A stretch of DNA of 64,000 bases from Patescibacteria group bacterium (GTDB lineage Bacteria > Patescibacteriota > Patescibacteriia > UBA10025 > JAHIVO01), in contig JBAZNF010000001.1 in assembly GCA_041649335.1 (NCBI GenBank), positions 21,285 to 85,284 of the forward strand. The letters are read 5' to 3'. A program made the translations under genes and the position numbers. The notes under the pieces were generated by a model, which saw only the letters and a list, made by a program, of their open reading frames with translations, made no database searches and had not been told where the DNA came from. This document shows, in pieces, positions 1 to 64,000 of the stretch; position 1 is the first letter of the stretch, and each line of letters opens with the position of its first letter.

Positions 1-58
1 AAACGAATTCATCCGAGCATCATAGCCTAACACCTTTTTTTTTCTTTGGAGGTTTCTA

Positions 59-253
59 TTGAGTACAGTAATTTTTTCTCAGCCAGAACCGGCTACGCCA
101 ACATTCCAAGGGATTTGGGATTCTTGCGGTCGGTGCGGAAATCGGCAACTTTTCCGTAAGCAGGGCGAAAACATTCCTTTCTGTGGATTTTGCCAGAAGG
201 ACGCCCTGCCCCCGAACGTTAAACTGGATCCGCGGGAACTAGTCTTCGTATAA
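59..253 (+). CDS. Small (64 aa) zinc-ribbon-like hypothetical protein; TTG start
   Basis: GGAGG at 48-52 lies 6 nt before the TTG at 59. The ORF ends at 253 and a rho-independent terminator follows (hairpin 287-307 plus T-run). The protein has CGRCGN...CGFC Cys pairs. Confidence 0.45.
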   Translation: MSTVIFSQPEPATPTFQGIWDSCGRCGNRQLFRKQGENIPFCGFCQKDALPPNVKLDPRELVFV

Positions 254-286
254 TAGATTTGGCATCCCTGGCAGGCCAATAAATAA

Positions 287-316
287 CTCCGTCCATTCCG
301 GGCGGAGCTTTTTTTG
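287..316. terminator. Bidirectional intrinsic terminator between two convergent small genes
   Basis: Stem ctccgtcc/gggcggag (one G-U pair), 5-nt loop, then TTTTTTT on the plus strand and a T-rich run on the minus strand. Confidence 0.6.
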
Positions 317-325
317 AGAAGTATT

Positions 326-544
326 TTACTTCTCGGTGTCTTTTGTCGGACCAATGAAGAAGTCTGGCGGTACGGTTTCGTCGCCGAAAAACTGCGTGGC
401 GTCGGGTTCATCGTGGAATCGTGGGCCGATCCTTTTGGCGATCCGACGGTCCGTATTGCGGATTTCCTTCCTGACTTGACGCAGGAGGTATTCAGTTGTC
501 CCAGGGAGAAAACTCGCAAAAATAGATCTTAACGATTCTTTCAC
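326..544 (-). CDS. Hypothetical 72-aa charged protein; GTG start
   Basis: On the minus strand, AAGGAGG sits 4 nt upstream of the GTG start (reverse complement of 545-560). The gene ends at the shared terminator. Confidence 0.45.
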   Translation of the reverse strand: MKESLRSIFASFLPGTTEYLLRQVRKEIRNTDRRIAKRIGPRFHDEPDATQFFGDETVPPDFFIGPTKDTEK

Positions 545-703
545 GCACCCTCCTTGGTGTGTTGAAAGGTTGTGGCCAATGTACGAGTGAAAAAAGTATC
601 ATAGCAAGTACCAGGCACATTGTCAATGCGGCGTTTTATTATTTCGCCAATATCAGATATTTTTTGTCATTTATGCGGCAATCATATATACTATAGCCAT
701 ACT

Positions 704-2230
704 ATGCTTTATCTGAAGGCAAAAAAGTTGGATTTTTCTTCTGGCGGCCAACCCTGGGTCGTCATTTTGCATGAGGATGAGGCAAAAACGTACGGCATCG
801 TCCTGGGAGACCTTTTGGAAGTCAAATGGGCGGGCCAGCGGGCGATTGTCGTCGCCTATTATTCCCGGCACAAGGTCAGTACGGGAGAAATAGGATTATT
901 TGCCGAGATTTGGAAGCACCGTAGTGTCCGTGACGGCGATCCGGTTTCTTTGCGCGTATTGTCCCGTCCGCCATCAATCGAGGCTATCCGTAAAAAACTG
1001 TTGGGAGAAAGCCTGTCCTATGAAGAGATGCGTTCGATTATTTATGATGTCGTCCACCATAAGCTTTCCAATGTCGAGATTACGTATTTTGTTGCCTCGA
1101 GTTTTATTAAGGAATTTTCCAATAAAGAACTGTACTTCATGACCAAAGCCATGGCGGCCACCGGAGAAGTCCTGAAACCGGACGCAAAAGTGGTGGCTGA
1201 CAAGCATTCGGTGGGCGGCGTGGCCGGTAATCGGACGACGATGGTCGTCATCCCGATTGTGGCTTCGTGCGGGGTATTTATCCCCAAAACCTCATCGCGG
1301 GCCATTACCTCGCCGGCCGGTACCGCAGATACCATGGAGGTGCTGGCGCCAGTCCATTTGACGTTTGAGCAAATCCAGAAGGTGCTGGCAAAAGTCGGCG
1401 CGTGCCTGATTTGGGGCGGCAGTTTCCGGCTGGCTCCGGCAGACGATTATTTGATCCGGGTGTCCCACCCGCTGATGCTGGAACCATTGGACAAGATGGT
1501 GGTGAGCATAATGGCCAAAAAAGTGGCCATGGGCGTGACGCATCTGGTGGTGGATTTGCCGTATGGTCCGTCCGTAAAAATTTTAAGCAAGAAAAGCGCG
1601 CTGGAAGTCAAAAGAAAATTTGAATACCTGGCCAAACAGTTCGCCATGAAAATCGACGTGGTCATGACCGCAACGTACGAACCGGTCGGACGCGGTATCG
1701 GTCCTTCATTGGAAGCGCGTGATGTTCTGCGCGTCCTGCAGCAAAAGGACTACCGTCCGGCCGACCTGGAAAAGAAGTCTATTGGGCTGGCCGGCCGCCT
1801 TTTGGAACTGTGCGGAAAAGCCAGGCGCGGAACCGGGCATATGATGGCTGCCGAAGCATTGACGTCCGGTCGGGCCTGGAAAAAAATGCAGGCTATTATC
1901 AAGGCGCAGGGCGGCAAACAGAAAATAGATTCGGAAGATTTGACGCAGTCGGCGATCCGGCAGAGGTTTCACGCCCCGTACAACGGGCAGGTCACCGAGG
2001 TTGACGACCAAATGGTGGACGAGATCGCCCGGACGCTCGGCGCGCCGCATGATAAATTGGCCGGTATTTATATCAATAAGATGCTGGGGCAAAAAGTACG
2101 GAGGGGGGAGCGGCTATTCACGTTGTATGGGTCGAATGACGACCGCATCGCCTTGGCGCTAGAGGCATTAAAGGGCAAGAAAATATTTACAATTAAGCGG
2201 ATGAGCGTCAGAGAAGACGCCGCGGGATAA
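704..2230 (+). CDS. AMP phosphorylase / archaeal-type thymidine phosphorylase family (nucleoside phosphorylase, DeoA-like)
   Basis: The thymidine-phosphorylase core motifs are present (KHSVGGVAGNRTT..., ITSPAGTADTMEVLAP). There is an ~80-aa N-terminal extension of the kind typical of AMP phosphorylases. I chose the start at the internal Met (MLYLKAKKL...); the ORF track starts at 620. A TTGTCA-17-TATACT promoter lies just upstream. Confidence 0.8.
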   Translation: MLYLKAKKLDFSSGGQPWVVILHEDEAKTYGIVLGDLLEVKWAGQRAIVVAYYSRHKVSTGEIGLFAEIWKHRSVRDGDPVSLRVLSRPPSIEAIRKKLLGESLSYEEMRSIIYDVVHHKLSNVEITYFVASSFIKEFSNKELYFMTKAMAATGEVLKPDAKVVADKHSVGGVAGNRTTMVVIPIVASCGVFIPKTSSRAITSPAGTADTMEVLAPVHLTFEQIQKVLAKVGACLIWGGSFRLAPADDYLIRVSHPLMLEPLDKMVVSIMAKKVAMGVTHLVVDLPYGPSVKILSKKSALEVKRKFEYLAKQFAMKIDVVMTATYEPVGRGIGPSLEARDVLRVLQQKDYRPADLEKKSIGLAGRLLELCGKARRGTGHMMAAEALTSGRAWKKMQAIIKAQGGKQKIDSEDLTQSAIRQRFHAPYNGQVTEVDDQMVDEIARTLGAPHDKLAGIYINKMLGQKVRRGERLFTLYGSNDDRIALALEALKGKKIFTIKRMSVREDAAG

Positions 2231-2237
2231 TTTTACC

Positions 2238-2426
2238 ATGAAGAAACCGATAGTCGATCAGGAAAAATGTTCAGGATGCGGCACCTGTACCGCATTATGT
2301 CCGGAAGCTTTTGAATTGAGCCTGGAGGGCAAATCGCAAGTTAAGCCATTGGATAGTTATGACGGCCTGCCTATTCAGGATGCCATTGATAGCTGCCCAA
2401 ACGGCGCAATTAGTTTTGACGAATAA
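2238..2426 (+). CDS. Small single-cluster ferredoxin (4Fe-4S, CxxCxxC...CP type)
   Basis: 62 aa with CSGCGTC...SCPNG, a Pyrococcus-Fd-like architecture. Confidence 0.8.
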   Translation: MKKPIVDQEKCSGCGTCTALCPEAFELSLEGKSQVKPLDSYDGLPIQDAIDSCPNGAISFDE

Positions 2427-2439
2427 GAGGAAGTGGACA

Positions 2440-2468
2440 TTGACACCGGCGGGGTCCTGATATATACT
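2440..2468 (+). promoter_or_regulatory. Sigma70-like promoter of the fur-family gene (TTGACA-17-TATACT)
   Basis: TTGACA at 2440-2445, TATACT at 2463-2468. Confidence 0.5.
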
Positions 2469-2492
2469 TATTGAGAATCATTCTTAATAAGT
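2466..2492. promoter_or_regulatory. Fur/PerR-box-like 13-1-13 inverted repeat (ACTTATTGAGAAT-C-ATTCTTAATAAGT) overlapping the -10 and transcription start of the fur gene; probable autoregulatory operator
   Basis: Near-perfect palindrome with one mismatch. Its AATCATT core matches the Fur box consensus GATAATGATAATCATTATC. Confidence 0.55.
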
Positions 2493-2500
2493 ACTTTAGG

Positions 2501-3073
2501 ATGTCTAGGCAAAAAGCCATGCAGAAGGATACGCCACGTGACTGGCGGCTGACCAGCCAGCGCCTGGATATTTTGGATTTTTTACGCAAGGATAAAGGGC
2601 ATCCGACCGCCGAACAGGTGTACCGGGGTGTCCGTAAAAAAATACCCAACATCAGTTTTGGCACGGTATACCGCAACTTGGATTTTTTACGCCGGCATGG
2701 CTATATCAAGGAATGCGTGGTAGACAAGGTCAGCCGGTATGAGAGCCGCGTGGATTCCCACGTGCATTTGGTATGCGAAGGGTGCCATGCGATATTTGAG
2801 CAGAAGGACGGCCGACTCGGGACGATAGCCAAGGACCTCGCTGAAAAGAGCCGTTTTTTTATGCGGTCTGATAATCTGGAAATCCGCGGCTACTGCCGTG
2901 CCTGCCAGAAGAAACTTTCGCCGAAACTCAAAACGCCTGAACTATTTTGCATGGCCTGCGGCGAGCTGCTGGATGACATGCATCAGGAAGCGCCCGTTTG
3001 CCAGGACTGCTGTTTCCAAACTCATTGCCGTTATTATGGACCACTGCCAAAGAAACAACCCGTCGGAAAATAG
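2501..3073 (+). CDS. fur: Fur-family metalloregulator (Fur/PerR-like) with a Cys-rich C-terminal extension
   Basis: Winged-helix N-terminus (LTSQRLDILDFL...HPTAEQVY), the HxH...CEGCH...CRAC structural-Zn motifs, and about 55 extra C-terminal residues with further CxxC pairs. The ORF-track start at 2471 lies inside the operator palindrome, so I chose 2501. Confidence 0.8.
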   Translation: MSRQKAMQKDTPRDWRLTSQRLDILDFLRKDKGHPTAEQVYRGVRKKIPNISFGTVYRNLDFLRRHGYIKECVVDKVSRYESRVDSHVHLVCEGCHAIFEQKDGRLGTIAKDLAEKSRFFMRSDNLEIRGYCRACQKKLSPKLKTPELFCMACGELLDDMHQEAPVCQDCCFQTHCRYYGPLPKKQPVGK

Positions 3074-3191
3074 TCAGGACCTGCAACCGTGCCCGACTTG
3101 CGGATCGGACATGCCGTCGCTACGCGGGAGCAAACGTTCGGTTTGCAGCCAGTGCGGGTATAAGGAAAGCTGCTGTTATTAATTTTTGTGT

Positions 3192-3938
3192 ATGAAATTA
3201 TTAGAAATATATAACCTTAACGTCAAAGCCGGGAATAAGCACATCCTACGAGGAGTTAATCTGTCCATGCGCCCCGGTGAAACGCATGCCATCATGGGGC
3301 CGAACGGTTCCGGTAAATCAACTTTAGCTTCGGTTATTATGGGGCATCCCGGTTATGCAATTACCCAGGGCGGCGTGCGGCTGAACGGCAAACTTATCAA
3401 TTCACTTGATCCTGATGAACGCGCGCGAAAAGGCGTGTTTTTGTCTTTCCAGTATCCAAGTGAAGTACCAGGTCTCTCAATCGAGCATTTTTTACGCAAC
3501 GCCTTCAATGCCATCCATCCCCAAAACAATTTGTCAGTAGTGGAATTTCATAATCGTTTTCTTACTGCGGCAAACCAGTTGCGCATACGCCAGGATTTAG
3601 CCGGCCGTGGTTTGAACGAGGGGTTCTCCGGCGGCGAAAAGAAAAAACTTGAGATTCTGCAGTTAGCCCTGCTTGAACCCTCATTGGGGATTTTGGATGA
3701 AACTGATTCAGGGCTTGATATTGATGCCCTAAAAACGGTTTCCGCCGGCGTTAATGCGTTGCGAACCGCGAAGCGGTCTTTTCTAGTCATCACCCATTAT
3801 GTCCGTATCCTGAAATACGTCAAGCCGGACTGGGTCCACGTAATGATTGACGGCCGGATCGTACTGTCAGGAGACTGGAAACTAGCGCATCAGATAGAAA
3901 AGCGGGGGTATGACTGGCTGAACGTGAAGAAGAAATAA
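3192..3938 (+). CDS. sufC: Fe-S cluster assembly ATPase SufC
   Basis: Walker [10 protein letters not shown] and the ABC signature LSGGEKK, with the SufC-typical N-terminus. Confidence 0.95.
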
Positions 3939-3940
3939 AC

Positions 3941-5332
3941 ATGCGGCCCAAGGCGACCAACGAAGAGCTTCTTACCCGGCCTGATGACGTGGCCTATTTG
4001 TTCAAGGCAAAAAAGGGATTGTCGGAACGGGTTGTCAGGGAAATATCACACCTCAAAGGTGAGTCTGACTGGATGCGCGACATACGTTTGCGGGCGTACC
4101 AGGTATTCCTCAAGAAAAAAATGCCGACCTGGGGCGGCGACCTTTCGAAGATACGCTTTGAGGATATTTTTTATTACATGAAGCCGGTCGAGAAAGTGTT
4201 TCAGAATTGGTCTGACGTGCCGACGGCTATCCGTTCGACGTATCAACGTCTAGGCATACCGCAGGCTGAGCAGAAATACCTGTCCGGAGTCATGGCCCAG
4301 TACGAATCAGAAGCCGTCTACCATAATTTAAAGGATCGGATGGGGAAAAACGGCGTTATTTTTGAAGACATGGATACTGCACTCAAGAAATACCCGGAAA
4401 TCGTGAAAAAATATTTCGGCCGGGTCATCCCCGCCGGGGACAATAAGTTCGCCGCGCTGAATACTGCCGTGTGGAGCGGCGGCAGTTTCGTTTACGTGCC
4501 GGCCGGGGTAAAAGTTGAATTCCCCCTTCAGGCGTATTTCCGTATCAACGCCCGCAATGCCGGGCAATTTGAACGCACGCTCATTGTCGCCGAGCCCGGC
4601 AGTTTCGTGCATTACGTTGAAGGATGTACGGCCCCTGTTTATACGACAAATTCCTTGCATTCAGCCGTCGTGGAAATTATCGTCAAACCAGGGGCGCGTG
4701 TCAGATATACGACCGTGCAAAATTGGTCAAAGAATGTCTATAACCTAGTCACCAAGCGAAGTTTTGTCTACGAAGAGGGGGTCATGGAATGGGTAGACGG
4801 CAATTTGGGGAGCAAGTTGACCATGAAATACCCTTCCGTCTATTTGCTTGGACGCAAGGCGCACGGCGAGGTATTGTCCATCGCTTTGGCCGGCGACGGA
4901 CAGCACCAGGACGCCGGCGGTAAGGCCATTCACGGCGCACCAGAAACAACTTCACGTATCATTTCCAAATCTATCGCCAAGGAGACCGGCCGCACCTCAT
5001 ACCGCGGACTTGTCCGCGTGCCGCGTGGCATGACCGGAGCGAAATCGAATGTCGTGTGTGATGCGCTGTTATTGGATGAACGTTCCCGCTCTGATACGTA
5101 TCCGACCATGGAAATAAAGGAAAGTGACGTGCAGATCGGCCATGAGGCATCGGTAGGCAAGATCGGGGAAGAGCAGTTGTTCTATTTGCGCAGCCGCGGA
5201 TTGAGCGAAGCCGAAGCCATGAATCTGATCGTAGCCGGTTTTATTGAACCGATCGCCAAGGAATTGCCATTGGAATACGCCGTCGAGCTAAACCGTTTAA
5301 TTCAATTGGAGATGGAGGGGAGCGTCGGATAA
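3941..5332 (+). CDS. sufB: Fe-S cluster assembly protein SufB
   Basis: 463 aa with the conserved SufB core and the C-terminal [11 protein letters not shown] motif. Confidence 0.93.
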
Positions 5333-5336
5333 TCAT

Positions 5337-6044
5337 ATGATGAAATCAAAACATTTTCACGTCAAGCAGGACATGACATTGGAAATCGACATGCGGAAGC
5401 ATCCAGCACTTGATTTCAGTATTACTGTCGAAGCCGGAAAGCAACTGAACCTGGTCTGGCTGGGGAACGGTTTACCGAAGCCGGTTCAGCCGTCCCTGCG
5501 CATTGTTTTGAAGGAAAAGGCTCGTATGCATTTGGCACTGGCTGTGGCGCGTACGCATGTGGCAACGGCCGGAGTGGCGCTGGTCCTGGCTGGGGACGGC
5601 GCGGAGGCATATGTGTCAGCTGTCTTTCATGGTTCAGGCGAAGACCGGCATGCGTTTGATGTGGCCATGCACCATCAGGCAAAAAATACCAAAGGTGATA
5701 TACTGATAAAAGGTGTATATGAGGATTCGTCGTTTGGCCAGTTCAACGGATTGTTGAAAATACATCCCCGCGCGGATAAGACAAATTCATATTTTGTGGA
5801 TAACGTGTTGTTGTTCGGCCGGGGCATGGCTACGTCCATCCCGACGCTGGAGATTTCGGCCAATGATGTCCGGGCGACTCACGGGTCAACGACCAGCCGG
5901 GTCAATGCCGAACAGCTGTTTTATCTCCGGAGCCGTGGATTGAACGTCGGTCAGGCGACAAAACATATCATTCAGGGATTTTTCCATCCGGTCCTATCCC
6001 GCCTGCCGCAGAACGCTTTACCATTATTTCCATATACCATATGA
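5337..6044 (+). CDS. sufD: SufD-like Fe-S assembly protein, unusually short (235 aa)
   Basis: Shares the SufB/D C-terminal motif ([12 protein letters not shown]) and sits between sufB and sufS. Confidence 0.75.
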   Translation: MMKSKHFHVKQDMTLEIDMRKHPALDFSITVEAGKQLNLVWLGNGLPKPVQPSLRIVLKEKARMHLALAVARTHVATAGVALVLAGDGAEAYVSAVFHGSGEDRHAFDVAMHHQAKNTKGDILIKGVYEDSSFGQFNGLLKIHPRADKTNSYFVDNVLLFGRGMATSIPTLEISANDVRATHGSTTSRVNAEQLFYLRSRGLNVGQATKHIIQGFFHPVLSRLPQNALPLFPYTI

Positions 6045-7288
6045 CTCCATTAGTAAAAAAATCCTGGCCAAAGATAAAAGCGGACTTTCCGATCTTTTAC
6101 CAGAAGGTAAACGGCCAGCCGCTGGTATTTTTGGATTCTACGGCCAGCACCCAAAAACCGCAGTCAGTCATAAATGCGGTCAAGGAACTTTATGAGACGT
6201 ATTATGCCAATGTGCATCGGGGGATATATATGCTGTCGGAAAAATCATCCGAGGCGTATGAATTAGTGCGGCAAAAAGTTGCAGATTTCATCCACGCGCC
6301 TTCGGCCAGTGAGGTAATTTTTACGCGCAACGCGACGGAGAGCATCAATCTGGTTGCGTATACGTGGGGTCGGCAGAATATCGCTCAGGGGGACGTGATC
6401 TTGCTTACGGAAATGGAGCATCACGCCAACCTGGTACCCTGGCAACTCCTGGCCAAGGAAAAAGGTGCCCGACTGTCGTTCATCCCGATCACGAAAGATT
6501 TCCGGTTAGATGTGGCGGCGTTGGATTCATTGTTAGTCAAGCAGGTTAAATTAGTGGCGTTGACGCATATGTCCAACGTGTTAGGCACTATCAATCCGGT
6601 CAAGAAAATTATCAAGCAGGTTAGGAAAAAGGTGCCGCAGGCGGTCGTGCTGGTTGACGGAGCGCAAAGCGTGCCCCATTTTGCTGTGGACATGAAAGAC
6701 ATTGATGCTGATTTTTACGCATTTTCCTCGCACAAGATGCTCGGCCCTACGGGCGTCGGCGTACTGTACGGCAAGCGGGAGCTGCTTGAACGCATGCCGC
6801 CGTTCATGACTGGCGGGGACATGATCGCCCAGGTGACGTATCAGGACGCTCAGTGGAACGATCTGCCATGGAAATTTGAAGCCGGCACGCCGAACATCGC
6901 CGGTACTATCGGTTTTGGCGCGGCCATTGATTATTTGCAGGCAATCGGCATGGACCGGATTTTTTCGCATGAACAGGATCTGACAGCGTTGGCCATCAAA
7001 GAATTGTCCGCCATCCCCGGTATCGTGATCTATGGGCCGCGTGAAGTGAAGGACCGGGGCGGCGCCGTCGCTTTCAGCGTCAGCGATATCCATCCGCACG
7101 ATCTCGCATCCATATTGGATGAACAGGGGATTGCCGTGCGGGCCGGACACCATTGCGCCCAACCGCTGCATGAGAAGCTGGGCGTCGAATCCACGACGCG
7201 GGCTAGTTTTTACCTCTATAACACTGAATCCGACGTCATGTCTTTAGTGGCTGCCTTAAAAAAAGCTAAGGAAATTTTTAACGTATGA
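6041..7288 (+). CDS. sufS: Cysteine desulfurase SufS (PLP-dependent, class V aminotransferase)
   Basis: PLP lysine motif SSHKMLGPTGVGVLYG. The TGA stop overlaps the sufU ATG (ATGA). Confidence 0.95.
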   Translation: MTPLVKKSWPKIKADFPIFYQKVNGQPLVFLDSTASTQKPQSVINAVKELYETYYANVHRGIYMLSEKSSEAYELVRQKVADFIHAPSASEVIFTRNATESINLVAYTWGRQNIAQGDVILLTEMEHHANLVPWQLLAKEKGARLSFIPITKDFRLDVAALDSLLVKQVKLVALTHMSNVLGTINPVKKIIKQVRKKVPQAVVLVDGAQSVPHFAVDMKDIDADFYAFSSHKMLGPTGVGVLYGKRELLERMPPFMTGGDMIAQVTYQDAQWNDLPWKFEAGTPNIAGTIGFGAAIDYLQAIGMDRIFSHEQDLTALAIKELSAIPGIVIYGPREVKDRGGAVAFSVSDIHPHDLASILDEQGIAVRAGHHCAQPLHEKLGVESTTRASFYLYNTESDVMSLVAALKKAKEIFNV

Positions 7289-7677
7289 CTTTCGACATGT
7301 ACAGGCAAATCATCATTGACCACGCGAAAAAGCCAAAAAACGTCGGTACGGTCAAACAGGCCGATGGCCAGGCTGAGCGAAATAATCCGCTATGCGGCGA
7401 CCGTATTATGATTAGTTACCGTACGGATAAAACCAAGAAAAAGCTGCAGGAGGTCAAGTTTGACGGCGCGGGCTGCAGTATCGCAAAAGCGGCCGCCTCA
7501 ATACTGACCGAAAAGGTGACCGGAAAAAGTATGGCAGAATTGAAAAAATATACTGACGACGATTTTATAAAGGACATGGGCGTGCCCATCACGCCGGCCA
7601 GGCGAAAATGCGCCCTCCTGGCGCTGGAGACTTTCCGGCAGGCTGCTCACGTAGAAAAAGACAATCATAAACACTAA
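7285..7677 (+). CDS. sufU: SufU/IscU-like sulfur-transfer scaffold protein
   Basis: NifU-N/IscU fold motifs: NPLCGD...GAGCSI. Confidence 0.85.
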   Translation: MTFDMYRQIIIDHAKKPKNVGTVKQADGQAERNNPLCGDRIMISYRTDKTKKKLQEVKFDGAGCSIAKAAASILTEKVTGKSMAELKKYTDDDFIKDMGVPITPARRKCALLALETFRQAAHVEKDNHKH

Positions 7678-7695
7678 CCAAGAAATGATAGACAT

Positions 7696-8307
7696 ATGAG
7701 GAAATACGAAACGCCCAAGTTGCCCTATGCATACGACGCACTTGAGCCATATATCGATAAGGAGACGATATTGATCCATCACGACAAGCATCATGAGGCT
7801 TATACGCAAAAGCTGAACGCTGCGGTGGAAAAGCATCCGGAATTGTTCAGTAAGCCCGTGGAAGATTTATTGCGTGATTTGGACGCAATCCCTGAAGACA
7901 TCCGCTTGATAGTACGGAACCATGGCGGCGGCCACTACAACCATAATGTGTACTGGTCGATACTGGGCCCGAATGCTGGCGGTGAACCCAGCGGACAGTT
8001 AGCTACAGTAATCCAGCGTGATTTTGGCAGTATTGAAAAGTTGAAGGGGCTGATGGGCGAAACGGCGACCGGAATATTCGGTTCCGGTTGGGCGTGGCTG
8101 TCCGCGGCAGAGGGCACACTGATCGTGGAAAAGACAGCAAACCAGGATTCGCCGCTTTCCGCCGGCCATATACCGTTATTGGCAATTGATGTGTGGGAGC
8201 ATGCATATTACCTGAAGTACCATAATGTCCGGGCGGACTACATTAAGGCATTTTGGAACGTGGTGAACTGGCAGGCGGTATCGGAACGGTATTTGGCTAC
8301 CGTTTAA
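7696..8307 (+). CDS. sodA: Fe/Mn superoxide dismutase
   Basis: HHDKHH, DVWEHAYYL and YLKYHNVRADY motifs. Confidence 0.95.
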   Translation: MRKYETPKLPYAYDALEPYIDKETILIHHDKHHEAYTQKLNAAVEKHPELFSKPVEDLLRDLDAIPEDIRLIVRNHGGGHYNHNVYWSILGPNAGGEPSGQLATVIQRDFGSIEKLKGLMGETATGIFGSGWAWLSAAEGTLIVEKTANQDSPLSAGHIPLLAIDVWEHAYYLKYHNVRADYIKAFWNVVNWQAVSERYLATV

Positions 8308-8330
8308 TGAAAAAATAGTGTATAGTGAGA

Positions 8331-8348
8331 GTAATTAATCATTAAGAT
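8331..8348. promoter_or_regulatory. Putative Fur box upstream of ferritin (GTAATTAATCATTAAGAT; TTAAT-C-ATTAA palindrome)
   Basis: It shares the AATCATT core with the fur-gene operator and lies 10-27 nt upstream of the ferritin ATG. Confidence 0.35.
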
Positions 8349-8357
8349 ATATAATTT

Positions 8358-8852
8358 ATGATAAATAAAAAAGTTGAAGCAGCATTCAATAAGCAGATTG
8401 CGGAAGAACAGTATTCGGCCATGTTGTATCTGGCATTGGCCGCGTATTATGAGTCACGCAACCTGAAAGGGTTCGGGGCCTGGCTCCGGGCTCAGTACGA
8501 AGAGGAGTTGACTCATGCCATGAAATTTGTTGATTTCATCCTGGAACGTGGCGGCAGTATCGAGCTCTCGGCATTGCCGAAGCCCCCGGTCAAACTACCT
8601 CCACCGCATCAGGCTTTTGCCCTGGCCTACCAGCATGAGCAGAAAATCACTCGTTTGATACACGGGCTATACGATTTAGCCACAAAAGAGAAGGATTACC
8701 CATCCCAGAGTTTCCTGAAGTGGTTCATTGACGAGCAGGTCGAGGAAGAAGCGAATACCCTAGAGATAACCGAGAAACTGAAGATGATCGGCGAGAAAGG
8801 CAGCGGCATCTTCATGTTGGACCATCAATTAGGTAAGCGTGGGAAGGAATAA
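8358..8852 (+). CDS. ftn: Non-heme ferritin (Ftn family)
   Basis: Ferritin-like diiron residues (EEQYSAMLY...EELTHAMKF...QHEQKIT). Confidence 0.85.
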   Translation: MINKKVEAAFNKQIAEEQYSAMLYLALAAYYESRNLKGFGAWLRAQYEEELTHAMKFVDFILERGGSIELSALPKPPVKLPPPHQAFALAYQHEQKITRLIHGLYDLATKEKDYPSQSFLKWFIDEQVEEEANTLEITEKLKMIGEKGSGIFMLDHQLGKRGKE

Positions 8853-8855
8853 TTT

Positions 8856-9068
8856 ATGAAAATTCATCTTGACCGGGATAAATGTATCAGTGCAGGTACG
8901 TGCGTAGCCATTGCGCCTGACGTTTTTGAGCTGGATGAGGAGGGGAAAGTCAAGATGAAAAATGAACATGGGGCTGACGACCAAACCATCCTCGATGCCG
9001 CCAAATCCTGTCCAGTCCTGGCCATTGAACTGTATCAGGATGACGGCCGCAGGATTTTCCCCGAGTAA
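8856..9068 (+). CDS. Small ferredoxin (Cx2Ax2C...CP pattern suggests a 3Fe-4S/4Fe-4S single-cluster type)
   Basis: 70 aa with CISAGTC...SCPVLAI, paralogous to the 2238 ferredoxin. Confidence 0.75.
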   Translation: MKIHLDRDKCISAGTCVAIAPDVFELDEEGKVKMKNEHGADDQTILDAAKSCPVLAIELYQDDGRRIFPE

Positions 9069-9094
9069 CGAATCATAGACACATTACCATCAGT

Positions 9095-9811
9095 ATGGAA
9101 CAGGGCGAAAACAGCAGTGACCAGGTTTCCGAATTGCAAAAAAAAGCCCGGCGGTGGAAGGCGTTGTTTGTTGTGATCGCCGCGGTGGTAGTAGTGCTTT
9201 TGTCACTGGGTGTGTATTTTTATGTCTTAGTCAGGAAAAATATTGAAATCGTCAATGGGGGCGCTGATACGAACCAATCAACAATTGCAGAGGTCGACTC
9301 ACCCGATGCCCCGTATACCGGAAGTGCGGATTCGCCGGTGGTAGTAGTGGAGTTCTCCGATTTCCAGTGTCCGTATTGCGAACAGGCGTTTCCGGTAGTG
9401 CGGGAGCTGATAAATTTTTACGGCGATAGGATCAAGTTCGAGTACCGCAATTTCCCTATTTCAGAAAGCCATCCGGACGCGCAGAAAGCAGCCGAGGCCG
9501 GCCTCTGCGCCCAAAATCAGGGGAAATTCTGGGAGTTGCATGACAAGATGTTCATAAATCAGTCTGATCTGTCCGTGTTGGCCCTAAAAAATTACGCCAA
9601 AGAGATCAACCTGGATTCGGCAAAATTTAATACTTGCCTGGATAGCGGAGCATTCGCCCAGAGAGTCCAGAAGGATTTCCAGGACGGTCTATTTGCCGGG
9701 GTGCAGGGGACGCCGACATTTTTCGTCAACGGGCAAATCCTGCAGGGTGTTCCGACATTCGCCGACATGCAGGGGGCAATTGACCAATTATTGTCTTATT
9801 ACGGCCGATAA
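9095..9811 (+). CDS. Membrane-anchored DsbA-like thiol:disulfide oxidoreductase (thioredoxin fold, CPYC)
   Basis: N-terminal TM (ALFVVIAAVVVVLLSLGVYFYVL) and the active site FSDFQCPYCEQAF. Confidence 0.8.
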   Translation: MEQGENSSDQVSELQKKARRWKALFVVIAAVVVVLLSLGVYFYVLVRKNIEIVNGGADTNQSTIAEVDSPDAPYTGSADSPVVVVEFSDFQCPYCEQAFPVVRELINFYGDRIKFEYRNFPISESHPDAQKAAEAGLCAQNQGKFWELHDKMFINQSDLSVLALKNYAKEINLDSAKFNTCLDSGAFAQRVQKDFQDGLFAGVQGTPTFFVNGQILQGVPTFADMQGAIDQLLSYYGR

Positions 9812-9891
9812 GATACACTATACTGGTTATTACTGATTTGGGGGGGAAGCGGTTGGTGCGGCTCAAGAATTCGTTTTTGACCCCTAGCGCT

Positions 9892-9919
9892 TTGACTGGC
9901 GGGGGTGGTGTGCTACAAT
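9892..9919 (+). promoter_or_regulatory. Sigma70-like promoter (TTGACT-16-TACAAT) for the second dsbA-like gene
   Basis: TTGACT at 9892-9897, TACAAT at 9914-9919. Confidence 0.45.
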
Positions 9920-9977
9920 AATAAGCACAAACGTTAGTAGTATTTAATAAAGAATAATAATTAAATAATTATATAGT

Positions 9978-10745
9978 ATGTCAGATATGAAGAATTTTGA
10001 CGAAAAGCCGCAGGCAGTCATTTTTAAGACTCCACCTCGCATGGCTTTCATTACCGGCATTTTAGCCGGGGTTACGCTCACGTCATTGGTGGCATTTGTC
10101 ATGACGTATTCATTGTTACGGACAAAGATCGACGATAGTAACAGCAATACCAACCAGGCCGCTGCAGCCCAGGCGAACTCCAATTCAGCCGCTGTCGCAG
10201 ATACCAATACGGCCCCAACTGTCGCAGATATCACCATAAAACCGACTGATTATGTCCGGGGTGATACCAATGCGCCGGTAACGCTGGTGGAATATTCGGA
10301 TTTTGAATGTCCGTATTGTGAGTCGTTGGCCACGACGCTGGATCAGGTCATGACTGATTATCAGGGGAAGGTAAAATTGGTATACCGGTATTTTCCCTTG
10401 ACCAGCATTCATCCCAATGCCCAAAAATCGGCTGAGGCGGCTGAATGCGCAGGGGCGCAAGGCAAGTTTTGGGAAATGCATGACAAGTTGTTTGAGAACC
10501 AGAGCGCGTTGGCGGTGACTGACTTGAAGCAATATGCTAAGGATTTAGGATTGAACACCACGACATTCAACAATTGTTTGGATAACGGCACGGCTACGGC
10601 CCGCGTGAACAGCGACGAGCAGGAGGGGATCAATTATGGCGTACAGGGGACGCCTGCAACGTTCATCAACGGCACGCTGGTCTCCGGGGCTTTGCCATAT
10701 TCCAGCTTTAAATCAGCCATAGACGCTGCATTGGCTAATACCTAA
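9978..10745 (+). CDS. Second membrane-anchored DsbA-like oxidoreductase (CPYC), tandem paralog
   Basis: Active site YSDFECPYCESL, an N-terminal TM, then an Asn/Thr/Ala-rich linker. Confidence 0.8.
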   Translation: MSDMKNFDEKPQAVIFKTPPRMAFITGILAGVTLTSLVAFVMTYSLLRTKIDDSNSNTNQAAAAQANSNSAAVADTNTAPTVADITIKPTDYVRGDTNAPVTLVEYSDFECPYCESLATTLDQVMTDYQGKVKLVYRYFPLTSIHPNAQKSAEAAECAGAQGKFWEMHDKLFENQSALAVTDLKQYAKDLGLNTTTFNNCLDNGTATARVNSDEQEGINYGVQGTPATFINGTLVSGALPYSSFKSAIDAALANT

Positions 10746-10770
10746 GGATACATAACAATAGCTTGAGGCA

Positions 10771-11559
10771 ATGTTTTTACATACATTCCACCCACAAGCT
10801 ATTGCACTGACAATCGGAGAAGTCTCTGTTCACTGGTACGGCATCAGTATCGCTACAGCCGTTGCCATTGGCCTGATCACTACACTATACACATTCACGA
10901 AGAAGCAGGTTGATACGACCCATGTCTACAACCTGTTTTTTCTTATTTTATTTTTTGGGTTGTTTGGCGGCCGGATTGGCCATGTTATCGGCGAGTGGTC
11001 GTACTATCATGACCACACTGCCGAATTGGCGAGTATTTGGCATGGCGGGCTGGCTATCCACGGAGTATTGGCCGGCGCATTAGTGGCCGTGTGGATATAC
11101 GCTCGGGTGAAGCGCCTGTCCTTCTGGTTGCTGACTGACCTGATGGTGGTGGCCCTGCCCGTGATGCAGGCTGTCGGCCGGTGGGGGAATTATTTCAATC
11201 AGGAGCTCTACGGCCGGCCGACATCAAGCGGATGGGGCATCCCGATTGATCCGGCATTCCGTGAACCGGGGTATGAGTCGTATGCATTTTTTCACCCGTT
11301 GTTTTTATATGAGTCCGGGCTGATGCTGATGGTATTCGGGCTGATGGCCTGGCTTTTTTTTAAAGCAAAAATACGTCCAGGGGCACTGACCGCCATTTAT
11401 TTTGTTCTTTTTTCAATTGTGCGGTTTATGTTGGACTATATCCGTCTGCACAAGCCGATGCTCGGTGTTCTCAGCGAAACGCAATGGTTGAGCCTAGTCA
11501 TTTTTTTCTTGGCCGTTTTTGGCCTCTGGCGACTCTATCGCCAGCCCACGACGGCATAA
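10771..11559 (+). CDS. lgt: Prolipoprotein diacylglyceryl transferase
   Basis: Polytopic, with the Lgt signature GGRIGHVIGE...GRWGNYFNQELYG. Confidence 0.85.
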   Translation: MFLHTFHPQAIALTIGEVSVHWYGISIATAVAIGLITTLYTFTKKQVDTTHVYNLFFLILFFGLFGGRIGHVIGEWSYYHDHTAELASIWHGGLAIHGVLAGALVAVWIYARVKRLSFWLLTDLMVVALPVMQAVGRWGNYFNQELYGRPTSSGWGIPIDPAFREPGYESYAFFHPLFLYESGLMLMVFGLMAWLFFKAKIRPGALTAIYFVLFSIVRFMLDYIRLHKPMLGVLSETQWLSLVIFFLAVFGLWRLYRQPTTA

Positions 11560-12038
11560 AGCAAACCGAAAAAAATTATAATCTGGACGGCAATCCCTAG
11601 CCAGATGCTTTTACAATGGCGGTCAATCAGGTTGTGGATATACCTATGAAAGTCATTGACATGTTTAAGGACAGTAAAAATTCCTATTCGTCCCGTCTCT
11701 GGTTGGGGGCGTCTGGAAATGAAAAAACCGATAAACAGGAGCAGGTCAGGCAGGACACTGGCCATCAGTACCGGCAGCAGCGTTGTAATTTTTGGCAGGA
11801 CGCCGGTTTGCCAGAGGATGGCCAATAGAATCAATGTGCCAAACAAGTCCGCGCCCACGACATAAGCCATGCGCCGGTTACCGGGGCCCCGTGCCATCCA
11901 TGGGCCCAGGTGTTTGTCGCCGTGAGGGATCAAATCAAGAAAATAATGCGATAATAGTGCGAGGCCGATAGCCGGCCACATGCTTGGCATGCGCTGGCAG
12001 ATGGCGATGCCGGCTAAAACATGGGTGGTCGCAAACAT
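11535..12038 (-). CDS. Membrane-bound metal-dependent hydrolase-like protein (YdjM/DUF457-like)
   Basis: Polytopic with an HxxxD...H pattern. Assignment is by overall similarity only. Confidence 0.5.
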   Translation of the reverse strand: MFATTHVLAGIAICQRMPSMWPAIGLALLSHYFLDLIPHGDKHLGPWMARGPGNRRMAYVVGADLFGTLILLAILWQTGVLPKITTLLPVLMASVLPDLLLFIGFFISRRPQPETGRIGIFTVLKHVNDFHRYIHNLIDRHCKSIWLGIAVQIIIFFGLLYAVVGWR

Positions 12039-12056
12039 ATTTATTACATTGGGGAA

Positions 12057-12947
12057 TTATGCGCTGACGATGGCCAATAGTACAACCGCTATTAGGGAGA
12101 TGGCAATGCCATAATATTGATGGCGGTCCAGTTTTTCCCGATTCAGCATGACACCCAGCAGCGCTGCCAGAGCGATGTAGCATTCAGTTATCGCTATGGT
12201 GATTGAAATGGGGATTTTGGTTACCGCGTAGGCGTATGCTACCCATGCGGCGTTGTCGAAAATTCCCTGAAAAATGACGGGCGGCCAATGTTCACGGGTG
12301 AGGCTGAAAGTTGATTTCAATTGGCCGCGATATGCAATCCAGATGAAACAGAGGGTGGTCAGGATTATGTCCACGCCCCAGATGGCCAGCAGCGGATCGG
12401 TGCGCCGGCTCAATACACCGGTTAATACATTGGTAAATGCGGCAGCGACTGTTCCGATGATGGCAATAATCACGCCCTGCTCGAGGAACGTGCGGTGGCG
12501 AAATATGTTCCACCAGTGTTGAGGATCCCGTCGTAATACCGTCACCAGCAAGCCGATAAAAACGAGGATGATCAGCCAGAGCTGCATAGAAGTGACGGTT
12601 TCTCCGATGATAATCAGGCCGATGATGATGGTCAGTGGCAATTCAAAGCTCGCGACCGGTTCAATGACCGACAGTTTGCCGCGGCGGAACGCCTCCAACA
12701 ACAGGATGGAATAGGTGGCAGCGATGAATACGGTCCAGGCCAGAAGTGGCAGGATATGTGTTGTTTTGGCGAGTTCGGGGATGCGGTGCCACACTAACGG
12801 CAGTAAGCCGACAGATCCGATGAGACTGATATAGAACAAAGTCGGTATCGCCCCGATGATCCGGGTGGATTTTTGGATGATATAGTCACCGAATCCCCAG
12901 GCGAGGAGGGCGACAAGCGCAGCCAATAAGCCTTCTGTTTGGTGCAT
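12057..12947 (-). CDS. DMT-superfamily (EamA-like) transporter
   Basis: About 10 TM in two EamA-like halves. Confidence 0.75.
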   Translation of the reverse strand: MHQTEGLLAALVALLAWGFGDYIIQKSTRIIGAIPTLFYISLIGSVGLLPLVWHRIPELAKTTHILPLLAWTVFIAATYSILLLEAFRRGKLSVIEPVASFELPLTIIIGLIIIGETVTSMQLWLIILVFIGLLVTVLRRDPQHWWNIFRHRTFLEQGVIIAIIGTVAAAFTNVLTGVLSRRTDPLLAIWGVDIILTTLCFIWIAYRGQLKSTFSLTREHWPPVIFQGIFDNAAWVAYAYAVTKIPISITIAITECYIALAALLGVMLNREKLDRHQYYGIAISLIAVVLLAIVSA

Positions 12948-13083
12948 AGAAATTTTTCATTATTACCATTAAGTATAGCATGGGTTGATTATGAACCAGA
13001 ATGACTGCCCTGCGGCCTTGCGTTTTTCCGGGTATTACCCTATACTGCCAAAGAACCCTTACAAGGGTTTTTCTATACCTCAT

Positions 13084-13158
13084 CGCCGGGTAGAGCAGTG
13101 GCAGCTCGCGGGGCTCATAATCCCGAGGTCGGGGGATCGAATCCCCCCCCGGCAACCA
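13084..13158 (+). tRNA. Initiator tRNA-fMet (anticodon CAU)
   Basis: Cloverleaf with CAT in the anticodon loop, a C1xA72 mismatch, and three consecutive G-C pairs at the base of the anticodon stem (GGG/CCC). These are the bacterial initiator hallmarks. Confidence 0.85.
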
Positions 13159-13199
13159 ATAAACAATTCTAAATTATAAAGCCAGTCCACCTGACTTAG

Positions 13200-13276
13200 G
13201 CCAGGGTAGCTCAGTTGGTTAGAGCGTGGGACTCATAAGCCCAAGGTCGTGGGTTCAACTCCCACCCCTGGTACCA
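13200..13276 (+). tRNA. tRNA with CAU anticodon (elongator Met, or Ile2 if lysidinylated)
   Basis: Cloverleaf GCCAGGG...CCCTGGT-A-CCA with anticodon loop CTCATAA and an encoded CCA. Confidence 0.8.
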
Positions 13277-13429
13277 GGTAATATGACCTGTGATCCAAAA
13301 AATACTCCTTAACGATGTTAAAGGGTATTTTTTGGTAATGCCTTATCTTTTTGTTTGGATTATTTTTTATCGTTATATGTTGGGTTTCAAGGCAATTAAT
13401 GACAACAAAGCCAGGCCGGCATCTGTTAT

Positions 13430-13512
13430 GCCGGGAGGGAGGGTCGAACTCCCATGACCTTGCGGTCGCAGGATTTTGAGTCCTGTGCGTCTGCCAATTC
13501 CGCCATCCCGGC
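13430..13512 (-). tRNA. tRNA-Leu (anticodon CAA), class II with long variable arm
   Basis: Reverse complement reads GCCGGGATGGCGGAATTGGCAGACGCACAGGACTCAAAATCCTGCGACCGCAAGGTCATGGGAGTTCGACCCTCCCTCCCGGCA. Confidence 0.85.
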
Positions 13513-13575
13513 ATATATGAGATTCTATTAGAAATAACTGTCTATGTCAACGGTTTTTTGCTATAATTACCCAAT

Positions 13576-14343
13576 ATGCCACGAGTCATTGCCATCGTCA
13601 ACCAGAAGGGCGGTGTGGGAAAAACCACAACTGCCGTTAATGTCGCTGCGTACTTGGCTCACCTTGGCAAATTTGTCCTGCTCGTCGATATGGACCCCCA
13701 AGGCAACGCTTCATCCGGCATTGGCATTGATTACCGTACAATCGACCGGGGCGTATACCATCCGTTAGTCAGCGATATGTCTTTTAATGATGTAGTTCAG
13801 CCCACCACCGTCGATGGGTTACGGGTGGCGCCGTCAACATCCGATTTGGCCGGTGCCCGCGTGGAACTCGTGGAGCTGGAAACGCGTGAGTTTCGGCTGC
13901 ATAACGCGATTTTGGAGATACGCCATGATTATGACTATATTATCATCGATTGTCCGCCCAGCCTGTGCCTCCTGACGGTAAATGGTTTAGTGGCGGCCGA
14001 TGAGGCGCTCATACCCGTACAGACAGAGTATTACGCTCTTGAGGGGCTGAGCCAGCTCTTGGAGACAATTGACCTGGTGCAAAAAAATCTGAAACCTGAC
14101 CTTAAAATTTTAGGGGCGGTCATGACCATGTATGACGAACGCAGCCGGCTTTCCAAAGAAGTGTTTAATCAGCTGTACCAGTTTTTCCCCAATAAAATAT
14201 TCCGGACCGTCATTCCGCGCAACGTACAGTTGGCGGAAGCGCCAAGTTACGGGCAAAGTATCCTGCATTATGACCGCCGGTCATCAGGCGGCCGGGCGTA
14301 CGAACGCCTTGCCCGTGAAATTATAGAACAGGAAATTAACTAA
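13576..14343 (+). CDS. parA: Chromosome partitioning ATPase ParA/Soj
   Basis: Deviant Walker A KGGVGKTT and the ParA family core. Confidence 0.95.
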   Translation: MPRVIAIVNQKGGVGKTTTAVNVAAYLAHLGKFVLLVDMDPQGNASSGIGIDYRTIDRGVYHPLVSDMSFNDVVQPTTVDGLRVAPSTSDLAGARVELVELETREFRLHNAILEIRHDYDYIIIDCPPSLCLLTVNGLVAADEALIPVQTEYYALEGLSQLLETIDLVQKNLKPDLKILGAVMTMYDERSRLSKEVFNQLYQFFPNKIFRTVIPRNVQLAEAPSYGQSILHYDRRSSGGRAYERLAREIIEQEIN

Positions 14344-14354
14344 CTGCATATTCT

Positions 14355-15209
14355 ATGAATACATCCAGTCTGGGTCGAGGTTTGGGCTCGCTGATCCCTC
14401 CCCGAAACAGGAATACCAATGAGTCGGATACGCGGCCAATCCATCAGGGAGTCAATGAGATAGACATCAGTGATATTCAGCCGAATCCCCACCAGCCGCG
14501 CCAGAGTTTTGACCGGGCAGCGCTGGATGATCTCATGGGGTCGATAAAAATCCACGGAATTATCCAGCCGTTAGTGGTCATCCAGGCCCGCGGAGGGTAC
14601 CAGCTCATTGCTGGCGAACGACGGCTGCGGGCGGCAAAACTGCTCGGGCTGAAAAAAGTGCCGGTAGTCATGCGGACAGCAACGGAACAGCAAAAACTGG
14701 AAATTGCGATTGTAGAAAATGTCCAACGGCAGAGCCTGAATCCGGTTGAACGGGCTAAAAGCTATCAGCGGCTGATTGACGAATTCAATCTGACTCAGGA
14801 AGAGGTCAGCAAGAAAGTCGGGCAAAGCCGGGTCGCCGTAACCAATGCGCTGAGGCTGCTCACCTTGCCACGAGAAATCCAGCAGGCGCTGGCAGACGGC
14901 AAGCTGACGGAAGGGCACGCCAAAGCGCTATTGTCCGTTGATTCCCCGGCTGAGCGGGAAAAATTATTTAGGGAAATATTGAAAGGTGGGATGTCCGTGC
15001 GCGTCACGGAATCCCAAGCGCGCAAGGTGACGTTCCGGCAGCACGCCCGTCGCAGTAAAGATCCGAATATTCAGGAAAAGGAAGATGCGCTCCAGGCGTC
15101 ATTAGGCACAAAAGTGGACATCAAACGGCGCGGCAAACAGGGGACTATTGTCCTGCATTTTTATTCAAATGAGGAGCTACAGTCAATTATCAGGAAAATT
15201 ACCGATTAA
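14355..15209 (+). CDS. parB: Chromosome partitioning protein ParB/Spo0J
   Basis: ParB box GERRLRAA and an HTH. Confidence 0.93.
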   Translation: MNTSSLGRGLGSLIPPRNRNTNESDTRPIHQGVNEIDISDIQPNPHQPRQSFDRAALDDLMGSIKIHGIIQPLVVIQARGGYQLIAGERRLRAAKLLGLKKVPVVMRTATEQQKLEIAIVENVQRQSLNPVERAKSYQRLIDEFNLTQEEVSKKVGQSRVAVTNALRLLTLPREIQQALADGKLTEGHAKALLSVDSPAEREKLFREILKGGMSVRVTESQARKVTFRQHARRSKDPNIQEKEDALQASLGTKVDIKRRGKQGTIVLHFYSNEELQSIIRKITD

Positions 15210-15210
15210 C

Positions 15211-17316
15211 ATGGGTATTTTGGGGCATATACAACGATGGGTCGGCCTGGACCACGAGAGTGCGTATGTACGCCAGGTACGCTGGATTATCCGGGTCGTG
15301 GTCATATTAATACCGGTTTTTTTCCTGCCCGTTGGAAATTTTCCTCAGGAATTAAATAAAACGCTGATTTTTAACTTGCTCATTTGGCTGGCGGCTGGGA
15401 TTTTTTTATTCGGCTTGCTGGTAAAAAAATCCGGACGTTTGTATGTCCACCCCATCGGCTGGTTGCTTGTTTTGCTGGGGGTATGTATCCTGGTCAGCGG
15501 CTTATTGTCGTTAAATCTTTATGCCAGTTTTATCGGTTCGGGCGGGGTGTACAGCACGAATGTGGTAACCTGGTTATCCTATCTGTTTTTTGTTGTCCTT
15601 CTGAGCGTCAGCGTACGCTCCCATGATGAACGGGTGTGGCTTGTCAGCGGCCTGGTTCTGAGCGGGTCGCTGGCCGTAGCGTTCGGAGTCTTTCAGGGGT
15701 ATGGCCTGCATCTCTTGCCCTGGAGCGTGACTCAGGATCTCCGGTTCAATATGATTGCGGCCTCATCCCTGACTTCAGCGGTCGTCGCTGCCTTGTTTAG
15801 CGTTTTAGCCTTAATGTTGTTTTGGCAGTACCGGCAGAGAGTATGGAAAGTCGTTTGGGCATGTTTAGTAGGGCTGAATGTCCTGGCCGTCATGATGTCC
15901 GAGAAATCATTGGCAGTTATTATTCTGCTTTTCATGCTGTTCATTTTTTCGGTAACCGTGGCTTGGCAGGCAAAGAAATTCGCATCATGGGAAATATTGG
16001 TGCCGCTGGCTGCCCTAGTCGTGTTAGCTGTGGGCCTGCTTATTCGATTCCCTCAATTGACGCACGTACAGAACAGCACCAGTTTATTGCTGGACCAGCG
16101 TTCATCTATGAGTATTGCTTGGCGGAGCGTAAGTCGTTCTCCGGCCTGGGGTTCCGGTCCCCAGACTTTTGCCGAAGATTTCCAGAGTTATCGCCCGGCT
16201 AGTTTCAATGATACGCAAATTGCGGGCGTTCGGTTTAATAAATCAGGCAGCGAATGGTGGGGACAGTTGGCTACGTTAGGGACGGTGGTCGTACTGGTGC
16301 AATTGGTAATTGGCGCGTGGTTTTTACTGCTGGCCGGCAAACGGTTGTATGCTGACTGGCGCGTCAAGGACCGCCAGTGGGCATGGTCGCTGGGTATGGT
16401 TGCCGTATCTTTGGGTTTATGGGTGTTGTTTTTTTCCATGCCATTCAATGCCTGCCTGTATGTGATCTGGTGGTTTTGGTGGGGGGTCAATATTCGGCTG
16501 CTTCAGTCTCGGTCCGGCCGTGAAAAGGAGGTCGTATTCAGTCAATTTCGGTTCAAATGGTTTTTACTCGGTGGGGGGCTGGTGGTAGTTTTTATTGTTA
16601 TCATTTTCATCGGGTACGCTGGCATAAAAGTTTGGTTGGCTGATTATTATTTTTTCCAGGCGAACCAGCGTATCCAGCAGCAAGCCAGCATCGAAGACGT
16701 GCAGCTCTTGTTGCGCGGAGCGATTGCACAAAATCCGAACGAACCGGCATATTTCATTACTTTGGCGCAGGGATATGCCACTGCAGCCCAGCTGGAAGCT
16801 GGCAAAACTGACCAAGATAAGACCGTGATACAGCAGGCTGTCCAGGGTGTCGTTGATGCCCTCAAACAGGCACGTGATGCAGCCCCGCATAATGCCATCG
16901 TCTATGAGCAAACCGCCGGTTTGTATGACGGGCTCCGCAATATCATCGGAAACGCGAACGATCTGGCCATCACCGCATATTCGGAGCTGACGGAATTGGA
17001 GCCGACAAATCCCATGGCGTTCCTCAATCTCGGGCGAGCGCAATTGCTCCAGTCGCAGCAACTGGCGCCATCAGACACTGAAGGTGATACGGTCAGGTCG
17101 TCGGCGCTGGTTGCCACTGCGCTGGACAATTTCAGGACCGCCAAATCACTTCAAACTGATTATTATTTAGCGGACGTGAATATCGCCTTTGCACTAGAGG
17201 CGCAAGGGGATCTGGTTGGCGCGAAATCGGCACTGGAGGAGGCTCAGCGCATCAAGCCGGATGACGCCTCGATCTCGGACGCATTAAGCCAAAAAATAAA
17301 CACCCCACAGGAATAG
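15211..17316 (+). CDS. Wzy_C-type (O-antigen ligase/O-oligosaccharyltransferase-like) polytopic membrane protein with C-terminal TPR domain
   Basis: About 12 TM, a large periplasmic loop, and C-terminal TPR-like repeats. The start was taken at the Met immediately after the parB stop; the ORF-track start at 15148 would overlap parB. Confidence 0.7.
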   Translation: MGILGHIQRWVGLDHESAYVRQVRWIIRVVVILIPVFFLPVGNFPQELNKTLIFNLLIWLAAGIFLFGLLVKKSGRLYVHPIGWLLVLLGVCILVSGLLSLNLYASFIGSGGVYSTNVVTWLSYLFFVVLLSVSVRSHDERVWLVSGLVLSGSLAVAFGVFQGYGLHLLPWSVTQDLRFNMIAASSLTSAVVAALFSVLALMLFWQYRQRVWKVVWACLVGLNVLAVMMSEKSLAVIILLFMLFIFSVTVAWQAKKFASWEILVPLAALVVLAVGLLIRFPQLTHVQNSTSLLLDQRSSMSIAWRSVSRSPAWGSGPQTFAEDFQSYRPASFNDTQIAGVRFNKSGSEWWGQLATLGTVVVLVQLVIGAWFLLLAGKRLYADWRVKDRQWAWSLGMVAVSLGLWVLFFSMPFNACLYVIWWFWWGVNIRLLQSRSGREKEVVFSQFRFKWFLLGGGLVVVFIVIIFIGYAGIKVWLADYYFFQANQRIQQQASIEDVQLLLRGAIAQNPNEPAYFITLAQGYATAAQLEAGKTDQDKTVIQQAVQGVVDALKQARDAAPHNAIVYEQTAGLYDGLRNIIGNANDLAITAYSELTELEPTNPMAFLNLGRAQLLQSQQLAPSDTEGDTVRSSALVATALDNFRTAKSLQTDYYLADVNIAFALEAQGDLVGAKSALEEAQRIKPDDASISDALSQKINTPQE

Positions 17317-17329
17317 GCCGGTCAGTGTA

Positions 17330-17358
17330 TTGACAAGCAATTACGACTTTGCTAACCT
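17330..17358 (+). promoter_or_regulatory. Sigma70-like promoter TTGACA-17-TAACCT
   Basis: Lies about 190 nt upstream of the 17553 gene, implying a long leader. Confidence 0.4.
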
Positions 17359-17552
17359 TACCCTAAATCAACAGTTTTTGCGTACCTTGAAAGATTAAGA
17401 AACCGTTTTTTCCGTTGGCAGGAAGCCAATGGACAGGTTCAATAAACCCTTCATGTCACGTCCGCGAGGAGGAAGACGTGCCTCACCATGGGGAACTTGG
17501 TTAGGTTAAACGGTAGTTGACCGTAATTCGCAACCATCAATAAGGAGTACTC

Positions 17553-18077
17553 ATGTCCAAAAAACTGAGCATCCTTCTGCTGGTGGCAGTGGTAGTCATG
17601 GCTCTGGTAAGCGTCGCGATTGCTTACCCGAACCCGTACAAGACGGCGCAAGATCAGGCGCCCGGGAACGCTATTTCCCTGATGAACGCTATATCGACCA
17701 CTGCCAACGACCAGTCGCCGCCGGCCATTACCGATACCGGCCCGACTATTTCGATGAATTCGAATCTGAAGAACGACCAGTCGCCGGCGTCCGATTCCAC
17801 GATCACCGGAACGAACGGCGCCGCGAAGAACGATGAAGAAACCACCCAGAAATCGATGATTACCACGACGGCTCTCGGAAACAGCCCGCCTGCTGACGAA
17901 ATCGGCCTGTTTTCGAGTTCGCATGCTACGATGAGCAGAGCGCCAGCCTACAGGGAAGTGGGGTTTGTCTACATTGGTGATCAAGGTCAGGCGGGCTCCG
18001 GCCTCAACGGGAGCATGTATACGGTAAATTCGAATCTGGTCCAGCAGGGCAACGCGGCGGCAGTGCGCACCGGTTAG
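17553..18077 (+). CDS. Secreted low-complexity repeat protein (signal peptide; KNDQSP repeats)
   Basis: Strong RBS AAGGAG and the signal peptide MSKKLSILLLVAVVVMALVSVAIA. Confidence 0.6.
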   Translation: MSKKLSILLLVAVVVMALVSVAIAYPNPYKTAQDQAPGNAISLMNAISTTANDQSPPAITDTGPTISMNSNLKNDQSPASDSTITGTNGAAKNDEETTQKSMITTTALGNSPPADEIGLFSSSHATMSRAPAYREVGFVYIGDQGQAGSGLNGSMYTVNSNLVQQGNAAAVRTG

Positions 18078-18134
18078 TACGCCAGTTCGCCGACGGTTTC
18101 TGCAGCGCCATCAGGTGCTGTGCAGTATTCTACA

Positions 18135-18180
18135 ACTCCGGGCGGGTTCACTCCCTCCCGGAGTATTTTTTTTATTTTTT
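18135..18180 (+). terminator. Intrinsic terminator
   Basis: Stem actccggg/cccggagt followed by a 15-nt T-rich run. Confidence 0.6.
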
Positions 18181-18253
18181 TGAAGTATCCTAACGATGCG
18201 CACCCTGGAGAGGATGCGCTTGGAGGATTTGTTAATGCTAGGACGCGAAAAGA

Positions 18254-20524
18254 CTATTCTTTACTCCCGCCCTCTTTCTCAAATTTACATTCTTTGCTTG
18301 AACAGCGGATCTTGTTGCCGGCGGCATAAATCAGGAGTGACCCGCAGGTCGGGCAGGCCTCGCCGGTCGGTTTTGACCAGAGGGCGTATTTGCAGTCCGG
18401 ATAGCGGTTGCACGAGTAAAATGTCCGTCCTTGCTTTGAGCGTTTGACCACGATATCGCCCTGGCCGCATTGCGGGCATTTGACGCCCGTTTTATTTTCA
18501 ATATTTTTGATGTTTTTGCAGTTTGGGTATCCGGAACATGCCAAGAACGGCCCGAAACGGCCGCGTTTTACTACCATCGGCGAGCCGCATTTGTCGCATT
18601 TTTGGTTGGCAATTTCTTCCGGCGTTTTCTCTGCGACTTGGCCGTTCTGGTCGAGCGGTTTGGTATTGCGGCATTCTGGGTAACCGGTGCAGGCCAGGAA
18701 TTTGCCGAACCGGCTCATTTTTATCACCATCGGTTTGCCGCATTTGTCGCAGACGATATCGGATGCAATTTCAGATTTAGCCACCTCTTCGTGTTTTTTC
18801 ATAAGATTTTCCTTAAACGGTTCATAAAATTCCTTGATAATCGGCACCCATTCCTTCGTACCGCTGGCGATGGCGTCCAGGTCGTTTTCCATGCGAGCCG
18901 TGAATGCGTAATCCATGATGACCGGGAAATGTTCCGTCAGAACGTCACAGACATGGAATCCTATTTCCGTCGGTTTGAGGCGGCTTTGTTCTTTATTGAC
19001 GTAATTGCGTTCGATCAGCGTGGCGATGGTCGGTGCGTACGTTGACGGGCGGCCGATATCCCGTTCCTCCAGGGCATGAACCAGGCCGGCTTCGGAATAC
19101 TGTGCCGGCGGTTCTGTAAAATGTGGGATCGGGTCGATTTTTTTAGCATCCAGAGGCTCTCCGGACTGGACGACCGGCAGGGCGTTTTCTTTTACGGGGT
19201 TGTAAATTTTCATGAAGCCGTCGAATTTTACGGTCGAACCGGTCGAACGGAACGTATACGTATGGGCCGTGTCCTGGATATCGATGGTCATGTTGCTCAT
19301 GATGGCTTCGGGCATTTGGCTGGCCACGGCCCGTTGCCAGATGAGTTCGTATATTTTAAGCTGTTTGGGTTCAAGGAATGACTGTATGGCGTCTGGCGTA
19401 TTGACCACTTCGGTTGGTCGGATGGCTTCGTGGGCTTCCTGGGCCAGTTTTGATTTTGTCTTGAAGCGGCGCGGTTCGGGCAGGGAATACTGTTTGCCGT
19501 ATGATGAATTCAGGAAATCCTTGGATTCATGCAGGAATTTTTCTGACAGGTTGACCGAATCTGTCCGCATGTACGTGATCAAACCTTCGCGGCGGTTATT
19601 GCCAAGGTCGACGCCCTCATACAACTGCTGGGCCAGCATCATGGTTTGCCGGGTTGAGAACCCGAAACGGCGGTTGGCTTCCTGTTGCAGGGTTGAGGTG
19701 GTGAAGGGCGTCGGAGGATTCTTCTTGGATTCTTTCGCCTGTACGTCAGCTACTGTATAGTTCGCGCCTTGGAGTTTTGCCATCAGTGCTTGAGCCTCCT
19801 GACTGTTTTTTATAGCGAATTTTTCGAGGGATTTGTCCTGAATCTTAAATAATTTAGCCTTGATGTCGACGGGATCGTTTTGCCGTTTGTGGAAAATCGC
19901 TTCAATGGTCCAGTATTCCTCCGGTTTGAAGGCGTCAATTTCGCGCTGGCGTTCGACGATCAGGCGCAAAGCCACGGATTGGACGCGCCCGGCGGATAAC
20001 CCTTTGGCCACCTTTTTCCATAGGAACGGCGACAGCTCGTATCCAACCAGTCGGTCAAGTATCCGGCGTGCCTGTTGAGCGTTCACGAGGTGCATTTCCA
20101 GCTGGCGGGGATTTTTTAAGGCCTCAGCGATAGCTTCTTTGGTGATTTCATGGAAGACGATGCGTTCTGACTTGGCGTCGAGCAGGCCGGCGTCGGTGGT
20201 TTTTTTGGCGTTTTTCTTTTCGGTTTTAAATGATTCGATCAGGTGCCAGGAAATTGCCTCCCCTTCGCGGTCTTCGTCAGTCGCGAAATATATCTTGGGA
20301 GCAGCCAAGGCAAGTTTTTTAAGTCTGGTCAGGGTTTTTTGCTTGGTGCGCGGTATGATGTATTGGGGGGCGAAATCATGTTCGATATCCACGCCCATTT
20401 TTGACCGCGGAAGATCCCGGATATGGCCAAAAGACGCCTCAACGTGAAAGGCATTCCCGAGGAAGCGGGAGATGGTTTTTGCCTTGGTTGGTGACTCGAC
20501 GATGATGAGTTCTTTTTTTGCCAT
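18254..20524 (-). CDS. topA: DNA topoisomerase I with C-terminal zinc-ribbon repeats
   Basis: Toprim N-terminus (ELIIVESPTKAKTI) and three or four C4 zinc ribbons at the C-terminus. Confidence 0.97.
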   Translation of the reverse strand: MAKKELIIVESPTKAKTISRFLGNAFHVEASFGHIRDLPRSKMGVDIEHDFAPQYIIPRTKQKTLTRLKKLALAAPKIYFATDEDREGEAISWHLIESFKTEKKNAKKTTDAGLLDAKSERIVFHEITKEAIAEALKNPRQLEMHLVNAQQARRILDRLVGYELSPFLWKKVAKGLSAGRVQSVALRLIVERQREIDAFKPEEYWTIEAIFHKRQNDPVDIKAKLFKIQDKSLEKFAIKNSQEAQALMAKLQGANYTVADVQAKESKKNPPTPFTTSTLQQEANRRFGFSTRQTMMLAQQLYEGVDLGNNRREGLITYMRTDSVNLSEKFLHESKDFLNSSYGKQYSLPEPRRFKTKSKLAQEAHEAIRPTEVVNTPDAIQSFLEPKQLKIYELIWQRAVASQMPEAIMSNMTIDIQDTAHTYTFRSTGSTVKFDGFMKIYNPVKENALPVVQSGEPLDAKKIDPIPHFTEPPAQYSEAGLVHALEERDIGRPSTYAPTIATLIERNYVNKEQSRLKPTEIGFHVCDVLTEHFPVIMDYAFTARMENDLDAIASGTKEWVPIIKEFYEPFKENLMKKHEEVAKSEIASDIVCDKCGKPMVIKMSRFGKFLACTGYPECRNTKPLDQNGQVAEKTPEEIANQKCDKCGSPMVVKRGRFGPFLACSGYPNCKNIKNIENKTGVKCPQCGQGDIVVKRSKQGRTFYSCNRYPDCKYALWSKPTGEACPTCGSLLIYAAGNKIRCSSKECKFEKEGGSKE

Positions 20525-20594
20525 ATATCGGTAAAAAATGTCAGTCTGTTGTGGGGCCCAGGGCTATGACTGAGCGGTTGGAAATATATTGTAT

Positions 20595-21686
20595 TTATTT
20601 TGAACGGATATAATACATTCCGCCCAGATGACGGACTATCCCTTTTATTTCCATCATGGTCAGTGAAGAATTGATGATACTGGTGTTCAGTTTACACTCT
20701 TGGATAATTTCGTCAATATGTACCGGTTCGCGGCCGATGCAGGACAGCAATTTTTCTTCCTCTGGTGAAGCAGGGAGGATGACGGAATTTTTATAGTACT
20801 GTTCGGCCATTTCCAGGTCCACTGCGGTCAGTATATCATCAGCCGAGGTGACGGCTTTTGCACCCATTTTAATGAGATTATTTGGCCCGGCGGATGAAGG
20901 TGACGTGATATTGCCCGGTATGGCCAGAACGTCTCGGTTCTGGTCGATGGCGCACCGCGCGGTAATGAGCGAACCGGAATTTTCACCGCCTTCTATAACA
21001 AGTACGCCGCGGGACAGTCCGGAAATGATCCTGTTACGGGCCGGGAAGTGCTGGCGGAGCGGCTTGGTCCCGGGTGGGTATTCGGAAACCAAGCACCCGC
21101 CGGTGGCGATGATTTTCTCAGCCAGTAGGCGGTTTGCGAGCGGATACAGTACGTCCAGACCGCAACCAAGAACGGCTATGGTCTTTCCGCCCACATCAAC
21201 AGCTGCCTGGTGGGCTAGCGTGTCAATGCCAAGCGCCAATCCGGACACGATTACTACCCCGGTCCGGGCGATCGTACCGATCAGATCCGGAGTGACCATC
21301 CTCCCGTAAGCCGATGTTTTACGCGTTCCGACAACCGCTAAGCCCAGATCCAGGTTAGCGGGTAATCGCCCTCTATAATATAGAAGGGCAGGCGGCGAAT
21401 GGATTTCTTTGAGCCGGCGCGGATAATTGGGGTCTTGTATCGTAACTACAGAAATACCGGACTGTTCGATCTTTTCCAGAAATTTTTCGGGTCGGATGGA
21501 GCCCCGGCTTTCGCAAATTATTGACGCATCCTTTTCTCCCAGTCCGGCCCGTCTCAATTCTGGCGACGTGGCCCGCCAAGCTGTTTTCATATTTGGGAAA
21601 TTTTCGGCCAGTTTAATGATTTTCTGGGGGCCGATAGAGTCGATTGAGGAGAACGCCATCCAGTAGATTAGCTCATTTTTTTCCAT
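20595..21686 (-). CDS. dprA: DNA processing protein DprA (Smf)
   Basis: DprA Rossmann core. Confidence 0.9.
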   Translation of the reverse strand: MEKNELIYWMAFSSIDSIGPQKIIKLAENFPNMKTAWRATSPELRRAGLGEKDASIICESRGSIRPEKFLEKIEQSGISVVTIQDPNYPRRLKEIHSPPALLYYRGRLPANLDLGLAVVGTRKTSAYGRMVTPDLIGTIARTGVVIVSGLALGIDTLAHQAAVDVGGKTIAVLGCGLDVLYPLANRLLAEKIIATGGCLVSEYPPGTKPLRQHFPARNRIISGLSRGVLVIEGGENSGSLITARCAIDQNRDVLAIPGNITSPSSAGPNNLIKMGAKAVTSADDILTAVDLEMAEQYYKNSVILPASPEEEKLLSCIGREPVHIDEIIQECKLNTSIINSSLTMMEIKGIVRHLGGMYYIRSK

Positions 21687-21839
21687 AAAAAATAGACCTT
21701 ACGTCGCCGGGGAAGGTCTGAATAGTATTGTAGGGCATTGAAGTCTGATTGGCAAGCAGCTTGACATGCCAGCCCGAGATGATACTATACTGACTTGTCA
21801 GTCTGCGATACTATTGCCCTTTAATAGATTGGAGCTTCT

Positions 21840-22037
21840 ATGTTGCGGGTGTTATGTATTAAGTTGCTTTTCGTCATTGCTACGTTCCTCGGATTATTAT
21901 TTGGCCTGCTAGCCACTGTCGTTTATGGGTGGACCTTGCCAATCGTTTGGCGGAAAGCACGAACTCCGAAATGGAGGTGCGTTCATGTCGACACGGATGC
22001 GTTGCCCAATGTGCCGGGCGTCCATGTACAAAGATGA
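21840..22037 (+). CDS. Putative small single-TM protein (65 aa)
   Basis: A TTGACA-19-TATACT promoter lies upstream and GGAG sits 6 nt before the ATG. It overlaps the next small ORF. Confidence 0.3.
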   Translation: MLRVLCIKLLFVIATFLGLLFGLLATVVYGWTLPIVWRKARTPKWRCVHVDTDALPNVPGVHVQR

Positions 22038-22179
22038 CCCTGAGTGTCCCGAATGCGGCTGGGAAAACGAGAAGGAGATGAGTCGCCAGGACCAGGTACG
22101 TCGCGAAATGACGAAGACTAAGCGCGACAGGGGTCGGGCGGGACCTTCAGGGCCGTACCCGGACACAAAAAAGCGGTGA
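21985..22179 (+). CDS. Putative small zinc-ribbon protein (CPMC...CPEC) with charged tail
   Basis: GGAGGT sits 7 nt before the ATG at 21985. Confidence 0.35.
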   Translation: MSTRMRCPMCRASMYKDDPECPECGWENEKEMSRQDQVRREMTKTKRDRGRAGPSGPYPDTKKR

Positions 22180-22218
22180 GTATGTTCACCATTCGTACTG
22201 AGCGTCAATAACGGCGCT

Positions 22219-25200
22219 CTATTTTTTTGTCTGATTCACCGGGCACTGGAACAACTGGATAACTTTTTTCAGCTCATTGAGCCAGTTATCGCCGAGTTTG
22301 ATCAGGTCGATTTTTATGGAATCGTCGGTAAATTGCCAGTCAGGGTTTTTTTGCAGCAGACGGGCCAGCTGCTCAGCCTTCAGTGGAAAGAGGAATTTTA
22401 TAATGAGTTTTTGGATTTTATGGCCAAATTGGTCAGTTGACCAGGTTGTATCGATATGTGAAATGTCCGTCTTTTGCGCCAGGATCCGGATGGTCAGGAT
22501 CTCGAAGAGGTTCAACAGCTGCTTTGGGAAGTATTTTTGTTCTTCACGGGTCCGCGAACGGATCATTTTGTCGCGCATCTCCTCCAATTCCTTCATGTTC
22601 ATGATTCCGGCCAATTGCTGGTACAGGATCAGCCGTTCTTCTTCCGGCAGGAATTCCTGGGGGATATACGCTTCCATCGGCAGATCGATCAGGATGTCGC
22701 GTACAGGCTCCTGGATTTTGCCAAATTTCAGTTCTTCAATAGCCTGAGCCAGGAGTCGCGTGTATAATGAGAGCCCGATAGCCGACACTTTTCCGTGCTG
22801 CTCTTTGCCGAGGATATTGCCGGCTCCGCGGATTTCCAGGTCGCGCAGCGCTAGCTGGAAACCGCTGCCGAGTTTTTTCGCTTCCATGAGCGCTTGTAGG
22901 CGTTTTTTCGCGTTACCTTTGAGCTTTTTCCGGTGGTAGAGGAAATAGGCGTGTGCCTGACGGCTGCCCCGGCCGATCCGTCCGCGTAATTGGTACAGCT
23001 GGGCCAAGCCAAAATTGGTCGCATTATCAACGATCAGCGTATTGACATTCGGTAGATCGAGTCCGTTTTCAATGATCGTCGAACAGACCAGGATGTTCGT
23101 CTTGCCGGTGTCAAAATCCGCCATCGCTTTTGCCAGATCTTTTTCCGGCAACCGCCCGTGGGCGATGCCGATCCGGCTGCCTGTGATCATGTCGCTGATC
23201 TCCTTGGCGGCGAAAGCGATGGTTTCCACCTTATTGTGGAGATAATAGACCTGTCCGCCCCGTTTCAGTTCTTCGGTGATAGCCTGTTGAACCTGTTCTT
23301 TGGAGTACGGTTCGATCAGCGTATTGATCGGCAAACGGCCTTCTGGTGGTGTTTCGATGATACTGACGTCGCGGACGCCGGACAAGGCGATATTGAGGGT
23401 GCGGGGGATGGGCGTAGCCGTCAGTGTCAAAATGTGGGATTGTGTGCGAAGCGCCTTGAGCCGTTCCTTGGCCTTGACCCCAAAACGCTGCTCCTCGTCG
23501 ATGATGATCAGTCCGAGGTTTTTGAAGCTGACGTCGCTGGACAGCAGCCGGTGGGTGCCGACGACGATATCGACGGCGTTGCTTTTCAATTTGGCGATGG
23601 TTTGCTGCTGTTCTTTTGCCGATTCAAATCGGGAGAGTATGCCGAGGGAAACCGAGAATTTTTTCAGACGCTCGCTGAAGGTGTCGTAGTGCTGTTGGGT
23701 CAGGATGGTGGTAGGCGAGAGCAGGGCAACCTGCTTGTTGTTCATGACTGCCTTAAATGCCGCCCGAACAGCCACTTCCGTTTTCCCAAAACCGACATCT
23801 CCGCATATGAGGCGGTCCATCGGTGTTTCGCCTGTCAAGTCGGCCTCGACGTCACTAATGGCCTTCCCCTGGTCGGGAGTTTCCTTGTAGGGGAATGTTT
23901 TTGCCAATTCAATTTCTTCCGGTGTTTGTGCGTTCCACGCTTTGACCTTTATCAATTCGCGCTTAGCGTAAATTTTCAACAATTCCTGGGCCAGAATTTT
24001 TGCTTCCTGTTTTACCTTGCGGGTCAGCTGGTACCATTGGCCACCGGAGAGACGGTGCAGTTTCGGATGGGCGATGCCGATATATTTAGAGATTTTATCC
24101 GCCGTTTCTACCGGTACGTAGAGTTTATCGCCTTCGGCATACTGGAGGACAAAGTATTCCCGCGTGATGTTTTCAACGATATTTTTATTCATACCTACGA
24201 ACCGGCCGATGCCGTGGTCCAAGTGCACGATATAGTCACCGGGTTGCATGCCCATGATGAGGGCCTGGTCGACCCGGTGCCGTGGGGTTTCCTGGCGCAG
24301 GTTTTGTTCTCCGAAAATGTCCCGGTCGGTAAGCAGTTGCAATTTTCCCCGGTCGCTGCGAAACCCTTCCAGTTCATGGGTATACGGCCACCACGCGATG
24401 GGTATGTCGGCGGCCTTTTTTTCTTTCAGCATCTGTTGGAGTTCTTTGGGCCGGTTGGACGCGATGGCTAATTGCCAATTTGATTTATGGGCTTCCCTCA
24501 GGTCAGCGACCAGCTTGGTATAGTTTTGCCGGTAAACGGGCGCGTATTCGAAGTGGAGGTGTATTCCGCTTTTTTGGAAATCATGGAATATCATCCTCTG
24601 GTAATCGGCGAGTTTCTGCTCAAACGTATGCCAGGTCGGCAATTCTCCGGACGCCTCCTCCTGGTCCCGGTAGATGATGAGCGGGTTATGGATGGCCTCC
24701 AGGTAGGTCGTAAAAGTGGTCCGGCCGGAGTTCGGCCGGAATTTTGTCGCTACGATCTGGCATGATTTCATCGGTTCGCCGACCCGTTTGGTAACAGGGT
24801 TGAAAGCGTGCAGGCTGATGATTTGCCGGTCAGAAAACTCAAGCCTAATGGGCCGATCCAGGTTAATCGGGTAGATGTCCACAACGCCGCCCCGTCGTGC
24901 GAAAAATCCGCTTTGGCTGGCCTGGCCGGTGAAATCGTAATTGAAATCTATGAGTTTTTGTGAGAGGGAGGAGGGGGTGCAATTATCGCCGACAGCGAGG
25001 GTCATGACGTGCTGGCCGTTTGAATTAAGCGCGGGCAGTTTTTCGATCAGTTGGCGGTATCCCGCCACGATAACCTGCGGTTCCAGTTCGGCCAGTTTCT
25101 GTGCACGAAGGGGATTGATGTCCTCAAGCTTCCAGACGGGGACGTTTATTTTGAAAATTTTATGCCAATACGAAATTAGCCTCTCGACCGTATTAAGTTC

Positions 25201-25383
25201 GGGCGCCGTGGCCAGCCATAAAATCACCCGTTCGGAAATGAATGGATGAATGGTCACGTAATAGGTTTGGGCCGCGAGATGCGGGAGCCCGGCTAGGTTG
25301 ACGGTTTTCTTGGTTTGCAGCTGTTCGGTGGATTCTTTGACAAAGTCGGGCAGGCCAGCGTGGCTGGACTGGGTGACAGGCAC
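22219..25383 (-). CDS. mfd: Transcription-repair coupling factor Mfd
   Basis: Superfamily-2 helicase motifs (GDVGFGKTEVA, DEEQRFGV) and the TRCF architecture. Confidence 0.95.
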   Translation of the reverse strand: MPVTQSSHAGLPDFVKESTEQLQTKKTVNLAGLPHLAAQTYYVTIHPFISERVILWLATAPELNTVERLISYWHKIFKINVPVWKLEDINPLRAQKLAELEPQVIVAGYRQLIEKLPALNSNGQHVMTLAVGDNCTPSSLSQKLIDFNYDFTGQASQSGFFARRGGVVDIYPINLDRPIRLEFSDRQIISLHAFNPVTKRVGEPMKSCQIVATKFRPNSGRTTFTTYLEAIHNPLIIYRDQEEASGELPTWHTFEQKLADYQRMIFHDFQKSGIHLHFEYAPVYRQNYTKLVADLREAHKSNWQLAIASNRPKELQQMLKEKKAADIPIAWWPYTHELEGFRSDRGKLQLLTDRDIFGEQNLRQETPRHRVDQALIMGMQPGDYIVHLDHGIGRFVGMNKNIVENITREYFVLQYAEGDKLYVPVETADKISKYIGIAHPKLHRLSGGQWYQLTRKVKQEAKILAQELLKIYAKRELIKVKAWNAQTPEEIELAKTFPYKETPDQGKAISDVEADLTGETPMDRLICGDVGFGKTEVAVRAAFKAVMNNKQVALLSPTTILTQQHYDTFSERLKKFSVSLGILSRFESAKEQQQTIAKLKSNAVDIVVGTHRLLSSDVSFKNLGLIIIDEEQRFGVKAKERLKALRTQSHILTLTATPIPRTLNIALSGVRDVSIIETPPEGRLPINTLIEPYSKEQVQQAITEELKRGGQVYYLHNKVETIAFAAKEISDMITGSRIGIAHGRLPEKDLAKAMADFDTGKTNILVCSTIIENGLDLPNVNTLIVDNATNFGLAQLYQLRGRIGRGSRQAHAYFLYHRKKLKGNAKKRLQALMEAKKLGSGFQLALRDLEIRGAGNILGKEQHGKVSAIGLSLYTRLLAQAIEELKFGKIQEPVRDILIDLPMEAYIPQEFLPEEERLILYQQLAGIMNMKELEEMRDKMIRSRTREEQKYFPKQLLNLFEILTIRILAQKTDISHIDTTWSTDQFGHKIQKLIIKFLFPLKAEQLARLLQKNPDWQFTDDSIKIDLIKLGDNWLNELKKVIQLFQCPVNQTKK

Positions 25384-25864
25384 AGATTTGATTTAATAAT
25401 GTGAAGCGCCGATGAACGGCAAAGTCCACTCCCCGGCAGGCGTTCTGTGGCCTTGACAGGGGTGGTTTGGTCTGCTACTATTCTATATTAACGCATTTTT
25501 ATAACTTTGGCAAGTGGAAAACTATTGAAAAACCCAGTTTTCTGCCGACCCAAGCGGTGATGACGAGACAACCCCTCCTAACGTTTCGTTAGTAACCTTA
25601 AGTTAAGGTATTGCAGATTTTTCTGTGAAACCTTGCGCTTGGCGGCAGTAAAGTGGGTTTTTTTTAATCCATGAGGAGACACCTTACGGTTTCTCCTCAG
25701 CACTTCTCTTCCCTCAGTTGTATCCCTCATCCTGGAGTAAATCCAGGATTCAGGATGATTAATTTGGATTTTAGTATATGGTCGCGCTAGGCCTCGTGTC
25801 CGATTGCCTTGTGGTAGCACAGCGGGTGGGGCGTCATCAACTTTTCGTAATGATGAGGATTGGC

Positions 25865-25896
25865 ATGGTTGAGAAGAAATAAAAAACCGGGTCAGG
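25865..25896 (-). terminator. Intrinsic terminator of the pilT-pilM-small gene operon
   Basis: Minus-strand hairpin CCGGGTC-TCCCCT-GACCCGG followed by TTTTTT. Confidence 0.65.
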
Positions 25897-25925
25897 GGAG
25901 ACCCGGGATATCTGAAAATTCAGGC

Positions 25926-26105
25926 TTAATTTGGCCAAGAGATACGGTGAGTCTTGCCGCCATGCTGGAATGAAACCCCAAATGCGTCAGATTTTGTGAT
26001 TACCGGCGCTATCCCGTTGGTAATCGATTTGACGGGCGTCCCGTTCAAAACGATATCCCAGCCGGCACCGCTCGTAGACGGGCGCACTTCAATTTTGTGA
26101 GCCAT
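25926..26105 (-). CDS. Small soluble hypothetical protein (59 aa) co-transcribed after pilM
   Basis: On the minus strand GGAGGA sits 4 nt before the second ATG (MAHKIEVRPS...), and a terminator lies immediately downstream. Confidence 0.5.
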   Translation of the reverse strand: MAHKIEVRPSTSGAGWDIVLNGTPVKSITNGIAPVITKSDAFGVSFQHGGKTHRISWPN

Positions 26106-26179
26106 GAAATCCTCCATGATAAAAAAAGAGCCTAGCTAATGATCCGCTAGTATAGCAATGCGTCTGTTGGTGTCAAGCG

Positions 26180-27241
26180 TTAGTTTGCGTATTTGACTTT
26201 CAGCGCCAATCCGATGGCCACGGCCATTTGCGGCGCAATTTTTTCCAGTTCCGGCGCCAACTCAGCATGAGCGCGTATGCTTTGCCAGGGGTCGCCGGCC
26301 TCCACGGTAATTTTCATATGCAGCTGGATATAGTGGCTCAGGTTTTTTATCCGGCTGCATCCGCCGACGATTATGATCCTGTCCAGCGGCTGGCCGCCAC
26401 CGGCGGTATACGTATTGAGTACCCGGGATAATTCCTGGAGGATGAGGTTGTCGATGACAAAAGTGATCGCCTGATGAACGGGGTGCGTGGATTGACCGGT
26501 TAACGGTAAGCCGATGTCATCGCGGAATTGGTCCGCCCGTTCAACGGAAATATTCATGGCATTGGCGATATTACGGCTGATGGCCTCGCCGCCGATATCG
26601 ATGTTTCTGGTGACAACAGGCAAGCCCTGGTCAAAAATGGTGACATTTGAGGTTGTGGCGCCGATATCAAGCAGGAGATGGCAGCCGTGCGCGATCGGCA
26701 GCAACGAACGCCGTAGCGCGGTGGCTTCGGTTTCCAATCCGACCAGTTGGAGGTTTGCCGACCGGAAAATATCCATATACCCTTTTATCACGTCTGTGGG
26801 AGCGGCCGTCATGATGATGGTAATTTTTTCGGCTGAGCCGTCACCGGTTGTGGGGGTGGTTACTGGGTGCCAGTCAATCGACATCTTATCCAGGGGCAGG
26901 GGGACCATTTTTTTTGCTTCCCAGCGGATCGCGTCGTCGATTTCTTTTTTTGGCATGGGCGGCATTGTGACGACAGTCGTAAAAACGTTGACGGCAGGCA
27001 GGGCGGCTACTACGCGTTTTGTCGTGACCCGTGATTCCTTCATGACGTGGACCAGCTGTTCGACGGTGGTCTGGCGGTTGCGGACGGCGTCAGTCTTGAC
27101 CGTTACTCTGTTCTTGATTCCCAGGCCGTACGTTATCAGCTCGACCGTTCCTGCACGATTGGCCAGTTCGACGATTTTTATTGCTCCCGACCCGAAGTCG
27201 ATGCCGACCAGATTTTCATTTTTTTTGGTGATGAATGGCAT
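26180..27241 (-). CDS. pilM: Type IV pilus assembly protein PilM (actin-like ATPase fold)
   Basis: N-terminus LVGIDFGSGAIKIVEL and FtsA/PilM family features. Confidence 0.8.
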   Translation of the reverse strand: MPFITKKNENLVGIDFGSGAIKIVELANRAGTVELITYGLGIKNRVTVKTDAVRNRQTTVEQLVHVMKESRVTTKRVVAALPAVNVFTTVVTMPPMPKKEIDDAIRWEAKKMVPLPLDKMSIDWHPVTTPTTGDGSAEKITIIMTAAPTDVIKGYMDIFRSANLQLVGLETEATALRRSLLPIAHGCHLLLDIGATTSNVTIFDQGLPVVTRNIDIGGEAISRNIANAMNISVERADQFRDDIGLPLTGQSTHPVHQAITFVIDNLILQELSRVLNTYTAGGGQPLDRIIIVGGCSRIKNLSHYIQLHMKITVEAGDPWQSIRAHAELAPELEKIAPQMAVAIGLALKVKYAN

Positions 27242-27245
27242 ACGG

Positions 27246-28319
27246 TCAAACGCGTAACATATAGCTTAGTTGCTGTGGGTCGCTGGCATATTGCAGGGCG
27301 TCTTCCAGCTTGACTTCGTTGGTCTTGACCAGTTCGGCCAATGACCAGTCCAGCGAGACCATTCCTTCGGCCCGAGACGTTAAAATAATGTTGTTGATCT
27401 GGTACAGCGAGCCTTCCTTGATGAGCGATTGGATGGGCGGCGTTGAGGTCATGATTTCGGCCACAGCCACCTGTCCGCCTCCGATGCGGGGGACGAGCCG
27501 CTGGCAGATGACGGCGGCTAGGTTGGCAGCCAGGTGTTCGCGGATCTGCTGCTGTTCGTCTTTTGGATGTCCGGTGATGATCAGCTCCAGAGTTTTTATG
27601 ATAGTGTCAGCTTCCAGGTTGGCGATGACCAGCCGGCCGGACGTGGCGATATTCATGACCTGCTTGATGACCGCCGGGTTGGGGAGCTCGGACAGGAAAA
27701 CAATATCGATGTCTTCCTGGGTGACGTAGGAGAGTGCCTGTTCAAAACTGTTTGTATCGCGGCCTACCTCGCGCTGTTCAATGATGCTTTTCTGGTTATT
27801 GAAGAGGTATTCGATGGGTTTTTCTATAGTGAGGATATAGTTGGCTCGTTGCCGGTTAATATAGTCCAGGAGCGACGCCGAAGATGTAGTCTTGCCTGAA
27901 CCGAATGACCCGCTGAAGATGACCAGCCCTTTGGTCAGGTTGGCCAGGTTTTCCAGGGTGCTCGGCAGGCCGAGCGATCGGAGCGGCATGATAGTGTTGC
28001 CGATCAGCCGCAGATATGCCGCTACCTGGCCCTTTTGGTGGAAGACGTTTATACGGAACCGAGTTTGTTTCTGAAACTGATAGGCCAGGACGACTTCCTT
28101 GTTTTTTTCCAAGTTGGCAAGCTGGTCCGGGTCCAGAATCGTCTGGAGGAAGCCGCTCATGAATTCTCGGGTGATGATTTTTTCCTCCTCCAGGGTGATC
28201 AGTTTATTGTTCAGGCGGATAACCGGATGACTGCCGATCATCAGGTGAAGGTCTGAAGCTTTTTGTTCGGCCACCAGCCTGAGTATCTTGTCTATGGCCA
28301 ATTTTTCTTGTGTGTCCAT
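27246..28319 (-). CDS. pilT: Type IV pilus retraction ATPase PilT-like (PilT/PilU family)
   Basis: ASDLHL N-terminal motif, Walker A GSGKTT, and a length of about 357 aa. I chose the start at the Met 5 nt after the pth stop (MDTQEKL...). Confidence 0.8.
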   Translation of the reverse strand: MDTQEKLAIDKILRLVAEQKASDLHLMIGSHPVIRLNNKLITLEEEKIITREFMSGFLQTILDPDQLANLEKNKEVVLAYQFQKQTRFRINVFHQKGQVAAYLRLIGNTIMPLRSLGLPSTLENLANLTKGLVIFSGSFGSGKTTSSASLLDYINRQRANYILTIEKPIEYLFNNQKSIIEQREVGRDTNSFEQALSYVTQEDIDIVFLSELPNPAVIKQVMNIATSGRLVIANLEADTIIKTLELIITGHPKDEQQQIREHLAANLAAVICQRLVPRIGGGQVAVAEIMTSTPPIQSLIKEGSLYQINNIILTSRAEGMVSLDWSLAELVKTNEVKLEDALQYASDPQQLSYMLRV

Positions 28320-28323
28320 ATTG

Positions 28324-28854
28324 TTATATATGTATGGTTTCTTCCGAAATGCCGCTGTGTAGGTACCGGGCAATGGTTGCCTTGGCTTTATCCGTTATTG
28401 AGGGAATTTTTTCAAGCTCTTCAGGTGAAAATTTTTGTATGACGTAGGCGTCAGTAGGGATGTTTTCCGGCGGGCGCCCGATACCAAGGCGAATCCGCCA
28501 GAAATGCTGTGTGCCCAGGTGGTCGATAACCGACTGGACGCCGCGATGGCCGGCAGCCGAAGCGTTGACGTTTACGCGGATCGTCCCGAGCGGCAGGTCC
28601 ACCTCGTCATGCACAATCCAGATGTCTGATTGGTTGATTTTATAAAAGTTTTTAATCTCTGATACTGAACGCCCGGACTCGTTCATGTACGTTTGCGGCA
28701 GGCTGATCAGCGCGCTATTGGACAGCTTGGCGAACAACGAGGTGAATTTGTTATCGAAATGCTCAGCCAGCGGCTTGACCGACGCGGCGCCAAGATTATG
28801 CCTGGTCCCAGCGTATTCAGGCTCCGGATTTCCCAGTCCGACGATGAGGATCAT
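28324..28854 (-). CDS. pth: Peptidyl-tRNA hydrolase
   Basis: MILIVGLGNPEPEYAGTRHNLG. Confidence 0.92.
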   Translation of the reverse strand: MILIVGLGNPEPEYAGTRHNLGAASVKPLAEHFDNKFTSLFAKLSNSALISLPQTYMNESGRSVSEIKNFYKINQSDIWIVHDEVDLPLGTIRVNVNASAAGHRGVQSVIDHLGTQHFWRIRLGIGRPPENIPTDAYVIQKFSPEELEKIPSITDKAKATIARYLHSGISEETIHI

Positions 28855-28855
28855 A

Positions 28856-30175
28856 TTAATTGCGTTTACGGACGTTAATATTTATCGGAGTTCCGTTAAA
28901 ATCAATGTTGGTCCGGAGTTGTTTTTCCACCAAATTTATGACCGCCTGATTGATCGGTCCACGCCGGTTGGTCGAGAGGGTGAAGGTAGGCGGACGGTTT
29001 CCGGTTTGGGTCAGGCCGGTCAGTTTCGTTTCCGGGTGGTTTGATGCCCGTCCGTGCGGCAGGTGTATTCGGGAGATGGTGTTCCGCAGCTGGTCGGCCG
29101 GTATTTCTCTGAGACGTGCGGCCTGGACCATGAGAATGAGCTCCATCAGTTCATGGAGGCGTTGTTTCATTTCAGCCGAAATGAAGATAATCGGCGCCCA
29201 GGACAGCCAGGGGAAATACCGCTGGTACCGGTTGATAAAAAGATCCATGGTTTGGGGCGTTTTGTCGGGGATGGCGTCCCATTTATTGACGACTATAATT
29301 ATACCATTACGGCATTCCAGCGCGAGCTGGGCTATGGCCAGGTCCTGGACTGACAGGGGAGTAGTGGCATCAGTAATAAACAGCGATATGTCCGAATGCC
29401 GGATGGCCTGTTTTGTCTTCAGGATGCTGATTTTTTCAATATGTCCGGCTTTTCTTTCGTGCTTGCGTAATCCGGCTGTATCTACCAAAGTGATATGCTT
29501 ACCCTCAAAAGCTATGTCGGAATCCCGCGGCTCTCGGGTTGTATGGGGCAGGGGGCTGGTAATGGCCCAATCCTGGCCGAGCAGTGCGTTGACGAGTGAG
29601 GATTTGCCGACATTAGTTTTGCCGATGATGGAGACGCGGGCGTAGGCGGTTGGCACGGAAAATGGCGTTTCCCCGAGGCGGCTGACGATTACGTCCAGCA
29701 AATCGCCCGTCCCGGATCCTTTTAAGCCGGATAACAGGCTGGGTTCGCCCAGCCCGAGTGAGTACAGGTCCGGAGCGGCGCGTAGGCGTAGGCGCAGGTT
29801 ATCGGCCTTGTTCCCGGCGACAATGATTTGGCGTTTGATTTTTTTTAGATCGTGCGCGATTTTACGGTCAATTGAGGACAGTTCTTGCTGGCAGTCCGTA
29901 ACCAGGACGATCAGGTCAGCGTCGGTCAGGGCGTCTAGGGCTTTTTCCTGAACCTGTTTCTCTATCGGTCCGATCAGGCCGGCATCCAGTCCGCCTGAAT
30001 CAATCAGTTGAAAACTCTTGCCGCGCCAGGTGATGATGGCAAAATTCAGGTCCCGAGTGGTGCCCGGAACCGGGGAAATGATGGATTTGGTGACGCCGGA
30101 GAGCGTGTTGAAAAGGGTTGATTTTCCGACGTTGGTACGGCCGGCGAGCACGACTTTCGGCAAGGTGTGTGGCAT
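28856..30175 (-). CDS. der: Ribosome-associated GTPase Der/EngA (double GTPase + KH)
   Basis: Two G domains, GRTNVGKST and GKTNVGKSS. Confidence 0.95.
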   Translation of the reverse strand: MPHTLPKVVLAGRTNVGKSTLFNTLSGVTKSIISPVPGTTRDLNFAIITWRGKSFQLIDSGGLDAGLIGPIEKQVQEKALDALTDADLIVLVTDCQQELSSIDRKIAHDLKKIKRQIIVAGNKADNLRLRLRAAPDLYSLGLGEPSLLSGLKGSGTGDLLDVIVSRLGETPFSVPTAYARVSIIGKTNVGKSSLVNALLGQDWAITSPLPHTTREPRDSDIAFEGKHITLVDTAGLRKHERKAGHIEKISILKTKQAIRHSDISLFITDATTPLSVQDLAIAQLALECRNGIIIVVNKWDAIPDKTPQTMDLFINRYQRYFPWLSWAPIIFISAEMKQRLHELMELILMVQAARLREIPADQLRNTISRIHLPHGRASNHPETKLTGLTQTGNRPPTFTLSTNRRGPINQAVINLVEKQLRTNIDFNGTPININVRKRN

Positions 30176-30180
30176 AAAAA

Positions 30181-31698
30181 TTATAACGTCGTCCGGCGGG
30201 TAATCGATGTCGGAACTGTCCCGGCCGGCTGGGTAGTCTGGTCGGATCCCAGAATAATGAGAATGTCTATGGCTGGCTCGGTGTTTGTATTGTTATTGGC
30301 GTTGCCAAACGAGGTGCTGTTGGCGTTCAGGTAGTTCGCGGGCGGGTTTGCGGACAGTTTGGCATTGAGTGTTTTTTTCAGTCCGGCTAATGTATACGGT
30401 TTCGTACCTCCGGACAGGTCATAGATGACGGTCTGTGTTACCGGGATATCACTGGTGGTATTGGCTATTTTTACCACGTCATACTGCAAAGACGACAGAC
30501 GATCGGCTGTTTTGCCGGCTAAGCCCGTCTCTTCCGTGCCGTTCTGTACTTCGATTTTTGCCTGTTCGCGGATAATGAGTCCGGTGGAGAAAATGTTAGC
30601 GGCCATGGATTGGATGGTGGAATAGTCTCCTTCTTTCGGCCGGAGTATATACGCACCGTCCGTGCCCGTGTCCGATACCAGGAGCCCGTTGATGCTGTTG
30701 TCCAGTACCATATTGATGATGTTGTCTTTGCTGACATCCTTGGTCATTTTGCCCAGCTGGACCATTTCCCAGACTTCCATATTCGTCTGGTTATGGGTCC
30801 CGATATCGTTTAACACTGAAATGATGCTGCTGGGATTGATGATAGAATTTAGCGAGAAGAATTTGTTTTTCATCGCCAGGAGGATTTTTTGCTGGCGGGC
30901 TGAACGCGCAAAATCCGATCCTTCGCTGCAACACCCGTGCCGCGAGCGGGCGAACTGGAGGGCCCGTTCTCCGGACATGTGTTCCCACCCTTTCTTGAAC
31001 GTGATCGTTTGATAGCCGTAATTGTAGTCGGGGTATTGGGTGTCGGTAAAACTATTGTCGACGTATACGTCAATGCCGCCCAGGTCGTCGATGGCCTTGC
31101 GGAAACCTTCAAAATCAATACGGGCGTAATAATTGACCGGCTGGCCAATGACGTCGCTGACGACCTTGGATAACAACGCTTCGCCGCCGCCTGGATAGTC
31201 CAGGTCCGTTCCGAACGACAGGGCGTTGTTTATTTTCCTCCATCCGTACGTAGGGAATTCGACGACCAGATCGCGCGGGATGGATATCGTGGCGACGTCG
31301 CCGGTTGACGGCTTGATGCTGACAAAAATAAGCGTATCGGTCAGGTACGCCCCTTCATGGCCGGCCCCGCCAATGCCCGACAGGAGGATATTGATCCGGT
31401 CCGAGTCGGCCCCCTTCAGTTCATCTGCCGGATTGGAAACCAGATGGCTCAGCTGCTGGAAAAAACTGATTTTTTTACCCGAGGCGCTGTTCGTGCTGTT
31501 GATGGCGGAAATAAATTTCATGCCGAAAGCCAGACCGATCAGGAGAATGACGGATACCAATACCAGAGTCCAACGGAGCAGGTGTGTCTTGTGTTCGACG
31601 AGATGGACGGTATGATAGACGCTTGGGTCGATTTTGTTATGAAGTCCCGGTTCGCTGGATTCCTGGTCACCGTGCGGAGGATGCTGAGGAGTGGGCAT
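30181..31698 (-). CDS. LytR-CpsA-Psr (LCP) family cell-envelope phosphotransferase
   Basis: N-terminal TM and the LCP core (NILLSGIGG...YLTDTLIFVSI...ISIPRDL). Confidence 0.85.
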   Translation of the reverse strand: MPTPQHPPHGDQESSEPGLHNKIDPSVYHTVHLVEHKTHLLRWTLVLVSVILLIGLAFGMKFISAINSTNSASGKKISFFQQLSHLVSNPADELKGADSDRINILLSGIGGAGHEGAYLTDTLIFVSIKPSTGDVATISIPRDLVVEFPTYGWRKINNALSFGTDLDYPGGGEALLSKVVSDVIGQPVNYYARIDFEGFRKAIDDLGGIDVYVDNSFTDTQYPDYNYGYQTITFKKGWEHMSGERALQFARSRHGCCSEGSDFARSARQQKILLAMKNKFFSLNSIINPSSIISVLNDIGTHNQTNMEVWEMVQLGKMTKDVSKDNIINMVLDNSINGLLVSDTGTDGAYILRPKEGDYSTIQSMAANIFSTGLIIREQAKIEVQNGTEETGLAGKTADRLSSLQYDVVKIANTTSDIPVTQTVIYDLSGGTKPYTLAGLKKTLNAKLSANPPANYLNANSTSFGNANNNTNTEPAIDILIILGSDQTTQPAGTVPTSITRRTTL

Positions 31699-31872
31699 GA
31701 AACTCGAAATTATTGCTAATAAGGGGTAAGTAAAATTTACGGTATTATTGCCGGCTTACTGGGGAAATTATAATAGAAATTCTCGTTTTAGTCAAAATGG
31801 CCCTATACCGTGAAAGCACCTTTAAAATATTAGCCAAAATGGAATATTGTAGGATATAATGCATCCATCACT

Positions 31873-32598
31873 ATGGGCCAAAAAACTGTCATCATACTGC
31901 CAACATATAATGAGCGGGAAAACCTGCCGGGTATTGTGGCGGATATACTGCAGGCTGTGCCGGACAATGCTGGCATTATTGTCGTGGATGACAATTCACC
32001 GGATGGTACCGGGGCGGTAGCTGACGGGCTGGCCCGTAATAATTCACGCATCCATGTACTGCATCGGACCCGTAAAGCGGGTTTGGGCAGGGCCTATCTG
32101 GCCGGTTTCCAAGAAGCGCTGAAAGATCCGGAAGCAGAGTATATTTTTGAGATGGACGCGGATTTTTCCCATCAGCCGAAGTATATCCCTGATTTTTTAT
32201 CTCGGGCCCACGATGCGGACCTCGTCCTTGGTTCCCGGTATATTGCCGGAGGCGGCGTGGAGAATTGGAGCTGGTGGCGGCACGCTATCAGCTGGTTTGC
32301 CAACTGGACTATCCGAAAAATTCTCGGCATCCGCGTCTCTGACCTGACGGGCGGATACAAATGTTTCCGCCGGCGGGTGCTTGAGCGTCTTGATCTGGGC
32401 ACGGTCCAGTCCAACGGGTATAATTTTCAGATCGAGGTAACGTACCTGGCCAGACAAGCTGGATTTCGAATCGCTGAAGTACCGATAATTTTTATCGAGC
32501 GTCGGGCGGGTCTGTCCAAGTTCAATGCATCAATCATCCTGGAAAGCTTTTGGCAGGTATTGAAACTCCGATTCCGGAAGCCATCCCGTACCCCCTGA
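31873..32598 (+). CDS. GT2 polyprenol-phosphate mannosyltransferase (Dpm1-like)
   Basis: IILPTYNEREN...VVDDNSPDGT. Confidence 0.85.
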   Translation: MGQKTVIILPTYNERENLPGIVADILQAVPDNAGIIVVDDNSPDGTGAVADGLARNNSRIHVLHRTRKAGLGRAYLAGFQEALKDPEAEYIFEMDADFSHQPKYIPDFLSRAHDADLVLGSRYIAGGGVENWSWWRHAISWFANWTIRKILGIRVSDLTGGYKCFRRRVLERLDLGTVQSNGYNFQIEVTYLARQAGFRIAEVPIIFIERRAGLSKFNASIILESFWQVLKLRFRKPSRTP

Positions 32599-32701
32599 AT
32601 ATTGCCAAGGCAGGATGGTCAGCCTATACTACCAAAATAGTTGATTTATGGTTTGTTTTGTGCTATAATTCTTCTACTTGTCGCGTCCTGATTGAAAATA
32701 T

Positions 32702-32778
32702 GGACGATTAGCTCAGTTGGTTAGAGCGCGGCATTCACATTGCCGAGGTCGAAGGTTCAACTCCTTCATCGTCCACCA
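32702..32778 (+). tRNA. tRNA-Val (anticodon CAC)
   Basis: Cloverleaf GGACGAT...ATCGTCC-A-CCA with anticodon loop TTCACAT. Confidence 0.85.
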
Positions 32779-32809
32779 GACCCTAATTCTATTGACTAAA
32801 AAGCGCACT

Positions 32810-33436
32810 ATGAGATTATCGGCGGGGGATTATGATATTCGAAATAGCGAAACACGCAAAAAAGGCGCTGCGCCCGATCCCGGATCTGATTTCGCATCAT
32901 CACCGAGAGCCTTTATTGTTGAATTGGCAAAGATAGTGTTAATCGCTTTGGCTATCGTTATCCCGGTTAGATATTTCCTGTTCCAGCCGTTTTACGTAGA
33001 GGGCGCTTCCATGGAACCGAATTTTTCCGATTACCAGTATTTATTGATTGATGAAATCACCTACCGGTTTTCCGAACCGCAGCGCGGGGATGTGGTCGTC
33101 CTGAAAATTCCAAGCCAGCGCGATGCCCTGATCAAACGGGTGATCGGCCTACCGAACGAAACCGTGGAAATACGGAACCAGCGCGTGTTCATCACCCAGG
33201 CGGACGGGCAATCGGCCGAACTGAACGAACCTTACCTTGGCGACGGTATCGTGACTCCTGGCAGTTCCAGTACCACGCTTGGCCCTGATATGTATTTTGT
33301 CATGGGGGATAACCGCCCCGTCAGTCTGGATTCACGAATATTCGGGACAGTTATTAAGAAACAAATTATCGGTCGGGCCTGGCTGCGCGTCTGGCCGTTT
33401 AAGGAATTCGAACATTTTACTCCCCCGGTGTATTAA
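32810..33436 (+). CDS. lepB: Signal peptidase I
   Basis: Catalytic motifs GASMEPN and KRVIGLP, plus GDNR..SLDSR. The start was taken after tRNA-Val; the ORF-track start overlaps the tRNA. Confidence 0.85.
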   Translation: MRLSAGDYDIRNSETRKKGAAPDPGSDFASSPRAFIVELAKIVLIALAIVIPVRYFLFQPFYVEGASMEPNFSDYQYLLIDEITYRFSEPQRGDVVVLKIPSQRDALIKRVIGLPNETVEIRNQRVFITQADGQSAELNEPYLGDGIVTPGSSSTTLGPDMYFVMGDNRPVSLDSRIFGTVIKKQIIGRAWLRVWPFKEFEHFTPPVY

Positions 33437-33443
33437 CTTTTTT

Positions 33444-34103
33444 ATGCGACTTACCATCAGCGATTACGATATTGACAATAAGAAGGCCAAACAGGAAATA
33501 AAGGCGGAAAGCAAGGAAAAAAAATCCGGTCCACCGGCGTTTGCCGATTCACCGCGAAGTTTTATACTGGAGCTGGCCAAGATTGTCCTGATTGCCCTGG
33601 CCATCATCGTTCCGATCCGGTATTTTCTTTTCCAGCCGTTTTATGTGCGTGGCGCGTCTATGGAGCCGAGTTTTTATGATAACGAATATTTGATTATTGA
33701 CGAGATCACCTATCGCCTCGCTGACCCGCAGCGCGGGGACGTCGTTGTCATCCGCAATCCCAGCCAGACGAGCGAATTTTTTATCAAACGGATTATCGGC
33801 CTGCCCGGGGAGACCGTCGAAGCCGTGGATGGCCAGATACGCATCATCAACGCCCAGTATCCGGACGGGATTACCTTATCTGAGTCTTACCTAGCCGATG
33901 GCACACTGACAAATAACCTGACGGCGACCAGTGTCCCGGAAGGCAATTATTTTGTCATGGGGGACAACCGTTCAGTTAGTTTGGATTCACGTATCTTCGG
34001 TCCGCTGCCGCGGAAAGATATTGTCGGCCGGGCCTGGTTGCGCGTATACCCATTCTCTGATTTTCAGCATTTTACCCAGCCACTATATAATTTAACACCT
34101 TAA
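33444..34103 (+). CDS. lepB: Signal peptidase I, tandem paralog
   Basis: Same motifs (GASMEPS, KRIIGLPGE, GDNRSVSLDSR). Its N-terminus, MRLTISDYDIDNKK, closely matches that of the upstream copy. Confidence 0.85.
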   Translation: MRLTISDYDIDNKKAKQEIKAESKEKKSGPPAFADSPRSFILELAKIVLIALAIIVPIRYFLFQPFYVRGASMEPSFYDNEYLIIDEITYRLADPQRGDVVVIRNPSQTSEFFIKRIIGLPGETVEAVDGQIRIINAQYPDGITLSESYLADGTLTNNLTATSVPEGNYFVMGDNRSVSLDSRIFGPLPRKDIVGRAWLRVYPFSDFQHFTQPLYNLTP

Positions 34104-34107
34104 TAGT

Positions 34108-35496
34108 ATGAGCAAAAAAGGTTCGGACAAGCCAAAAAAAGTGCCTCAGCTCCTGCGCGGCATGAAGGACATCTTACCGGAAGAGCAACGTTTTTGGGAT
34201 TTTATCCGGCAGCGCATCGATGGGGTGGCGCAGACATACGGATTTTCCCGGATCGACACGCCGATACTGGAGGAAACGTCGTTGTTCGTGAGATCGATCG
34301 GACAGGAAACAGACGTGGTGGAAAAGGAGATGTACTCTTTCCTGGACAAGAGCAATGAGTCGGTTTCGCTGCGCCCTGAGGGCACGGCCGGCGTTGTCCG
34401 CGCGTATATAGAACACGGCATGCTCAACCGACCGCAACCGGTCAAGATGTTTTATACCGGACCGTTTTTTCGGTATGACCGACCGCAAGCCGGTCGATAC
34501 CGCCAGTTCTACCAGTTCGGGTTTGAGGTGCTGGGCGACGGCCATCCGGTCATTGACGCCCAGCTGATGATGCTGGCATACAGTCTGCTGTCAGAAATAG
34601 GTTTGCCGGTCACCCTACAGGTCAACAGCGTCGGATGTCCGACCTGCCGCGAGGCGTACAAGAAAGCGCTGAACGATTATTACCGTACCAGGAAGAACGC
34701 GATATGCGAAGACTGCAAACGGCGTCTGCAGAAAAATCCGCTCCGCCTGCTGGACTGCAAGGTGCCGGACTGTAAGCTTTTGGCGCAGGACGCGCCGCAG
34801 ACTGTTGATTATTTATGTGAAGCCTGTCATGCCCATTTCGTCAAAGTGCTGGAACACCTCGACGGGCTGGAGATACCGTATGTCCTCAATGCGCGTCTGG
34901 TCAGGGGCCTGGATTATTATACCGGCACCGCGTTTGAAATCTGGCCGGTCGCCCAGGACGAGAACGCCGAACCGCCCAACGCCATCTGCGGCGGGGGACG
35001 GTATGACATGCTGGTCAAGCAGCTGGGCGGGCCGCCGACTCCAGCCATCGGTTTTGCCGGCGGGATGGAACGGCTGGTCATTGAAATCAAGAACCGCGAC
35101 ATCAACGTGGGTATGCCGCCACCGCCGGACGTGTTTGTCGCCCAATTGGGTGATGCGGCCAGGAAAAAAGCGCTGACATTGTTCGAGGACCTCCGCCGGG
35201 CCGGCTTGAAAGTGGCTGAATCTTTTTCTAAGGACGGTATCAAGCCGCAGATGGAAATGGCGAATAAGTTGGGGGTGAAGTACGCCCTGATCATCGGCCA
35301 GAAGGAGATGCTGGACGGCACCATTCTGATCCGGGATATGGAAAACGGAATCCAGGAAACGGTTGATTTTCAGAAAATCATTTCGGAAATCCAGAAACGA
35401 TTGTCAAAAAATAACGTCAAGGCCACCAACCATAACCATATTGAGGTCGAGAGGACGCCGCCGCCGGAAACCGACTTAACAAAGTTGCCGATCTGA
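34108..35496 (+). CDS. hisS: Histidyl-tRNA synthetase
   Basis: Class II aaRS motifs (FRYDRPQAGRYRQFYQFG, GGGRYD). Confidence 0.95.
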   Translation: MSKKGSDKPKKVPQLLRGMKDILPEEQRFWDFIRQRIDGVAQTYGFSRIDTPILEETSLFVRSIGQETDVVEKEMYSFLDKSNESVSLRPEGTAGVVRAYIEHGMLNRPQPVKMFYTGPFFRYDRPQAGRYRQFYQFGFEVLGDGHPVIDAQLMMLAYSLLSEIGLPVTLQVNSVGCPTCREAYKKALNDYYRTRKNAICEDCKRRLQKNPLRLLDCKVPDCKLLAQDAPQTVDYLCEACHAHFVKVLEHLDGLEIPYVLNARLVRGLDYYTGTAFEIWPVAQDENAEPPNAICGGGRYDMLVKQLGGPPTPAIGFAGGMERLVIEIKNRDINVGMPPPPDVFVAQLGDAARKKALTLFEDLRRAGLKVAESFSKDGIKPQMEMANKLGVKYALIIGQKEMLDGTILIRDMENGIQETVDFQKIISEIQKRLSKNNVKATNHNHIEVERTPPPETDLTKLPI

Positions 35497-35499
35497 CCT

Positions 35500-35838
35500 A
35501 TGGCCGAGTGTATTTTTTGTTCCATCGCGTCCCATGCCGTACCGGCTGAGCTGGTCGCCGAGTCGGACAGTTTCATCGTGATAAAAGATATCCATCCACA
35601 GGCGCCGGTGCATCTGCTGATCGTTTCCCGTGAACACATCCCCTCGATCAATGACGTGGAGCCCCGCCACCAGGCCGTGGTGGGCGCCATGGTGGTAAAG
35701 GCTAAAGAGTTGGCCAAGCAATTCGGCTTGTCAAAAGGATATAAGCTGGTTATCAACTGCGGTACGGACGGTGGACAGGTAATTCCGCACCTCCATATTC
35801 ACCTTTTGGGGGGTAAAAAATTGAACGGTTTTACCTAA
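35500..35838 (+). CDS. HIT-family (histidine triad) nucleotide hydrolase
   Basis: CIFC...HLHIHLLGG. Confidence 0.9.
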   Translation: MAECIFCSIASHAVPAELVAESDSFIVIKDIHPQAPVHLLIVSREHIPSINDVEPRHQAVVGAMVVKAKELAKQFGLSKGYKLVINCGTDGGQVIPHLHIHLLGGKKLNGFT

Positions 35839-35894
35839 AGTTAGCAAAATATATATGCTGATAGATATAGGCATGGACGACCTCCATATCTATT

Positions 35895-35925
35895 TTGACA
35901 AAACGTTAATTTCTGTGTTATATTA
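35895..35925 (+). promoter_or_regulatory. Sigma70-like promoter (TTGACA-17-TTATAT) for rpsU-yqeY
   Basis: TTGACA at 35895-35900. Confidence 0.45.
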
Positions 35926-36032
35926 AACCTAGTTTTCTGTAATTTTATTAACCAGTAATCAACAGTACCCCTGCATCCGAGCAGAGAGATACCGGCACGG
36001 GTACTTATCTAATGAGGAGGTGAATTTATCAC

Positions 36033-36317
36033 GTGGTAGAAGTCAGAAGAAAAGAAGGCGAGTCGCCGGAAAGTCTGTTACGGCGGTTTACTAAAAAAGT
36101 CCAGGCCAGCGGTGTTCTTTTGCGGGCCAAACGCGGACGTTTTTATTCGTCCAAGAAGACAAAACTGGAAATGCGCGAAGTAGCCGCCAGACGGAAACTG
36201 ATCCAGGAAAAGAAGGAATTCCTCCGCAAGATCGGCAAGCTGGATGATTTCATCGACCCGAAGCGTCCGAATAAACGGGGTACCATAAAAAAATTACTCC
36301 AAGCCAGGGTCAAGTAA
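36033..36317 (+). CDS. rpsU: 30S ribosomal protein S21 (GTG start)
   Basis: GAGGAGGTGA RBS 9 nt upstream. The basic 94-aa protein has the S21 N-terminus (VEVRRKEGESPESLLRRFTKKVQASGVL). Confidence 0.85.
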   Translation: MVEVRRKEGESPESLLRRFTKKVQASGVLLRAKRGRFYSSKKTKLEMREVAARRKLIQEKKEFLRKIGKLDDFIDPKRPNKRGTIKKLLQARVK

Positions 36318-36330
36318 CGTATTTTTTTCC

Positions 36331-36780
36331 ATGAGCACAGAGGGCAGGATTACTGAGGATATCAAAACAGCCATGCGCGAGCATGATGATTTCGTGCTGA
36401 CGACACTGCGGATGCTGAAGAGCGCCATCCATAATGCAGCCATTGCCCAGCGGACTAAGACACTGGAAGAGCCGGACGTCGTCAAGACGCTCATGACCCA
36501 GGCGAAGCAGCGGCGGGATGCCATGACGGCATTTACGGCCGGCTCCCGATCTGACCTGGCTGATAAGGAACAGCGGGAATTGGGCATTATCGAAAAATAC
36601 CTCCCGAAACAATTATCGCCGGAGGAGGTTAAAAATATTGTTCAGGCAACTATAACTGAATTAGGCGGTCAGGGGCACGTTTTCGGAGCGGTCATGAAAG
36701 CCGTGATGGCCAAAACGGCCGGCCAGGCAGACGGCCAGGCGGTCAGCCGGGCTGTTAAGGAAGCCCTGGGTGGAAAATAA
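36331..36780 (+). CDS. yqeY: GatB/YqeY-domain protein
   Basis: YqeY family motifs, in the typical rpsU-yqeY arrangement. Confidence 0.85.
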   Translation: MSTEGRITEDIKTAMREHDDFVLTTLRMLKSAIHNAAIAQRTKTLEEPDVVKTLMTQAKQRRDAMTAFTAGSRSDLADKEQRELGIIEKYLPKQLSPEEVKNIVQATITELGGQGHVFGAVMKAVMAKTAGQADGQAVSRAVKEALGGK

Positions 36781-36812
36781 ATTACGACTAAAAAATATAC
36801 GCGTAATTATAC

Positions 36813-39800
36813 ATGAGGGCGCGTACCAATAAAAATAAATTTTTTTTCGGGGCGTTATTCGGCTTTGTTGTCTTTGGGATATTGCTCGGTGCCGCACTCT
36901 GGCTGACCTCATCCCCGTCATTAGCCGTTACCGTCAACCCTAACTTGGGACCGACATTCGGTTTGGGTACGGCTGACCTGGAGTCCACGGTCATCAAGAT
37001 CATCCAGTGGGCGCTCGGGTTTCTGGGGCTGGTCGCCGTGATCATCATCATGTACGGAGGTTTTATCTGGATGACCGCGGCCGGCAACGAGGAAAAGGTA
37101 CGGAAGGCGAAAAAAATCATCACTCAGGCGGTGATCGGCCTGGTTATTATTATGTTAGCCTGGGCAATCGTGACTTTCATCATCGGCCGGCTGAACGGCA
37201 TCCTGAATGGGCCCGGCCAGCAGTTCTGTACTCCCGGCGCGCCGAACGGCTGTTATGATTGTAATGCAGCAGGTACTGCGTACTCTATTTTTGATCAAAC
37301 TAATGGCCCGCAGTGTGTCAGCGGTGATACGTTCCACAAGAAATGGGTTGACCCGGCGCCAAACGAGGATAATGTGCCGCTTTGCAGTATTGTCCAGGTG
37401 CAGTACAATGGGAATTTTGATGCCGGGAGCATCGCAGGAAATGTCGGTTTATATGTTAATTTGGCGACAAACGGCAATGGTGCCGCGTGTAATGCCGCGG
37501 ACGAATGCCGTTCCGGAGTATGTACGGCAAACGCGTGTGTCGGAGATGAAGTCGTCGGTACGTGGCAAGTGGTGGCGTCCAACCATTCATTTTTGGAATT
37601 TTTGCCAAATACGGATTATCTGGAAAACACCGAATATCGGGCGGAGATACGGGCTGGTGTAGCGGAAGAAGCGCCGGCGCGGACGACTGTGCCGTATACC
37701 TGGACATTCACCACCGGCACGACCACGCTGACGACGCCGCCGACAGTGACGCAGATCTACCCGGACGATAACGACACGGGTATTTGCCTGATGACGCCGG
37801 TTCAGGCGAAATTTTCCCAGAAGATGCGCGTGTCCTCAATAAATTCCGGGACAGTCTTGTTGCAGAGCGGCGCGCCGGTACTCCTCAGTACTTTCTCTTT
37901 CCCGACCGTAGCGTCATTCTCCACGAGACCGCAGGCGCCTCTGGTGCCGGATACGGATCATACTGTTACGATGATTGCCGGCACGCCAGGCGGAACCTGT
38001 TCGGTCGCGGGCCCAGGCTGTGACATAAAAAATAATTGCATTACCACATGCGGCGGTACCTGGACGTACAATACCGACGGTATCATGGACGTCTGTTTTA
38101 ACCACCTGGACGGCAACTACAGCGGCACGGATGACGGTTCGGCCGGCGGCGATGACTTTATGTCCATCAACGGCCAGCCTAATCCTGGTGATACTACGCC
38201 GTGGAGTTTCACTACGGATGCAGATACGACTAATACGAAATGTGTCCCGGAAATAACCAGCATTAACCCCGACAATGGTCAGTACAGTGATCCGGCGCCG
38301 GGCGCAGAAATCAGCGGGACGAATTTTGGCATCATCGGCAACGTTACATTCAATAGTGGAGTGTTGGATCAGCTGAATTGTTTTAACGGAGTAAATTGGC
38401 CGAACCAGAATTGCAATGTGTCATGGACCGGCAATACTATCCAAACCCGTATCCCCGGCGGTCCGATCAATTATGGCGGTATCATCCCGTCCAATGGCGC
38501 CAAGGACGGCGGAATAGTGGTGACTATTACGCCCGGCGTGTGTGAGGGCGGCAGCAATGACAATGGCGCGTGCACCGTGGCTAACCAGGCCGCGGACTGT
38601 CCCGGCGGTAAATGCATCGAAGACAGCAACGCCGTCGGTTTTGACGTAACCAGCCCGCAGATCGGGAAAGTGTCCGGATTGGACAAGGCTCCGCATGGCG
38701 GGATCGGACAGTACGTGACCGTTATCAAACGCAATGACAGCAACGCCGGATTTGGAGCAGTCCAGGGACAGGTATTTTTCCGCAACCGGCTGAATGGTGC
38801 GGAGGTAGTCGCGGAATTTCCGCCGGATCCGCCCTGTGATGCGAACTGGTCAGATACGCGCGTCATCATTAAAGTTCCGGATCTGTCAGCGATCGCTACA
38901 GCCTGCGTCGGAAATTGGGCGGCTTGTGTCAATACTGACTCTGAAGTAGCGGTGCAGGTCGTAAAATCTGACGGTACCCGCAGTAATCTGGCATATTTTA
39001 TATATACGAATGAGGCAGCCGGGCCGGGCCTATGTAAAGTTGATCCTGTTTGTGGGGTTGAGGGTACGGCAGTGGTATTGTCAGGAGAAAAATTTGACGG
39101 ACCGAACCCGCACAGCGTCAGTTTTGCTCTCGGGACCAATCCGCCCGTTACAGTGGCCCCGACCAGCTGGACTGATACAGACGTCGGCGCTGACGTCCCG
39201 AATTTGGACAATGCCGAGGACCCGTATGAGGTGAATGTTTCCAACGGCAACGGTGCCAGCAACAGTCTGCCGTTTGAAGTGCCGTGCGGCGGTGTGCCGA
39301 AAGTGGTGGAGACCACAGCATGCAGCCTGCACTGCGTGGGCGGAATCAACGACACCAAATCGTGTTTAAACGACGAATTTTGCGCGCCGGGCGGCGGATC
39401 ATGTATCCAGGACACGTTCCCGTCCCCGAACCCTTATAAGAACGCGACTAACGTCTGCCTGAACGCCGGATTCGGTGCCACGTTCAGCACCCTGATGGAC
39501 CATGCCACACTGAGTGATATCAACATTAAATTATACGATTGTACCGATAACACCTCCGCCTGCGCGACGACGAACGATATCACCCCGCCGCCGGGAAACT
39601 ATTCTGCTTCGGATACGGCTACGAATACCAGTTTCCAGTTTTTTCCGGTTGCCAACCTCACGTCAGACCATTACTACAAGGCGGTTATCAGCAAGGAAGT
39701 GCGCAGCACAACAAACGTTAAGATGGTGAATGATTACGCCTGGACCGTAAAAACACAGGCTGGTACTGACCTATGTCCGGTGACGGGCGTGCTGGTGACG

Positions 39801-42800
39801 CCGGCCAAGACAATCCTGGCCGCCATCGATCCTGATCCCGGATCAACGCAGGACTACGCTGCCGTACCGCTCGGGCCCAAATGTACGTTTATGAATCCCA
39901 ATGGGTACACATGGGGCTGGGACACGCTGCCGTTGGGTGTAGCCACGGTCGCGTCAGTATTGCCGCAGCCGCCGTATAATTCAACGGCCACGGCCATTGC
40001 CGAGGGCACGACCAAGGTCAGGGCGACTACAGAAGGGAAGACCGGGCAGGGGAGTTTGAGTATTATTTTAGATTATTGTGACGCTTCTACAGACTGCACA
40101 AAAGCCGGGCAGTGTCCGGGCAGTATCTGTGACATACCGACAAACCGCTGTACTCCGGTCATTACCGACCGCAACGGCGACGGCCAGGCTTTGTCTCCGG
40201 CCAGCGGCCCGCGCAGTCCTAATCCCGCCCAACCAGGTACGACTGTGACCATCGAGGGTTGTTATTTTGGTTCGTATGTCGTCGGATCCAGCCAGATTCA
40301 ATTTGCCGGGAATGACAGCATCTTCTTCTGTCCCAAACCATGGACGGACAGCCAGATCATCACGTCGGTTCCTGATACCGCACCGCTAGGCAATAACGCG
40401 GTGATCGTCCGGACCGCGGTTGGTTTGACCTCTCCTGGTGTTAATTTTACCGTGACCAATACATGCGAGGGTGGTGTACCGGTGCCCGCTACCGGTGTGC
40501 CCGGGATATGTTCGATTAGTCCGGCTACCGGCAGAAATTTAAGCCAGACGTCATTTAACGGGTATCAATTTACCAGTAATGGCGCGCCGCCGGTGGCAAA
40601 GGCGCAGTTTACACAGGACGGCGGCGGGTACACTGATTCAACAACAGGTTCCAGTGACGCTGCCGGGACAGTGTTTTCCGGGGCCACAGTGCCTGACAAT
40701 GCCGTCTCCGGACCAGCCCGGATGGCTGTGGAGGTCGCTCCAAACCAGTACTGTCCATCAAACAGCCTGACGTTCGGCGTGACCTGTTCGTCCAGTGACC
40801 AGTGCGGCACTGGCTGCTGCGCATACAGTAATTTAGTCCATGCTAAAATTTGCCAGGAGTTAGAAGCGTGCAGTCCGGGTACGCCGGGCACGACCTGCAA
40901 GCTTGACGATGCCGAGCATATAGCCGCTGATTTGTGCCAGCTCGGCAAGACCGTGTCCGGTACTGGGGATTATCGGTGTATTGATGCGGACAGTCATTTA
41001 ACACCGGATAGCCAGGGTACGCCGCCGGTGGTCAGTGGCCCATACCCACCCGGTGCATCAGCACCGTGTGTTACCTGTTGTTCAATGGATATCAATGGCG
41101 ACGGGAGCAACATACCCCAGACAAATACGGGAGGACTGAATTGTACCGCGGATATCGACGCCTGTTCCGGTGCAGGCAGCAACCGCGGCTTGTATTGCGG
41201 CTGCGCGTATGACGTCAATAACCCGGTACCGGGCGATACCCAGTGCGATGACGGAAGCGGGACGTTGGGTTGCGGCAGCAACACCTGTTGTTATGCCCGG
41301 CCACAGTTTACCGGCGTTACGCCGGCCGTACCGGCTCCGCCAAATGGACTTTTATGCCTGAATAATATTTTTACCTTCACCTTTGACCAGCCGATGGATG
41401 CCAGTTCGGTCATACCCGGGACGTCGGTAGAAATGATTGACAGCACAGCCACAAATATCAATATTACTGTTTTAAAAACGACAAACGGTTTTGTCATCAA
41501 GCCCGCGCAGGCGCTTACGCCAGGGCTATCGTATACAATCAGGCTGCGTCGCGACTTGATCAGGAGCAGCAAGGGTATTGCCTGGTCAGCTACGCCTAAT
41601 GACTGGCAGGCTTGGCAGTGGCCGGTAGATATCAATGCCACGATTTGCACGATAAATTCTATAGAATGGCTTTTTATAAAAAATCCTTTATTTAGCTATC
41701 CAGCTCCTGATTATTTCAATTGTTTTACTGATTCGTGCACTGATGACATGAATATTGGTCTCGTTGGAAATCAACATTGGGCTTTTGCCCAAGCACTTGA
41801 TAAGTACAGCAACCCGGTCAGCGCAAATTACAACTGGTCAATAGGAGACCCGACGATAGCGACGGTGGATCCAGCCCAGCACACTTTTTTTAATGATAAT
41901 TTAACAGCCCAGCAGCAGAATGGTCGGACGTCGGTGAATGTCGAAGCAGTGCCGGACTATTTCACCGGTACCAAGACGTCATCCGCCAGAGTGACGGTCA
42001 ATGCGTGCGAGCATCCCTGGCCGAATCCGTTTCCGCCGGAGAATGACACGTTCCCGTATATTGATAACGCCACCCACTTTTCTATTTCGTATTGCCGAGA
42101 CCCCGGCGAGCTACCGTTATTGGCTCCGACCGGTGACGTAGTGGTCAAGGATGGCACCTATCTGCCGGGGAACAAGAAGAACGAGCGGATCAAGGAATTT
42201 TTCTTCACCCGTAACGGGACGGATGACGCCATCGGTATTTTGGTATATGAGAATGAAGGCAACCAGTCGCCTCGTGACTGGTATTTCAGCCAGTTCGGCC
42301 CAGCCGCACCGGAACCCCAGGACCTGACCGTGGACGGGTATCCGGCTGTCCGGGCCGGTACGACGGTTTACGTGTCCGCCTGGAATGCCGTTGGCGCTAA
42401 CGTCGGTGACCGGCTGTACCCGAATATTTACCTGATTTCATACAATGAAGACGCTTCTGACGAGACGGTGGCTATTTATAACCGGATGATCAGTAACTGG
42501 GAATTTACCATCAACATCGGCCTGTCGGAAAAAGAGCAGATGCTGCGCGATATGCGGCGGGTGACGGACCTCACGGCCATATACGCGAAACTGATGACGT
42601 ACCGGACCGATAAGGGGATTTTTCCAAAACTTGAGGGTGGATCATACGTGAAGATGCTGTCCACCTCCAAATGGCCGTCGTGGCAGGATACGCTCGGTAC
42701 CGCAATAAACGGTAACCTGCCCAAAGATCCGATCGACAAGTTTGCCGTCCCTGACCCGCTGATGTGCACGGCCGCAAACCATTATGACCAGACTACCTGC

Positions 42801-45800
42801 TGGAGCGATACCCAAAAAAGATACGAATGTCCGGCCGACTCATTTGTCTATCAATATATGGGCAGTGCGGACGGCAGTATGGCCAGCCTGTTCGCGCATT
42901 TGGAATACCTCCATTACTTAAATGGCGGGTGGTACATCGGCGCTGATCCGGTGTCGGACGTCTGCAATGGCCTGTCCGAAGCGGAATGCCCGTGTTTCAA
43001 CTATGAATATAATGTCACCGGTTCAGCCACGGATCATGACGGTCCGGACATCATCGCCGTTGATTCGCTGGTGCTGAACCAGAACACGACCGTGTCGGGC
43101 ACGCGGGCGCTGGACGTGACGGTCAGTGACGCAGGATCCGGCGTCAATCGGGTGTTATTCTACATTGACGGCATCCTGAACTACACGGATACGGATAACG
43201 CCGTCTGGAGCTGGGATTTCAACACCAGTCAGTATACGGACGGCAGCCATACGGTCCGTGTCCGGGCCTATGACAATGCCGGTAACCTGACTGACGGGGA
43301 TTATGCTATCAATATCGACAACAGCGGCCAACCGGATTCTACCGCGCCGTTTGTGACCATCACCACGCCGCAAGACGGGACGACAGTATCGAACCGCAAC
43401 GTCACCTACAGTCCCGATAAATGGATTACGGCGGGAGGGGTCGAGGGCATAGAGGCGTCAAATACCGGGTCAATATTCTGGGTGAACTACCCAGTCGGAA
43501 CATCTTCGTTAAACCGGGTTGATGCCGACCTGACCTTGAGTACATTGCTCAATTCGTTTAATTATCCCAACCCTGATTTGACGTTGAATTTAACACCAGG
43601 GAACAGGGTTTTATATTGGGTAGGCAAAGACAGGTCAACCGGTGATATGCTGGTGACATATACCCCCGATCCTAATGTTGACAGACGAAAAATATTGCGC
43701 ATTCCGGCCGGCGCCGCTCCCAATACCCCGCCAACTTCCATCTATTATTTTACCGGTCCTGGCTTCGATTGGCGCGGCTTTACCCATGCGGTCGGGGCGC
43801 CGGACGGTAAAATTATTGCGGTGATATATTTCCATCAGCTCGCTGTGTATAATCCGAGTACGGGCGTAATTGAGCATTTCCTCGACACGGGCGGACAGAT
43901 TGGCGGTATCGATACTGATAGTGCGGGAAATATTTATATTACACGGGCAACCAACCCCGGCGGCGTGTATAAGTATGACCAGAATTTAAATCTAATCGGC
44001 AGTATTACAAATGCCACCTTTAATCTGCCGATCGGATTAGCCGTCGACGGCCAAACTATTTATGTGGCAAATCAGAATTCTCATGACATTGTCGCGGTGG
44101 ACACCAGCCTGACCAAAGTGGTGCACGTGTTCGGCGAAGCCGGCGTACCGGGCAATGATTTGGCGCACTTGAGTTCTCCGCAGGATGTCACGGTATTCGG
44201 CAATAATTTGTATATTTCTGATCTCATGAACGCGCGCATCCTCCGGGTGAAGACGCTGATCAGCTATGGCGTGCAGATCAACGCGCTGGCTACCGATAAC
44301 CGGCAGGTTTCAAGTGTTAATTTTTCCATCAGGGACGTGGGCAATAATTTAGTTGATGCGTACTCCTGTACCGGCAATACGACCACGACGCTTAGCTGTT
44401 CTTTTGCCCCGCCGTGGGATTCTACCCAGGTACCGAACGGTCCGTATACTATTACTGCCCTGGCGGCGGATAACAGCGGGCATACCGGATCGACGTCCGT
44501 AACCGTCAATGTTGATAATCTGGATCCGATCCGGCCGGTGGTCACATTTGACCAGTCCATACCCGGTCTCTGCGCCGAGGGAACATGCCAAAACAGCGGA
44601 GTCCCGTGTGATTATCTTAATCAGTGCGGCGGCGGGGAATTGTGCGTGTTCAGCGTGGCCTGCGACCAGACGAATACACCCGCTGTCTGCAGCAATAATT
44701 TTAATAACCAGATGTGCTTGCGAAGCGGTTCAGTTACTATACCGGTCTCGGCTACCGACAATAAACAGGTCAACGAGGTGAAATTTTATGTAGACGGGCT
44801 GTTCATGAGCAATGGCATCCATCAGCCGGGGACGTGTGTTACGGGCGGACAGGCATGTACGTCAGATGCTGATTGTACCGCCCCAGATACGTGTGATTTG
44901 GATAATTGGAGCTGGAATTGGGACTCCCAAGGTTACTCAAAAGGCGTGTGCGCCAGCCATTGCAGCGTTACGCTCGGCCAGATGTGCGTCGCCAGCAGCG
45001 ATTGCCCGGCCAATGAGGTGTGCGTCGCGGCCAATGGAATCGGATTGGAGTGCAATGCTGACAGTGAATGCAATCCCGGCCTGACCTGCCCCGGCCACCA
45101 GGTGGTAGCGTATGCTTATGATGATGCCAGGAATATCGGCACGGACACGATGTTCATCCCGGTCGACGTGGCGCAGGACGACGCAGAACCGCCGACGGTC
45201 AGTTTTATCCCGCCGACGCCCAATGAAGGGACGTCCATTGATAACTCTATTTTAGTGCGCGTACAGGCTGATGATAATTATGGCGTCAATCGGGTGAATT
45301 TCTATATGGACCATGTACTGCGGTACACTGCTCTGGCCGGGCAGGCGACAGAATGGACCGTTGATACGACGTCGGTTCCCGACGGATGGCATTCGTTCCA
45401 GGTGGACGCACTGGACGCCCGCGGCAATCGCAGCACAAGTATCGAACGGAATTATAACGTCCGCGGACCCGGCGGCCCCTTGATTACCGATCCGTTTATT
45501 ACGCCGGACACCGGCCCACTGGGAACTGTGTATACCATATATGCCAACGTGACGGATTATGACGGCGTTGACAGCGTCGTCGTGCCAATCCAAAGCCCCG
45601 ACGAAACGGATTTGGCTCCTCCGGTGCTTATCACGCTGGGGTTAGTCTCTGGCGATAATATTTCCGGGTTATACAGCGGTACCTGGACGTCAACTGTGGT
45701 AGCGGCATTGTGGGTGGACGTGCAGGCTCGCGACATACTTGGTAACACCTCGGAATACGAGAATATCCCCGGCCGGCCGGCCTGCGACAACAACGGGACC

Positions 45801-46316
45801 TGCGACAGTCCGGTGGAAACCAACGCGAATTGTCCGCTTGACTGTCCGGCCACGTACCCGGTGATTACTAGCGTTTTGTCTGCCTCGGGCCAGGTCGGTA
45901 TCGCGTTTAGCTACCAGATTATTGCCACGAACGGTCCAAACACGTTTACCGCGACAAATTTGCCAAACGGGCTTACGGTCAATGCGGCCGGGCTGATCAG
46001 CGGTACGCCGGCCGTCGGATCAAATGCCACCTATACGGTTCCGCTGACTGCCACTAATGCATTTGGCACAGATACAAAAAACCTGACCCTGGTCATCCAG
46101 GGACCATGTGTGGCGCACAGCGCCGGCCCATGTACAGGCGCCCTGACCGGCAATGACAACTGTTGCCTCTCAAGTGATTTCTGTAATCATAACGGGACAA
46201 AGACATATACCGCTGACGATACCTGTAGTAGTAAAAAAATTCCGGGGTCGCCTTGCGATTATTGGTTTTGGTGCATTTCAGATGAATGCAGTTTCTTGAC
46301 AAAACGATGTTTATAA
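36813..46316 (+). CDS. Giant (3167 aa) Cys-rich surface protein with an N-terminal VirB2/TrbC-like (T4SS-pilin-like) membrane domain
   Basis: A single uninterrupted ORF. The N-terminal ~130 aa contain two hydrophobic helices flanking ...IIMYGGFIWMTAAGNEEKVRKAKKIITQAVIG.... The rest is extracellular: dense Cys pairs, NHL-type beta-propeller repeats (about nt 43860-44250), three Ig-like Big-type domains (about nt 44260-45440; ATDN(R/K)QV...V.F blocks) and a He_PIG-type putative Ig domain (about nt 45850-46090; LPNGLTVNAAGLISGTPAVGSNATYTV). Confidence 0.9.
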   Translation: MRARTNKNKFFFGALFGFVVFGILLGAALWLTSSPSLAVTVNPNLGPTFGLGTADLESTVIKIIQWALGFLGLVAVIIIMYGGFIWMTAAGNEEKVRKAKKIITQAVIGLVIIMLAWAIVTFIIGRLNGILNGPGQQFCTPGAPNGCYDCNAAGTAYSIFDQTNGPQCVSGDTFHKKWVDPAPNEDNVPLCSIVQVQYNGNFDAGSIAGNVGLYVNLATNGNGAACNAADECRSGVCTANACVGDEVVGTWQVVASNHSFLEFLPNTDYLENTEYRAEIRAGVAEEAPARTTVPYTWTFTTGTTTLTTPPTVTQIYPDDNDTGICLMTPVQAKFSQKMRVSSINSGTVLLQSGAPVLLSTFSFPTVASFSTRPQAPLVPDTDHTVTMIAGTPGGTCSVAGPGCDIKNNCITTCGGTWTYNTDGIMDVCFNHLDGNYSGTDDGSAGGDDFMSINGQPNPGDTTPWSFTTDADTTNTKCVPEITSINPDNGQYSDPAPGAEISGTNFGIIGNVTFNSGVLDQLNCFNGVNWPNQNCNVSWTGNTIQTRIPGGPINYGGIIPSNGAKDGGIVVTITPGVCEGGSNDNGACTVANQAADCPGGKCIEDSNAVGFDVTSPQIGKVSGLDKAPHGGIGQYVTVIKRNDSNAGFGAVQGQVFFRNRLNGAEVVAEFPPDPPCDANWSDTRVIIKVPDLSAIATACVGNWAACVNTDSEVAVQVVKSDGTRSNLAYFIYTNEAAGPGLCKVDPVCGVEGTAVVLSGEKFDGPNPHSVSFALGTNPPVTVAPTSWTDTDVGADVPNLDNAEDPYEVNVSNGNGASNSLPFEVPCGGVPKVVETTACSLHCVGGINDTKSCLNDEFCAPGGGSCIQDTFPSPNPYKNATNVCLNAGFGATFSTLMDHATLSDINIKLYDCTDNTSACATTNDITPPPGNYSASDTATNTSFQFFPVANLTSDHYYKAVISKEVRSTTNVKMVNDYAWTVKTQAGTDLCPVTGVLVTPAKTILAAIDPDPGSTQDYAAVPLGPKCTFMNPNGYTWGWDTLPLGVATVASVLPQPPYNSTATAIAEGTTKVRATTEGKTGQGSLSIILDYCDASTDCTKAGQCPGSICDIPTNRCTPVITDRNGDGQALSPASGPRSPNPAQPGTTVTIEGCYFGSYVVGSSQIQFAGNDSIFFCPKPWTDSQIITSVPDTAPLGNNAVIVRTAVGLTSPGVNFTVTNTCEGGVPVPATGVPGICSISPATGRNLSQTSFNGYQFTSNGAPPVAKAQFTQDGGGYTDSTTGSSDAAGTVFSGATVPDNAVSGPARMAVEVAPNQYCPSNSLTFGVTCSSSDQCGTGCCAYSNLVHAKICQELEACSPGTPGTTCKLDDAEHIAADLCQLGKTVSGTGDYRCIDADSHLTPDSQGTPPVVSGPYPPGASAPCVTCCSMDINGDGSNIPQTNTGGLNCTADIDACSGAGSNRGLYCGCAYDVNNPVPGDTQCDDGSGTLGCGSNTCCYARPQFTGVTPAVPAPPNGLLCLNNIFTFTFDQPMDASSVIPGTSVEMIDSTATNINITVLKTTNGFVIKPAQALTPGLSYTIRLRRDLIRSSKGIAWSATPNDWQAWQWPVDINATICTINSIEWLFIKNPLFSYPAPDYFNCFTDSCTDDMNIGLVGNQHWAFAQALDKYSNPVSANYNWSIGDPTIATVDPAQHTFFNDNLTAQQQNGRTSVNVEAVPDYFTGTKTSSARVTVNACEHPWPNPFPPENDTFPYIDNATHFSISYCRDPGELPLLAPTGDVVVKDGTYLPGNKKNERIKEFFFTRNGTDDAIGILVYENEGNQSPRDWYFSQFGPAAPEPQDLTVDGYPAVRAGTTVYVSAWNAVGANVGDRLYPNIYLISYNEDASDETVAIYNRMISNWEFTINIGLSEKEQMLRDMRRVTDLTAIYAKLMTYRTDKGIFPKLEGGSYVKMLSTSKWPSWQDTLGTAINGNLPKDPIDKFAVPDPLMCTAANHYDQTTCWSDTQKRYECPADSFVYQYMGSADGSMASLFAHLEYLHYLNGGWYIGADPVSDVCNGLSEAECPCFNYEYNVTGSATDHDGPDIIAVDSLVLNQNTTVSGTRALDVTVSDAGSGVNRVLFYIDGILNYTDTDNAVWSWDFNTSQYTDGSHTVRVRAYDNAGNLTDGDYAINIDNSGQPDSTAPFVTITTPQDGTTVSNRNVTYSPDKWITAGGVEGIEASNTGSIFWVNYPVGTSSLNRVDADLTLSTLLNSFNYPNPDLTLNLTPGNRVLYWVGKDRSTGDMLVTYTPDPNVDRRKILRIPAGAAPNTPPTSIYYFTGPGFDWRGFTHAVGAPDGKIIAVIYFHQLAVYNPSTGVIEHFLDTGGQIGGIDTDSAGNIYITRATNPGGVYKYDQNLNLIGSITNATFNLPIGLAVDGQTIYVANQNSHDIVAVDTSLTKVVHVFGEAGVPGNDLAHLSSPQDVTVFGNNLYISDLMNARILRVKTLISYGVQINALATDNRQVSSVNFSIRDVGNNLVDAYSCTGNTTTTLSCSFAPPWDSTQVPNGPYTITALAADNSGHTGSTSVTVNVDNLDPIRPVVTFDQSIPGLCAEGTCQNSGVPCDYLNQCGGGELCVFSVACDQTNTPAVCSNNFNNQMCLRSGSVTIPVSATDNKQVNEVKFYVDGLFMSNGIHQPGTCVTGGQACTSDADCTAPDTCDLDNWSWNWDSQGYSKGVCASHCSVTLGQMCVASSDCPANEVCVAANGIGLECNADSECNPGLTCPGHQVVAYAYDDARNIGTDTMFIPVDVAQDDAEPPTVSFIPPTPNEGTSIDNSILVRVQADDNYGVNRVNFYMDHVLRYTALAGQATEWTVDTTSVPDGWHSFQVDALDARGNRSTSIERNYNVRGPGGPLITDPFITPDTGPLGTVYTIYANVTDYDGVDSVVVPIQSPDETDLAPPVLITLGLVSGDNISGLYSGTWTSTVVAALWVDVQARDILGNTSEYENIPGRPACDNNGTCDSPVETNANCPLDCPATYPVITSVLSASGQVGIAFSYQIIATNGPNTFTATNLPNGLTVNAAGLISGTPAVGSNATYTVPLTATNAFGTDTKNLTLVIQGPCVAHSAGPCTGALTGNDNCCLSSDFCNHNGTKTYTADDTCSSKKIPGSPCDYWFWCISDECSFLTKRCL

Positions 46317-46356
46317 AAATTTAATGACGATATAATTATTAATATTTAATACACGT

Positions 46357-47649
46357 ATGAAAAAATTAATGAATGGGTTGGTTATCTTAACAATAGTTGG
46401 CGTCATGTCGGTTGTGGGCATCAGCATAGCCCGGGCTGATACGCAGCCAAGCATCGAGGTGTATGACCCGAGTGATACTGCCGGACCGACATTATCGAGC
46501 ACTGTCGTCAGTCCGACCCAGATCAATCAGGGGCAGTCGCTCAGTATTACCGTAACAGCTGAGGACGTTTCCGGCGTCAGGACGGCTATCGCCAATATCA
46601 AGAGTTCGGTCGGTGCCGTGAAGGCGATTATTCAGCTGTATGACGACGGCAAACATAATGACGGCCAGTCTGGCGATGGCGTGTTTGCCAGTACGTGGAA
46701 TTCAGGCACGAATCAGGATGACAATTATTCAGTGGACATCCAGCTGGCAGACATCTTTGGCCATCCGACCATTGGGTCAAACGCCGCAAGCTTCGTGATT
46801 GGCGCCGGCGCCTCGAATTCCAATACCAACACGACTAATGCAAATACCAACACTTCGGACACCACCGCTCCGGTTATTGCTATCACGTCGCCAAATGAAG
46901 GCGCTGACATCGGTACGTCAAGTATTGATGTGTACGCCAACGCCACAGATCCGGAAAGTACGGTGACAAAAGTTGATTTTTATCTGGACAGCGAGTCGGC
47001 ACCGCACGATACGCAGAATTTTGATCAGCCGTCAGGTAGCGGCGATTACATCTGGGTACTGAATGTCGCATCGCTATCCACAGGATCTCATGTATTGCGG
47101 GCAGTCGCGACCAATGGCGTCGGCCTGACTGCTTCCGCGACGCGGACGATTAACGTTACGTATACCAGCAGCGCCCCGGTGGTGACTATCATCAGCCCGT
47201 TATCTGGTTCGTTTAATGTCGGGACGCCAATTGACGTGAATGTCAGTGCCACCGATGCCACTGACATCACTCGGATTGAGCTGTATACCTCAAAATATGG
47301 CGGCCCGCTGGCAAGTGTTGATATTACTGGTTCGGCGGATACTAATGTTACCACGACTTTGCACATCAATTTGGCGGGCGATATTGCCATGGGAACAGCG
47401 CAGAAATCTGACCTGGCGGTCAAGTGGCCACGATTCCGTTTGCCGTTCGTTTCAGTGGCTGATGCCGCCACCAGTTATAATGTCAATGGTAGTTGTACCA
47501 CGACCACGATCACGGACGACAAGTCAATTTATGCCATGGCGTATAATGCCAGCCTAAGCGCGAATTCCGGTTATGTGACCTATTCCGTCTGGTCTTCCTC
47601 GACATCCTGCACGAACACGGCATCGTCGTCTTCCTCCTCCGCCTCTTAA
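46357..47649 (+). CDS. Secreted Ig-like-domain protein with Ser-rich C-terminus
   Basis: Signal peptide MKKLMNGLVILTIVGVMSVVGISIARA, Big-type Ig-like repeats, and a 40-nt gap after the giant gene. Confidence 0.7.
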   Translation: MKKLMNGLVILTIVGVMSVVGISIARADTQPSIEVYDPSDTAGPTLSSTVVSPTQINQGQSLSITVTAEDVSGVRTAIANIKSSVGAVKAIIQLYDDGKHNDGQSGDGVFASTWNSGTNQDDNYSVDIQLADIFGHPTIGSNAASFVIGAGASNSNTNTTNANTNTSDTTAPVIAITSPNEGADIGTSSIDVYANATDPESTVTKVDFYLDSESAPHDTQNFDQPSGSGDYIWVLNVASLSTGSHVLRAVATNGVGLTASATRTINVTYTSSAPVVTIISPLSGSFNVGTPIDVNVSATDATDITRIELYTSKYGGPLASVDITGSADTNVTTTLHINLAGDIAMGTAQKSDLAVKWPRFRLPFVSVADAATSYNVNGSCTTTTITDDKSIYAMAYNASLSANSGYVTYSVWSSSTSCTNTASSSSSSAS

Positions 47650-47661
47650 TAACGGTATTTC

Positions 47662-48297
47662 ATGCCAAATATCAAACAAAACAACGTAGAGGATATTTTT
47701 GAAGGAACCGATGCAGCCGCGGGTAAAAAGATTGCCAAAAATAGTTCTTCCCGCCGCAGCAAAGACGTACCGCGGGCCATGCCCGCACCTCTCCGACCAA
47801 TAGCTGTCACCCCGCCAGCGCCCTCGTCTGTACCGTCAGGGGAACCGAACAACCGCCGGTTCGTGGTCGCCGCCGTTTCATTGGCAGTCGTCCTGGTAGC
47901 GGCCGGCGCTTTGGCCGCCTGGCGCGGAGGCTTGTTTACCCGGACCACGACGACGGATACGACAGAAAACCATAACGCAGTGCAGGCCGTCGTGACTGAT
48001 ACCGACGGTTCAGCTGTAAACTTGAAACCAATCGACAACACAGTTGTCGACACCGACGGCGACGGCCTGGCAGATGCGGAAGAAAAAACGCAGGGGACCG
48101 ATCCGCTGAAATCCGACACTGACGGCGACGGGCTGTTTGACCGCGAAGAGGCAAAAGTGTTCAAGACCGATCCTCTGAAAAGAGATACAGACAGTGACGG
48201 GATTGATGACGGGACGGAAGTCAGGAATGGATATAATCCCGCCGGTTCCGGAAAATTGTATGATCTCACCAATGCGATCACTAATTCATCCCAATAA
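47662..48297 (+). CDS. Membrane-anchored protein with thrombospondin-type-3-like Ca-binding repeats (DTDGDGLxDxEE x3)
   Basis: One TM (FVVAAVSLAVVLVAAGALAAW) followed by TSP3-like aspartate repeats. Confidence 0.7.
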   Translation: MPNIKQNNVEDIFEGTDAAAGKKIAKNSSSRRSKDVPRAMPAPLRPIAVTPPAPSSVPSGEPNNRRFVVAAVSLAVVLVAAGALAAWRGGLFTRTTTTDTTENHNAVQAVVTDTDGSAVNLKPIDNTVVDTDGDGLADAEEKTQGTDPLKSDTDGDGLFDREEAKVFKTDPLKRDTDSDGIDDGTEVRNGYNPAGSGKLYDLTNAITNSSQ

Positions 48298-48309
48298 TTT
48301 ATTGTATCT

Positions 48310-49425
48310 ATGCCAATCAGCCCGCCACCGCCCCCTAACACAAATGAAGATTTACACAAGCCGATCAAGGTGTACACCATGCCGGAGAAGTTCCATGTCG
48401 ATGACCACGGTTCTTCAGGCGGCGGATCAAAACTGATGATCTGGCTTATTGTCATTTTAGCGGTGGTCTTGCTCGGCGTGGCCGGCTTCCTGGCCTATAA
48501 GAAGTTCATGCCATCGACCAATACGACTGAGAATACGAATGAAATAAATGCCAATGTGGCTGTGAACGAGAATATGAACGGAAATGCGAACAAGAATACG
48601 AATTCAGCGGTTAATACAAATTTGAATATCAACGTTAATTCCTCAATTAATACGAACACCGCAGGGAATCAGAACATCTTCCCGAATTTTAACGTCAATA
48701 ACACGAATACGGCATTCAATGCAAATATTACCCCAGTCGTCTCGAGCCAGGACAGCGACAGTGACGGGCTGACTGACGTTGAGGAGACACTGTTTAGCGC
48801 CAACCCGATAAAGGCTGATACGGACGGGGACAGCTATGCCGATGGCCAGGAAGTGGTCGGCGGATATAATCCGACCGGGACGGGATCTATCGAAAGCAGC
48901 AGTGCCCTACGGACATACTATGATCCTTCATATTTCTATTCAATCCTGTATCCGGCCAGCTGGGCGTCATCAGATGACCCCCAAAATACGCGAGGCAAGA
49001 TGTTCACAACCAGTGGAGAATTTGTCGAAGCCAGCGTGCAGGAGAATCCCGCCAACCTGTCTGCACGTGACTGGTATCTGACCCAATCTCCCGGTGTCAA
49101 TTCTTCCCAGATTTCCAGCATCACCAATTGGGACAAGACCTTGTCAGGCGTATTGAGCGTGGACGGTCTAACCGCGTATTTTGTCAGCGGGCAGAAAGTG
49201 TACATCATTAATTATAACCTCAACATATTGACCCAGGCGAATTACAAGTCAACTTTTCAGATGATGTACCGGAGTTTTAAGGTGGGCGTAGTGCCGGTCA
49301 CTACCAATACGAATGCAAATGTCAACGTAAATACGAATACGGTAAATAAAAATTCAAACTCCAATACCAACACCAATACCGCAAACACAAATAGTAATTT
49401 AAATTCCGCAACTAATCGCCTCTGA
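48310..49425 (+). CDS. Membrane-anchored Asn-rich protein with TSP3-like repeats and a C-terminal globular domain (paralog of 47662)
   Basis: TM (LMIWLIVILAVVLLGVAGFLAY), N/T-rich low complexity, the repeats DSDSDGLTDVEE and DTDGDSYADGQE. Its stop overlaps the ybeY ATG by 1 nt. Confidence 0.7.
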   Translation: MPISPPPPPNTNEDLHKPIKVYTMPEKFHVDDHGSSGGGSKLMIWLIVILAVVLLGVAGFLAYKKFMPSTNTTENTNEINANVAVNENMNGNANKNTNSAVNTNLNINVNSSINTNTAGNQNIFPNFNVNNTNTAFNANITPVVSSQDSDSDGLTDVEETLFSANPIKADTDGDSYADGQEVVGGYNPTGTGSIESSSALRTYYDPSYFYSILYPASWASSDDPQNTRGKMFTTSGEFVEASVQENPANLSARDWYLTQSPGVNSSQISSITNWDKTLSGVLSVDGLTAYFVSGQKVYIINYNLNILTQANYKSTFQMMYRSFKVGVVPVTTNTNANVNVNTNTVNKNSNSNTNTNTANTNSNLNSATNRL

Positions 49426-49871
49426 TGTGGGTATCGGTTAACCAGGTCGTCCCGGTCGGCGTTCGTGTCCAGACTGTCAAGCGCGTGCTGGCAGCGGCTG
49501 CCCGAGTCATGCCTCGGTATGCGTATTCTGAAATTTCTGTCGCTTTCGTCACTGACGCAGTCAGTCGTCGCCTCAACCGCCAGTACCGTCGGATTGACCA
49601 TCCGACCGACGTCCTGTCTTTTTCCGAGCGTGATAGCCGTATACGGATGAGCCGGCAGCCGGGGTATCTCGGTGAAATAATCATCGCTATGCCCCATACT
49701 GCGCGGCAGGCCAGACGCCTTGGGCACACGTTGCGTCATGAAATCACCATATTATTAATCCATGGTTTTTTGCACTTGGTCGGATACGACCATTCGCGGC
49801 GCGCCGACGCACAGCGGATGATCAGGCTGGAACAGCGCATCTTCCGGCAGATTCAGAGTCCTGAACACTAA
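49425..49871 (+). CDS. ybeY: rRNA maturation endoribonuclease YbeY
   Basis: Zinc motif HGFLHLVGYDH. Confidence 0.9.
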   Translation: MWVSVNQVVPVGVRVQTVKRVLAAAARVMPRYAYSEISVAFVTDAVSRRLNRQYRRIDHPTDVLSFSERDSRIRMSRQPGYLGEIIIAMPHTARQARRLGHTLRHEITILLIHGFLHLVGYDHSRRADAQRMIRLEQRIFRQIQSPEH

Positions 49872-49888
49872 TACTGGTCAAGATATTT

Positions 49889-50257
49889 ATGCCACTTATT
49901 GATTTTGCCAAGCTGGTAAAGAGTTTCCGGTATGCTGGCCGGGGATTTTGGTATACCATAAAAAATGAACAGAATATCCGATTGCATCTGCTGATCAGCC
50001 TGGTGGTCATTATCCTTATGGTATATTTCGAAGTTGCGCTCTGGCAGGTCGTCACACTGCTCATGGTCATGATGTTTGTCCTGGTTCTGGAGTTGATTAA
50101 TACCATTTTTGAAAAAGTGTCAGATATCCTCAGGCCGCGGATACATATGTATGTGGAGGTTATAAAGGATGTCATGGCCGCCGCGGTGCTGGTGGCGTCA
50201 ATCGGGGCGGTTGTGATTGGTATTCTTATTTTTATCCCGTATTTTGTTTCTGGTTAG
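49889..50257 (+). CDS. dgkA: Diacylglycerol/undecaprenol kinase family (DgkA)
   Basis: Three-TM DgkA fold with conserved E...N...E residues. Confidence 0.8.
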   Translation: MPLIDFAKLVKSFRYAGRGFWYTIKNEQNIRLHLLISLVVIILMVYFEVALWQVVTLLMVMMFVLVLELINTIFEKVSDILRPRIHMYVEVIKDVMAAAVLVASIGAVVIGILIFIPYFVSG

Positions 50258-50417
50258 AGCGCTAAGATAAGCCAAATAATTCTTTTATTACCAGTCCAAG
50301 CCGCCTATTTTGCAAATTACCATTAAATACTTTATAATAGGAGTAATATAAGGCGTGTTTGTTCGGAGCTACCAGGACGATAAACACGGCACCAAGCGTA
50401 AGTTCGAAAATAACATT

Positions 50418-51671
50418 ATGGCAAAAGAAGAAATCATTACCGGTCTTGATATCGGCTCAACTACTATTCGGATAGTGGTTGGTCAACTGAATCCGCATGA
50501 TAATAAAATTCATGTTTTAGGTGCCGCTGAACATCCGGCAGAGGGAGTCAGTAAAGGTACGATTACTAGCATTGAAGATGCCGTTTCTTCGATTTCGGCC
50601 ACGTTAGAGAAGGTGGAGCGCATGACGGGCATTCCGGTCGAGCATGTATATGTAGGCATCAATGGGAGCCACATCACCGCCCAGGAAAGCCATGGGGTGA
50701 TAGCGGTTTCGAAATCAGACGGAGAAATCCGCGAGGAGGACATTGAACGCGTTATTGAAGCCGCGCAGGCAGTGGCGACCCCTCCGAATTATGAAATTCT
50801 GCATGTGATACCGCGCAGCTTTACTGTTGACAACCAGAAAGGCATCAAGGATCCGGTCGGCATGACTGGCATCAGACTAGAGGTTGATGCTCAGATTATC
50901 CAGGGGTTGTCATCGCAGGTAAAAAATATCACCAAATGCATTTATCGGACCGGTATTGACATCAATGACCTCGTGCTTGGCGTTTTGGCATCAGCAGAGT
51001 CCGTCTTAACGAAAAAACAGCGCGACCTGGGCGTTGCCCTTTTGAATATCGGCGGGTCGACAACTAGCCTGTTGGTGTTTGAAGAGGGGGATGTTCTGCA
51101 TACGGCGATCCTGCCGGTCGGTTCGAGCCATATCACAAACGATATCGCCATCGGGTTACGGACGTCCATTGATTTGGCTGAGAAGATAAAAATAGAATAC
51201 GGATCGGCGCTGCCCGAAGAGATCAACAAGCGCGAAGAGATTAATCTGGCAGAAATTGATACACGTGAAGAAGGCGTCGTGTCACGGAGGCATGTGGCAG
51301 AGATCATCGAAGCACGAAGTGAGGAGATTTTTAAAATGGCTGACAAGGAATTACAGAAGATCGATCGAGCCGGTTTGCTTCCAGCAGGCGTCGTCATTAC
51401 CGGCGGTGGCGCAAAACTCGAAGGGCTGATCGATGTGGCCAAGCGAGAATTCAAGTTGCCTGCTTCACTCGGCTTCCCGCTTGATTTGGCGTCGACAGCC
51501 GTGGACAAGGTCAATGACGTGAATTACTCAACCGCTGTCGGGCTGCTGTACTGGGGCGCTGGTTTGTCGGAAAAGTCAGGCGCCGGCCGGTCATTCAAAA
51601 TGCCGAATTTTTCTTCCGCAAAAGAGGTTACCTCAAAAATGAAGCAATGGTTTAAATCGCTGATACCATAA
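50418..51671 (+). CDS. ftsA: Cell division protein FtsA
   Basis: Actin-like motifs (GLDIGSTTIRIVVG). An alternative GTG start at 50355 is possible. Confidence 0.9.
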   Translation: MAKEEIITGLDIGSTTIRIVVGQLNPHDNKIHVLGAAEHPAEGVSKGTITSIEDAVSSISATLEKVERMTGIPVEHVYVGINGSHITAQESHGVIAVSKSDGEIREEDIERVIEAAQAVATPPNYEILHVIPRSFTVDNQKGIKDPVGMTGIRLEVDAQIIQGLSSQVKNITKCIYRTGIDINDLVLGVLASAESVLTKKQRDLGVALLNIGGSTTSLLVFEEGDVLHTAILPVGSSHITNDIAIGLRTSIDLAEKIKIEYGSALPEEINKREEINLAEIDTREEGVVSRRHVAEIIEARSEEIFKMADKELQKIDRAGLLPAGVVITGGGAKLEGLIDVAKREFKLPASLGFPLDLASTAVDKVNDVNYSTAVGLLYWGAGLSEKSGAGRSFKMPNFSSAKEVTSKMKQWFKSLIP

Positions 51672-51690
51672 AAGACGGAGGGACTATTTA

Positions 51691-52893
51691 ATGAAAAATT
51701 ACAATTCAAATCGGAATACTATGGAAATAAAACCTGACATTGAGACATTTGCGAAGATAAAAGTCGTCGGGGTCGGCGGGTCTGGCGGGGCAGCTATAGA
51801 CCGCATGATAAGTACGAAAATCCGCGGGGTTGAATTCATCGCGATCAATACTGACGCCCAGGCGCTGCACCATTCCAAGGCGCCACATAAGCTTCATATC
51901 GGCAAGACGACGACGAGGGGGCTGGGCGCTGGCATGGACGCAGAAATAGGGCGTAAGGCTGCTGAGGAGAACCAGGATGAGATTCATGACCTCCTGAAAG
52001 GCTCTGACATGATTTTTATCACCTGTGGCATGGGCGGAGGCACTGGTACCGGCGCTTCCCCGCTGATTGCCGATATCGCAAAAGATGTCGGGGCGTTGAC
52101 CGTCGCTGTCGTCACCAAGCCTTTTTCTTTCGAGGGAGCCCAGCGCAAGAGTATTGCAGATTCCGGTTTAGCCGAGTTAACGGAAAAAGTAGATACGATC
52201 ATTACCATACCCAATGACCGCATTTTACAGATTATTGATAAAAAAACGTCTTTATTGGATGCATTCCAGACGGTGGATGAGATATTGCGCCAGGGCGTGC
52301 AGGGCATATCGGATCTCATCACTGTTCCCGGCCTGATCAATGTGGATTTTGCCGATGTGCGTTCGATTATGGAAAGTGCCGGATCCGCGCTGATGGGCAT
52401 CGGCCAGGGGTCAGGGGAGAACCGGGCTATTGATGCGGCAAAAGCGGCTGTTGACAGTCCGCTGCTTGAATTGTCCATTGAAGGGGCAAAGGGCATTCTC
52501 TTTACGGTAACCGGCGGTCCTGATCTCGGTATGTACGAAGTCAATGAAGCTGCACGGATTATTACGTCGTCCGCGGATCCAAACGCCCGAGTCATTTTTG
52601 GAGCCGTCATTGATGACAGCATGAAGGAACAGATGAAAATTACCGTCATCGCCACTGGATTCGGGGGCAAGCAAAAGTCCCTGAAAAAGATAAAGCCGAT
52701 GGGATTCGGAGGTATGGTGGAGCGTGAGGAGCCGAAAACATTTTTTTCCGCCAGTAAAATAAAATCAACGCCGCCAGAACCTAAACCAAGCTATACGCCG
52801 CCCCCGGCTACCCCGGCACCGAAGAAGGAGCCGGTCAAGTCAGATGAGGAAGACCTGGAAATCCCGGCCTTCATCCGCAAGAAGATGATGTAG
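51691..52893 (+). CDS. ftsZ: Cell division GTPase FtsZ
   Basis: Tubulin signature GGGTGTG. Confidence 0.97.
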   Translation: MKNYNSNRNTMEIKPDIETFAKIKVVGVGGSGGAAIDRMISTKIRGVEFIAINTDAQALHHSKAPHKLHIGKTTTRGLGAGMDAEIGRKAAEENQDEIHDLLKGSDMIFITCGMGGGTGTGASPLIADIAKDVGALTVAVVTKPFSFEGAQRKSIADSGLAELTEKVDTIITIPNDRILQIIDKKTSLLDAFQTVDEILRQGVQGISDLITVPGLINVDFADVRSIMESAGSALMGIGQGSGENRAIDAAKAAVDSPLLELSIEGAKGILFTVTGGPDLGMYEVNEAARIITSSADPNARVIFGAVIDDSMKEQMKITVIATGFGGKQKSLKKIKPMGFGGMVEREEPKTFFSASKIKSTPPEPKPSYTPPPATPAPKKEPVKSDEEDLEIPAFIRKKMM

Positions 52894-53041
52894 GCGGCGG
52901 ATCGTATTTACCCTGAGAAATTGCCAGTTAATAACCAAAATCGTCAGCTGTGGCCTGCTTTGTGCTGCTAATTGTTTGCTGTCGGCAGATTCCGATACCA
53001 TTTGTCCGGCAGTCCCGGTAGCAGTGGAAAATTTTTATCAG

Positions 53042-53050
53042 TTATCCACA
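53042..53050 (+). promoter_or_regulatory. Perfect DnaA-box 9-mer (TTATCCACA) upstream of the nrdR-nrdJ promoter
   Basis: Exact match to the consensus. A second exact copy lies at 62920-62928, and both are followed by G(T/C)G. Confidence 0.35.
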
Positions 53051-53080
53051 GTGAATTTGATTTTTTGCTAATGTATGTTA

Positions 53081-53109
53081 TTGACCGTTACTATATATAG
53101 TAGTATAAT
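53081..53109 (+). promoter_or_regulatory. nrdR-nrdJ promoter (TTGACC-17-TATAAT) with an NrdR box in the spacer
   Basis: The spacer contains TTACTATATATAGTAG. Its core, ACTATATATAGT, is a perfect palindrome matching the NrdR-box consensus acaCtAtATaTaGtgt. Confidence 0.6.
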
Positions 53110-53138
53110 GATTAGTAGACGTACTAGATGTTGATATT

Positions 53139-53615
53139 ATGAAATGCCCGGCTTGCCATCATACGGACACGAAGGTCAGTGATTCCCGCTTAGTTTATGA
53201 CGGGATGGCCATCCGCCGCCGCCGCCAGTGCTTGAAATGCAATTTTCGGTTTTCCACATATGAAGAGGTCGAAATACTCAATGTAACTGTTATTAAACGG
53301 GACGGCCGGCGTGAACCGTACTCAAAGGACAAGCTGGAGTCGGGGCTGAAAAAATCATTTGAAAAAAGGCCGATCACCCAGGACGAGTTTAAGCGGCTGG
53401 TGAGCCTAGTCGAGCGTGACATCCAGATGCTCGGCCATGAAGAGATAAAAACCAGCCAGATTGGCGAGATCGTGATGAAGCACCTGAAAAAAAGAGACGA
53501 GGTCGCTTACATCCGTTTTGCATCGGTCTATCGGTCATTCAGGGATGCCAAAACATTCCAACATGAGCTCCGCAAGCTGCTGACGCCCCGGAGCATGAAA
53601 AAAAATAAACATTAA
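53139..53615 (+). CDS. nrdR: Transcriptional repressor NrdR (Zn ribbon + ATP cone)
   Basis: MKCPACHHTDTKVSDSR...CLKC. Confidence 0.95.
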   Translation: MKCPACHHTDTKVSDSRLVYDGMAIRRRRQCLKCNFRFSTYEEVEILNVTVIKRDGRREPYSKDKLESGLKKSFEKRPITQDEFKRLVSLVERDIQMLGHEEIKTSQIGEIVMKHLKKRDEVAYIRFASVYRSFRDAKTFQHELRKLLTPRSMKKNKH

Positions 53616-53628
53616 GGTACTTATACGT

Positions 53629-55926
53629 ATGGTAAAGATCACCAAAATCCGTAAACGATCGGGAGTTGTCGTGGATTTCGACCTGTCAAAGATCTCCAAT
53701 GCAATTTATAAGGCATCGGTATCGGTCCAGAAGGACGATCAGAAATTAGCCGAGAAGCTGGGGAAAAAAGTAGCCGGCATCCTCGAGAAAAAATATGACA
53801 GTACTACTATTCCGACTGTGGAACAGATCCAGGACATTGTCGAGGAGGTCCTGATTAAGGAGAAGCAGATTCAGCTGGCCAAAGCCTATATCCTGTACCG
53901 TAAAGAGCACCAGAAAATTCGTGCCGCGAAGGGGATGTATCTGGGCTTGGCGGAACTGGATACGAATCTGACTGTCAACGCATTGCGGGTCTTGTCAAAG
54001 CGGTACTTGCGGAAGAATCCGAACGGCAAAGTGATCGAGACGCCGCCGCAAATGTTCCGTCGCGTGGCGGCCAATATTGCGCAGGCAGATACCCGGTACG
54101 ATACACTGTTGACCCAGAAGGTGGATGTGGAAAAAACTGAAGAGGAATTTTACCAGGTGCTGTCCCGTTTAGAATTTGTCCCTAATTCTCCCACACTGAT
54201 GAATGCCGGCAAGGAATTGCAGCAGCTGGCCGCCTGTTTTGTGTTGCCGGTCGGGGATTCGATGGAGGAAATTTTTGACGCGGTCAAATGGACCGCCCTG
54301 GTGCATAAGACCGGGGGCGGGACCGGTTTTTCGTTTAGCCGTCTCCGTCCGAAAAATGACCGGGTCATGTCTACTAAAGGAGTGGCTTCTGGCCCCGTGT
54401 CCTTTATGACCGTATTTGACGCCGCCACGGAAACCATCAAGCAGGGCGGGACGCGGCGCGGCGCAAATATGGGCATCTTGCGCGTTGATCATCCGGATAT
54501 TTTGGAATTTATTACCGCCAAAGAGAATAATGACCGGCTGAATAATTTCAATATTTCCGTCGCGGTGACGGAAGAATTCATGAAAGCGGTGGAACAGAAC
54601 ACTGATTATGACCTGATCAATCCCAAGGACAAAACGAGCATTGACCGCCTGAATGCGCGGAAAGTTTTTGACCTGATCGTAACGTTGGCCTGGAAAAACG
54701 GTGATCCGGGCATCGTGTTTATTGACCGCATCAACCGGGACAACCCGACCCCGCATGTCGCCGAGATGGAAGCGACGAACCCGTGCGGCGAACAGCCGTT
54801 ATTACCGTTTGAAGCATGCAATCTCGGATCACTAAATCTGTCGAGAATGGTTAAGGGGGATTTTTTCCTCGGCGAAGAGGTTACCCTTGATTGGGACAAG
54901 CTGAGACAGACGATACGGACATCCATCCATTTCCTTGATAACGTCATTGATATGAGCCATTATCCGTTGCCGCAGATTACCGATATGGTCCATAACAACC
55001 GTAAGATCGGTTTGGGCCTGATGGGATGGGCGGACCTGCTGATCATGCTCGGCATCCCGTATGATAGCCAGGAGGCTGTGGATTTGGGTGAGAAAGTGAT
55101 GGGATTCATTGCGGCAGAATCAAAGATAATGTCGCAGGACCTGGCCCGTGACCGTGGGCAGTTCCCTAACTTTGAAGGCAGTGTTTATGACAAGCCAGGC
55201 GCCCCGAAGATGCGCAATGCCACCACCAATACGATTGCCCCAACCGGAACTATCAGCATCATCGCCGGATGCTCATCCGGCATCGAGCCGTTATTTGCCA
55301 TATCATATGTCCGTAATGTCATGGATGATAATGAACTGATAGAGGTGAATCCGTTATTCGAATTGATCGCCAGACGAGAGGGTTTTTACAGCGAAGAACT
55401 GATGAAGAAGATCGCCGAACATGGCGGCGTACAGGGCATGGATGAGGTGCCGGCCAAATGGCAGAGACTGTTTGTGGTTTCGCATGACATCATCCCGGAG
55501 TGGCACCTGAAGATGCAGGCCGTGTACCAGAAACATACCGACAATGCCGTGTCCAAGACCGTTAATTTCCCCAATGACGCAAAGGTTGAGGATGTCGAGG
55601 AAGTGTATATGCTTGCTTACCGCCAGGGGTGTAAAGGGGTGACGATTTACCGTGACCGTTCGCGGGACGTACAGGTGCTCAATATCGGTTCCGTTAAGCA
55701 TAAGGAGCTGAAGAAATCATTCAGCTATAATTATGACGATTTACGAAGCGGGGCATCGGTACCGACAGTCAAGACGGCGAGCGAACCGGAAAAAGTGCCG
55801 GTTGCCAGCGCTGTCCAGCGCAGCCACATTATTGAAGTGTGCCCGGAATGCAAGACGAACATGGAAATCAAGGAAGGGTGTTCGGTCTGCCCGAAATGTG
55901 GATTTTCGGCATGCAGTCTTGGATAA
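53629..55926 (+). CDS. nrdJ: Class II (adenosylcobalamin-dependent) ribonucleotide reductase with N-terminal ATP cone
   Basis: ATP cone (MVKITKIRKRSGVVVDFDLSKISNAIYKA), catalytic core NPCGEQPLLPFEACNLGSLNL, C-terminal CxxC...CxxC. Confidence 0.88.
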   Translation: MVKITKIRKRSGVVVDFDLSKISNAIYKASVSVQKDDQKLAEKLGKKVAGILEKKYDSTTIPTVEQIQDIVEEVLIKEKQIQLAKAYILYRKEHQKIRAAKGMYLGLAELDTNLTVNALRVLSKRYLRKNPNGKVIETPPQMFRRVAANIAQADTRYDTLLTQKVDVEKTEEEFYQVLSRLEFVPNSPTLMNAGKELQQLAACFVLPVGDSMEEIFDAVKWTALVHKTGGGTGFSFSRLRPKNDRVMSTKGVASGPVSFMTVFDAATETIKQGGTRRGANMGILRVDHPDILEFITAKENNDRLNNFNISVAVTEEFMKAVEQNTDYDLINPKDKTSIDRLNARKVFDLIVTLAWKNGDPGIVFIDRINRDNPTPHVAEMEATNPCGEQPLLPFEACNLGSLNLSRMVKGDFFLGEEVTLDWDKLRQTIRTSIHFLDNVIDMSHYPLPQITDMVHNNRKIGLGLMGWADLLIMLGIPYDSQEAVDLGEKVMGFIAAESKIMSQDLARDRGQFPNFEGSVYDKPGAPKMRNATTNTIAPTGTISIIAGCSSGIEPLFAISYVRNVMDDNELIEVNPLFELIARREGFYSEELMKKIAEHGGVQGMDEVPAKWQRLFVVSHDIIPEWHLKMQAVYQKHTDNAVSKTVNFPNDAKVEDVEEVYMLAYRQGCKGVTIYRDRSRDVQVLNIGSVKHKELKKSFSYNYDDLRSGASVPTVKTASEPEKVPVASAVQRSHIIEVCPECKTNMEIKEGCSVCPKCGFSACSLG

Positions 55927-56005
55927 TATTTCCAGCAAATATCCGCGACGCGGTATGGCCGGTGGACTCACCGCATGGCAGCAGAGGGACTATTTGGGGA
56001 CGATT

Positions 56006-56560
56006 GATTTGACTATGAAGTTTAAAAAAATAGACAGCGGTTTGGTACATATATATACCGGGGACGGCAAGGGCAAAACCACAGCAGCCCTTGGACTGGC
56101 GTTGCGGGCGATCAGCTATAAAAAACATGTGCTGATGGTCCAGTTCATAAAGGGTCCCTGGCGTTCTGGTGAGCTCGATATCGTAAAAAAATTATCCCCA
56201 TACCTGCAGATCGTAGCGCTGGGTGAAGGGTTCGTAAAAATACTGGGCGACCGGAAGCCATTCCAGGCGCATCAGCGGGCGGCCCGGAATGCACTCCGTC
56301 AGGCAGCGCTGGCAATACGGTCCGGCCAGTTCGGCATGGTGATACTGGATGAAGTTAATGTGGCCATACGGGAAAAACTGGTCACTGCCGCATCAGTAGC
56401 CCGTCTCGTGAGGGCCAAGCCGTCGGCCGTCGAACTGGTTTTGACAGGACGGCATGCACCAGCTACACTAATACAATTGGCTGATTATGTGTCGGAAATC
56501 AAGATGATCAAGCATCCCTTCACTCGGGGCATTCTAGCCCGGCCATCAATCGATTATTAA
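56006..56560 (+). CDS. cobA: ATP:cob(I)alamin (corrinoid) adenosyltransferase, CobA/CobO/BtuR type
   Basis: P-loop IYTGDGKGKTTAALGLALRA plus the family core. The start is uncertain; an earlier Met at about 55952 is also possible. Confidence 0.78.
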   Translation, partial: DLTMKFKKIDSGLVHIYTGDGKGKTTAALGLALRAISYKKHVLMVQFIKGPWRSGELDIVKKLSPYLQIVALGEGFVKILGDRKPFQAHQRAARNALRQAALAIRSGQFGMVILDEVNVAIREKLVTAASVARLVRAKPSAVELVLTGRHAPATLIQLADYVSEIKMIKHPFTRGILARPSIDY

Positions 56561-56579
56561 TTATTTACCATATAACCGT

Positions 56580-57089
56580 ATGGACAAAAACGATACCAAG
56601 ATCCATTGGTGGTTTATCAGCGCCACGTTAAGCGTGGCAGTGGTACTGGTTACCGCCTTGGCCATTTCTAGTTACAATACTGACGTCGTTATAGCCGACC
56701 AGACGACCCATATGCAGAAAGTGCAGGTGGCAGTGGGTCCCCAGGTTCCGTCCGGAAAGGTTGCCGGGGTAGAGGTGGTCCGGGCCAAAGTCATCATCCA
56801 GCGCAGCATCACCGGGAATACCGTCAGCGTTGACATGAACCTGGAAGCCGGTTCGACAGTATTTGATGCGCTTCAGGATGCTGTCGTTGCCTATGGTCTC
56901 CCGTTAGACACGAAAGATTATGGCGATCTCGGCGTGTTGGTGAACAGCATCGGTGATCTGGTCGGAGGCCAAGATGGCAAGTACTGGTCATATTATGTGA
57001 ATGGCGAGCCGGCGACCATAGCTGTCAATCAGCAGGTGGTTCAACCGGGCGATACGATAGAGTTCAAGTTTGCCGAGAGCCTGTTCTAA
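56580..57089 (+). CDS. Membrane-anchored DUF4430-like protein (family linked to cobalamin handling)
   Basis: N-terminal TM, then a beta-rich domain ending KYWSYYVNGEPATIAVNQQVVQPGDTIEFKF. The family assignment is from recall and unverified. Confidence 0.55.
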   Translation: MDKNDTKIHWWFISATLSVAVVLVTALAISSYNTDVVIADQTTHMQKVQVAVGPQVPSGKVAGVEVVRAKVIIQRSITGNTVSVDMNLEAGSTVFDALQDAVVAYGLPLDTKDYGDLGVLVNSIGDLVGGQDGKYWSYYVNGEPATIAVNQQVVQPGDTIEFKFAESLF

Positions 57090-57107
57090 TAGGTAATATT
57101 TCATTCT

Positions 57108-57653
57108 ATGAAAATACAGAATGCGCGGTTATTGTTTATTTTTATTTCGGTCATTACTGGACTGAGCGTGGCCATGCGGTTCCTGCCCCATTCGTATAAT
57201 TTTGTCCCTGTCGGCGCCCTGGCTCTTTTTTCCGGAACCTATATCCGGTCGAAGTGGGGGGTTCTCATGCCAGTAGCGGCCATGGCCGTAACGGATGTGT
57301 TCATCGGCTGGCATAACATAGTGTTGTTTACGTGGGGAAGTTACGCCGTAATAGGGATGATCGGCTGGTGGGTACGCCAAAAGCCGAACGTACTGAAAAT
57401 TGCCGCCGGGACCGTGTCCGGCTCAGTAATTTTTTATCTGCTGACGAATTTCGCCGTATGGGCCTGGACGCCATTGTACCAGAAAACATGGGCTGGTCTG
57501 ATCCAAAGTTATGTGATGGCTGTCCCGTTCTACCGCAATACTTTTTTCGGCGACCTGTTCTATGTCGCGGTATTTTTCGGCGTTTACCAGGCGGCTGTTT
57601 ACCTGGTTGCTAAGCGCGCGGAATCCAGGAAGCCGTTTGCGCATATAAGCTAG
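57108..57653 (+). CDS. Polytopic small membrane protein (5-6 TM), possible substrate-capture component co-operonic with the DUF4430-like gene
   Basis: Hydrophobicity pattern only. Confidence 0.5.
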   Translation: MKIQNARLLFIFISVITGLSVAMRFLPHSYNFVPVGALALFSGTYIRSKWGVLMPVAAMAVTDVFIGWHNIVLFTWGSYAVIGMIGWWVRQKPNVLKIAAGTVSGSVIFYLLTNFAVWAWTPLYQKTWAGLIQSYVMAVPFYRNTFFGDLFYVAVFFGVYQAAVYLVAKRAESRKPFAHIS

Positions 57654-57754
57654 CCAAACGAGTAATATAAAAAATACCGGTTTCAATAACGGTATTTTTT
57701 TTACCCTTTATTTATTGTGCCATTGGGGTATACTGGAGATAGTAGGAAAATCTT

Positions 57755-58675
57755 ATGGCCAATTATCAGCACTATCAGCGTTATCGGCCGCAGGGGGGAC
57801 GGTCACGGTTCAACTGGACCCGAATAGCACTTATTGTCGGCATCCTTTTTGTTGTGTTCCTGATCGGCCGGGCGATATTCAGTAAGCAGCCGACCCCGAC
57901 CTTGACGCTACCTGGCGACAATTCAGCGGTGGCCGAGTCGGGCGTCGACACAAACATCAATTCAATGCTGACCAACGCTGACGCAAATACAAATGTTGAA
58001 GAAAATGCCAATGCCAACAACAATGCCAATGTTAATGTGGCCTCTTCTTCCAGCAGCTTCAGTGTCGCAGACTGTACCAAGGTCATTTCGCGCGCCTCGA
58101 CTGACCAGAAACAGATTGCCCTGACTTTCAATGTCGGCACCGTCAAGGAAGGAGAAATCGACCGGCTGTTGGCGGCTCTCAAGGCCGGTGCCGTGCCGGC
58201 GGATTTTTTTGTCCGCGGCGACGTGGCCGAAACGAACGCGGTCATGGTTAAAAAAGTCAGCGACGCGGGGTTTTCGGTGTACAACCTGAGTTACAGCTAT
58301 CCGCATTTTAATGATTTGCCCGCACCCAGCGTGGCGGAGCAGCTGACAAAAGCGGACCAGGCAATCGGCCAAGTGACCGGTACGTCAACCAAACCATTTT
58401 TCCGTCCGCCGTATGGGGAAGCGGACGCGGACGTCCTGGCTGCGGTAACGGAGGCCGGATATTGTCCGGTAACGTGGACGGTTGACGCGCTGGATTGGTC
58501 ATCGGACTATACGGCGGAGCAATCAAAAGACCGGGTCCTGCAAAGTGCCGTGCCGGGAGGTATCGTCCTCATGCAGGCCAGCAATGCCACAACTGCCGAC
58601 ATTATATCCGACGTCATTACACAGTTGAAAAATTCCGGTTTTACGATTGTAAATTTAGAGACGTTACTCACCTAG
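57755..58675 (+). CDS. Membrane-anchored polysaccharide deacetylase (NodB-homology domain)
   Basis: TM, an Asn-rich linker, then a NodB-like core (LTFNVGT...FFRPPYGE...). Confidence 0.7.
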   Translation: MANYQHYQRYRPQGGRSRFNWTRIALIVGILFVVFLIGRAIFSKQPTPTLTLPGDNSAVAESGVDTNINSMLTNADANTNVEENANANNNANVNVASSSSSFSVADCTKVISRASTDQKQIALTFNVGTVKEGEIDRLLAALKAGAVPADFFVRGDVAETNAVMVKKVSDAGFSVYNLSYSYPHFNDLPAPSVAEQLTKADQAIGQVTGTSTKPFFRPPYGEADADVLAAVTEAGYCPVTWTVDALDWSSDYTAEQSKDRVLQSAVPGGIVLMQASNATTADIISDVITQLKNSGFTIVNLETLLT

Positions 58676-58677
58676 CT

Positions 58678-58890
58678 ATGCCTGATGAGGAGATTAAACA
58701 GCTTTTGCTGAAAAATATCGAGCTGTCGGAGAAGATATGGTTGTCGCTTGAACGGCAGAGAAAAATCCGTCTCTGGACCCTGATTATCGGCATTGCCGTA
58801 ATTGTCCTGCCGCTGATCGTGGCTGCGATTTCGTTTCCCTGGATGATGCGGACGATCCAGGATTATTACGGCGCCACTTTGAATATTTAG
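58678..58890 (+). CDS. Small single-TM hypothetical protein (70 aa)
   Basis: The ATG lies 3 nt after the upstream stop, and the protein has a C-terminal TM helix. Confidence 0.4.
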   Translation: MPDEEIKQLLLKNIELSEKIWLSLERQRKIRLWTLIIGIAVIVLPLIVAAISFPWMMRTIQDYYGATLNI

Positions 58891-58893
58891 CCT

Positions 58894-59235
58894 ATGGCCA
58901 AGCGTGTCATTATCATCATAATTATCGTCGGCGCCGGATGCGTGCTGATTGCCTTATTGTCTCCGCACCTTACTATAAATCCAAAAAATACCCCCACGGC
59001 CAATCCTCAGCCAAATCTTGTTGTCGCTGAATGCGACCGGGACAGTGATTGCCTGGTCAGTGGTTGTTCCGGTACGTTGTGCGTACCGCGTGACCGGGCA
59101 TCGCAGCAGTATTCGACCTGCGAATGGCAGCCAGAGTACGCCTGTTATGCCGATGACAGCTGCCTATGCCGTGCCGGACAGTGCCGATGGGCGGAGACGG
59201 AAGCCTATGCTTCCTGCATCAGACAGCTGAAATAA
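58894..59235 (+). CDS. Small secreted/anchored Cys-rich protein (10 Cys in about 70 aa)
   Basis: N-terminal TM or signal sequence (IIIIIIVGAGCVLIALL), then CDRDSDCLVSGCSGTLC...CEW...CYADDSCLCRAGQCRW. Confidence 0.5.
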   Translation: MAKRVIIIIIIVGAGCVLIALLSPHLTINPKNTPTANPQPNLVVAECDRDSDCLVSGCSGTLCVPRDRASQQYSTCEWQPEYACYADDSCLCRAGQCRWAETEAYASCIRQLK

Positions 59236-59368
59236 ATACCCGGCCGCGTGTGTAGTATGTAGTGAGGCCTACCTTGACATTTCAGGGGTAATGGTTGATA
59301 CTATCCACGAAAATATCTTTATTATTTATATATTAATAAATATTAATTTAAGAACATTTATAAAGAGT

Positions 59369-60706
59369 ATGGACGCTAAAGATTCAACTCGCCAACCGAA
59401 CCCACAAAATAGCCGGACTACCCAGAAATCTATCCTGAACATCCCAGCTCAATCGACCCGACGGTCGAGTTCTACCGTCACTTTCAGGCAGCTCCGGATG
59501 GTGGCGATCAGCATGCTCGTAGTCAGTTTGGTGGTGAGCTCGGCGGCCGGACTGCTCTTCGGTACCTGGGCCAGTACCAACCAGCGCGTATCCACCTGGA
59601 TCCAAAAAAATATTTTCAGCCGGAACGCAACTGCCGTTTCGTTAACCAGCGCGGTTACGGCTTCCCAGCAGACCGTTTCGGTGACTGAGGACTCGGCAAC
59701 CGTTGACGTGGTCAAGGACGCCAGTCCGGCGGTCGTCAGCATCGTTATCACCCAGGACTTAAGCAAACTGTATTCTAGCAACAACGGTTTTCCTTTCGGG
59801 TTTTTTTACGATTCCAGCCAGCTTCCCCAGGGACAGCAGGAAGTGGGAGCCGGCTCAGGATTCATCATTTCCGCTGACGGCCTCATTTTAACCAATAAAC
59901 ATGTCGTATCCACGGCTGAAGCTGATTATACGGTGGTGTTGAGCGACGGGACAAAATACAAGGCGACCGTGGTGGCGACTGATCCGCTGAATGACATTGC
60001 CTTGGTAAAAATTGACGCCACTAATTTACCGACACTGACACTCGGCGATTCGAACAGCCTGCAGATCGGTCAAACGGTTATTGCCATCGGCAATACTCTC
60101 GGGCAATACCAAAATACGGTTACGCGCGGGATTATTTCCGGACTCTCGCGGACAGTCACTGCCGGGGATAATACGGGATCATCCGAGACGTTGCAGAACA
60201 TCATCCAGACTGATGCAGCCATCAATTCCGGTAATTCTGGCGGTCCGCTACTGGATATAACCGGGCAGGTTATCGGCATGAATACAGCGGTCAATGCTTC
60301 CGGACAGTCGGTCGGTTTTGCCATCCCGATCAACCAGGTGAAAAAGGACATTCAGAGCGTGCAAACGAGCGGCAAGATCGTCACTCCGTATCTTGGCATC
60401 CGGTATGTGCTGATCAACAGCGATATCGCCCAGCAAAACACCCTTTCAGTTGATTATGGCGCCTGGGTGACGAGCGGCAACCAGTCGATTTCCCCAGTCG
60501 TGGCCGGGAGCCCGGCGGAAAAGGCGGGGATTATCGCCGATGACATCATTTTGGAAATCGACGGCCAGCGCGTCGACAGTTCCCATAACTTATCGGACCA
60601 GATCCAGCAGCACAATGTCGATGATTCAATCTCGCTGAAAATACTTCGCAATGGCAAGGAGATCACTATTTCTGCCAAGCTGGCCGAGGCGCCGACCCAG
60701 TCATAA
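59369..60706 (+). CDS. htrA: HtrA/DegP-family serine protease with PDZ domain
   Basis: TNKHVV (His), GNSGGPLLD (Ser), and a C-terminal PDZ. The start was taken at MDAKD; a TTGACA-17 promoter lies upstream. Confidence 0.9.
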   Translation: MDAKDSTRQPNPQNSRTTQKSILNIPAQSTRRSSSTVTFRQLRMVAISMLVVSLVVSSAAGLLFGTWASTNQRVSTWIQKNIFSRNATAVSLTSAVTASQQTVSVTEDSATVDVVKDASPAVVSIVITQDLSKLYSSNNGFPFGFFYDSSQLPQGQQEVGAGSGFIISADGLILTNKHVVSTAEADYTVVLSDGTKYKATVVATDPLNDIALVKIDATNLPTLTLGDSNSLQIGQTVIAIGNTLGQYQNTVTRGIISGLSRTVTAGDNTGSSETLQNIIQTDAAINSGNSGGPLLDITGQVIGMNTAVNASGQSVGFAIPINQVKKDIQSVQTSGKIVTPYLGIRYVLINSDIAQQNTLSVDYGAWVTSGNQSISPVVAGSPAEKAGIIADDIILEIDGQRVDSSHNLSDQIQQHNVDDSISLKILRNGKEITISAKLAEAPTQS

Positions 60707-60727
60707 ATAATTTTTTACTAAAAAAAT

Positions 60728-61204
60728 ATGCCACCAGAGACAAGAACGGAGGATGTCGAAACAAATCCAGAACTACAATCCAAGGAGGCAGTAGACAGCC
60801 ATAGCGGGCAGGAAGTACGGCCGGAACACATCCTGGCGGACCGCAAACTAATCGAGACGCGGCGCCATGATTTTGAAATTCTGTACAAGTACATGAAGAT
60901 GTATCAGGACGAGGGTTGGACGCTAATGAAGATTGAATCTGCAAGCCCGCAATTGAGTGAAACGCTCGGCGTGTTTAAAGACGTGCTGAAAGCGGCCGGT
61001 AGGTATGACGTGGATGGGTTGCTTGAGGGTTTACTTACCGAGGTGAGGCGCTGTCATGAGGAAAAAAAAGATAAGCATGATTTTATCGAAGATATTTTTG
61101 ATCATACGAAAATGTCCGGCGGCCCCGTGCAGAATTTTTATGAAGCCTTTGTGGCCGGCCTGAAAGCGCAGCAAGAATCCAGATCTAATAAACTGGCAGC
61201 ATAG
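60728..61204 (+). CDS. Hypothetical cytoplasmic protein (158 aa)
   Basis: An ORF with a bidirectional terminator downstream. Confidence 0.5.
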   Translation: MPPETRTEDVETNPELQSKEAVDSHSGQEVRPEHILADRKLIETRRHDFEILYKYMKMYQDEGWTLMKIESASPQLSETLGVFKDVLKAAGRYDVDGLLEGLLTEVRRCHEEKKDKHDFIEDIFDHTKMSGGPVQNFYEAFVAGLKAQQESRSNKLAA

Positions 61205-61210
61205 GTTTTT

Positions 61211-61250
61211 TAAAAAAATCCTCCGGTTGGGATAACCGGAGGTTGTTTGG
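61211..61250. terminator. Bidirectional intrinsic terminator (cctccggtt-gggat-aaccggagg) between the 60728 gene and glnA
   Basis: Perfect 9-bp stem, with T-runs on both strands. Confidence 0.65.
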
Positions 61251-61263
61251 GGTATGTAGATGA

Positions 61264-62661
61264 TCATACCCAGCGCGAATAGTACGTGACTTCCCAGGGG
61301 AAGACTTTTGTCCGGATAGGCGCGTTTTTTTTGCCTACGCCGGCGACATAATCCCTCCATTCCGCTTCTTTCGAGTCGCATATTTTGCCGTGGAGATGGT
61401 CGCCCAAGATGGTACGCATGAGTCCACTGTCTCGGAATTCAGCGAGCGCTTCATTGAAACTGCCCGGCAGGGACGCGATCCCTCGTTTTTTCAGCTGTGT
61501 CTTGCTGAGGCGGAATACGTCATCCTCCACCGGATTGGGCAGTGACTTTAGGTCTTCCCGGATACCCTGCAACCCCATGCCGATAATGACTGCGAAAGCC
61601 AGGGGGATGTTGCAGGCCGGGTCAGGGCAACGGACCTCGATACGCGTAGCGCGTTCCTTGCCCATCTGGTACTGGGGGACGCGGATCAGGGCGGACCGGT
61701 TCCGGCGGCCCCAACAGAGATAGACTGGCGCTTCGTAGCCCGGGACCAGCCGTTTGAAACTATTTACCCATTGGCAGAGGATGATCATGCCGGCCGGCAG
61801 GTACTTGAATACGCCGGCCATGAATTGGCGGGCCGTAGCCGAGAGGTGGTATTCCGTGTCCTGTTCGTCAAAGAACGTGTTATGCCCGTCCGTAAACAAC
61901 GAGGTGTGTATGTGCATGCCGGAACCATTAACTCCGGCGAGGGGTTTGGGCATGAACGACGCTGAAACGCCGAGCTGGGCGGCGACTTCCTTGACCACGG
62001 TCCGGTATAGCATGGCGTTATGGGCCATCGACAGCGCGTCCTGGTAGTGGAGGTCGATTTCATTCTGTGAATCAGCCACCTCGCCATGGTCTACTTCGAT
62101 GGATATGCCCAGTTGGCGGAACGCTTCCACGGCTCGCATCCGTACAGTAGCGCCGAGGTGGGCCACTCCTTCGTCAAAATAGCCGCCCCGATGGACAAGA
62201 ACGGGTTTCCCGGTCTGCGGGGAGCCGTTTTTGAACAGGAAGAATTCCAGTTCTGGCCCGACGTTGACTGTTGAGTAACCCAGGCATGCCGCGGCGGCTA
62301 CCTGTTTTTCCAGGACCCAGAGCGGATCACCGGCAAAGCGGCGGCCGTCGGGAGTGTAAATCTGACACAGCATGTTGCCGATGGCTTGCCCGTCCACCAG
62401 GTAGGGAAGCTTGCGGAACGTCCGGGGGATCGGCCGCGCCACGAGGTCGCTTTCCTGGATTCTGAGTAGCCCTTCAATTGATGAGCCGTCAAACCCGCTC
62501 CCGTCCTGGAAGACATTCCAGATCGTGTCACGGCTGATGTTTGACCCTTTGATCCGTCCGAGCGGATCAGGGAACCAGAGTCTGATGTACCGGATGTCCT
62601 GGCCGAACAGCTGTTCGATGACAGACTGGACGTCACGGTCTGTAAATGCTGAGTTGTCCAT
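61264..62661 (-). CDS. glnA: Glutamine synthetase type I
   Basis: 465 aa with the GS catalytic core. Confidence 0.9.
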   Translation of the reverse strand: MDNSAFTDRDVQSVIEQLFGQDIRYIRLWFPDPLGRIKGSNISRDTIWNVFQDGSGFDGSSIEGLLRIQESDLVARPIPRTFRKLPYLVDGQAIGNMLCQIYTPDGRRFAGDPLWVLEKQVAAAACLGYSTVNVGPELEFFLFKNGSPQTGKPVLVHRGGYFDEGVAHLGATVRMRAVEAFRQLGISIEVDHGEVADSQNEIDLHYQDALSMAHNAMLYRTVVKEVAAQLGVSASFMPKPLAGVNGSGMHIHTSLFTDGHNTFFDEQDTEYHLSATARQFMAGVFKYLPAGMIILCQWVNSFKRLVPGYEAPVYLCWGRRNRSALIRVPQYQMGKERATRIEVRCPDPACNIPLAFAVIIGMGLQGIREDLKSLPNPVEDDVFRLSKTQLKKRGIASLPGSFNEALAEFRDSGLMRTILGDHLHGKICDSKEAEWRDYVAGVGKKNAPIRTKVFPWEVTYYSRWV

Positions 62662-62919
62662 GTGATTCTCCTTTGATTACAGAGTTTTGCGGTATGTCAG
62701 TTGCGTTGCAGTATATTCATTGGTAAGGAACGGTTTCCCTCCTGATAAATGTAAAAACTCCCCGGGGATGTTCTTCATTTTTTGCCTGAGATTCCGGTAA
62801 AAATGAAAAAACTCCTTTTTGAGAGAGTTTTTTTTATTCTACTTTTTAATTGTAGCTTGATTTAACTATATCAGGTCAACAGAGGCGGTCAAGCCGTCGC
62901 TTTTATTGGGTATTGAAGG

Positions 62920-62928
62920 TTATCCACA
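62920..62928 (+). promoter_or_regulatory. Perfect DnaA-box 9-mer (TTATCCACA) in the glnA/prfB divergent intergenic region
   Basis: Exact match to the consensus. Confidence 0.3.
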
Positions 62929-62979
62929 GCGTGGCCCTGTTTCTTGCCACCGACTGATACATCCGCTACAATTCATAGC

Positions 62980-64000
62980 ATGAAAGAAATTATAGACAAG
63001 TTAGTGGATTTACGGGAGAAAATCGCCAGAACCTGGCGAATTTTGAAATTAGATCAAGTTCGGGAAACGATAAAGCTCTTAGAATTGGACATGTCCAAGC
63101 CCGATTTTTGGCAAGACCCGGATTCAGCGAAAGTGAAAGCGCGGGACCACGATGAACTGAAAAAAGAACTGAACCGGTGGACCGGCATCGCTCGGGAGGT
63201 TGATGATACGCTGGAGCTTGCGTCTGCTTCTGACCATGAAGGTGACCAATCCATGAAGGCGGATATTATGGCGCGTTTTAACGAGTTGCATGACCAATTC
63301 CAATCGCTGGAATTTTATATCATGCTGTCCGGTAAGTATGACTCATATGATGCCATTGTGGCTATCCATGCCGGTACCGGAGGGGTGGACGCCCAGGATT
63401 GGGCATCAATGCTGCTTCGGATGTACATACGCTTTTGTGAACGGCAGGGGTGGACGGTAAAAACCATCGACAAGTCCATGGGCAATGAAGCGGGAATAAA
63501 AAGCGTTACCCTCGAGGTGGCAGGGCGGTATGCGTATGGGTATCTGAAAGCTGAGGCTGGCGTGCACCGCCTGGTTCGTATTTCACCATATGATGCGGAA
63601 AAGATGCGCCACACCTCCTTTGCTTTAGTGGAGGTTTTGCCGGTCCTGGAAGAGGTCAGTGAAGTGAAAATTGACGATAAGGAATTACGCATTGAAACCT
63701 CAACATCGTCCGGCCACGGCGGCCAGTCGGTGAATACGACTTACTCAGCGATCCGGATCGTACATATTCCGACCGGCATCACCGTTTCCTGCCAAAATGA
63801 ACGTTCGCAGCAGCAAAATAAGGAAACGGCCATGAAAATTTTACGGGCAAAGCTTCACGCCCGGTTCCTTGAGGAACAACAGAAAGAAAAACGGGAGCTA
63901 CGAGGCGCCTACCAGGAGGCTGCCTGGGGCAACCAGGTCCGCTCGTACGTTCTTCAGCCGTATAAAATGGTCAAAGACCACCGGACAAAACATGAGGTGC
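62980..64000 (+). CDS. prfB: Peptide chain release factor 2 (partial, runs off the window)
   Basis: Hand translation reads in one uninterrupted frame through the RF2-specific blocks: DFWQDP, EAQDWASML..RMY, AGIKSVT, GVHRLVRISPYD, RHTSF, GGQSVNTTYSAIRIVHIPTGI. There is no in-frame stop or +1 frameshift site. Confidence 0.85.
   Translation, partial: MKEIIDKLVDLREKIARTWRILKLDQVRETIKLLELDMSKPDFWQDPDSAKVKARDHDELKKELNRWTGIAREVDDTLELASASDHEGDQSMKADIMARFNELHDQFQSLEFYIMLSGKYDSYDAIVAIHAGTGGVDAQDWASMLLRMYIRFCERQGWTVKTIDKSMGNEAGIKSVTLEVAGRYAYGYLKAEAGVHRLVRISPYDAEKMRHTSFALVEVLPVLEEVSEVKIDDKELRIETSTSSGHGGQSVNTTYSAIRIVHIPTGITVSCQNERSQQQNKETAMKILRAKLHARFLEEQQKEKRELRGAYQEAAWGNQVRSYVLQPYKMVKDHRTKHEV

Follow-up and report, generated by a model that had tools for sequence, protein, structure and literature searches.

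The window analysed here, a stretch of 64,000 nucleotides of a small-genome Patescibacteria bacterium, contains a run of genes on the forward strand from rpsU to dgkA with a giant gene in its middle. As stated in the preliminary description, the giant encodes 3,167 amino acids (aa) in a single frame; an exact match of the protein (P0121) is present on ENA contig k141_786413. The features of the locus are as follows, with aa positions referring to the giant protein.

35895..35924 (+): candidate promoter, TTGACA-18-TATATT with an extended -10 TG; best sigma-70-like match before rpsU
36033..36780 (+): rpsU (36033-36317) and yqeY (36331-36780), conserved upstream neighbours (Pfam, synteny)
36813..46316 (+): giant gene, 3,167 aa, ATG start, single uninterrupted ORF
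36813..36926 (+): basic N-tail and hydrophobic signal/anchor helix, aa 1-38 (AF2, hydropathy, charges)
36948..37205 (+): VirB2-type pilin core, aa 46-131 (PF18895, NF045849, AF2 hairpin, free-pilin identity)
37218..42029 (+): Ig-like stalk with interspersed Cys modules, aa 136-1739 (Pfam)
42030..43067 (+): conserved, family-defining head, aa 1740-2085 (AF2, homologue alignment)
43080..43322 (+): Big_7/Big_13 Ig-like domain, aa 2090-2170 (Pfam)
43350..44252 (+): Cys-free region with about 6 blade-like repeats, aa ~2180-2480 (NHL/SGL matches, repeats by eye)
44271..45404 (+): Big_7 domains and three dense Cys-knot modules in alternation, aa 2487-2864
45858..46097 (+): He_PIG putative Ig domain, aa 3016-3095 (Pfam)
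46107..46310 (+): C-terminal 10-Cys module, aa 3099-3166
46357..47649 (+): 430-aa secreted protein with a Sec signal peptide, Big_7 domains and a choice-of-anchor-X motif
47662..48297 (+): 211-aa single-pass membrane protein with extracellular TSP3 repeats (Ca-binding type), conserved partner
48310..49425 (+): 371-aa single-pass membrane protein with an Asn-rich linker, TSP3-like repeats and a C-terminal PsbP-like domain
49425..50257 (+): ybeY (49425-49871) and dgkA (49889-50257), conserved downstream neighbours

The neighbours rpsU, yqeY, ybeY and dgkA and the gaps of 40, 12, 12 and -1 nt had been reported correctly; ybeY overlaps the preceding 371-aa gene by 1 nt. No terminator-like site was found in the intergenic gaps of the rpsU-to-dgkA run, and one strong promoter-like site precedes rpsU. 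Sigma-70-like matches in the region are no more frequent than expected by chance and only the position of this site is suggestive; it is a candidate promoter for rpsU, yqeY, the giant, three membrane proteins, ybeY and dgkA. The arrangement fits the co-expression with housekeeping genes that had been proposed, and co-transcription of the giant cassette with them is probable. The Rfam scan identified tRNAs only.

The order rpsU-yqeY-giant-ybeY, whose comparison across genomes the preliminary description had recommended, belongs to a longer conserved series, hisS-HIT-rpsU-yqeY-giant-TSP3 proteins-ybeY-dgkA-ftsA-ftsZ. It is kept in nearly all of 56 related species genomes (those whose contigs reach far enough, found with an 8-sequence head alignment as the query) from Kerfeldbacteria, Falkowbacteria, Uhrbacteria, Buchananbacteria and Kuenenbacteria. 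The cassette has the giant first, followed by one to three TSP3 membrane proteins and one protein that shares the PsbP-like domain. The 371-aa protein is a conserved partner in this synteny, and the 430-aa secreted protein is confined to Kerfeld-like relatives. Four close and distant orthologues of the giant (67%, 60%, 39% and 34% identical; sources ENA, NCBI, JGI and Logan) are intact and share its neighbours, so the broken frame envisaged earlier for independent assemblies was not seen. Elsewhere in the window, two DsbA-like genes and lgt are located at 9.1-11.6 kb and two signal peptidase I genes at 32.7-34.1 kb.

The N-terminal pilin module

Hydropathy analysis revealed three hydrophobic segments in the giant, all of them N-terminal (8-37, 58-92, 99-131); no strongly hydrophobic segment follows aa 131, and 987-1005 is just above the cut-off. 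The AF2 model has helices at 8-32, 53-88 and 93-131, with a helical hairpin at aa 61-130 (pLDDT 81-92). The N-tail has a charge of +4, the inter-helix loop +5/-2 and the outside flanks 0/-2, which would place the loop in the cytoplasm and the C-terminal part of ~3,040 aa outside the cell. Everything beyond residue ~131 is predicted to be extracellular. The signal helix ends with SLA followed by V, a probable site of cleavage by signal peptidase I.

The pilin core consists of the conserved TFGLGTADLES segment, helix 53-88, the basic loop TAAGNEEKVRKAKK and helix 93-131. The VirB2/TrbC-like character of the N-terminus, initially proposed from the letters alone, is supported by two curated profiles. 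Pfam T4SS_pilin (PF18895, cut-off 26.6 bits) matches aa 59-123 with E 1e-12 and 48.4 bits, or 53.6 bits when aa 1-140 are scanned alone. NCBIfam NF045849, the Mycoplasma ICE family 'Mbov_0395 pilin-like conjugal transfer protein', has a cut-off of 40 bits; it scores 45.1 bits against aa 1-140 and 39.6 bits, slightly below the cut-off, against the whole protein. The motif quoted in the preliminary description is located at aa 78-115, and a generic signal peptide plus transmembrane helix, the contrary reading considered there, is at odds with the profile matches.

The nearest relatives of the module are free-standing 117-aa pilins of Patescibacteria, which are 68-79% identical to the core (best search matches up to 78%). 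An HMM built from 120 free pilins matches the giant ORF at E 6e-53, and the giant keeps every invariant residue of the free pilins, including the TFGLGTADLES segment and the loop GNEEKVxxAKK. The core is 76-90% identical between the giant and other close giants (P0122-P0139), and 82% identical between giants with an overall identity of just 39%. A test for gene conversion between giants and free pilins gave no excess of identity, with 74-76% in the same genome versus 72-73% between genomes. On both membrane faces the module is extremely conserved, which speaks for a putative conserved partner (free pilins and/or T4SS parts) and for more than a passive anchoring role.

The predicted layout is that of VirB2-type pilins, with a signal peptide, two hydrophobic helices, a short basic loop and both ends outside; only ~131 of the 3,167 aa are pilin, whereas stand-alone pilins have about 100-130 aa in all. 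The pilin profile is weakly similar to Agrobacterium VirB2 by hhalign (E 0.003, probability 10.5%, 31% identity over 54 columns spanning both helices) and shows no relation to F-plasmid TraA; three of 95 free pilins also match PF04956 (best E 1e-6). Searches of PDB sequences with aa 1-160 and with the pilin profile gave nothing useful, and Foldseek of the pilin model against the PDB returned 0 matches.

Fusions of a pilin with an ectodomain recur across Patescibacteria, as the preliminary description had claimed: the module is present in 166 proteins of at least 1,000 aa and is N-terminal in every one. Full-text searches of the literature found no mention of such pilin-giant fusions. The VirB2/TrbC-type T4SS pilins of Patescibacteria (PF18895; Quinonero-Coronel et al. 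2025, PMC12102498), among them the essential pilin array of Southlakia epibionticum (Wang et al. 2023, PMC10633639), have the same signal peptide, two-helix hairpin and basic loop. The giant differs from them by the ~3,040-aa C-terminal ectodomain and by its location away from a T4SS locus or pilin array; its pilin subfamily is highly conserved, against a mean identity of 25% in the arrays described.

The ectodomain and the conserved head

The stalk includes Big_5 domains at 307-389, 871-978 and 1497-1598 and a TIG domain at about 1136-1213, with small modules of 4-10 Cys scattered between the Ig-like domains. Overall, the giant contains four Big_5, at least five Big_7, and TIG, Big_13 and He_PIG domains; the initial count of three Big-type domains was too low, and the He_PIG assignment was correct. 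The protein has 116 Cys, none of them in aa 1-138, and 12 modules with at least 4 Cys; the dense Cys-knot modules are at 2587-2635, 2675-2694 and 2713-2759. The Cys-rich modules noticed earlier are real, and 'knottin/EGF-like' can stand as a description of their spacing, but no EGF or knottin family is above threshold in the giant.

Of the NHL blades suggested earlier, a single repeat at aa ~2403-2424 exceeds the Pfam cut-off of 20 (25.7 bits, only when aa 2080-2520 are scanned alone), accompanied by a weak SGL match; the other repeats are blade-like, about six in total. An NHL/SGL-type beta-propeller at aa ~2180-2480 is probable. This region is confined to the four closest orthologues. The stalk and the distal modules diverge fast and are shuffled between lineages, and the head is among the best-conserved parts in close orthologues. 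The C-terminus of the giant has no LPXTG-like motif, transmembrane or hydrophobic segment, C-terminal anchor or RTX repeats.

The head of ~340 aa has no match in Pfam or NCBIfam. In the AF2 model (pLDDT 82, pTM 0.79), its first half is a PsbP/Mog1/LpqN-like sandwich and its second half is type-IV-pilin/pseudopilin-like. The latter (aa ~1900-2085) is predicted to fit the type IV pilin head fold, with an alpha1C helix on an antiparallel sheet. Unlike EpsG/GspG/PulG and Thermus PilA4, this domain is internal and lacks a class III prepilin leader and a hydrophobic alpha1N; it is also fused to a PsbP-like domain, and the hhalign support is weak (E. coli GspG, E 0.006, probability 6%). Foldseek of the head model against the PDB gave nothing significant, and a PDB sequence search with the head profile gave nothing useful. 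The PsbP-like half is homologous to the C-terminal domain of the 371-aa protein (hhalign E 2e-5; profile-profile probability 99.65%, E 4.5e-25).

The pilin module was found in 85 of the 92 homologues of the giant and the head in 74 of them; the head is carried by at least 1,718 cluster representatives (50% identity clusters). The length of the stalk from anchor to head has a median of 1,614 aa (IQR 1,455-1,757), and a tail of more than 500 aa beyond the head is present in 66 of 156 family members, including the giant of 36813..46316. At the level of sequence, the family is defined by an N-terminal PF18895 module, a long Ig-like stalk and a ~340-aa head, in that order. The giant has both signature modules in this order and the rpsU-yqeY / ybeY-dgkA-ftsAZ context. 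The head at aa 1740-2085, its homology to the 371-aa protein and the class-wide position of the cassette had been missed in the preliminary description.

T4SS genes and comparison with known systems

The locus does not look like a conjugation locus, in agreement with what had been stated before. VirB4, VirD4 and relaxase genes are absent from the scanned ORFs of the window, and no T4SS genes were found across 77 kb of the source contig or around more than 60 giant loci (to a distance of about 10 kb; jackhmmer, 1.1 Mb). The last result is a weak negative, because the seeds (Ti-plasmid VirB4, TraG and VirB6) are distant and of limited sensitivity. In the window, the HMM of 120 free pilins detected no pilin gene besides the giant. 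The segment 26180-28373 (-) has genes for a type-IV-pilus PilM protein and a T2SSE-family ATPase.

Giant surface proteins with inferred host attachment have been described in Vampirococcus lugosii (PMC8080830) and, with more than 5,000 aa, in Patescibacterium danicum (PMC11809585), which is in the same class-level group (ABY1) as the bacterium encoding the giant. They resemble the giant in being very large, predicted to be in the membrane or on the surface, rich in Ig/fn3 domains and encoded by putative symbionts with small genomes. Neither a common anchor nor a conserved head is described in the two papers, which report 'no full-length homologs', whereas members of the giant family have in common the pilin anchor, the head, a stalk of constrained length and the same place in the chromosome.

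The long tandem Ig-like stalk, the distal binding modules and the Ca-binding elements in the system are shared with the LPXTG and T1SS giant adhesins (MSCRAMMs, SiiE/LapA/BAP-type). In contrast to these, the giant is anchored N-terminally by a pilin hairpin, and its assignment as an LPXTG or RTX adhesin was rejected, since it has neither the LPXTG motif nor RTX repeats. An SLH-type S-layer protein was likewise rejected, as Pfam and NCBIfam found no SLH domain in the giant.

In modular type IV pilins, such as PilB and PilC of Streptococcus sanguinis, a functional domain is grafted onto a pilin module. The common design with the giant is a polymerisation or anchor module of pilin type combined with adhesive modules. 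PilB and PilC have a class III signal peptide and use T4P machinery, whereas the giant has a VirB2-type hairpin, its polymerisation is hypothetical and its appendage is 10-30 times larger.

Possible functions of the giant family

The explanation that we favour, with some caution, is that the giant is a cytoplasmic-membrane-anchored extracellular fibre with an adhesive head. The family is a strong candidate for the host-contact apparatus of the whole class, because the design with a pilin anchor and a head occurs at the same chromosomal spot class-wide; host attachment can reasonably be inferred. The giant would be exported by Sec, cleaved by signal peptidase after SLA(38) and folded oxidatively by the DsbA-like proteins encoded in the window. 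The stalk of roughly constant length would keep the head beyond the wall, at a fixed spacing from the membrane. There, the head and the distal modules could bind a partner surface, be it that of a host cell or the pili or envelope of the cell itself. The TSP3 and PsbP-like partners may be the base of the structure or have the same ligand. The proximity of ftsA/ftsZ and the almost class-wide occurrence are as compatible with a structural role in the envelope as with host adhesion.

It is also conceivable, at a clearly lower probability, that a T4SS extracts the pilin module of the giant and co-polymerises it with the 117-aa free pilins, and, just as tentatively, that the ectodomain is placed on, at the tip of or at the base of a conjugative-type pilus. 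The giant would then be the first modular VirB2-type pilin, with a conjugative-type pilus displaying a 3,000-aa adhesin, a rather unlikely proposition; we speculate, with similarly low confidence, that the head could mimic a type IV pilin and be matched by a membrane-bound partner. The core, including TFGLGTADLES on the extracellular side and the loop GNEEKVxxAKK on the cytoplasmic/lumenal side, is as conserved as in the free pilins, and free pilins co-occur with giants in the same genomes (P0056 and P0103 share a contig with giant P0127). The structures of F and T pili have the C-terminus of VirB2/TraA-type pilins on the outside. Of 3,035 Patescibacteria assemblies, 2,417 contain VirB4, and in Southlakia the pilin arrays are essential (PMC12102498, PMC10633639). 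However, no T4SS gene was found within about 10 kb of the giant loci or in 77 kb of the source contig, the free pilins of Kerfeldbacteria are themselves scattered away from T4SS genes, and such pili are so far unseen in giant-bearing lineages. An appendage of 3,000 aa would also be sterically difficult, unless the subunit is rare or terminal.

Less probable still is a structural part of the envelope, an S-layer-like coat or a wall-spanning scaffold tied to cell division rather than a host-contact device. The class-wide, single-locus core gene lies directly upstream of ybeY-dgkA-ftsA-ftsZ, it is probably co-transcribed with housekeeping genes, its stalk length is constant, its TSP3 partners are of the Ca-binding type and S-layers have been reported in Patescibacteria (bioRxiv 10.1101/2024.05.28.596244). 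Against these points, Pfam and NCBIfam found neither an SLH nor another known S-layer domain in the giant, and a lattice subunit of about 3,000 aa would be large. Interaction surfaces under diversifying pressure typically show the fast divergence and shuffling seen in the stalk and distal modules.

A polymorphic-toxin-like or cell-wall-degrading giant that brings a catalytic module to prey is very improbable. A link to cell-wall degradation has been made for giant genes of other predators or episymbionts among bacteria (bioRxiv 10.1101/2023.11.21.568195), and PsbP/DUF1795-like folds include T6SS immunity and chaperone proteins, but no catalytic or toxin domain was found anywhere in the giant by Pfam or NCBIfam and its C-terminus is a Cys-knot rather than a toxin module. 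Finally, an assembly chimera that mis-joins or frame-fuses a free pilin gene to a surface-protein gene, which the near identity of the N-terminal module to the 117-aa pilins in length and sequence might suggest, has a negligible probability, given the same fusion intact in independent orthologues of 34-67% identity from ENA, NCBI, JGI and Logan assemblies and the invariably N-terminal module of the 166 large proteins.

The combination of the pilin module and the head provides a sequence signature for genomes where the family is annotated only as 'Ig-like domain-containing protein', and the 'giant proteins without homologues' of the ABY1 class do follow a common plan. VirB2-like pilins are odd for monoderm bacteria such as Patescibacteria. 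If the giant were a modular pilin, the two pilus systems of Patescibacteria would be linked and the need for a pilin-bearing T4SS in epibiotic growth would be explained. For the way in which Patescibacteria touch their hosts, the giant locus offers a concrete candidate that spans a whole class: a putative pilin-anchored fibre with a previously undescribed head and with partners that share part of this head.

The pilin anchor

The N-terminus of the giant, a 3,167-aa surface protein, matches the T4SS_pilin family PF18895 in Pfam (aa 59-123, 48.4 bits against a cut-off of 26.6; 53.6 bits with aa 1-140 alone) and the NCBIfam profile NF045849, a Mycoplasma-ICE 'pilin-like conjugal transfer protein' (45.1 bits on aa 1-140, cut-off 40), which bears out its preliminary description as VirB2/TrbC-like. 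A search with aa 1-160 yielded 528 database matches; nearly all of the best 120 are free-standing Patescibacteria proteins of ~117 aa with PF18895, several of them named 'pilin', with identity up to 78%. The pilin core of the giant is 68-79% identical to such free pilins and 82% identical to that of a Kerfeldbacteria giant, although the two giants are only 39% identical overall; no sign of within-genome gene conversion of the core was found.

Agrobacterium VirB2 (annotated Ti plasmid) was aligned weakly to the module by hhalign (E 0.003, 10% probability), over both helices and in a sensible register. F-plasmid TraA showed no relation in hhalign, and Foldseek and a PDB sequence search gave no match to the module. 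The TrbC profile PF04956 also matches three of 95 free pilins. The apparent kinship with classical pilins rests mainly on curated profiles, direct links being weak, and we accordingly place the module among the VirB2-like pilins of Patescibacteria.

AlphaFold2, with an alignment of 94 of the database matches, predicted helices at residues 8-32, 53-88 and 93-131 (hairpin pLDDT 81-92), and by hydropathy these are the only hydrophobic segments of the whole giant. The charge pattern (N-tail +4, pre-helix -2, inter-helix loop +5/-2, post-helix 0) puts the loop on the cytoplasmic side and the chain beyond about residue 131 outside. The giant thus has a pilin-hairpin membrane anchor, and its large part is outside.

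Modular stalk and conserved head

The stalk, which connects the pilin module to the head, is built of Ig-like and Cys-knot modules. The giant contains 116 Cys (3.7%), none of them in aa 1-138, and 12 compact modules hold 76 of these with a recurring spacing C-x5-C-x4-5-C-x4-5-C. The spaced Cys of the preliminary description are present; its term knottin/EGF-like describes the spacing and is not a family assignment. EGF and knottin families all stay below threshold in the giant, where the only matches are to Dickkopf_N and Dumpy, both sub-threshold. He_PIG and Big-type Ig-like domains were found as described, with more than the three Big-type copies counted there: Pfam identifies four Big_5, at least five Big_7, TIG, Big_13 and He_PIG. 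For the probable NHL propeller, one repeat is above cut-off, with a weak SGL match, in the Cys-free aa ~2180-2480, where about six blades can be made out in the sequence. The giant has neither LPXTG nor RTX, and no hydrophobic anchor at its C-terminus.

The window has two tandem DsbA-like thioredoxin genes (9095-9811 and 9978-10745), followed by lgt (10771-11559); the pair fits oxidative folding of the giant outside the cell. Such prominent extracytoplasmic disulfide machinery is unusual for a small genome and fits the many Cys-rich exported proteins. A 113-aa ORF (58894-59235) has a precomputed match to PF27854 (Heavy_Cys_CGP) that is absent from our own Pfam scan.

The whole-giant database search returned 92 homologues; those of 1,800-4,200 aa, from Kerfeld-, Uhr- and Falkowbacteria and unnamed Patescibacteria, are nearly all annotated merely as 'Ig-like domain-containing' or 'DUF4215'. 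Segment-wise comparison left only two near-universal segments, the pilin module (85 of 92) and aa 1740-2085 (74 of 92), the head. In close orthologues both are among the best conserved parts (75-87% identity), much of the stalk being at 45-60%. The head is conserved and two-part, with a PsbP-like and a type-IV-pilin-like half. It has no Pfam or NCBIfam match and nothing significant among solved structures in Foldseek; E. coli GspG matches it weakly, in the correct register, in hhalign. A head profile retrieved 1,718 cluster representatives, 1,328 of them at E <=1e-30, from a library of 1.84 billion proteins. Among 156 full-length members, the median distance from pilin module to head is 1,614 aa (IQR 1,455-1,757); the head is the C-terminus in 81, and more than 500 aa extend beyond it in 66, including the giant studied here.

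Two loci (L061, 1361-19330; L064, 1340-18658) encode members of 5,773-5,990 aa with the same pilin anchor and head. These may correspond to the >5,000-aa proteins of Patescibacterium danicum, for which no full-length homologues were reported (PMC11809585). In six loci (L023, L032, L035, L036, L040, L043) the giant is called as two ORFs, with a break between the pilin-bearing and head-bearing parts, as might result from a frameshift, an assembly error or a gene that is truly split.

The locus and its synteny

The giant is encoded by a single unbroken ORF with an ATG start, and an identical protein (P0121) occurs in the ENA metagenome assembly ERZ27247363 (contig k141_786413, 200,811 bp).

36033-36317, rpsU, 5' of the giant
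36331-36780, yqeY, 5' of the giant
36813-46316 (+), the giant

Genes for proteins of 430, 211 and 371 aa follow the giant with gaps of 40, 12 and 12 nt in this order, completing the cassette; ybeY overlaps the last of them by 1 nt and precedes dgkA, ftsA and ftsZ. ORF calling and a Pfam scan of all gene-like ORFs of at least 100 aa in the window confirmed the neighbours initially named (rpsU, yqeY, three genes, ybeY, dgkA), as well as the lack of VirB4, VirD4 and relaxase among these ORFs. The best promoter-like site of the region lies just 5' of rpsU, and no terminator-like sites were found in the intergenic gaps; both are pattern matches, and they fit co-transcription.

The 211-aa and 371-aa proteins each span the membrane once and carry TSP3 repeats on the extracellular side. 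Part of the head is shared by the partners: at its C-terminus the 371-aa protein has a domain that is a homologue of the PsbP-like half (single-sequence E 2e-5; profile-profile 99.65% probability, E 4.5e-25).

Gene order is identical at four orthologous loci (67-34% identity), and the synteny is class-wide. In a survey with one genome for each species, 56 giant loci were found, the largest giant being 5,990 aa, and wherever the contig permits the genes run hisS-HIT-rpsU-yqeY-[optional pilin fusion]-giant-[1-3 TSP3 proteins]-[371-like protein]-ybeY-dgkA-ftsA-ftsZ. The optional fusion, 610-980 aa long and without the head, occurs in Falkow- and Buchananbacteria-type genomes (L027, L028, L030, L041, L044-L046, L048, L051, L054, L060). 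The complete Kerfeldbacteria genome CP181398.1 (L004, 1-20074) carries the giant in tandem duplicate (3,314 and 3,357 aa); pilin cores and head domains are identical between the copies and other parts differ. Many cassette-bearing TPA/binchicken assemblies (L009, L015, L018, L020 and others) are titled 'uncultured Gammaproteobacteria', and the cassette is also seen on short contigs in Methylomirabilis, Thermoplasmatota and Planctomycetota bins; these labels are probably placeholder names or mis-binning.

The Pfam content of the window is small-genome housekeeping DNA: suf genes, sodA, ferritin, the dsbA-like genes, lgt, parAB, topA, dprA, mfd, pilM, a T2SSE ATPase, pth, der, lytR, two lepB genes, hisS, nrdR, nrd, htrA and glnA. 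The pilM gene and the T2SSE-family (PilT/PilB-like) ATPase gene (26180-28373, minus strand) adjoin pth and der with no other type IV pilus genes beside them, an arrangement kept in L001 and L002. Neither a convincing ORF nor an Rfam match at the gathering threshold was found in the ~800 nt between mfd and pilM (25384-26180). Signal peptidase I (S26) genes form a tandem pair (32702-34103); the mechanically called TTG start of the first is overlapped by tRNA-Val (32702-32778), which means that this gene must really begin further downstream. Just past the window (L068, 17029-19975), ComEC-type domains are called as two genes (DUF4131/Competence, then Lactamase_B), directly preceded by an IS200-like Y1 transposase gene.

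Pilus subunit, envelope component or adhesin

No T4SS genes were found in the window, over 77 kb of its source contig or, with distant seeds, in 1.1 Mb around related giants, and the free pilins of a Kerfeldbacteria genome are scattered among housekeeping genes. Of 3,035 Patescibacteria assemblies, 2,417 are reported to have VirB4, and VirB2-like pilins are reported from 1,948 assemblies (PMC12102498); a pilin array of Southlakia is reported to be essential (PMC10633639). A putative T4SS is therefore likely to be encoded elsewhere in the genome. The main question is whether the pilin module co-polymerises into a pilus. Its strong conservation on both membrane faces suggests contact with a conserved partner; we consider co-polymerisation itself unlikely. 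The other serious alternative, a purely structural envelope component, appears improbable.

Patescibacteria VirB2-like pilins and giant putative adhesins have been described separately (PMC8080830 and PMC11809585 for the giants). A full-text literature search of incomplete coverage returned no account of giants anchored by a pilin module, of the head or its paralogue in the partner, or of the conserved locus. The giant combines a putative surface adhesin with a T4SS-type pilin. The protein would be exported by Sec and cleaved after SLA38, and disulfides would form in the ectodomain. The resulting fibre would be of roughly fixed length and would display the head, together with lineage-specific distal modules, to a binding target, most plausibly the surface of a host or partner cell.

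What the first reader, a model, noticed from the sequence alone, without database searches (positions are those of the whole stretch)
46357..49425. Accessory surface-protein trio downstream of the giant gene: one Ig-like secreted protein and two paralogous TSP3-repeat, Asn-rich membrane proteins
Three tightly packed genes follow the giant gene. They encode a signal-peptide Ig-like protein with a Ser-rich tail, and two single-TM proteins carrying thrombospondin-type-3-like Ca-binding repeats (DTDGDGLADAEE, DTDGDGLFDREE, DTDSDGIDDGTE, DSDSDGLTDVEE, DTDGDSYADGQE). The second of these also has long Asn/Thr-rich tracts and a C-terminal globular domain of unknown fold. The last stop codon overlaps the ybeY start (TGATG), indicating translational coupling into a housekeeping operon. 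These could be Ca-dependent matrix or partner proteins for the giant adhesin.
Basis: partly seen in the sequence, partly recalled or inferred. Interest (0 to 1): 0.55.

Follow-up and report, generated by a model that had tools for sequence, protein, structure and literature searches.

The report
Conserved Patescibacteria envelope protein pair
The three genes are real: one is a lineage-specific secreted Ig-domain protein, and the other two are a membrane-anchored, calcium-repeat protein pair (one with a PsbP-like head) that sits in dozens of Patescibacteria species between a giant surface-protein gene and the ybeY–ftsA–ftsZ genes; their function is unknown.

Summary
Three packed + strand genes are present: gA 46357-47649, gB 47662-48297 and gC 48310-49425. 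The gC stop overlaps the ybeY start (TGATG).

- **gA** has a signal peptide and three Ig-like domains (Pfam Big_7). It occurs only in close relatives, in a variable slot.
- **gB and gC** belong to two large Patescibacteria families that Pfam and NCBIfam do not model. Each has a conserved cytoplasmic N-terminal peptide (gB "EDIF", gC "h-x-T-M-P-x-K-F"), one transmembrane helix and a low-complexity stalk. gB then carries 3 TSP3 repeats and gC carries 2.
- **The "unknown fold" in gC** is PsbP/Mog1-like (AF2 pLDDT 83; Foldseek E 2e-6). This domain matches 1525 protein clusters.

Across 61 related loci:
- gB to gC is adjacent in 55 loci, median gap 14 nt.
- gC to ybeY is adjacent in 54 of 61, median gap 0.
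- A homolog of the giant lies upstream in 43 of 46 assessable loci.
- The giant–gB–gC link survives where the ybeY link is broken.
- As a control, ftsZ to nrdR is kept in 37 of 47, so synteny alone is weak evidence.

Best reading: gB and gC are calcium-stiffened envelope tethers working with the giant surface protein. A link to FtsA and cell division is the main rival. Function is inferred, not shown. This is a new variant of known domain kinds, of moderate interest.

The parts
36813..46316 (+). Context: giant 3167-aa surface protein with an N-terminal VirB2-like T4SS_pilin membrane anchor, followed by Big_5, Big_7 and He_PIG Ig-like domains
   Evidence: Pfam T4SS_pilin E 1e-12, Big_5 E 5e-26, Big_7 E 4e-24. 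Homologs lie upstream of gB-gC in 43 of 46 assessable loci.
46357..47649 (+). gA: secreted protein with three Ig-like domains (430 aa) and a Ser-rich C-terminus; a lineage-specific occupant of a variable slot
   Evidence: Big_7 E 5e-16 and choice_anch_X 28.3 bits. The AF2 model has three all-beta domains, and Foldseek returns tandem Ig hits. The database search returned only four close homologs plus one weak hit. Other loci carry unrelated small transmembrane proteins, or nothing, in this slot.
46357..46437 (+). Predicted Sec signal peptide of gA (residues 1-27, cleavage after ARA)
   Evidence: Read from the sequence; AF2 places a helix at residues 2-20. No signal-peptide predictor was available.
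47662..48297 (+). gB: bitopic membrane protein (211 aa) with a cytoplasmic motif, one transmembrane helix, a Thr-rich stalk, three TSP3 repeats and a GYNPxGxGKLYDL end
   Evidence: TSP3_bac 60.9 bits. Relatives sit directly upstream of gC in 55 loci.
47686..47712 (+). Conserved cytoplasmic motif of gB, VEDIFEGTD (residues 9-17)
   Evidence: [DE][IM]F occurs before the transmembrane helix in 50 of 55 family members. In the window it is found only in gB.
47860..47922 (+). gB transmembrane helix (residues 67-87)
   Evidence: Hydrophobic run. Family mean K+R is 2.7 before the helix and 1.6 after.
48049..48219 (+). Three gB TSP3 repeats, starting at residues 130, 152 and 175
   Evidence: Three DxDxD motifs are present in 47 of 55 family members.
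48310..49425 (+). gC: bitopic membrane protein (371 aa) with a cytoplasmic motif, one transmembrane helix, an Asn-rich stalk, two TSP3 repeats, a PsbP-like domain and an Asn/Thr tail
48370..48393 (+). Conserved cytoplasmic motif of gC, VYTMPEKF (residues 21-28)
   Evidence: h-x-x-[MI]-P-x-x-[FY] occurs before the transmembrane helix in 45 of 56 family members by a strict pattern and in 49 of 56 by a looser [MILV]-P-x-x-[FYL] pattern. It is also seen in global family representatives.
48433..48498 (+). gC transmembrane helix (residues 42-63)
   Evidence: Hydrophobic run. Family mean K+R is 3.7 before the helix and 1.4 after, which indicates N-in topology.
48505..48750 (+). gC Asn/Thr-rich low-complexity stalk (residues 66-147)
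   Evidence: 28 N and 11 T in 82 residues. The stalk varies in length (21-240 aa) and composition across relatives.
48751..48879 (+). Two gC TSP3-like repeats (residues 148 and 170) plus the YNPxGxG turn
   Evidence: In the family alignment the Asp and Glu positions of the repeats are invariant. TSP3_bac hits 18 of 30 members. This sequence alone scores below the Pfam cut-off.
48898..49299 (+). gC C-terminal domain with a PsbP/Mog1-like fold (residues ~197-330)
   Evidence: AF2 pLDDT 83.4, pTM 0.79. Foldseek best hit is PsbP 2xb3, E 2e-6, probability 1.0, TM 0.64. Pfam PsbP hits 11 of 30 members and PsbP_2 hits 9 of 30. The domain profile finds 1525 clusters.
49315..49422 (+). gC Asn/Thr-rich C-terminal tail (residues 336-371), present only in close relatives
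49423..49427 (+). TGATG: the gC stop overlaps the ybeY start by one base
   Evidence: In relatives the gC to ybeY gap has a median of 0 nt, and 25 of 54 overlap.
49425..49871 (+). Context: ybeY, followed by dgkA (49889-50257), ftsA (50355-51671) and ftsZ (51691-52893)
   Evidence: Pfam and NCBIfam; tblastn synteny.

Best explanation
The region encodes three extracytoplasmic envelope proteins of a Patescibacterium.

gA is a Sec-secreted string of three Ig-like domains. It sits in a variable slot after the giant gene.

gB and gC are a conserved pair of N-in/C-out bitopic membrane proteins. Each has a short conserved cytoplasmic peptide, one transmembrane helix, a flexible low-complexity stalk and a fixed number of TSP3 repeats. 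gC ends in a PsbP/Mog1-like domain, a fold that generally serves as a protein-binding module.

Inferred mechanism: gB and gC act as calcium-stiffened stalked tethers in the cell envelope. They would couple a cytoplasmic partner, through the N-terminal peptides, to an extracellular partner. The best candidate for that partner is the VirB2-anchored giant surface protein encoded just upstream in almost every genome that has the pair. The genes are probably transcribed with, and translationally coupled to, ybeY.

Shown here: the domain architecture, the fold, the size of the families and the conserved gene order. Inferred: calcium binding, topology, the binding partners and co-transcription.
For: - Architecture: TSP3_bac in gB and the family-level TSP3 signal in gC.
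- Fold: the PsbP-like assignment for gC.
- Topology: K+R bias before the transmembrane helix.
- Cytoplasmic motifs: conserved across relatives whose ectodomain match is only 26-43% identical to gC.
- Repeat numbers: fixed at 3 in gB and 2 in gC.
- Family size: the gC domain profile finds 1525 clusters at 50% identity, 900 of them at E<=1e-10. All loci with a match to essentially the whole query (L008-L058, L085, L086) are Patescibacteria-type MAGs.
- Gene order: gB to gC adjacency in 55 loci, median gap 14 nt. A homolog of the giant is upstream in 43 of 46 assessable loci.
- Five loci that lost the ybeY link (L029, L044, L046, L047, L055) still keep giant, small transmembrane protein, gB and gC.
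- The arrangement was hand-checked in a distant Falkowbacteria genome.
- No terminator-like site falls in the intergenic gaps from the giant to dgkA.
Against: - There is no direct evidence of any interaction, of calcium binding or of co-transcription.
- Gene order in the whole block is conserved, including pairs with no obvious functional relation (ftsZ to nrdR in 37 of 47). Linkage to the giant could therefore be inherited order.
- Stalk lengths of gB and gC do not co-vary (rho 0.02).
- The cytoplasmic motifs imply a cytoplasmic partner, which the almost wholly extracellular giant does not obviously provide.
- One locus (L014) has a VirD4-like gene instead of the giant upstream.
- gC itself scores below the Pfam cut-offs for both TSP3_bac and PsbP.
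Confidence: 0.42

Rival explanations
1. gB and gC are adaptors for cell division or wall synthesis. Their conserved N-terminal cytoplasmic peptides would dock on the actin-like FtsA encoded two genes downstream, as the cytoplasmic tails of bitopic FtsN and PilN dock in the IA-IC cleft of FtsA and PilM. The stalk, TSP3 repeats and PsbP-like head would reach wall enzymes or the wall itself.
For: - The layout matches FtsN and PilN: a short conserved cytoplasmic peptide, a transmembrane helix, a linker and an extracytoplasmic globular domain (PMC7613929 read).
- In relatives the order gB-gC-ybeY-dgkA-ftsA-ftsZ is kept, with ybeY adjacent to gC in 54 of 61 loci.
- Other Patescibacteria proteins join a transmembrane helix and TSP3 repeats to L,D-transpeptidase or OmpA-type wall domains.
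Against: - No sequence similarity to FtsN was found (NCBIfam 11.8 bits against a cut-off of 525), and Pfam reported no SPOR domain.
- ybeY and dgkA lie between the pair and ftsA.
- Five loci keep the giant link but lose the ybeY/ftsA link.
- A promoter-like site precedes ftsA (50309-50338).
- Synteny of unrelated genes in this block is about as strong.
- No complex prediction could be run.
Confidence: 0.17
2. gB and gC are general wall-associated envelope proteins with no specific tie to either the giant or the division genes. Their position would reflect only the strongly conserved gene order of these reduced genomes.
For: - The control pair ftsZ to nrdR is kept in 37 of 47 loci.
- TSP3 modules are common in many unrelated Patescibacteria envelope proteins.
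- gB and gC stalk lengths do not co-vary.
Against: - Very tight packing: median gaps of 14 and 0 nt, with frequent start/stop overlap.
- The giant-gB-gC link persists across rearrangements.
- The conserved cytoplasmic motifs argue for a specific partner.
Confidence: 0.25
3. gC is a transmembrane sensor. The PsbP-like ectodomain would bind a ligand or host-surface cue, and the cytoplasmic peptide would relay the signal. gB would be a co-receptor.
For: The layout (ectodomain, transmembrane helix, conserved cytoplasmic peptide) is compatible with this.
Against: - No signalling domain is present.
- The conserved cytoplasmic part is only about 8 residues.
- No regulator gene is conserved in the cluster.
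Confidence: 0.08

Closest known systems
Bacterial TSP3-repeat envelope proteins (Pfam TSP3_bac PF18884; for example OmpA-family proteins with TSP3 repeats, and Myxococcus CglD and MtsD)
   Same: Both share acidic DxDxDG-type repeats of about 22 residues in extracytoplasmic proteins. gB passes the Pfam cut-off. gB and gC give partial local matches to CglD and MtsD over the repeat region.
   Different: gB and gC are small bitopic proteins of a monoderm-type lineage. They have a fixed 3 or 2 repeats, a cytoplasmic motif and no OmpA, VWA or lipoprotein parts. Their scores are far below the CglD and MtsD equivalog cut-offs (40.8 against 400; 23.8 against 800).
PsbP/Mog1 superfamily (PsbP, CyanoP, Mog1p, Tsi3, mycobacterial Apa and MTC28)
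   Same: The gC C-terminal domain has the same predicted fold (Foldseek E 2e-6 to 5e-3, TM about 0.6). Family members give weak Pfam PsbP and PsbP_2 hits. Like most members of the superfamily, the domain is extracytoplasmic.
   Different: Sequence identity is only 12-18%. There is no photosystem context. The domain is fused behind TSP3 repeats on a membrane stalk. gC itself is below the Pfam PsbP cut-off (17.6 bits against 23.5).
FtsN and PilN (bitopic partners of the actin-like proteins FtsA and PilM)
   Same: The overall layout matches: a short conserved N-terminal cytoplasmic peptide, a transmembrane helix, a linker and an extracytoplasmic domain, encoded near an actin-like gene.
   Different: There is no sequence homology, no SPOR domain and no PilN ferredoxin-like domain. 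The motifs differ (EDIF, TMPEKF). Binding to FtsA was not tested.
Big_7 / bacterial Ig-like surface proteins
   Same: gA has two Big_7 matches and a third Ig-like domain. Its Big_7 unit is 31% identical to one in the giant.
   Different: gA is a short stand-alone secreted protein with no recognised anchor motif and a restricted distribution.

Membership tests
TSP3_bac (PF18884) | Match to the Pfam profile at or above the gathering score (25 bits) | tested here: met
   gB scores 60.9 bits, E 1e-16, with two stretches.
TSP3_bac (PF18884) | The same test applied to gC | tested here: inconclusive
   Whole gC gives no hit. The isolated segment scores 14.5 bits, E 0.034. However, 18 of 30 family members hit at E<=0.01 (best E 1e-11), the Asp and Glu positions of the repeats are invariant in the family alignment, and gC aligns to the gB repeats.
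TSP3_bac (PF18884) | Calcium binding by the acidic repeats | not testable with these tools
   This needs ITC or a structure of the ectodomain.
PsbP/Mog1 superfamily | Alpha-beta-alpha sandwich fold with a central antiparallel sheet | tested here: met
   AF2 pLDDT 83.4. The top 15 Foldseek PDB hits are PsbP-family proteins (PsbP, CyanoP, and one chain of an NDH-PSI complex) at probability 1.0 and TMq 0.56-0.65; Mog1p, Tsi3, Apa and MTC28 follow.
PsbP (PF01789) as a sequence family | Pfam gathering score (23.5 bits) | tested here: not met
   gC scores 17.6 bits over 25 residues only. 11 of 30 relatives hit at E<=0.01. gC shares the fold but is not filed as PsbP proper.
Big_7 Ig domain (PF17957) | Pfam gathering score (24.1 bits) | tested here: met
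   gA scores 59.5 bits with two stretches. PDB 9kvu, a bacterial Ig domain, matches at E 3e-7.
Choice-of-anchor X domain (NF041940) | NCBIfam cut-off (25 bits) | tested here: met
   gA residues 92-115 score 28.3 bits but cover only 24 of 37 profile positions. This is a marginal match.
FtsN | Match to the FtsN equivalog, or a C-terminal SPOR domain | tested here: not met
   gB scores 11.8 bits against a cut-off of 525. Pfam reported no SPOR domain in gB or gC.
CglD / MtsD (Myxococcus TSP3 adhesion proteins) | Equivalog score (400 for CglD, 800 for MtsD) | tested here: not met
   gB scores 40.8 and 23.8 bits; gC scores 19.3 bits. The matches cover the repeat region only.
Type IV secretion apparatus components | Co-location with VirB4, VirB6 or VirD4 genes | tested here: not met
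   A VirD4-like gene was found in 1 of 87 loci and not in the window. Only the N-terminus of the giant is VirB2-like.

The most novel reading that the evidence does not exclude
gB and gC are Patescibacteria-specific stand-ins for missing divisome or envelope-organising parts. Their conserved N-terminal peptides (EDIF, TMPEKF) would dock on FtsA or FtsZ, as FtsN and PilN dock on FtsA and PilM. Their calcium-stiffened stalks and the PsbP-like head would hold the VirB2-anchored giant surface protein. This would physically couple placement of the clade's main surface structure to cell division.
Probability: 0.12. Interest if true: 0.75.

Novelty: new variant of a known kind. Interest (0 to 1): 0.45.

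Why it matters
Patescibacteria are a large share of bacterial diversity, yet their envelope and host-contact machinery is almost unknown.

This work defines two large families that Pfam and NCBIfam do not model. NCBI names gB and gC "hypothetical protein". The families have a clear modular build and short conserved cytoplasmic motifs. They are fixed between a VirB2-anchored giant surface protein and the ybeY-dgkA-ftsA-ftsZ genes in more than 50 related loci from species-representative genomes.

That gives testable candidates for how these tiny cells anchor or organise their largest surface protein, or how they connect the envelope to division. It also resolves an "unknown fold" as PsbP-like.

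The domains themselves are known kinds and no function is shown, so the advance is descriptive.

Tried and rejected
1. Sequence search of gC against PDB chains found nothing. A profile search gave only weak Bap and PsbP hits.
2. The promoter and terminator scan was at chance level and gave no operon boundary. Rfam found nothing.
3. Stalk lengths of gB and gC were tested for correlation as a sign of a shared complex. None was found (rho 0.02).
4. A link to the T4SS apparatus was tested. A VirD4-like gene occurs only in L014.
5. Antisense ORFs (47646-48455, 47088-47471, 49257-49739) have no family hit and are not conserved, so they were rejected as genes.
6. I looked for a PilN next to the window's PilM to compare motifs. 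None was found.
7. The conserved core of the giant (residues ~1650-2040) has no Pfam, NCBIfam or PDB sequence match.
8. Literature searches for TSP3 or PsbP in Patescibacteria, pilin-fused giants and CPR divisome partners found no description of these families.
9. gA as a recent fragment of the giant: only a weak Big_7-level similarity was found (31%, E 9e-6). This is not enough to claim.
10. A fused FtsA-peptide structure prediction was considered but not run.
Full report
**1. The observation**

The window carries three close-packed + strand ORFs:
- gA, 46357-47649, 430 aa
- gB, 47662-48297, 211 aa
- gC, 48310-49425, 371 aa

They lie after a 3167-aa gene (36813-46316). The gaps are 40, 12 and 12 nt. 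The gC stop TGA overlaps the ybeY ATG by one base, giving TGATG at 49423-49427. Downstream are ybeY (Pfam E 2e-34), dgkA, ftsA and ftsZ. Upstream are yqeY and the giant.

The sequences are identical to NCBI proteins MFA5051493-5 of a "Patescibacteria group bacterium" MAG on a 200,811-bp contig. NCBI names gA "Ig-like domain-containing protein" and names gB and gC "hypothetical protein". Antisense ORFs across the region have no family hit and are not conserved in relatives.

**2. gA**

gA starts with a hydrophobic helix ending in ARA|D. It has two Pfam Big_7 matches (E 5e-16) and a marginal NCBIfam choice-of-anchor-X match.

An AF2 model built on five sequences is only moderate overall (pLDDT 61.9). 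It still shows three all-beta domains, at residues 45-148, 173-267, and 275-338 plus 380-418. Foldseek returns generic tandem-Ig proteins.

The database search returned only four close homologs (41-70% identity) plus one weak hit. A weaker partial match occurs in L023 (39% identity over a short segment). In other related genomes, the space between the giant and gB holds unrelated single-transmembrane proteins of 100-280 aa, or nothing. gA is therefore a lineage-specific occupant of a variable slot. Its Big_7 unit resembles one in the giant (31%, E 9e-6).

**3. gB**

gB passes Pfam TSP3_bac (60.9 bits against a cut-off of 25).

Relatives taken from 55 loci share one build:
- an N-terminal cytoplasmic motif centred on [DE][IM]F, present in 50 of 55 (VEDIFEGTD in the window)
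- one transmembrane helix
- a variable stalk
- three DxDxD repeats, in 47 of 55
- an end of the form GYNPxGxGKL[YFL][DE][LIV]

**4. gC**

A word-indexed search with the C-terminal half found only three full relatives. A full HMMER scan with a four-sequence profile of the C-terminal domain found 1525 clusters at 50% identity, 900 of them at E<=1e-10.

Representatives share one build:
- a cytoplasmic motif h-x-(T/V)-M-P-x-(K/E)-F, present in 45 to 49 of 56 (VYTMPEKF in the window)
- one transmembrane helix, with K+R of 3.7 before and 1.4 after, which indicates N-in topology
- a stalk of 21-240 residues that may be Asn/Thr-, Pro- or Gln/Glu/Lys-rich
- two TSP3 repeats, in 56 of 62
- a domain of about 135 residues

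AF2 models that domain at pLDDT 83.4 and pTM 0.79. Foldseek places it with PsbP and CyanoP (E 2e-6, probability 1.0, TM 0.64), followed by Mog1p, Tsi3 and mycobacterial Apa and MTC28.

At family level, 18 of 30 members hit Pfam TSP3_bac, 11 of 30 hit PsbP and 9 of 30 hit PsbP_2. The window sequence alone is below both cut-offs.

gB and gC align over the transmembrane and TSP3 part (31% identity, E 3e-14). They are paralogous in that module only.

**5. Gene order in relatives**

A scan of species-representative genomes with the family profile gave 80 loci. About 53 of these match essentially the whole query. All of those are Patescibacteria MAGs: Komeili-, Kerfeld-, Falkow-, Uhr-, Magasanik- and Buchananbacteria, plus unclassified bins. 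Several carry placeholder titles such as "uncultured Gammaproteobacteria". From my own knowledge, GTDB groups these candidate phyla as class ABY1.

I ran tblastn and ORF tracing over 61 loci, which include two near-duplicate pairs. The results were:

| Linkage | Count | Detail |
|---|---|---|
| gB directly before gC | 55 loci | median gap 14 nt; 44 of 55 at 50 nt or less |
| ybeY directly after gC | 54 of 61 | median gap 0; 42 of 54 within -14 to +15 nt; 25 of 54 overlap |
| Homolog of the window giant upstream | 43 of 46 loci with at least 2.5 kb of upstream DNA | T4SS_pilin N-terminus found in 13 loci (it lies beyond the 10-kb flank in many others) |

The giant's conserved cores lie at residues ~600-1100 and ~1650-2040.

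Five loci without the ybeY link (L029, L044, L046, L047, L055) still keep the giant, a small transmembrane protein, gB and gC. In L029 a reverse-transcriptase gene follows gC. One locus (L014) has a VirD4-like coupling protein instead of the giant. That gene occurs nowhere else in the set.

I checked the layout by eye in a low-GC Falkowbacteria genome (L036).

As a control, the functionally unrelated pair ftsZ to nrdR is adjacent in 37 of 47 loci. Conserved order in this block is therefore not strong evidence of a shared function on its own.

**6. How it most likely works**

Shown here: the domain build, the fold, the family sizes, the motif conservation and the gene order.

Inferred:
- Calcium binding, from established knowledge of TSP3 repeats.
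- An outside location for the repeats and the PsbP-like head, from the positive-inside bias and the nature of these domains.
- A protein-binding role for the PsbP/Mog1 fold.
- A specific cytoplasmic partner, implied by the conserved 8-9-residue N-terminal peptides.

My best reading (confidence about 0.4) is that gB and gC are stalked, calcium-stiffened tethers tied to the giant VirB2-anchored surface protein. That linkage is the one that survives rearrangement.

The main rivals are:
- An FtsN/PilN-like role, docking on FtsA (layout analogy, PMC7613929). This was not tested, and the giant link outlasts the ftsA link.
- A generic envelope role, with inherited gene order.

Stalk lengths of the two proteins do not co-vary. 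Promoter and terminator scans are uninformative, though no terminator-like site falls in the gaps from the giant to dgkA, and promoter-like sites precede ftsA and nrdR.

**7. Comparison with what is known, and novelty**

TSP3 repeats, PsbP-like domains and Big_7 domains are known kinds. Membership tests gave these results:
- gB is a TSP3_bac member.
- gC is inconclusive for TSP3_bac on its own sequence, but the family is positive.
- gC has the PsbP/Mog1 fold but does not meet the Pfam PsbP sequence cut-off.
- Neither protein is FtsN, CglD or MtsD, because their scores are far below the cut-offs.

No Pfam or NCBIfam model covers the full architecture. Literature searches found no description of these families or of the cluster.

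I rate this as a new variant of known kinds, of moderate interest. Its "accessory trio of the giant adhesin" reading is only partly supported.

Noticed in passing
window 49257-49739 (- strand) against ybeY at 49425-49871 (+); also L004 12946-13422: Public gene calls from ENA and Logan omit ybeY here and instead call a 158-160-aa antisense ORF. The + strand ORF is a clear YbeY (Pfam E 2e-34). The antisense ORF has no family hit.
   Followed up: yes
window ~38610-40110 and ~41760-42932 (giant residues ~600-1100 and ~1650-2040): These two stretches of the giant protein are the parts conserved across distant relatives, together with the T4SS_pilin N-terminus. The second stretch has no Pfam, NCBIfam or PDB sequence match.
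   Followed up: partly
window 51691-53615; loci L008-L086: nrdR directly follows ftsZ in 37 of 47 related loci. The whole block from yqeY through the giant, gB, gC, ybeY, dgkA, ftsA and ftsZ to nrdR is a conserved syntenic unit in this clade.
   Followed up: yes
L014 2717-4513: In this one relative, a 598-aa VirD4/TrwB-like coupling protein with a treble-clef zinc finger sits upstream of gB, where the giant gene normally lies.
   Followed up: partly
L029 10788-11999: A gene with a reverse-transcriptase domain (RVT_1), possibly from a mobile retroelement, follows gC where ybeY is expected. This suggests a mobile-element insertion or rearrangement broke the link to ybeY.
   Followed up: no
loci L008, L010, L016, L018, L020, L021 and others: Many MAG records titled "uncultured Gammaproteobacteria bacterium" (binchicken or SRP co-assemblies) carry the same Patescibacteria-type gene order. 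Their FtsA and FtsZ are 50-74% identical to the window's. The titles look like placeholder or wrong taxonomy.
   Followed up: no
proteins P0158 and P0174 (C-terminal ends); P0052, P0055 and P0095 (stalk inserts): Some gC-family members carry extra modules. These include tandem repeats of about 48 aa after the PsbP-like domain (DGTLIKYPDxPGVYLIxxGKKRAFxSGE...), a second PsbP-like-looking domain, or an inserted beta domain in the stalk.
   Followed up: no
window 26180-28373 (- strand): A PilM-type actin-like protein (E 5e-40) and a T2SSE/PilT-like ATPase lie about 10 kb upstream. No PilN-like ORF is adjacent to pilM.
   Followed up: partly
window 50309-50338 and 53081-53109: The best sigma-70-like matches in the region (10-11 of 12 positions) fall just before ftsA and nrdR. 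None falls between the giant and dgkA. The overall count of such sites is at chance level.
   Followed up: no

What the first reader, a model, noticed from the sequence alone, without database searches (positions are those of the whole stretch)
53139..57653. Cobalamin supply module hard-wired to the ribonucleotide reductase: nrdR - class II (AdoCbl) RNR - corrinoid adenosyltransferase - DUF4430-like protein - polytopic membrane protein
The only RNR in the window is a class II enzyme, which requires adenosylcobalamin. Immediately downstream are a CobA/BtuR-type ATP:corrinoid adenosyltransferase, a membrane-anchored DUF4430-like protein, and a small polytopic membrane protein. DUF4430 members have been linked to cobalamin binding and transport, though this family assignment is from recall and unverified. 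A minimal-genome organism that cannot make B12 would need exactly this: capture corrinoid, adenosylate it, feed it to the RNR. The promoter carries an NrdR box and a perfect DnaA box, tying dNTP synthesis and cofactor salvage to one control point.
Basis: partly seen in the sequence, partly recalled or inferred. Interest (0 to 1): 0.6.

Follow-up and report, generated by a model that had tools for sequence, protein, structure and literature searches.

The report
B12 uptake genes wired to reductase
A tiny-genome (CPR/Patescibacteria) bacterium keeps its only visible DNA-precursor enzyme, which needs vitamin B12, in one operon with a B12-activating enzyme, a transcobalamin-like B12 catcher and an unstudied membrane protein (DUF6580) that looks like a B12 importer; it is a new variant of a gene cluster already known in lactobacilli.

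Summary
Window 53139-57653 encodes, on one strand with gaps of 13-88 nt, NrdR, a class II (AdoCbl) ribonucleotide reductase, a CobA/BtuR adenosyltransferase, a membrane-anchored DUF4430 protein and a DUF6580 membrane protein. They lie between one strong promoter and a terminator-like hairpin.

- The DUF4430 ectodomain models as the B12-binding beta-domain of transcobalamin, intrinsic factor and haptocorrin.
- It is homologous to CbrS of Lactobacillus.
- DUF6580 models as an ECF S-component fold. Its only sequence-profile hit in the PDB is CbrT, the B12-specific S component.
- In other phyla, DUF6580 genes sit in cobalamin-riboswitch operons with TonB-dependent receptors.
- In 19 further CPR loci they follow nrdR-nrdJ, with a CobA- or PduO-type adenosyltransferase in 18.

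The module is therefore the CPR counterpart of the lactobacillal nrdJ-cbrS-cbrT-pduO cluster.

The NrdR boxes and the perfect DnaA box are conserved in six related genomes.

New here: a cobalamin-transport role for DUF6580 (about 6,750 clusters, absent from the searchable literature), and NrdR/DnaA rather than riboswitch control.

Not tested: B12 auxotrophy of the genome, dependence on an ECF module, and transport itself.

The parts
53042..53050 (+). Perfect DnaA box TTATCCACA, about 30 bp upstream of the -35 hexamer of the nrdR promoter
   Evidence: One search gives the match. One search shows AGTTATCCACA invariant in 6 of 6 related genomes while its flanks diverge. One search finds perfect boxes upstream of nrdR in three more distant CPR loci as well.
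53081..53109 (+). Sigma-70-type promoter TTGACC-17 nt-TATAAT (11 of 12 matches), the best in 52800-58000
   Evidence: Both hexamers are conserved in the six-genome alignment.
53088..53103 (+). NrdR box 1 (core CTATATATAG, 53091-53100), inside the promoter spacer
   Evidence: the only zero-mismatch match in the window. Conserved.
53121..53136 (+). NrdR box 2 (core CTAGATGTTG, 53124-53133), 33 bp after box 1 and just before the nrdR ATG
   Evidence: Tandem boxes 31-33 bp apart occur upstream of nrdR in 5 of 15 more distant CPR loci, and 29 bp apart in one more.
53139..53615 (+). nrdR: a repressor that senses (d)ATP through a Zn ribbon plus an ATP-cone
   Evidence: TIGR00244, 186.5 bits against a cutoff of 124.65.
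53629..55926 (+). nrdJ: class II, adenosylcobalamin-dependent ribonucleotide reductase with an N-terminal ATP-cone and a C-terminal Cys-rich tail
   Evidence: NF006417, 1055 bits against 961; TIGR02504, 742 bits against 400.
56015..56560 (+). cobA/btuR-type ATP:cob(I)alamin adenosyltransferase, 181 aa, with P-loop GDGKGKTT. An alternative start lies at 55955.
   Evidence: Relatives are called at 181 aa.
56580..57089 (+). CbrS-like DUF4430 protein. It has an N-terminal membrane anchor (helix 10-33), a flexible linker, and an extracytoplasmic domain like the transcobalamin beta-domain (residues about 60-169).
   Evidence: One search gives the Pfam match. One search gives the model; the top 19 Foldseek hits are 17 chains of TC, IF or haptocorrin plus two chains of a bacterial DUF4430-type protein, 3U7Z. 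One search gives the profile hits to haptocorrin, TC and IF; hhalign 98.7% to the CbrS family.
57108..57653 (+). DUF6580 membrane protein: an S-component-like, CbrT-related candidate corrinoid transporter
   Evidence: One search gives the Pfam match; model pLDDT 93.5; the top 10 Foldseek hits are ECF S components; the only PDB profile hit is CbrT, 6FNP_A. One search gives the hhalign result.
57669..57702 (+). Terminator-like hairpin (A-tract, ATACCG stem, 10-nt loop, CGGTAT, then a run of eight T) directly after the DUF6580 stop codon
   Evidence: One search gives the sequence.: -12.1 kcal/mol, z = -2.58. The consensus scan missed it, probably because its 10-nt loop exceeds the 8-nt limit.

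Best explanation
This is a five-gene operon, nrdR-nrdJ-cobA-cbrS-like-DUF6580, that supplies the class II ribonucleotide reductase with its cofactor.

Proposed sequence of events:
1. A membrane-anchored protein whose ectodomain resembles the transcobalamin beta-domain (DUF4430, homologous to CbrS) captures an external corrinoid at the cell surface.
2. It passes the corrinoid to DUF6580. This is a small membrane protein with an ECF S-component fold, distantly related to the B12-specific S component CbrT. DUF6580 carries the corrinoid across the membrane.
3. CobA adenosylates the corrinoid to adenosylcobalamin.
4. NrdJ uses adenosylcobalamin to make deoxyribonucleotides.

Transcription starts at a single promoter. 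That promoter is overlapped by two NrdR boxes and preceded by a conserved DnaA box. Cofactor supply and dNTP synthesis would therefore respond together to the nucleotide pool, and probably to replication status, rather than to B12 through a riboswitch.

Shown here: gene identities, gene order and its conservation, folds, remote homologies, riboswitch association of DUF6580 in other phyla, and conservation of the operator sites.

Inferred: B12 binding by the DUF4430 domain, transport by DUF6580, hand-over between the two, co-transcription, and regulation by NrdR and DnaA.
For: Gene identities.

Operon shape:
- Gaps are 13, 88, 19 and 18 nt (with the cobA start taken at the ATG at 56015).
- There is one strong promoter and a terminator-like hairpin after the last gene.

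DUF4430:
- The model has pLDDT above 90 over most of the domain.
- The 19 best Foldseek PDB hits (E = 6.5e-7 to 4e-5) are transcobalamin, intrinsic factor and haptocorrin, plus a bacterial DUF4430-type structure, 3U7Z.
- TM-score is 0.82-0.83 to the isolated TC beta-domain. That domain was crystallised with cyanocobalamin as 5NP4.
- Generic ubiquitin-like folds score about 100-fold or more worse, at E of 4.6e-3 or higher.
- The sequence profile hits haptocorrin at 1.3e-4, TC at 0.021 and IF at 0.024.

DUF6580:
- Model pLDDT is 93.5.
- The top 10 Foldseek hits are ECF S components RibU, FolT and ThiT, with probability 0.75-0.99.
- The family profile hits only CbrT (6FNP_A, E = 0.004) among 177,635 PDB sequences.
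- hhalign against a CbrT family profile gives 77.9% probability and E = 1.8e-5. It aligns the N-x-x-P-V and M-x-x-S-[DN]-x-x-L-G motifs.

Known analogue:
- The L. delbrueckii locus reads RTPR - DUF4430 (CbrS) - CbrT - PduO.
- Santos et al. 2018 showed that ECF-CbrT transports cobalamin and cited this cluster (PMC5997447).
- The window's DUF4430 family against the CbrS family gives hhalign 98.7%, E = 3.4e-16.

Context in 80 genomes:
- 19 CPR loci have nrdJ upstream of DUF6580, preceded by nrdR in 15 of them. An adenosyltransferase lies in the cluster in 18 of the 19.
- That enzyme is either CobA-type or PduO-type and occupies the same or an adjacent slot.
- Seven loci have exactly the lactobacillal order, nrdJ-DUF4430-DUF6580-pduO or the same without a detected DUF4430.
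- DUF4430 is the immediate upstream neighbour in 24 of 77 loci.
- One natural fusion of DUF6580, a TM helix and DUF4430 exists.

Outside CPR:
- Cobalamin riboswitches occur in 22 of 41 loci scanned.
- In 12 of these the riboswitch lies upstream of an operon containing DUF6580, usually with a TonB-dependent receptor.

Operator conservation.
Against: - No biochemical evidence was found that any bacterial DUF4430 protein binds B12 or that any DUF6580 protein transports it. The searchable literature holds nothing on DUF6580.
- DUF6580 does not reach the Pfam ECF S-component models. The link to CbrT is weak: hmmsearch E = 0.004, hhalign 78%, and coverage of only the first four helices.
- Foldseek TM-scores to S components are only 0.46-0.56 normalised by query length and 0.48-0.61 by target length. 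Neither 6FNP nor BtuM appears in the top 50.
- No ECF energising module lies in the 64-kb window. How transport is energised is therefore unknown.
- The rest of the genome could not be searched. B12 auxotrophy and the absence of other RNR classes are assumed from general knowledge of CPR genomes.
- Co-transcription is not shown. A promoter-like site (10 of 12 matches) lies inside cobA at 56441-56469.
Confidence: 0.8

Rival explanations
1. The role is the same, but DUF6580 is a conventional group-II ECF S component. It would depend on a shared EcfA/A'/T module encoded elsewhere in the genome, exactly as CbrT does in Lactobacillus, and would not be a stand-alone transporter.
For: - DUF6580 has an S-component fold, and its closest solved relative is CbrT.
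- CbrT itself is encoded away from its ECF module (PMC5997447).
- CPR cells are thought to be monoderm, like Firmicutes, where ECF transporters are common (own knowledge).
Against: - No ECF module is seen in the window. Its only ABC ATPase is SufC.
- None was detected among the immediate neighbours in the 80 loci, though ECF genes were not specifically searched for there.
- The family is abundant in Bacteroidota, Ignavibacteriota, Omnitrophota and Verrucomicrobiota, next to TonB receptors. According to PMC6072759, ECF-type transporters are found predominantly in Gram-positive bacteria.
- Helix 1 shows no conserved AxxxA-type motif in alignment A1 (by eye).
Confidence: 0.3
2. The DUF4430/DUF6580 pair imports something other than a complete corrinoid, for example cobinamide or another precursor, a lower-ligand base, or cobalt.
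For: - CbrT was originally predicted as a transporter of cobalamin precursors, and it also carries cobinamide (PMC5997447).
- Cobalamin riboswitches also control cobalt and precursor transporters (own knowledge).
Against: - In CPR loci the partners are only a B12 consumer (NrdJ) and the last activation step (CobA or PduO). No cobinamide-salvage or biosynthesis genes lie in the clusters or in the window.
- In other phyla the partner is a TonB-dependent receptor, as for BtuB.
- The DUF4430 fold matches a domain that contacts whole cobalamin.
Confidence: 0.08
3. The adjacency is historical accident. DUF4430 and DUF6580 are envelope proteins unrelated to B12 that happen to lie after nrdJ-cobA.
For: - The next gene is a polysaccharide deacetylase, followed by other envelope genes.
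- No direct functional data exist.
Against: - The linkage is kept across many CPR classes while flanking genes change.
- The adenosyltransferase type is swapped while its position is kept.
- The same four roles are clustered in Lactobacillus.
- DUF6580 is associated with riboswitches in other phyla: 22 of 41 loci, against a few percent expected from riboswitch density. That expectation is my own estimate.
Confidence: 0.03

Closest known systems
nrdJ(rtpR)-cbrS-cbrT-pduO cluster of Lactobacillales (predicted by Rodionov et al. 2009; ECF-CbrT shown to transport cobalamin, Santos et al. 2018, PMC5997447, PDB 6FNP)
   Same: - The same four roles are clustered: class II RNR, DUF4430 protein, small S-component-fold membrane protein, and cobalamin adenosyltransferase.
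- The DUF4430 proteins are homologous (hhalign 98.7%).
- DUF6580 is a remote relative of CbrT.
- Seven CPR loci even share the gene order nrdJ-DUF4430-DUF6580-pduO.
   Different: - The membrane protein belongs to Pfam DUF6580, not to PF12822 ECF_trnsprt.
- The adenosyltransferase in this window is CobA-type, not PduO-type.
- The RNR is the NrdJ type with an ATP-cone, not the RTPR-type enzyme of Lactobacillus, which matches a different set of RNR domain models.
- nrdR is the first gene of the operon, and NrdR and DnaA boxes control it.
- No ECF module is seen nearby.
BtuM (solitary S-component-like B12 transporter of Proteobacteria, PMC6072759)
   Same: - Both are small membrane proteins of about 20 kDa with an S-component fold.
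- Both are found with BtuB-type receptors in Gram-negative bacteria that may lack BtuCDF.
- BtuM is a precedent for B12 uptake without an ECF module.
   Different: - The DUF6580 profile does not hit BtuM in the PDB, even at E = 10.
- The window protein contains no cysteine, and the family has no conserved Cys or His. BtuM's cysteine ligation and decyanation chemistry therefore cannot apply.
Beta-domain of transcobalamin, intrinsic factor and haptocorrin (eukaryotic B12 carriers)
   Same: - The fold is the same: TM-score 0.82-0.85 to the isolated domain, rmsd about 2 A.
- The Pfam family is the same, DUF4430 (PMC4350170).
- The C-terminal G-D-x-I-E-[WF] motif is shared.
   Different: - The window protein has the beta-domain only, tethered by a membrane anchor, and lacks the alpha/alpha-barrel domain.
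- Some other CPR loci do encode a two-domain form, an alpha/alpha toroid plus DUF4430, next to DUF6580.
NrdR regulon, and DnaA control of nrd genes as known for E. coli nrdAB
   Same: - Tandem palindromic NrdR boxes overlap the promoter.
- A DnaA box lies upstream of a ribonucleotide reductase promoter. Its role in E. coli is my own knowledge and was not checked in papers here.
   Different: - The regulon here includes cofactor uptake and activation genes and nrdR itself.
- Box spacing is 32-33 bp in most of these CPR genomes.

Membership tests
NrdR (TIGR00244) | Zn-ribbon plus ATP-cone, with a score above the curated cutoff | tested here: met
   186.5 bits against 124.65. PF22811 and PF03477 both match.
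NrdR (TIGR00244) | Tandem NrdR boxes at target promoters | tested here: met
   two boxes 33 bp apart, conserved in 6 genomes. Protein binding was not tested.
Class II RNR (NrdJ) | Score above the NCBIfam equivalog cutoffs for the B12-dependent enzyme | tested here: met
   NF006417, 1055 against 961; TIGR02504, 742 against 400.
Class II RNR (NrdJ) | Activity dependent on adenosylcobalamin | not testable with these tools
   Needs an enzyme assay.
CobA/BtuR/CobO adenosyltransferase (PF02572, TIGR00708) | Family score above the cutoff, and a P-loop | tested here: met
   PF02572, 191 bits against 25.7. TIGR00708, 168.6 against 167.75, which is marginal. The P-loop GDGKGKTT is visible.
DUF4430 / transcobalamin beta-domain | Pfam PF14478 above the gathering score | tested here: met
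   54.8 bits against 23.8.
DUF4430 / transcobalamin beta-domain | Beta-domain fold of TC, IF and haptocorrin | tested here: met
   E down to 6.5e-7, and TM-score 0.82-0.85 normalised by the isolated domain.
DUF4430 / transcobalamin beta-domain | Binds cobalamin | not testable with these tools
   Needs a binding assay on residues about 60-169.
CbrS-CbrT system (Lactobacillales) | A DUF4430 protein (CbrS) encoded directly before the transporter and next to a class II RNR | tested here: met
CbrS-CbrT system (Lactobacillales) | The transporter is a member of the CbrT / PF12822 ECF S-component family | tested here: not met
   only PF20221 matches, and no PF12822 hit appears at E up to 0.01. The relationship to CbrT is remote only: E = 0.004, 77.9%.
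CbrS-CbrT system (Lactobacillales) | Cobalamin adenosyltransferase in the cluster | tested here: met
   CobA-type here. PduO-type in Lactobacillus and in 12 of the nrdJ-linked CPR loci.
CbrS-CbrT system (Lactobacillales) | Works with an EcfA/A'/T module | not testable with these tools
   None lies in the 64-kb window.
ECF S-component fold | Six-helix S-component architecture | tested here: met
   the top 10 hits are all S components, with probability 0.75-0.99 and TM-scores of about 0.46-0.61.
BtuM | A conserved cysteine as the axial cobalt ligand, and sequence similarity to BtuM | tested here: not met
   The protein has no cysteine, and the family has no conserved Cys or His. No BtuM hit appears in the PDB profile search.
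Cobalamin-riboswitch regulon | Riboswitch upstream of the operon | tested here: not met
   none in the window, even at E up to 10. This feature is met for DUF6580 genes of other phyla.

The most novel reading that the evidence does not exclude
DUF6580 may be a large, so far unrecognised family of corrinoid transporters, with about 6,750 clusters at 50% identity. It would work without an ECF module. Its extracytoplasmic partner would be a membrane-anchored DUF4430/CbrS receptor in monoderm cells (CPR) and a BtuB-type TonB receptor in diderm phyla. If so, it would fill part of the acknowledged gap in inner-membrane B12 transporters for bacteria that lack BtuCDF. In CPR bacteria, B12 acquisition would then be governed by the dNTP and replication regulators NrdR and DnaA instead of by B12 itself.
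Probability: 0.45. Interest if true: 0.7.

Novelty: new variant of a known kind. Interest (0 to 1): 0.55.

Why it matters
CPR/Patescibacteria have very small genomes and live off other cells. If their only route to DNA precursors needs adenosylcobalamin, then B12 scavenging is a point of absolute dependence, and this operon names the candidate parts.

More broadly, the analysis gives a concrete, testable function to DUF6580. This Pfam family has thousands of members in Bacteroidota, Ignavibacteriota, Omnitrophota, Verrucomicrobiota and CPR, and no paper on it could be found. Reviews still state that B12 transporters are unidentified in many B12-dependent bacteria (PMC6593275; PMC6072759).

The analysis also shows that the bacterial partner CbrS shares the fold and Pfam family of the beta-domain of animal B12 carriers.

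Tried and rejected
- **My own covariance model.** I planned to build one from the first riboswitch hits so as to scan all loci at once. The MAFFT alignment was too poor, so I used three more Rfam searches: two on 21 further loci and one on the window. That gives 41 of the 80 loci scanned. The remaining non-CPR loci and most CPR loci were not scanned.
- **BtuH.** I recalled that Bacteroides BtuH binds B12 through DUF4430. The papers say DUF4465, so I dropped this link.
- **Rodionov et al. 2009** could not be read under the PMC id I guessed, PMC2612444. I established the identity of CbrS as a DUF4430 protein directly from L. delbrueckii contigs.
- **BtuN.** This name for a B12 transporter appears in annotation-based papers. 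I could not find out which protein family it denotes, so it remains possible that some annotation pipelines already call DUF6580 a B12 transporter.
- **Single-sequence PDB searches** of both small proteins found nothing. Only profile searches did.
- **A replication origin** was considered as an explanation for the DnaA box. I rejected it because there is a single box and cumulative GC skew rises steadily across the window.

Full report
**What is there**

The window comes from a Patescibacteria (CPR) metagenome-assembled genome. The DUF6580 protein is 100% identical to an NCBI/ENA record on a 200,811-bp contig.

On the + strand, after ftsA and ftsZ, lie five genes:
- nrdR, 53139-53615.
- A class II ribonucleotide reductase, 53629-55926.
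- A CobA/BtuR-type adenosyltransferase in ORF 55733-56560.
- A DUF4430 protein, 56580-57089.
- A DUF6580 membrane protein, 57108-57653.

All five family assignments pass curated thresholds.

The adenosyltransferase most likely starts at the ATG at 56015. The Pfam match begins 8 residues after it, and four of the five relatives have 181-residue proteins.

Intergenic gaps are 13, 88, 19 and 18 nt.

**Transcription unit and control**

The best sigma-70-like promoter in 52800-58000 is TTGACC-17-TATAAT at 53081-53109.
- One NrdR-box core (CTATATATAG) is the only perfect match to the core consensus in the window. It lies inside the promoter spacer.
- A second core (CTAGATGTTG) lies 33 bp downstream, just before the start codon.
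- A perfect DnaA box, TTATCCACA, lies at 53042-53050. One such box could be chance: the window has three against 0.64 expected.

I aligned the ftsZ-nrdR spacer with five relatives whose DUF6580 proteins are 56-74% identical. The spacer is otherwise poorly conserved, with 46% mean column identity. AGTTATCCACA, both promoter hexamers and both NrdR boxes stand out as conserved blocks.

Perfect DnaA boxes also precede nrdR in three more distant CPR loci. Tandem NrdR boxes 31-33 bp apart precede it in five of fifteen, and 29 bp apart in one more.

Directly after the DUF6580 stop codon is an A-tract, hairpin and T-run (-12.1 kcal/mol, z = -2.58).

No cobalamin riboswitch is present, either at Rfam gathering thresholds in the window or at E up to 10 in 52700-58000.

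Co-transcription and regulation by NrdR and DnaA are inferences from these features.

**The DUF4430 protein**

An AlphaFold model built from 43 homologues has three parts: an N-terminal membrane helix (10-33), a low-confidence linker, and a confident domain (about 60-169, pLDDT mostly above 90).

Foldseek against the PDB:
- The 19 best hits (E = 6.5e-7 to 4e-5) comprise 17 chains of transcobalamin, intrinsic factor and haptocorrin, plus two chains of a Ruminococcus gnavus structure, 3U7Z.
- TM-scores are 0.82-0.85 to the isolated transcobalamin beta-domain and to 3U7Z.
- The transcobalamin beta-domain was crystallised with cyanocobalamin.
- Generic ubiquitin-like folds score about a hundredfold or more worse.

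A sequence profile of the family also finds haptocorrin (1.3e-4), the TC beta-domain (0.021) and intrinsic factor (0.024). A paper on B12 binders notes that DUF4430 is the C-terminal domain of TCN proteins (PMC4350170).

**The DUF6580 protein**

The model is very confident (pLDDT 93.5).
- Its ten best PDB matches are all ECF S components (RibU, FolT, ThiT and others). Probability is 0.75-0.99, but TM-scores are only about 0.46-0.61 and E is 0.1-1.
- A profile of 27 family members, searched against all PDB sequences at E up to 10, finds a single protein: chain A of 6FNP, E = 0.004. I take this 182-residue chain to be CbrT, the vitamin B12-specific S component of Lactobacillus delbrueckii.
- Profile-profile comparison with a small CbrT family alignment gives 77.9% probability and E = 1.8e-5 over the first four helices. 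It aligns N-x-x-P-V and M-x-x-S-[D/N]-x-x-L-G.
- The protein matches no Pfam S-component model and contains no cysteine. It is therefore neither a canonical CbrT nor a BtuM.

**The known analogue**

Santos et al. (PMC5997447) state that CbrT lies in an nrdJ-cbrS-cbrT-pduO cluster, and they show that ECF-CbrT imports cobalamin.

I recovered that locus from metagenome contigs. It reads class II RNR, a 138-residue DUF4430 protein (CbrS), CbrT (PF12822), and a PduO-type adenosyltransferase.

The window's DUF4430 family and the CbrS family are clearly homologous (hhalign 98.7%, E = 3.4e-16). A proteomics paper also notes a DUF4430 gene next to rtpR in L. rhamnosus (PMC9963975).

The window's module therefore has the same four roles in the same neighbourhood.

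**Comparative context**

A scan of one genome per species returned 80 DUF6580 loci. These were analysed.

In CPR-type loci:
- 19 have nrdJ upstream on the same strand, preceded by a detected nrdR in 15.
- 18 of the 19 include an adenosyltransferase.
- Six have CobA between nrdJ and DUF4430, as in the window.
- Five have PduO in that slot.
- Seven have PduO directly after DUF6580, which is the lactobacillal order.
- The two unrelated adenosyltransferase families replacing each other at a kept position argues for selection on function.
- DUF4430 is the immediate upstream neighbour of DUF6580 in 24 of 77 loci.
- Five loci encode larger proteins that combine an alpha/alpha-toroid with DUF4430 or a related domain. 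That is the two-domain plan of transcobalamin.
- One metagenomic protein fuses DUF6580, a membrane helix and DUF4430.

Outside CPR (Bacteroidota, Ignavibacteriota, Omnitrophota, Verrucomicrobiota and others):
- The partner is a TonB-dependent receptor rather than DUF4430.
- Cobalamin riboswitches were found in 22 of the 41 loci scanned.
- Twelve of these lie upstream of an operon that contains DUF6580.
- About ten lie immediately after DUF6580, leading into the receptor gene.

The family is large: 6,750 clusters at 50% identity with E up to 1e-3.

**Mechanism**

The most likely reading is capture of an external corrinoid by the tethered DUF4430 ectodomain, translocation by DUF6580, adenosylation by CobA, and use by NrdJ. 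All of this would be under a promoter repressed by NrdR and probably sensed by DnaA. I put this at about 0.8.

How transport is energised is open. The family's abundance in diderm phyla next to TonB receptors favours a solitary transporter, as shown for BtuM and some BioY proteins (PMC6072759). So does the lack of any ECF module in the window, whose only ABC ATPase is SufC. A shared ECF module elsewhere in CPR genomes cannot be excluded.

**Limits**

- Only 64 kb of the genome was readable. It holds no cob/cbi genes, no btuCDF, no ECF module and no other RNR. B12 auxotrophy rests on general knowledge of CPR genomes.
- No paper mentions DUF6580.
- NCBI names it a 'putative transport protein'.
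- Some annotation systems use the name 'BtuN' for a B12 transporter, and I could not identify which family that is.

**Verdict**

The concept is known from lactobacilli, so this is a new variant rather than a new kind.

Its value lies in three things:
- Extending the module across CPR.
- A well-supported, testable function for a large uncharacterised family.
- Control by NrdR and DnaA rather than by a riboswitch.

Noticed in passing
P0266 (metagenomic protein, 337 aa): A natural fusion of DUF6580 (residues 1-170), one extra membrane helix (about 188-212) and a DUF4430 domain (255-329). The topology fits an outward-facing binder attached to the transporter. Only one example was seen.
   Followed up: partly
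L048:4627-5343, L076:5498-6220; P0252: Genes of Pfam PF01902 (Diphthami_syn_2, an ATP-pyrophosphatase-like family) sit between the TonB receptor and DUF6580 in riboswitch-controlled operons. They account for 4 of 77 immediate neighbours. One protein, P0252, appears fused to DUF6580, but its C-terminal half looks like an over-extended ORF. This could be an unrecognised cobamide-related enzyme.
   Followed up: no
L002:6456-7970, L006:1331-2845, L005:9301-10596: A 504-residue protein with no Pfam match and a C-terminal CxxC...CxxC lies between nrdJ and DUF6580 in L002. Its homologue in L006 (28% identity over 438 aa, E = 2e-31) directly follows a cobalamin riboswitch. This is an unnamed B12-linked family in CPR-type genomes.
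   Followed up: partly
L003:5151-6965, L010:6241-7971, L022:6111-7940, L050:363-2180, L052:5472-7958: Large CPR proteins combine an alpha/alpha-toroid (SQHop_cyclase / Prenyltrans hits) with DUF4430 or a related domain. They are encoded beside DUF6580. This is the two-domain architecture of transcobalamin, in bacteria.
   Followed up: partly
L013:4143-7556, L032:3677-7105: NrdJ in these two loci is about 1,140 residues long, and its tblastn match is split in two. For L013 a LAGLIDADG_3 hit was also returned. This suggests an intein in the reductase.
   Followed up: no
window 36813-46316 (+): A 3,167-residue protein with a T4SS-pilin-like N-terminus followed by many bacterial Ig-like domains. 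It is probably a giant surface or adhesion protein, as is common in episymbiotic CPR.
   Followed up: no
window 58894-59235 (+): A small membrane-anchored protein matches the eight-cysteine 'heavy_Cys' / CGP-CTERM family (TIGR04289 and TIGR04292, both below their cutoffs). It is conserved downstream of the operon in relatives.
   Followed up: no
window 2471-10745 (+): A block of genes for iron and oxidative-stress handling: Fur, SufC, SufB, SufD, SufS, SufU, Fe/Mn superoxide dismutase, ferritin and two DsbA-like thioredoxin proteins.
   Followed up: no
window 56441-56469 (+): A promoter-like site, TTGACA-17-TACACT (10 of 12 matches), lies inside cobA, upstream of the DUF4430 gene. It may be chance, or an internal promoter for the two uptake genes.
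   Followed up: no
L005, L006, L007, L010, L021, L032: These contigs are labelled 'uncultured Gammaproteobacteria', yet they carry the CPR-type nrdR-nrdJ-DUF4430-DUF6580-pduO arrangement. The taxonomic labels look doubtful.
   Followed up: no
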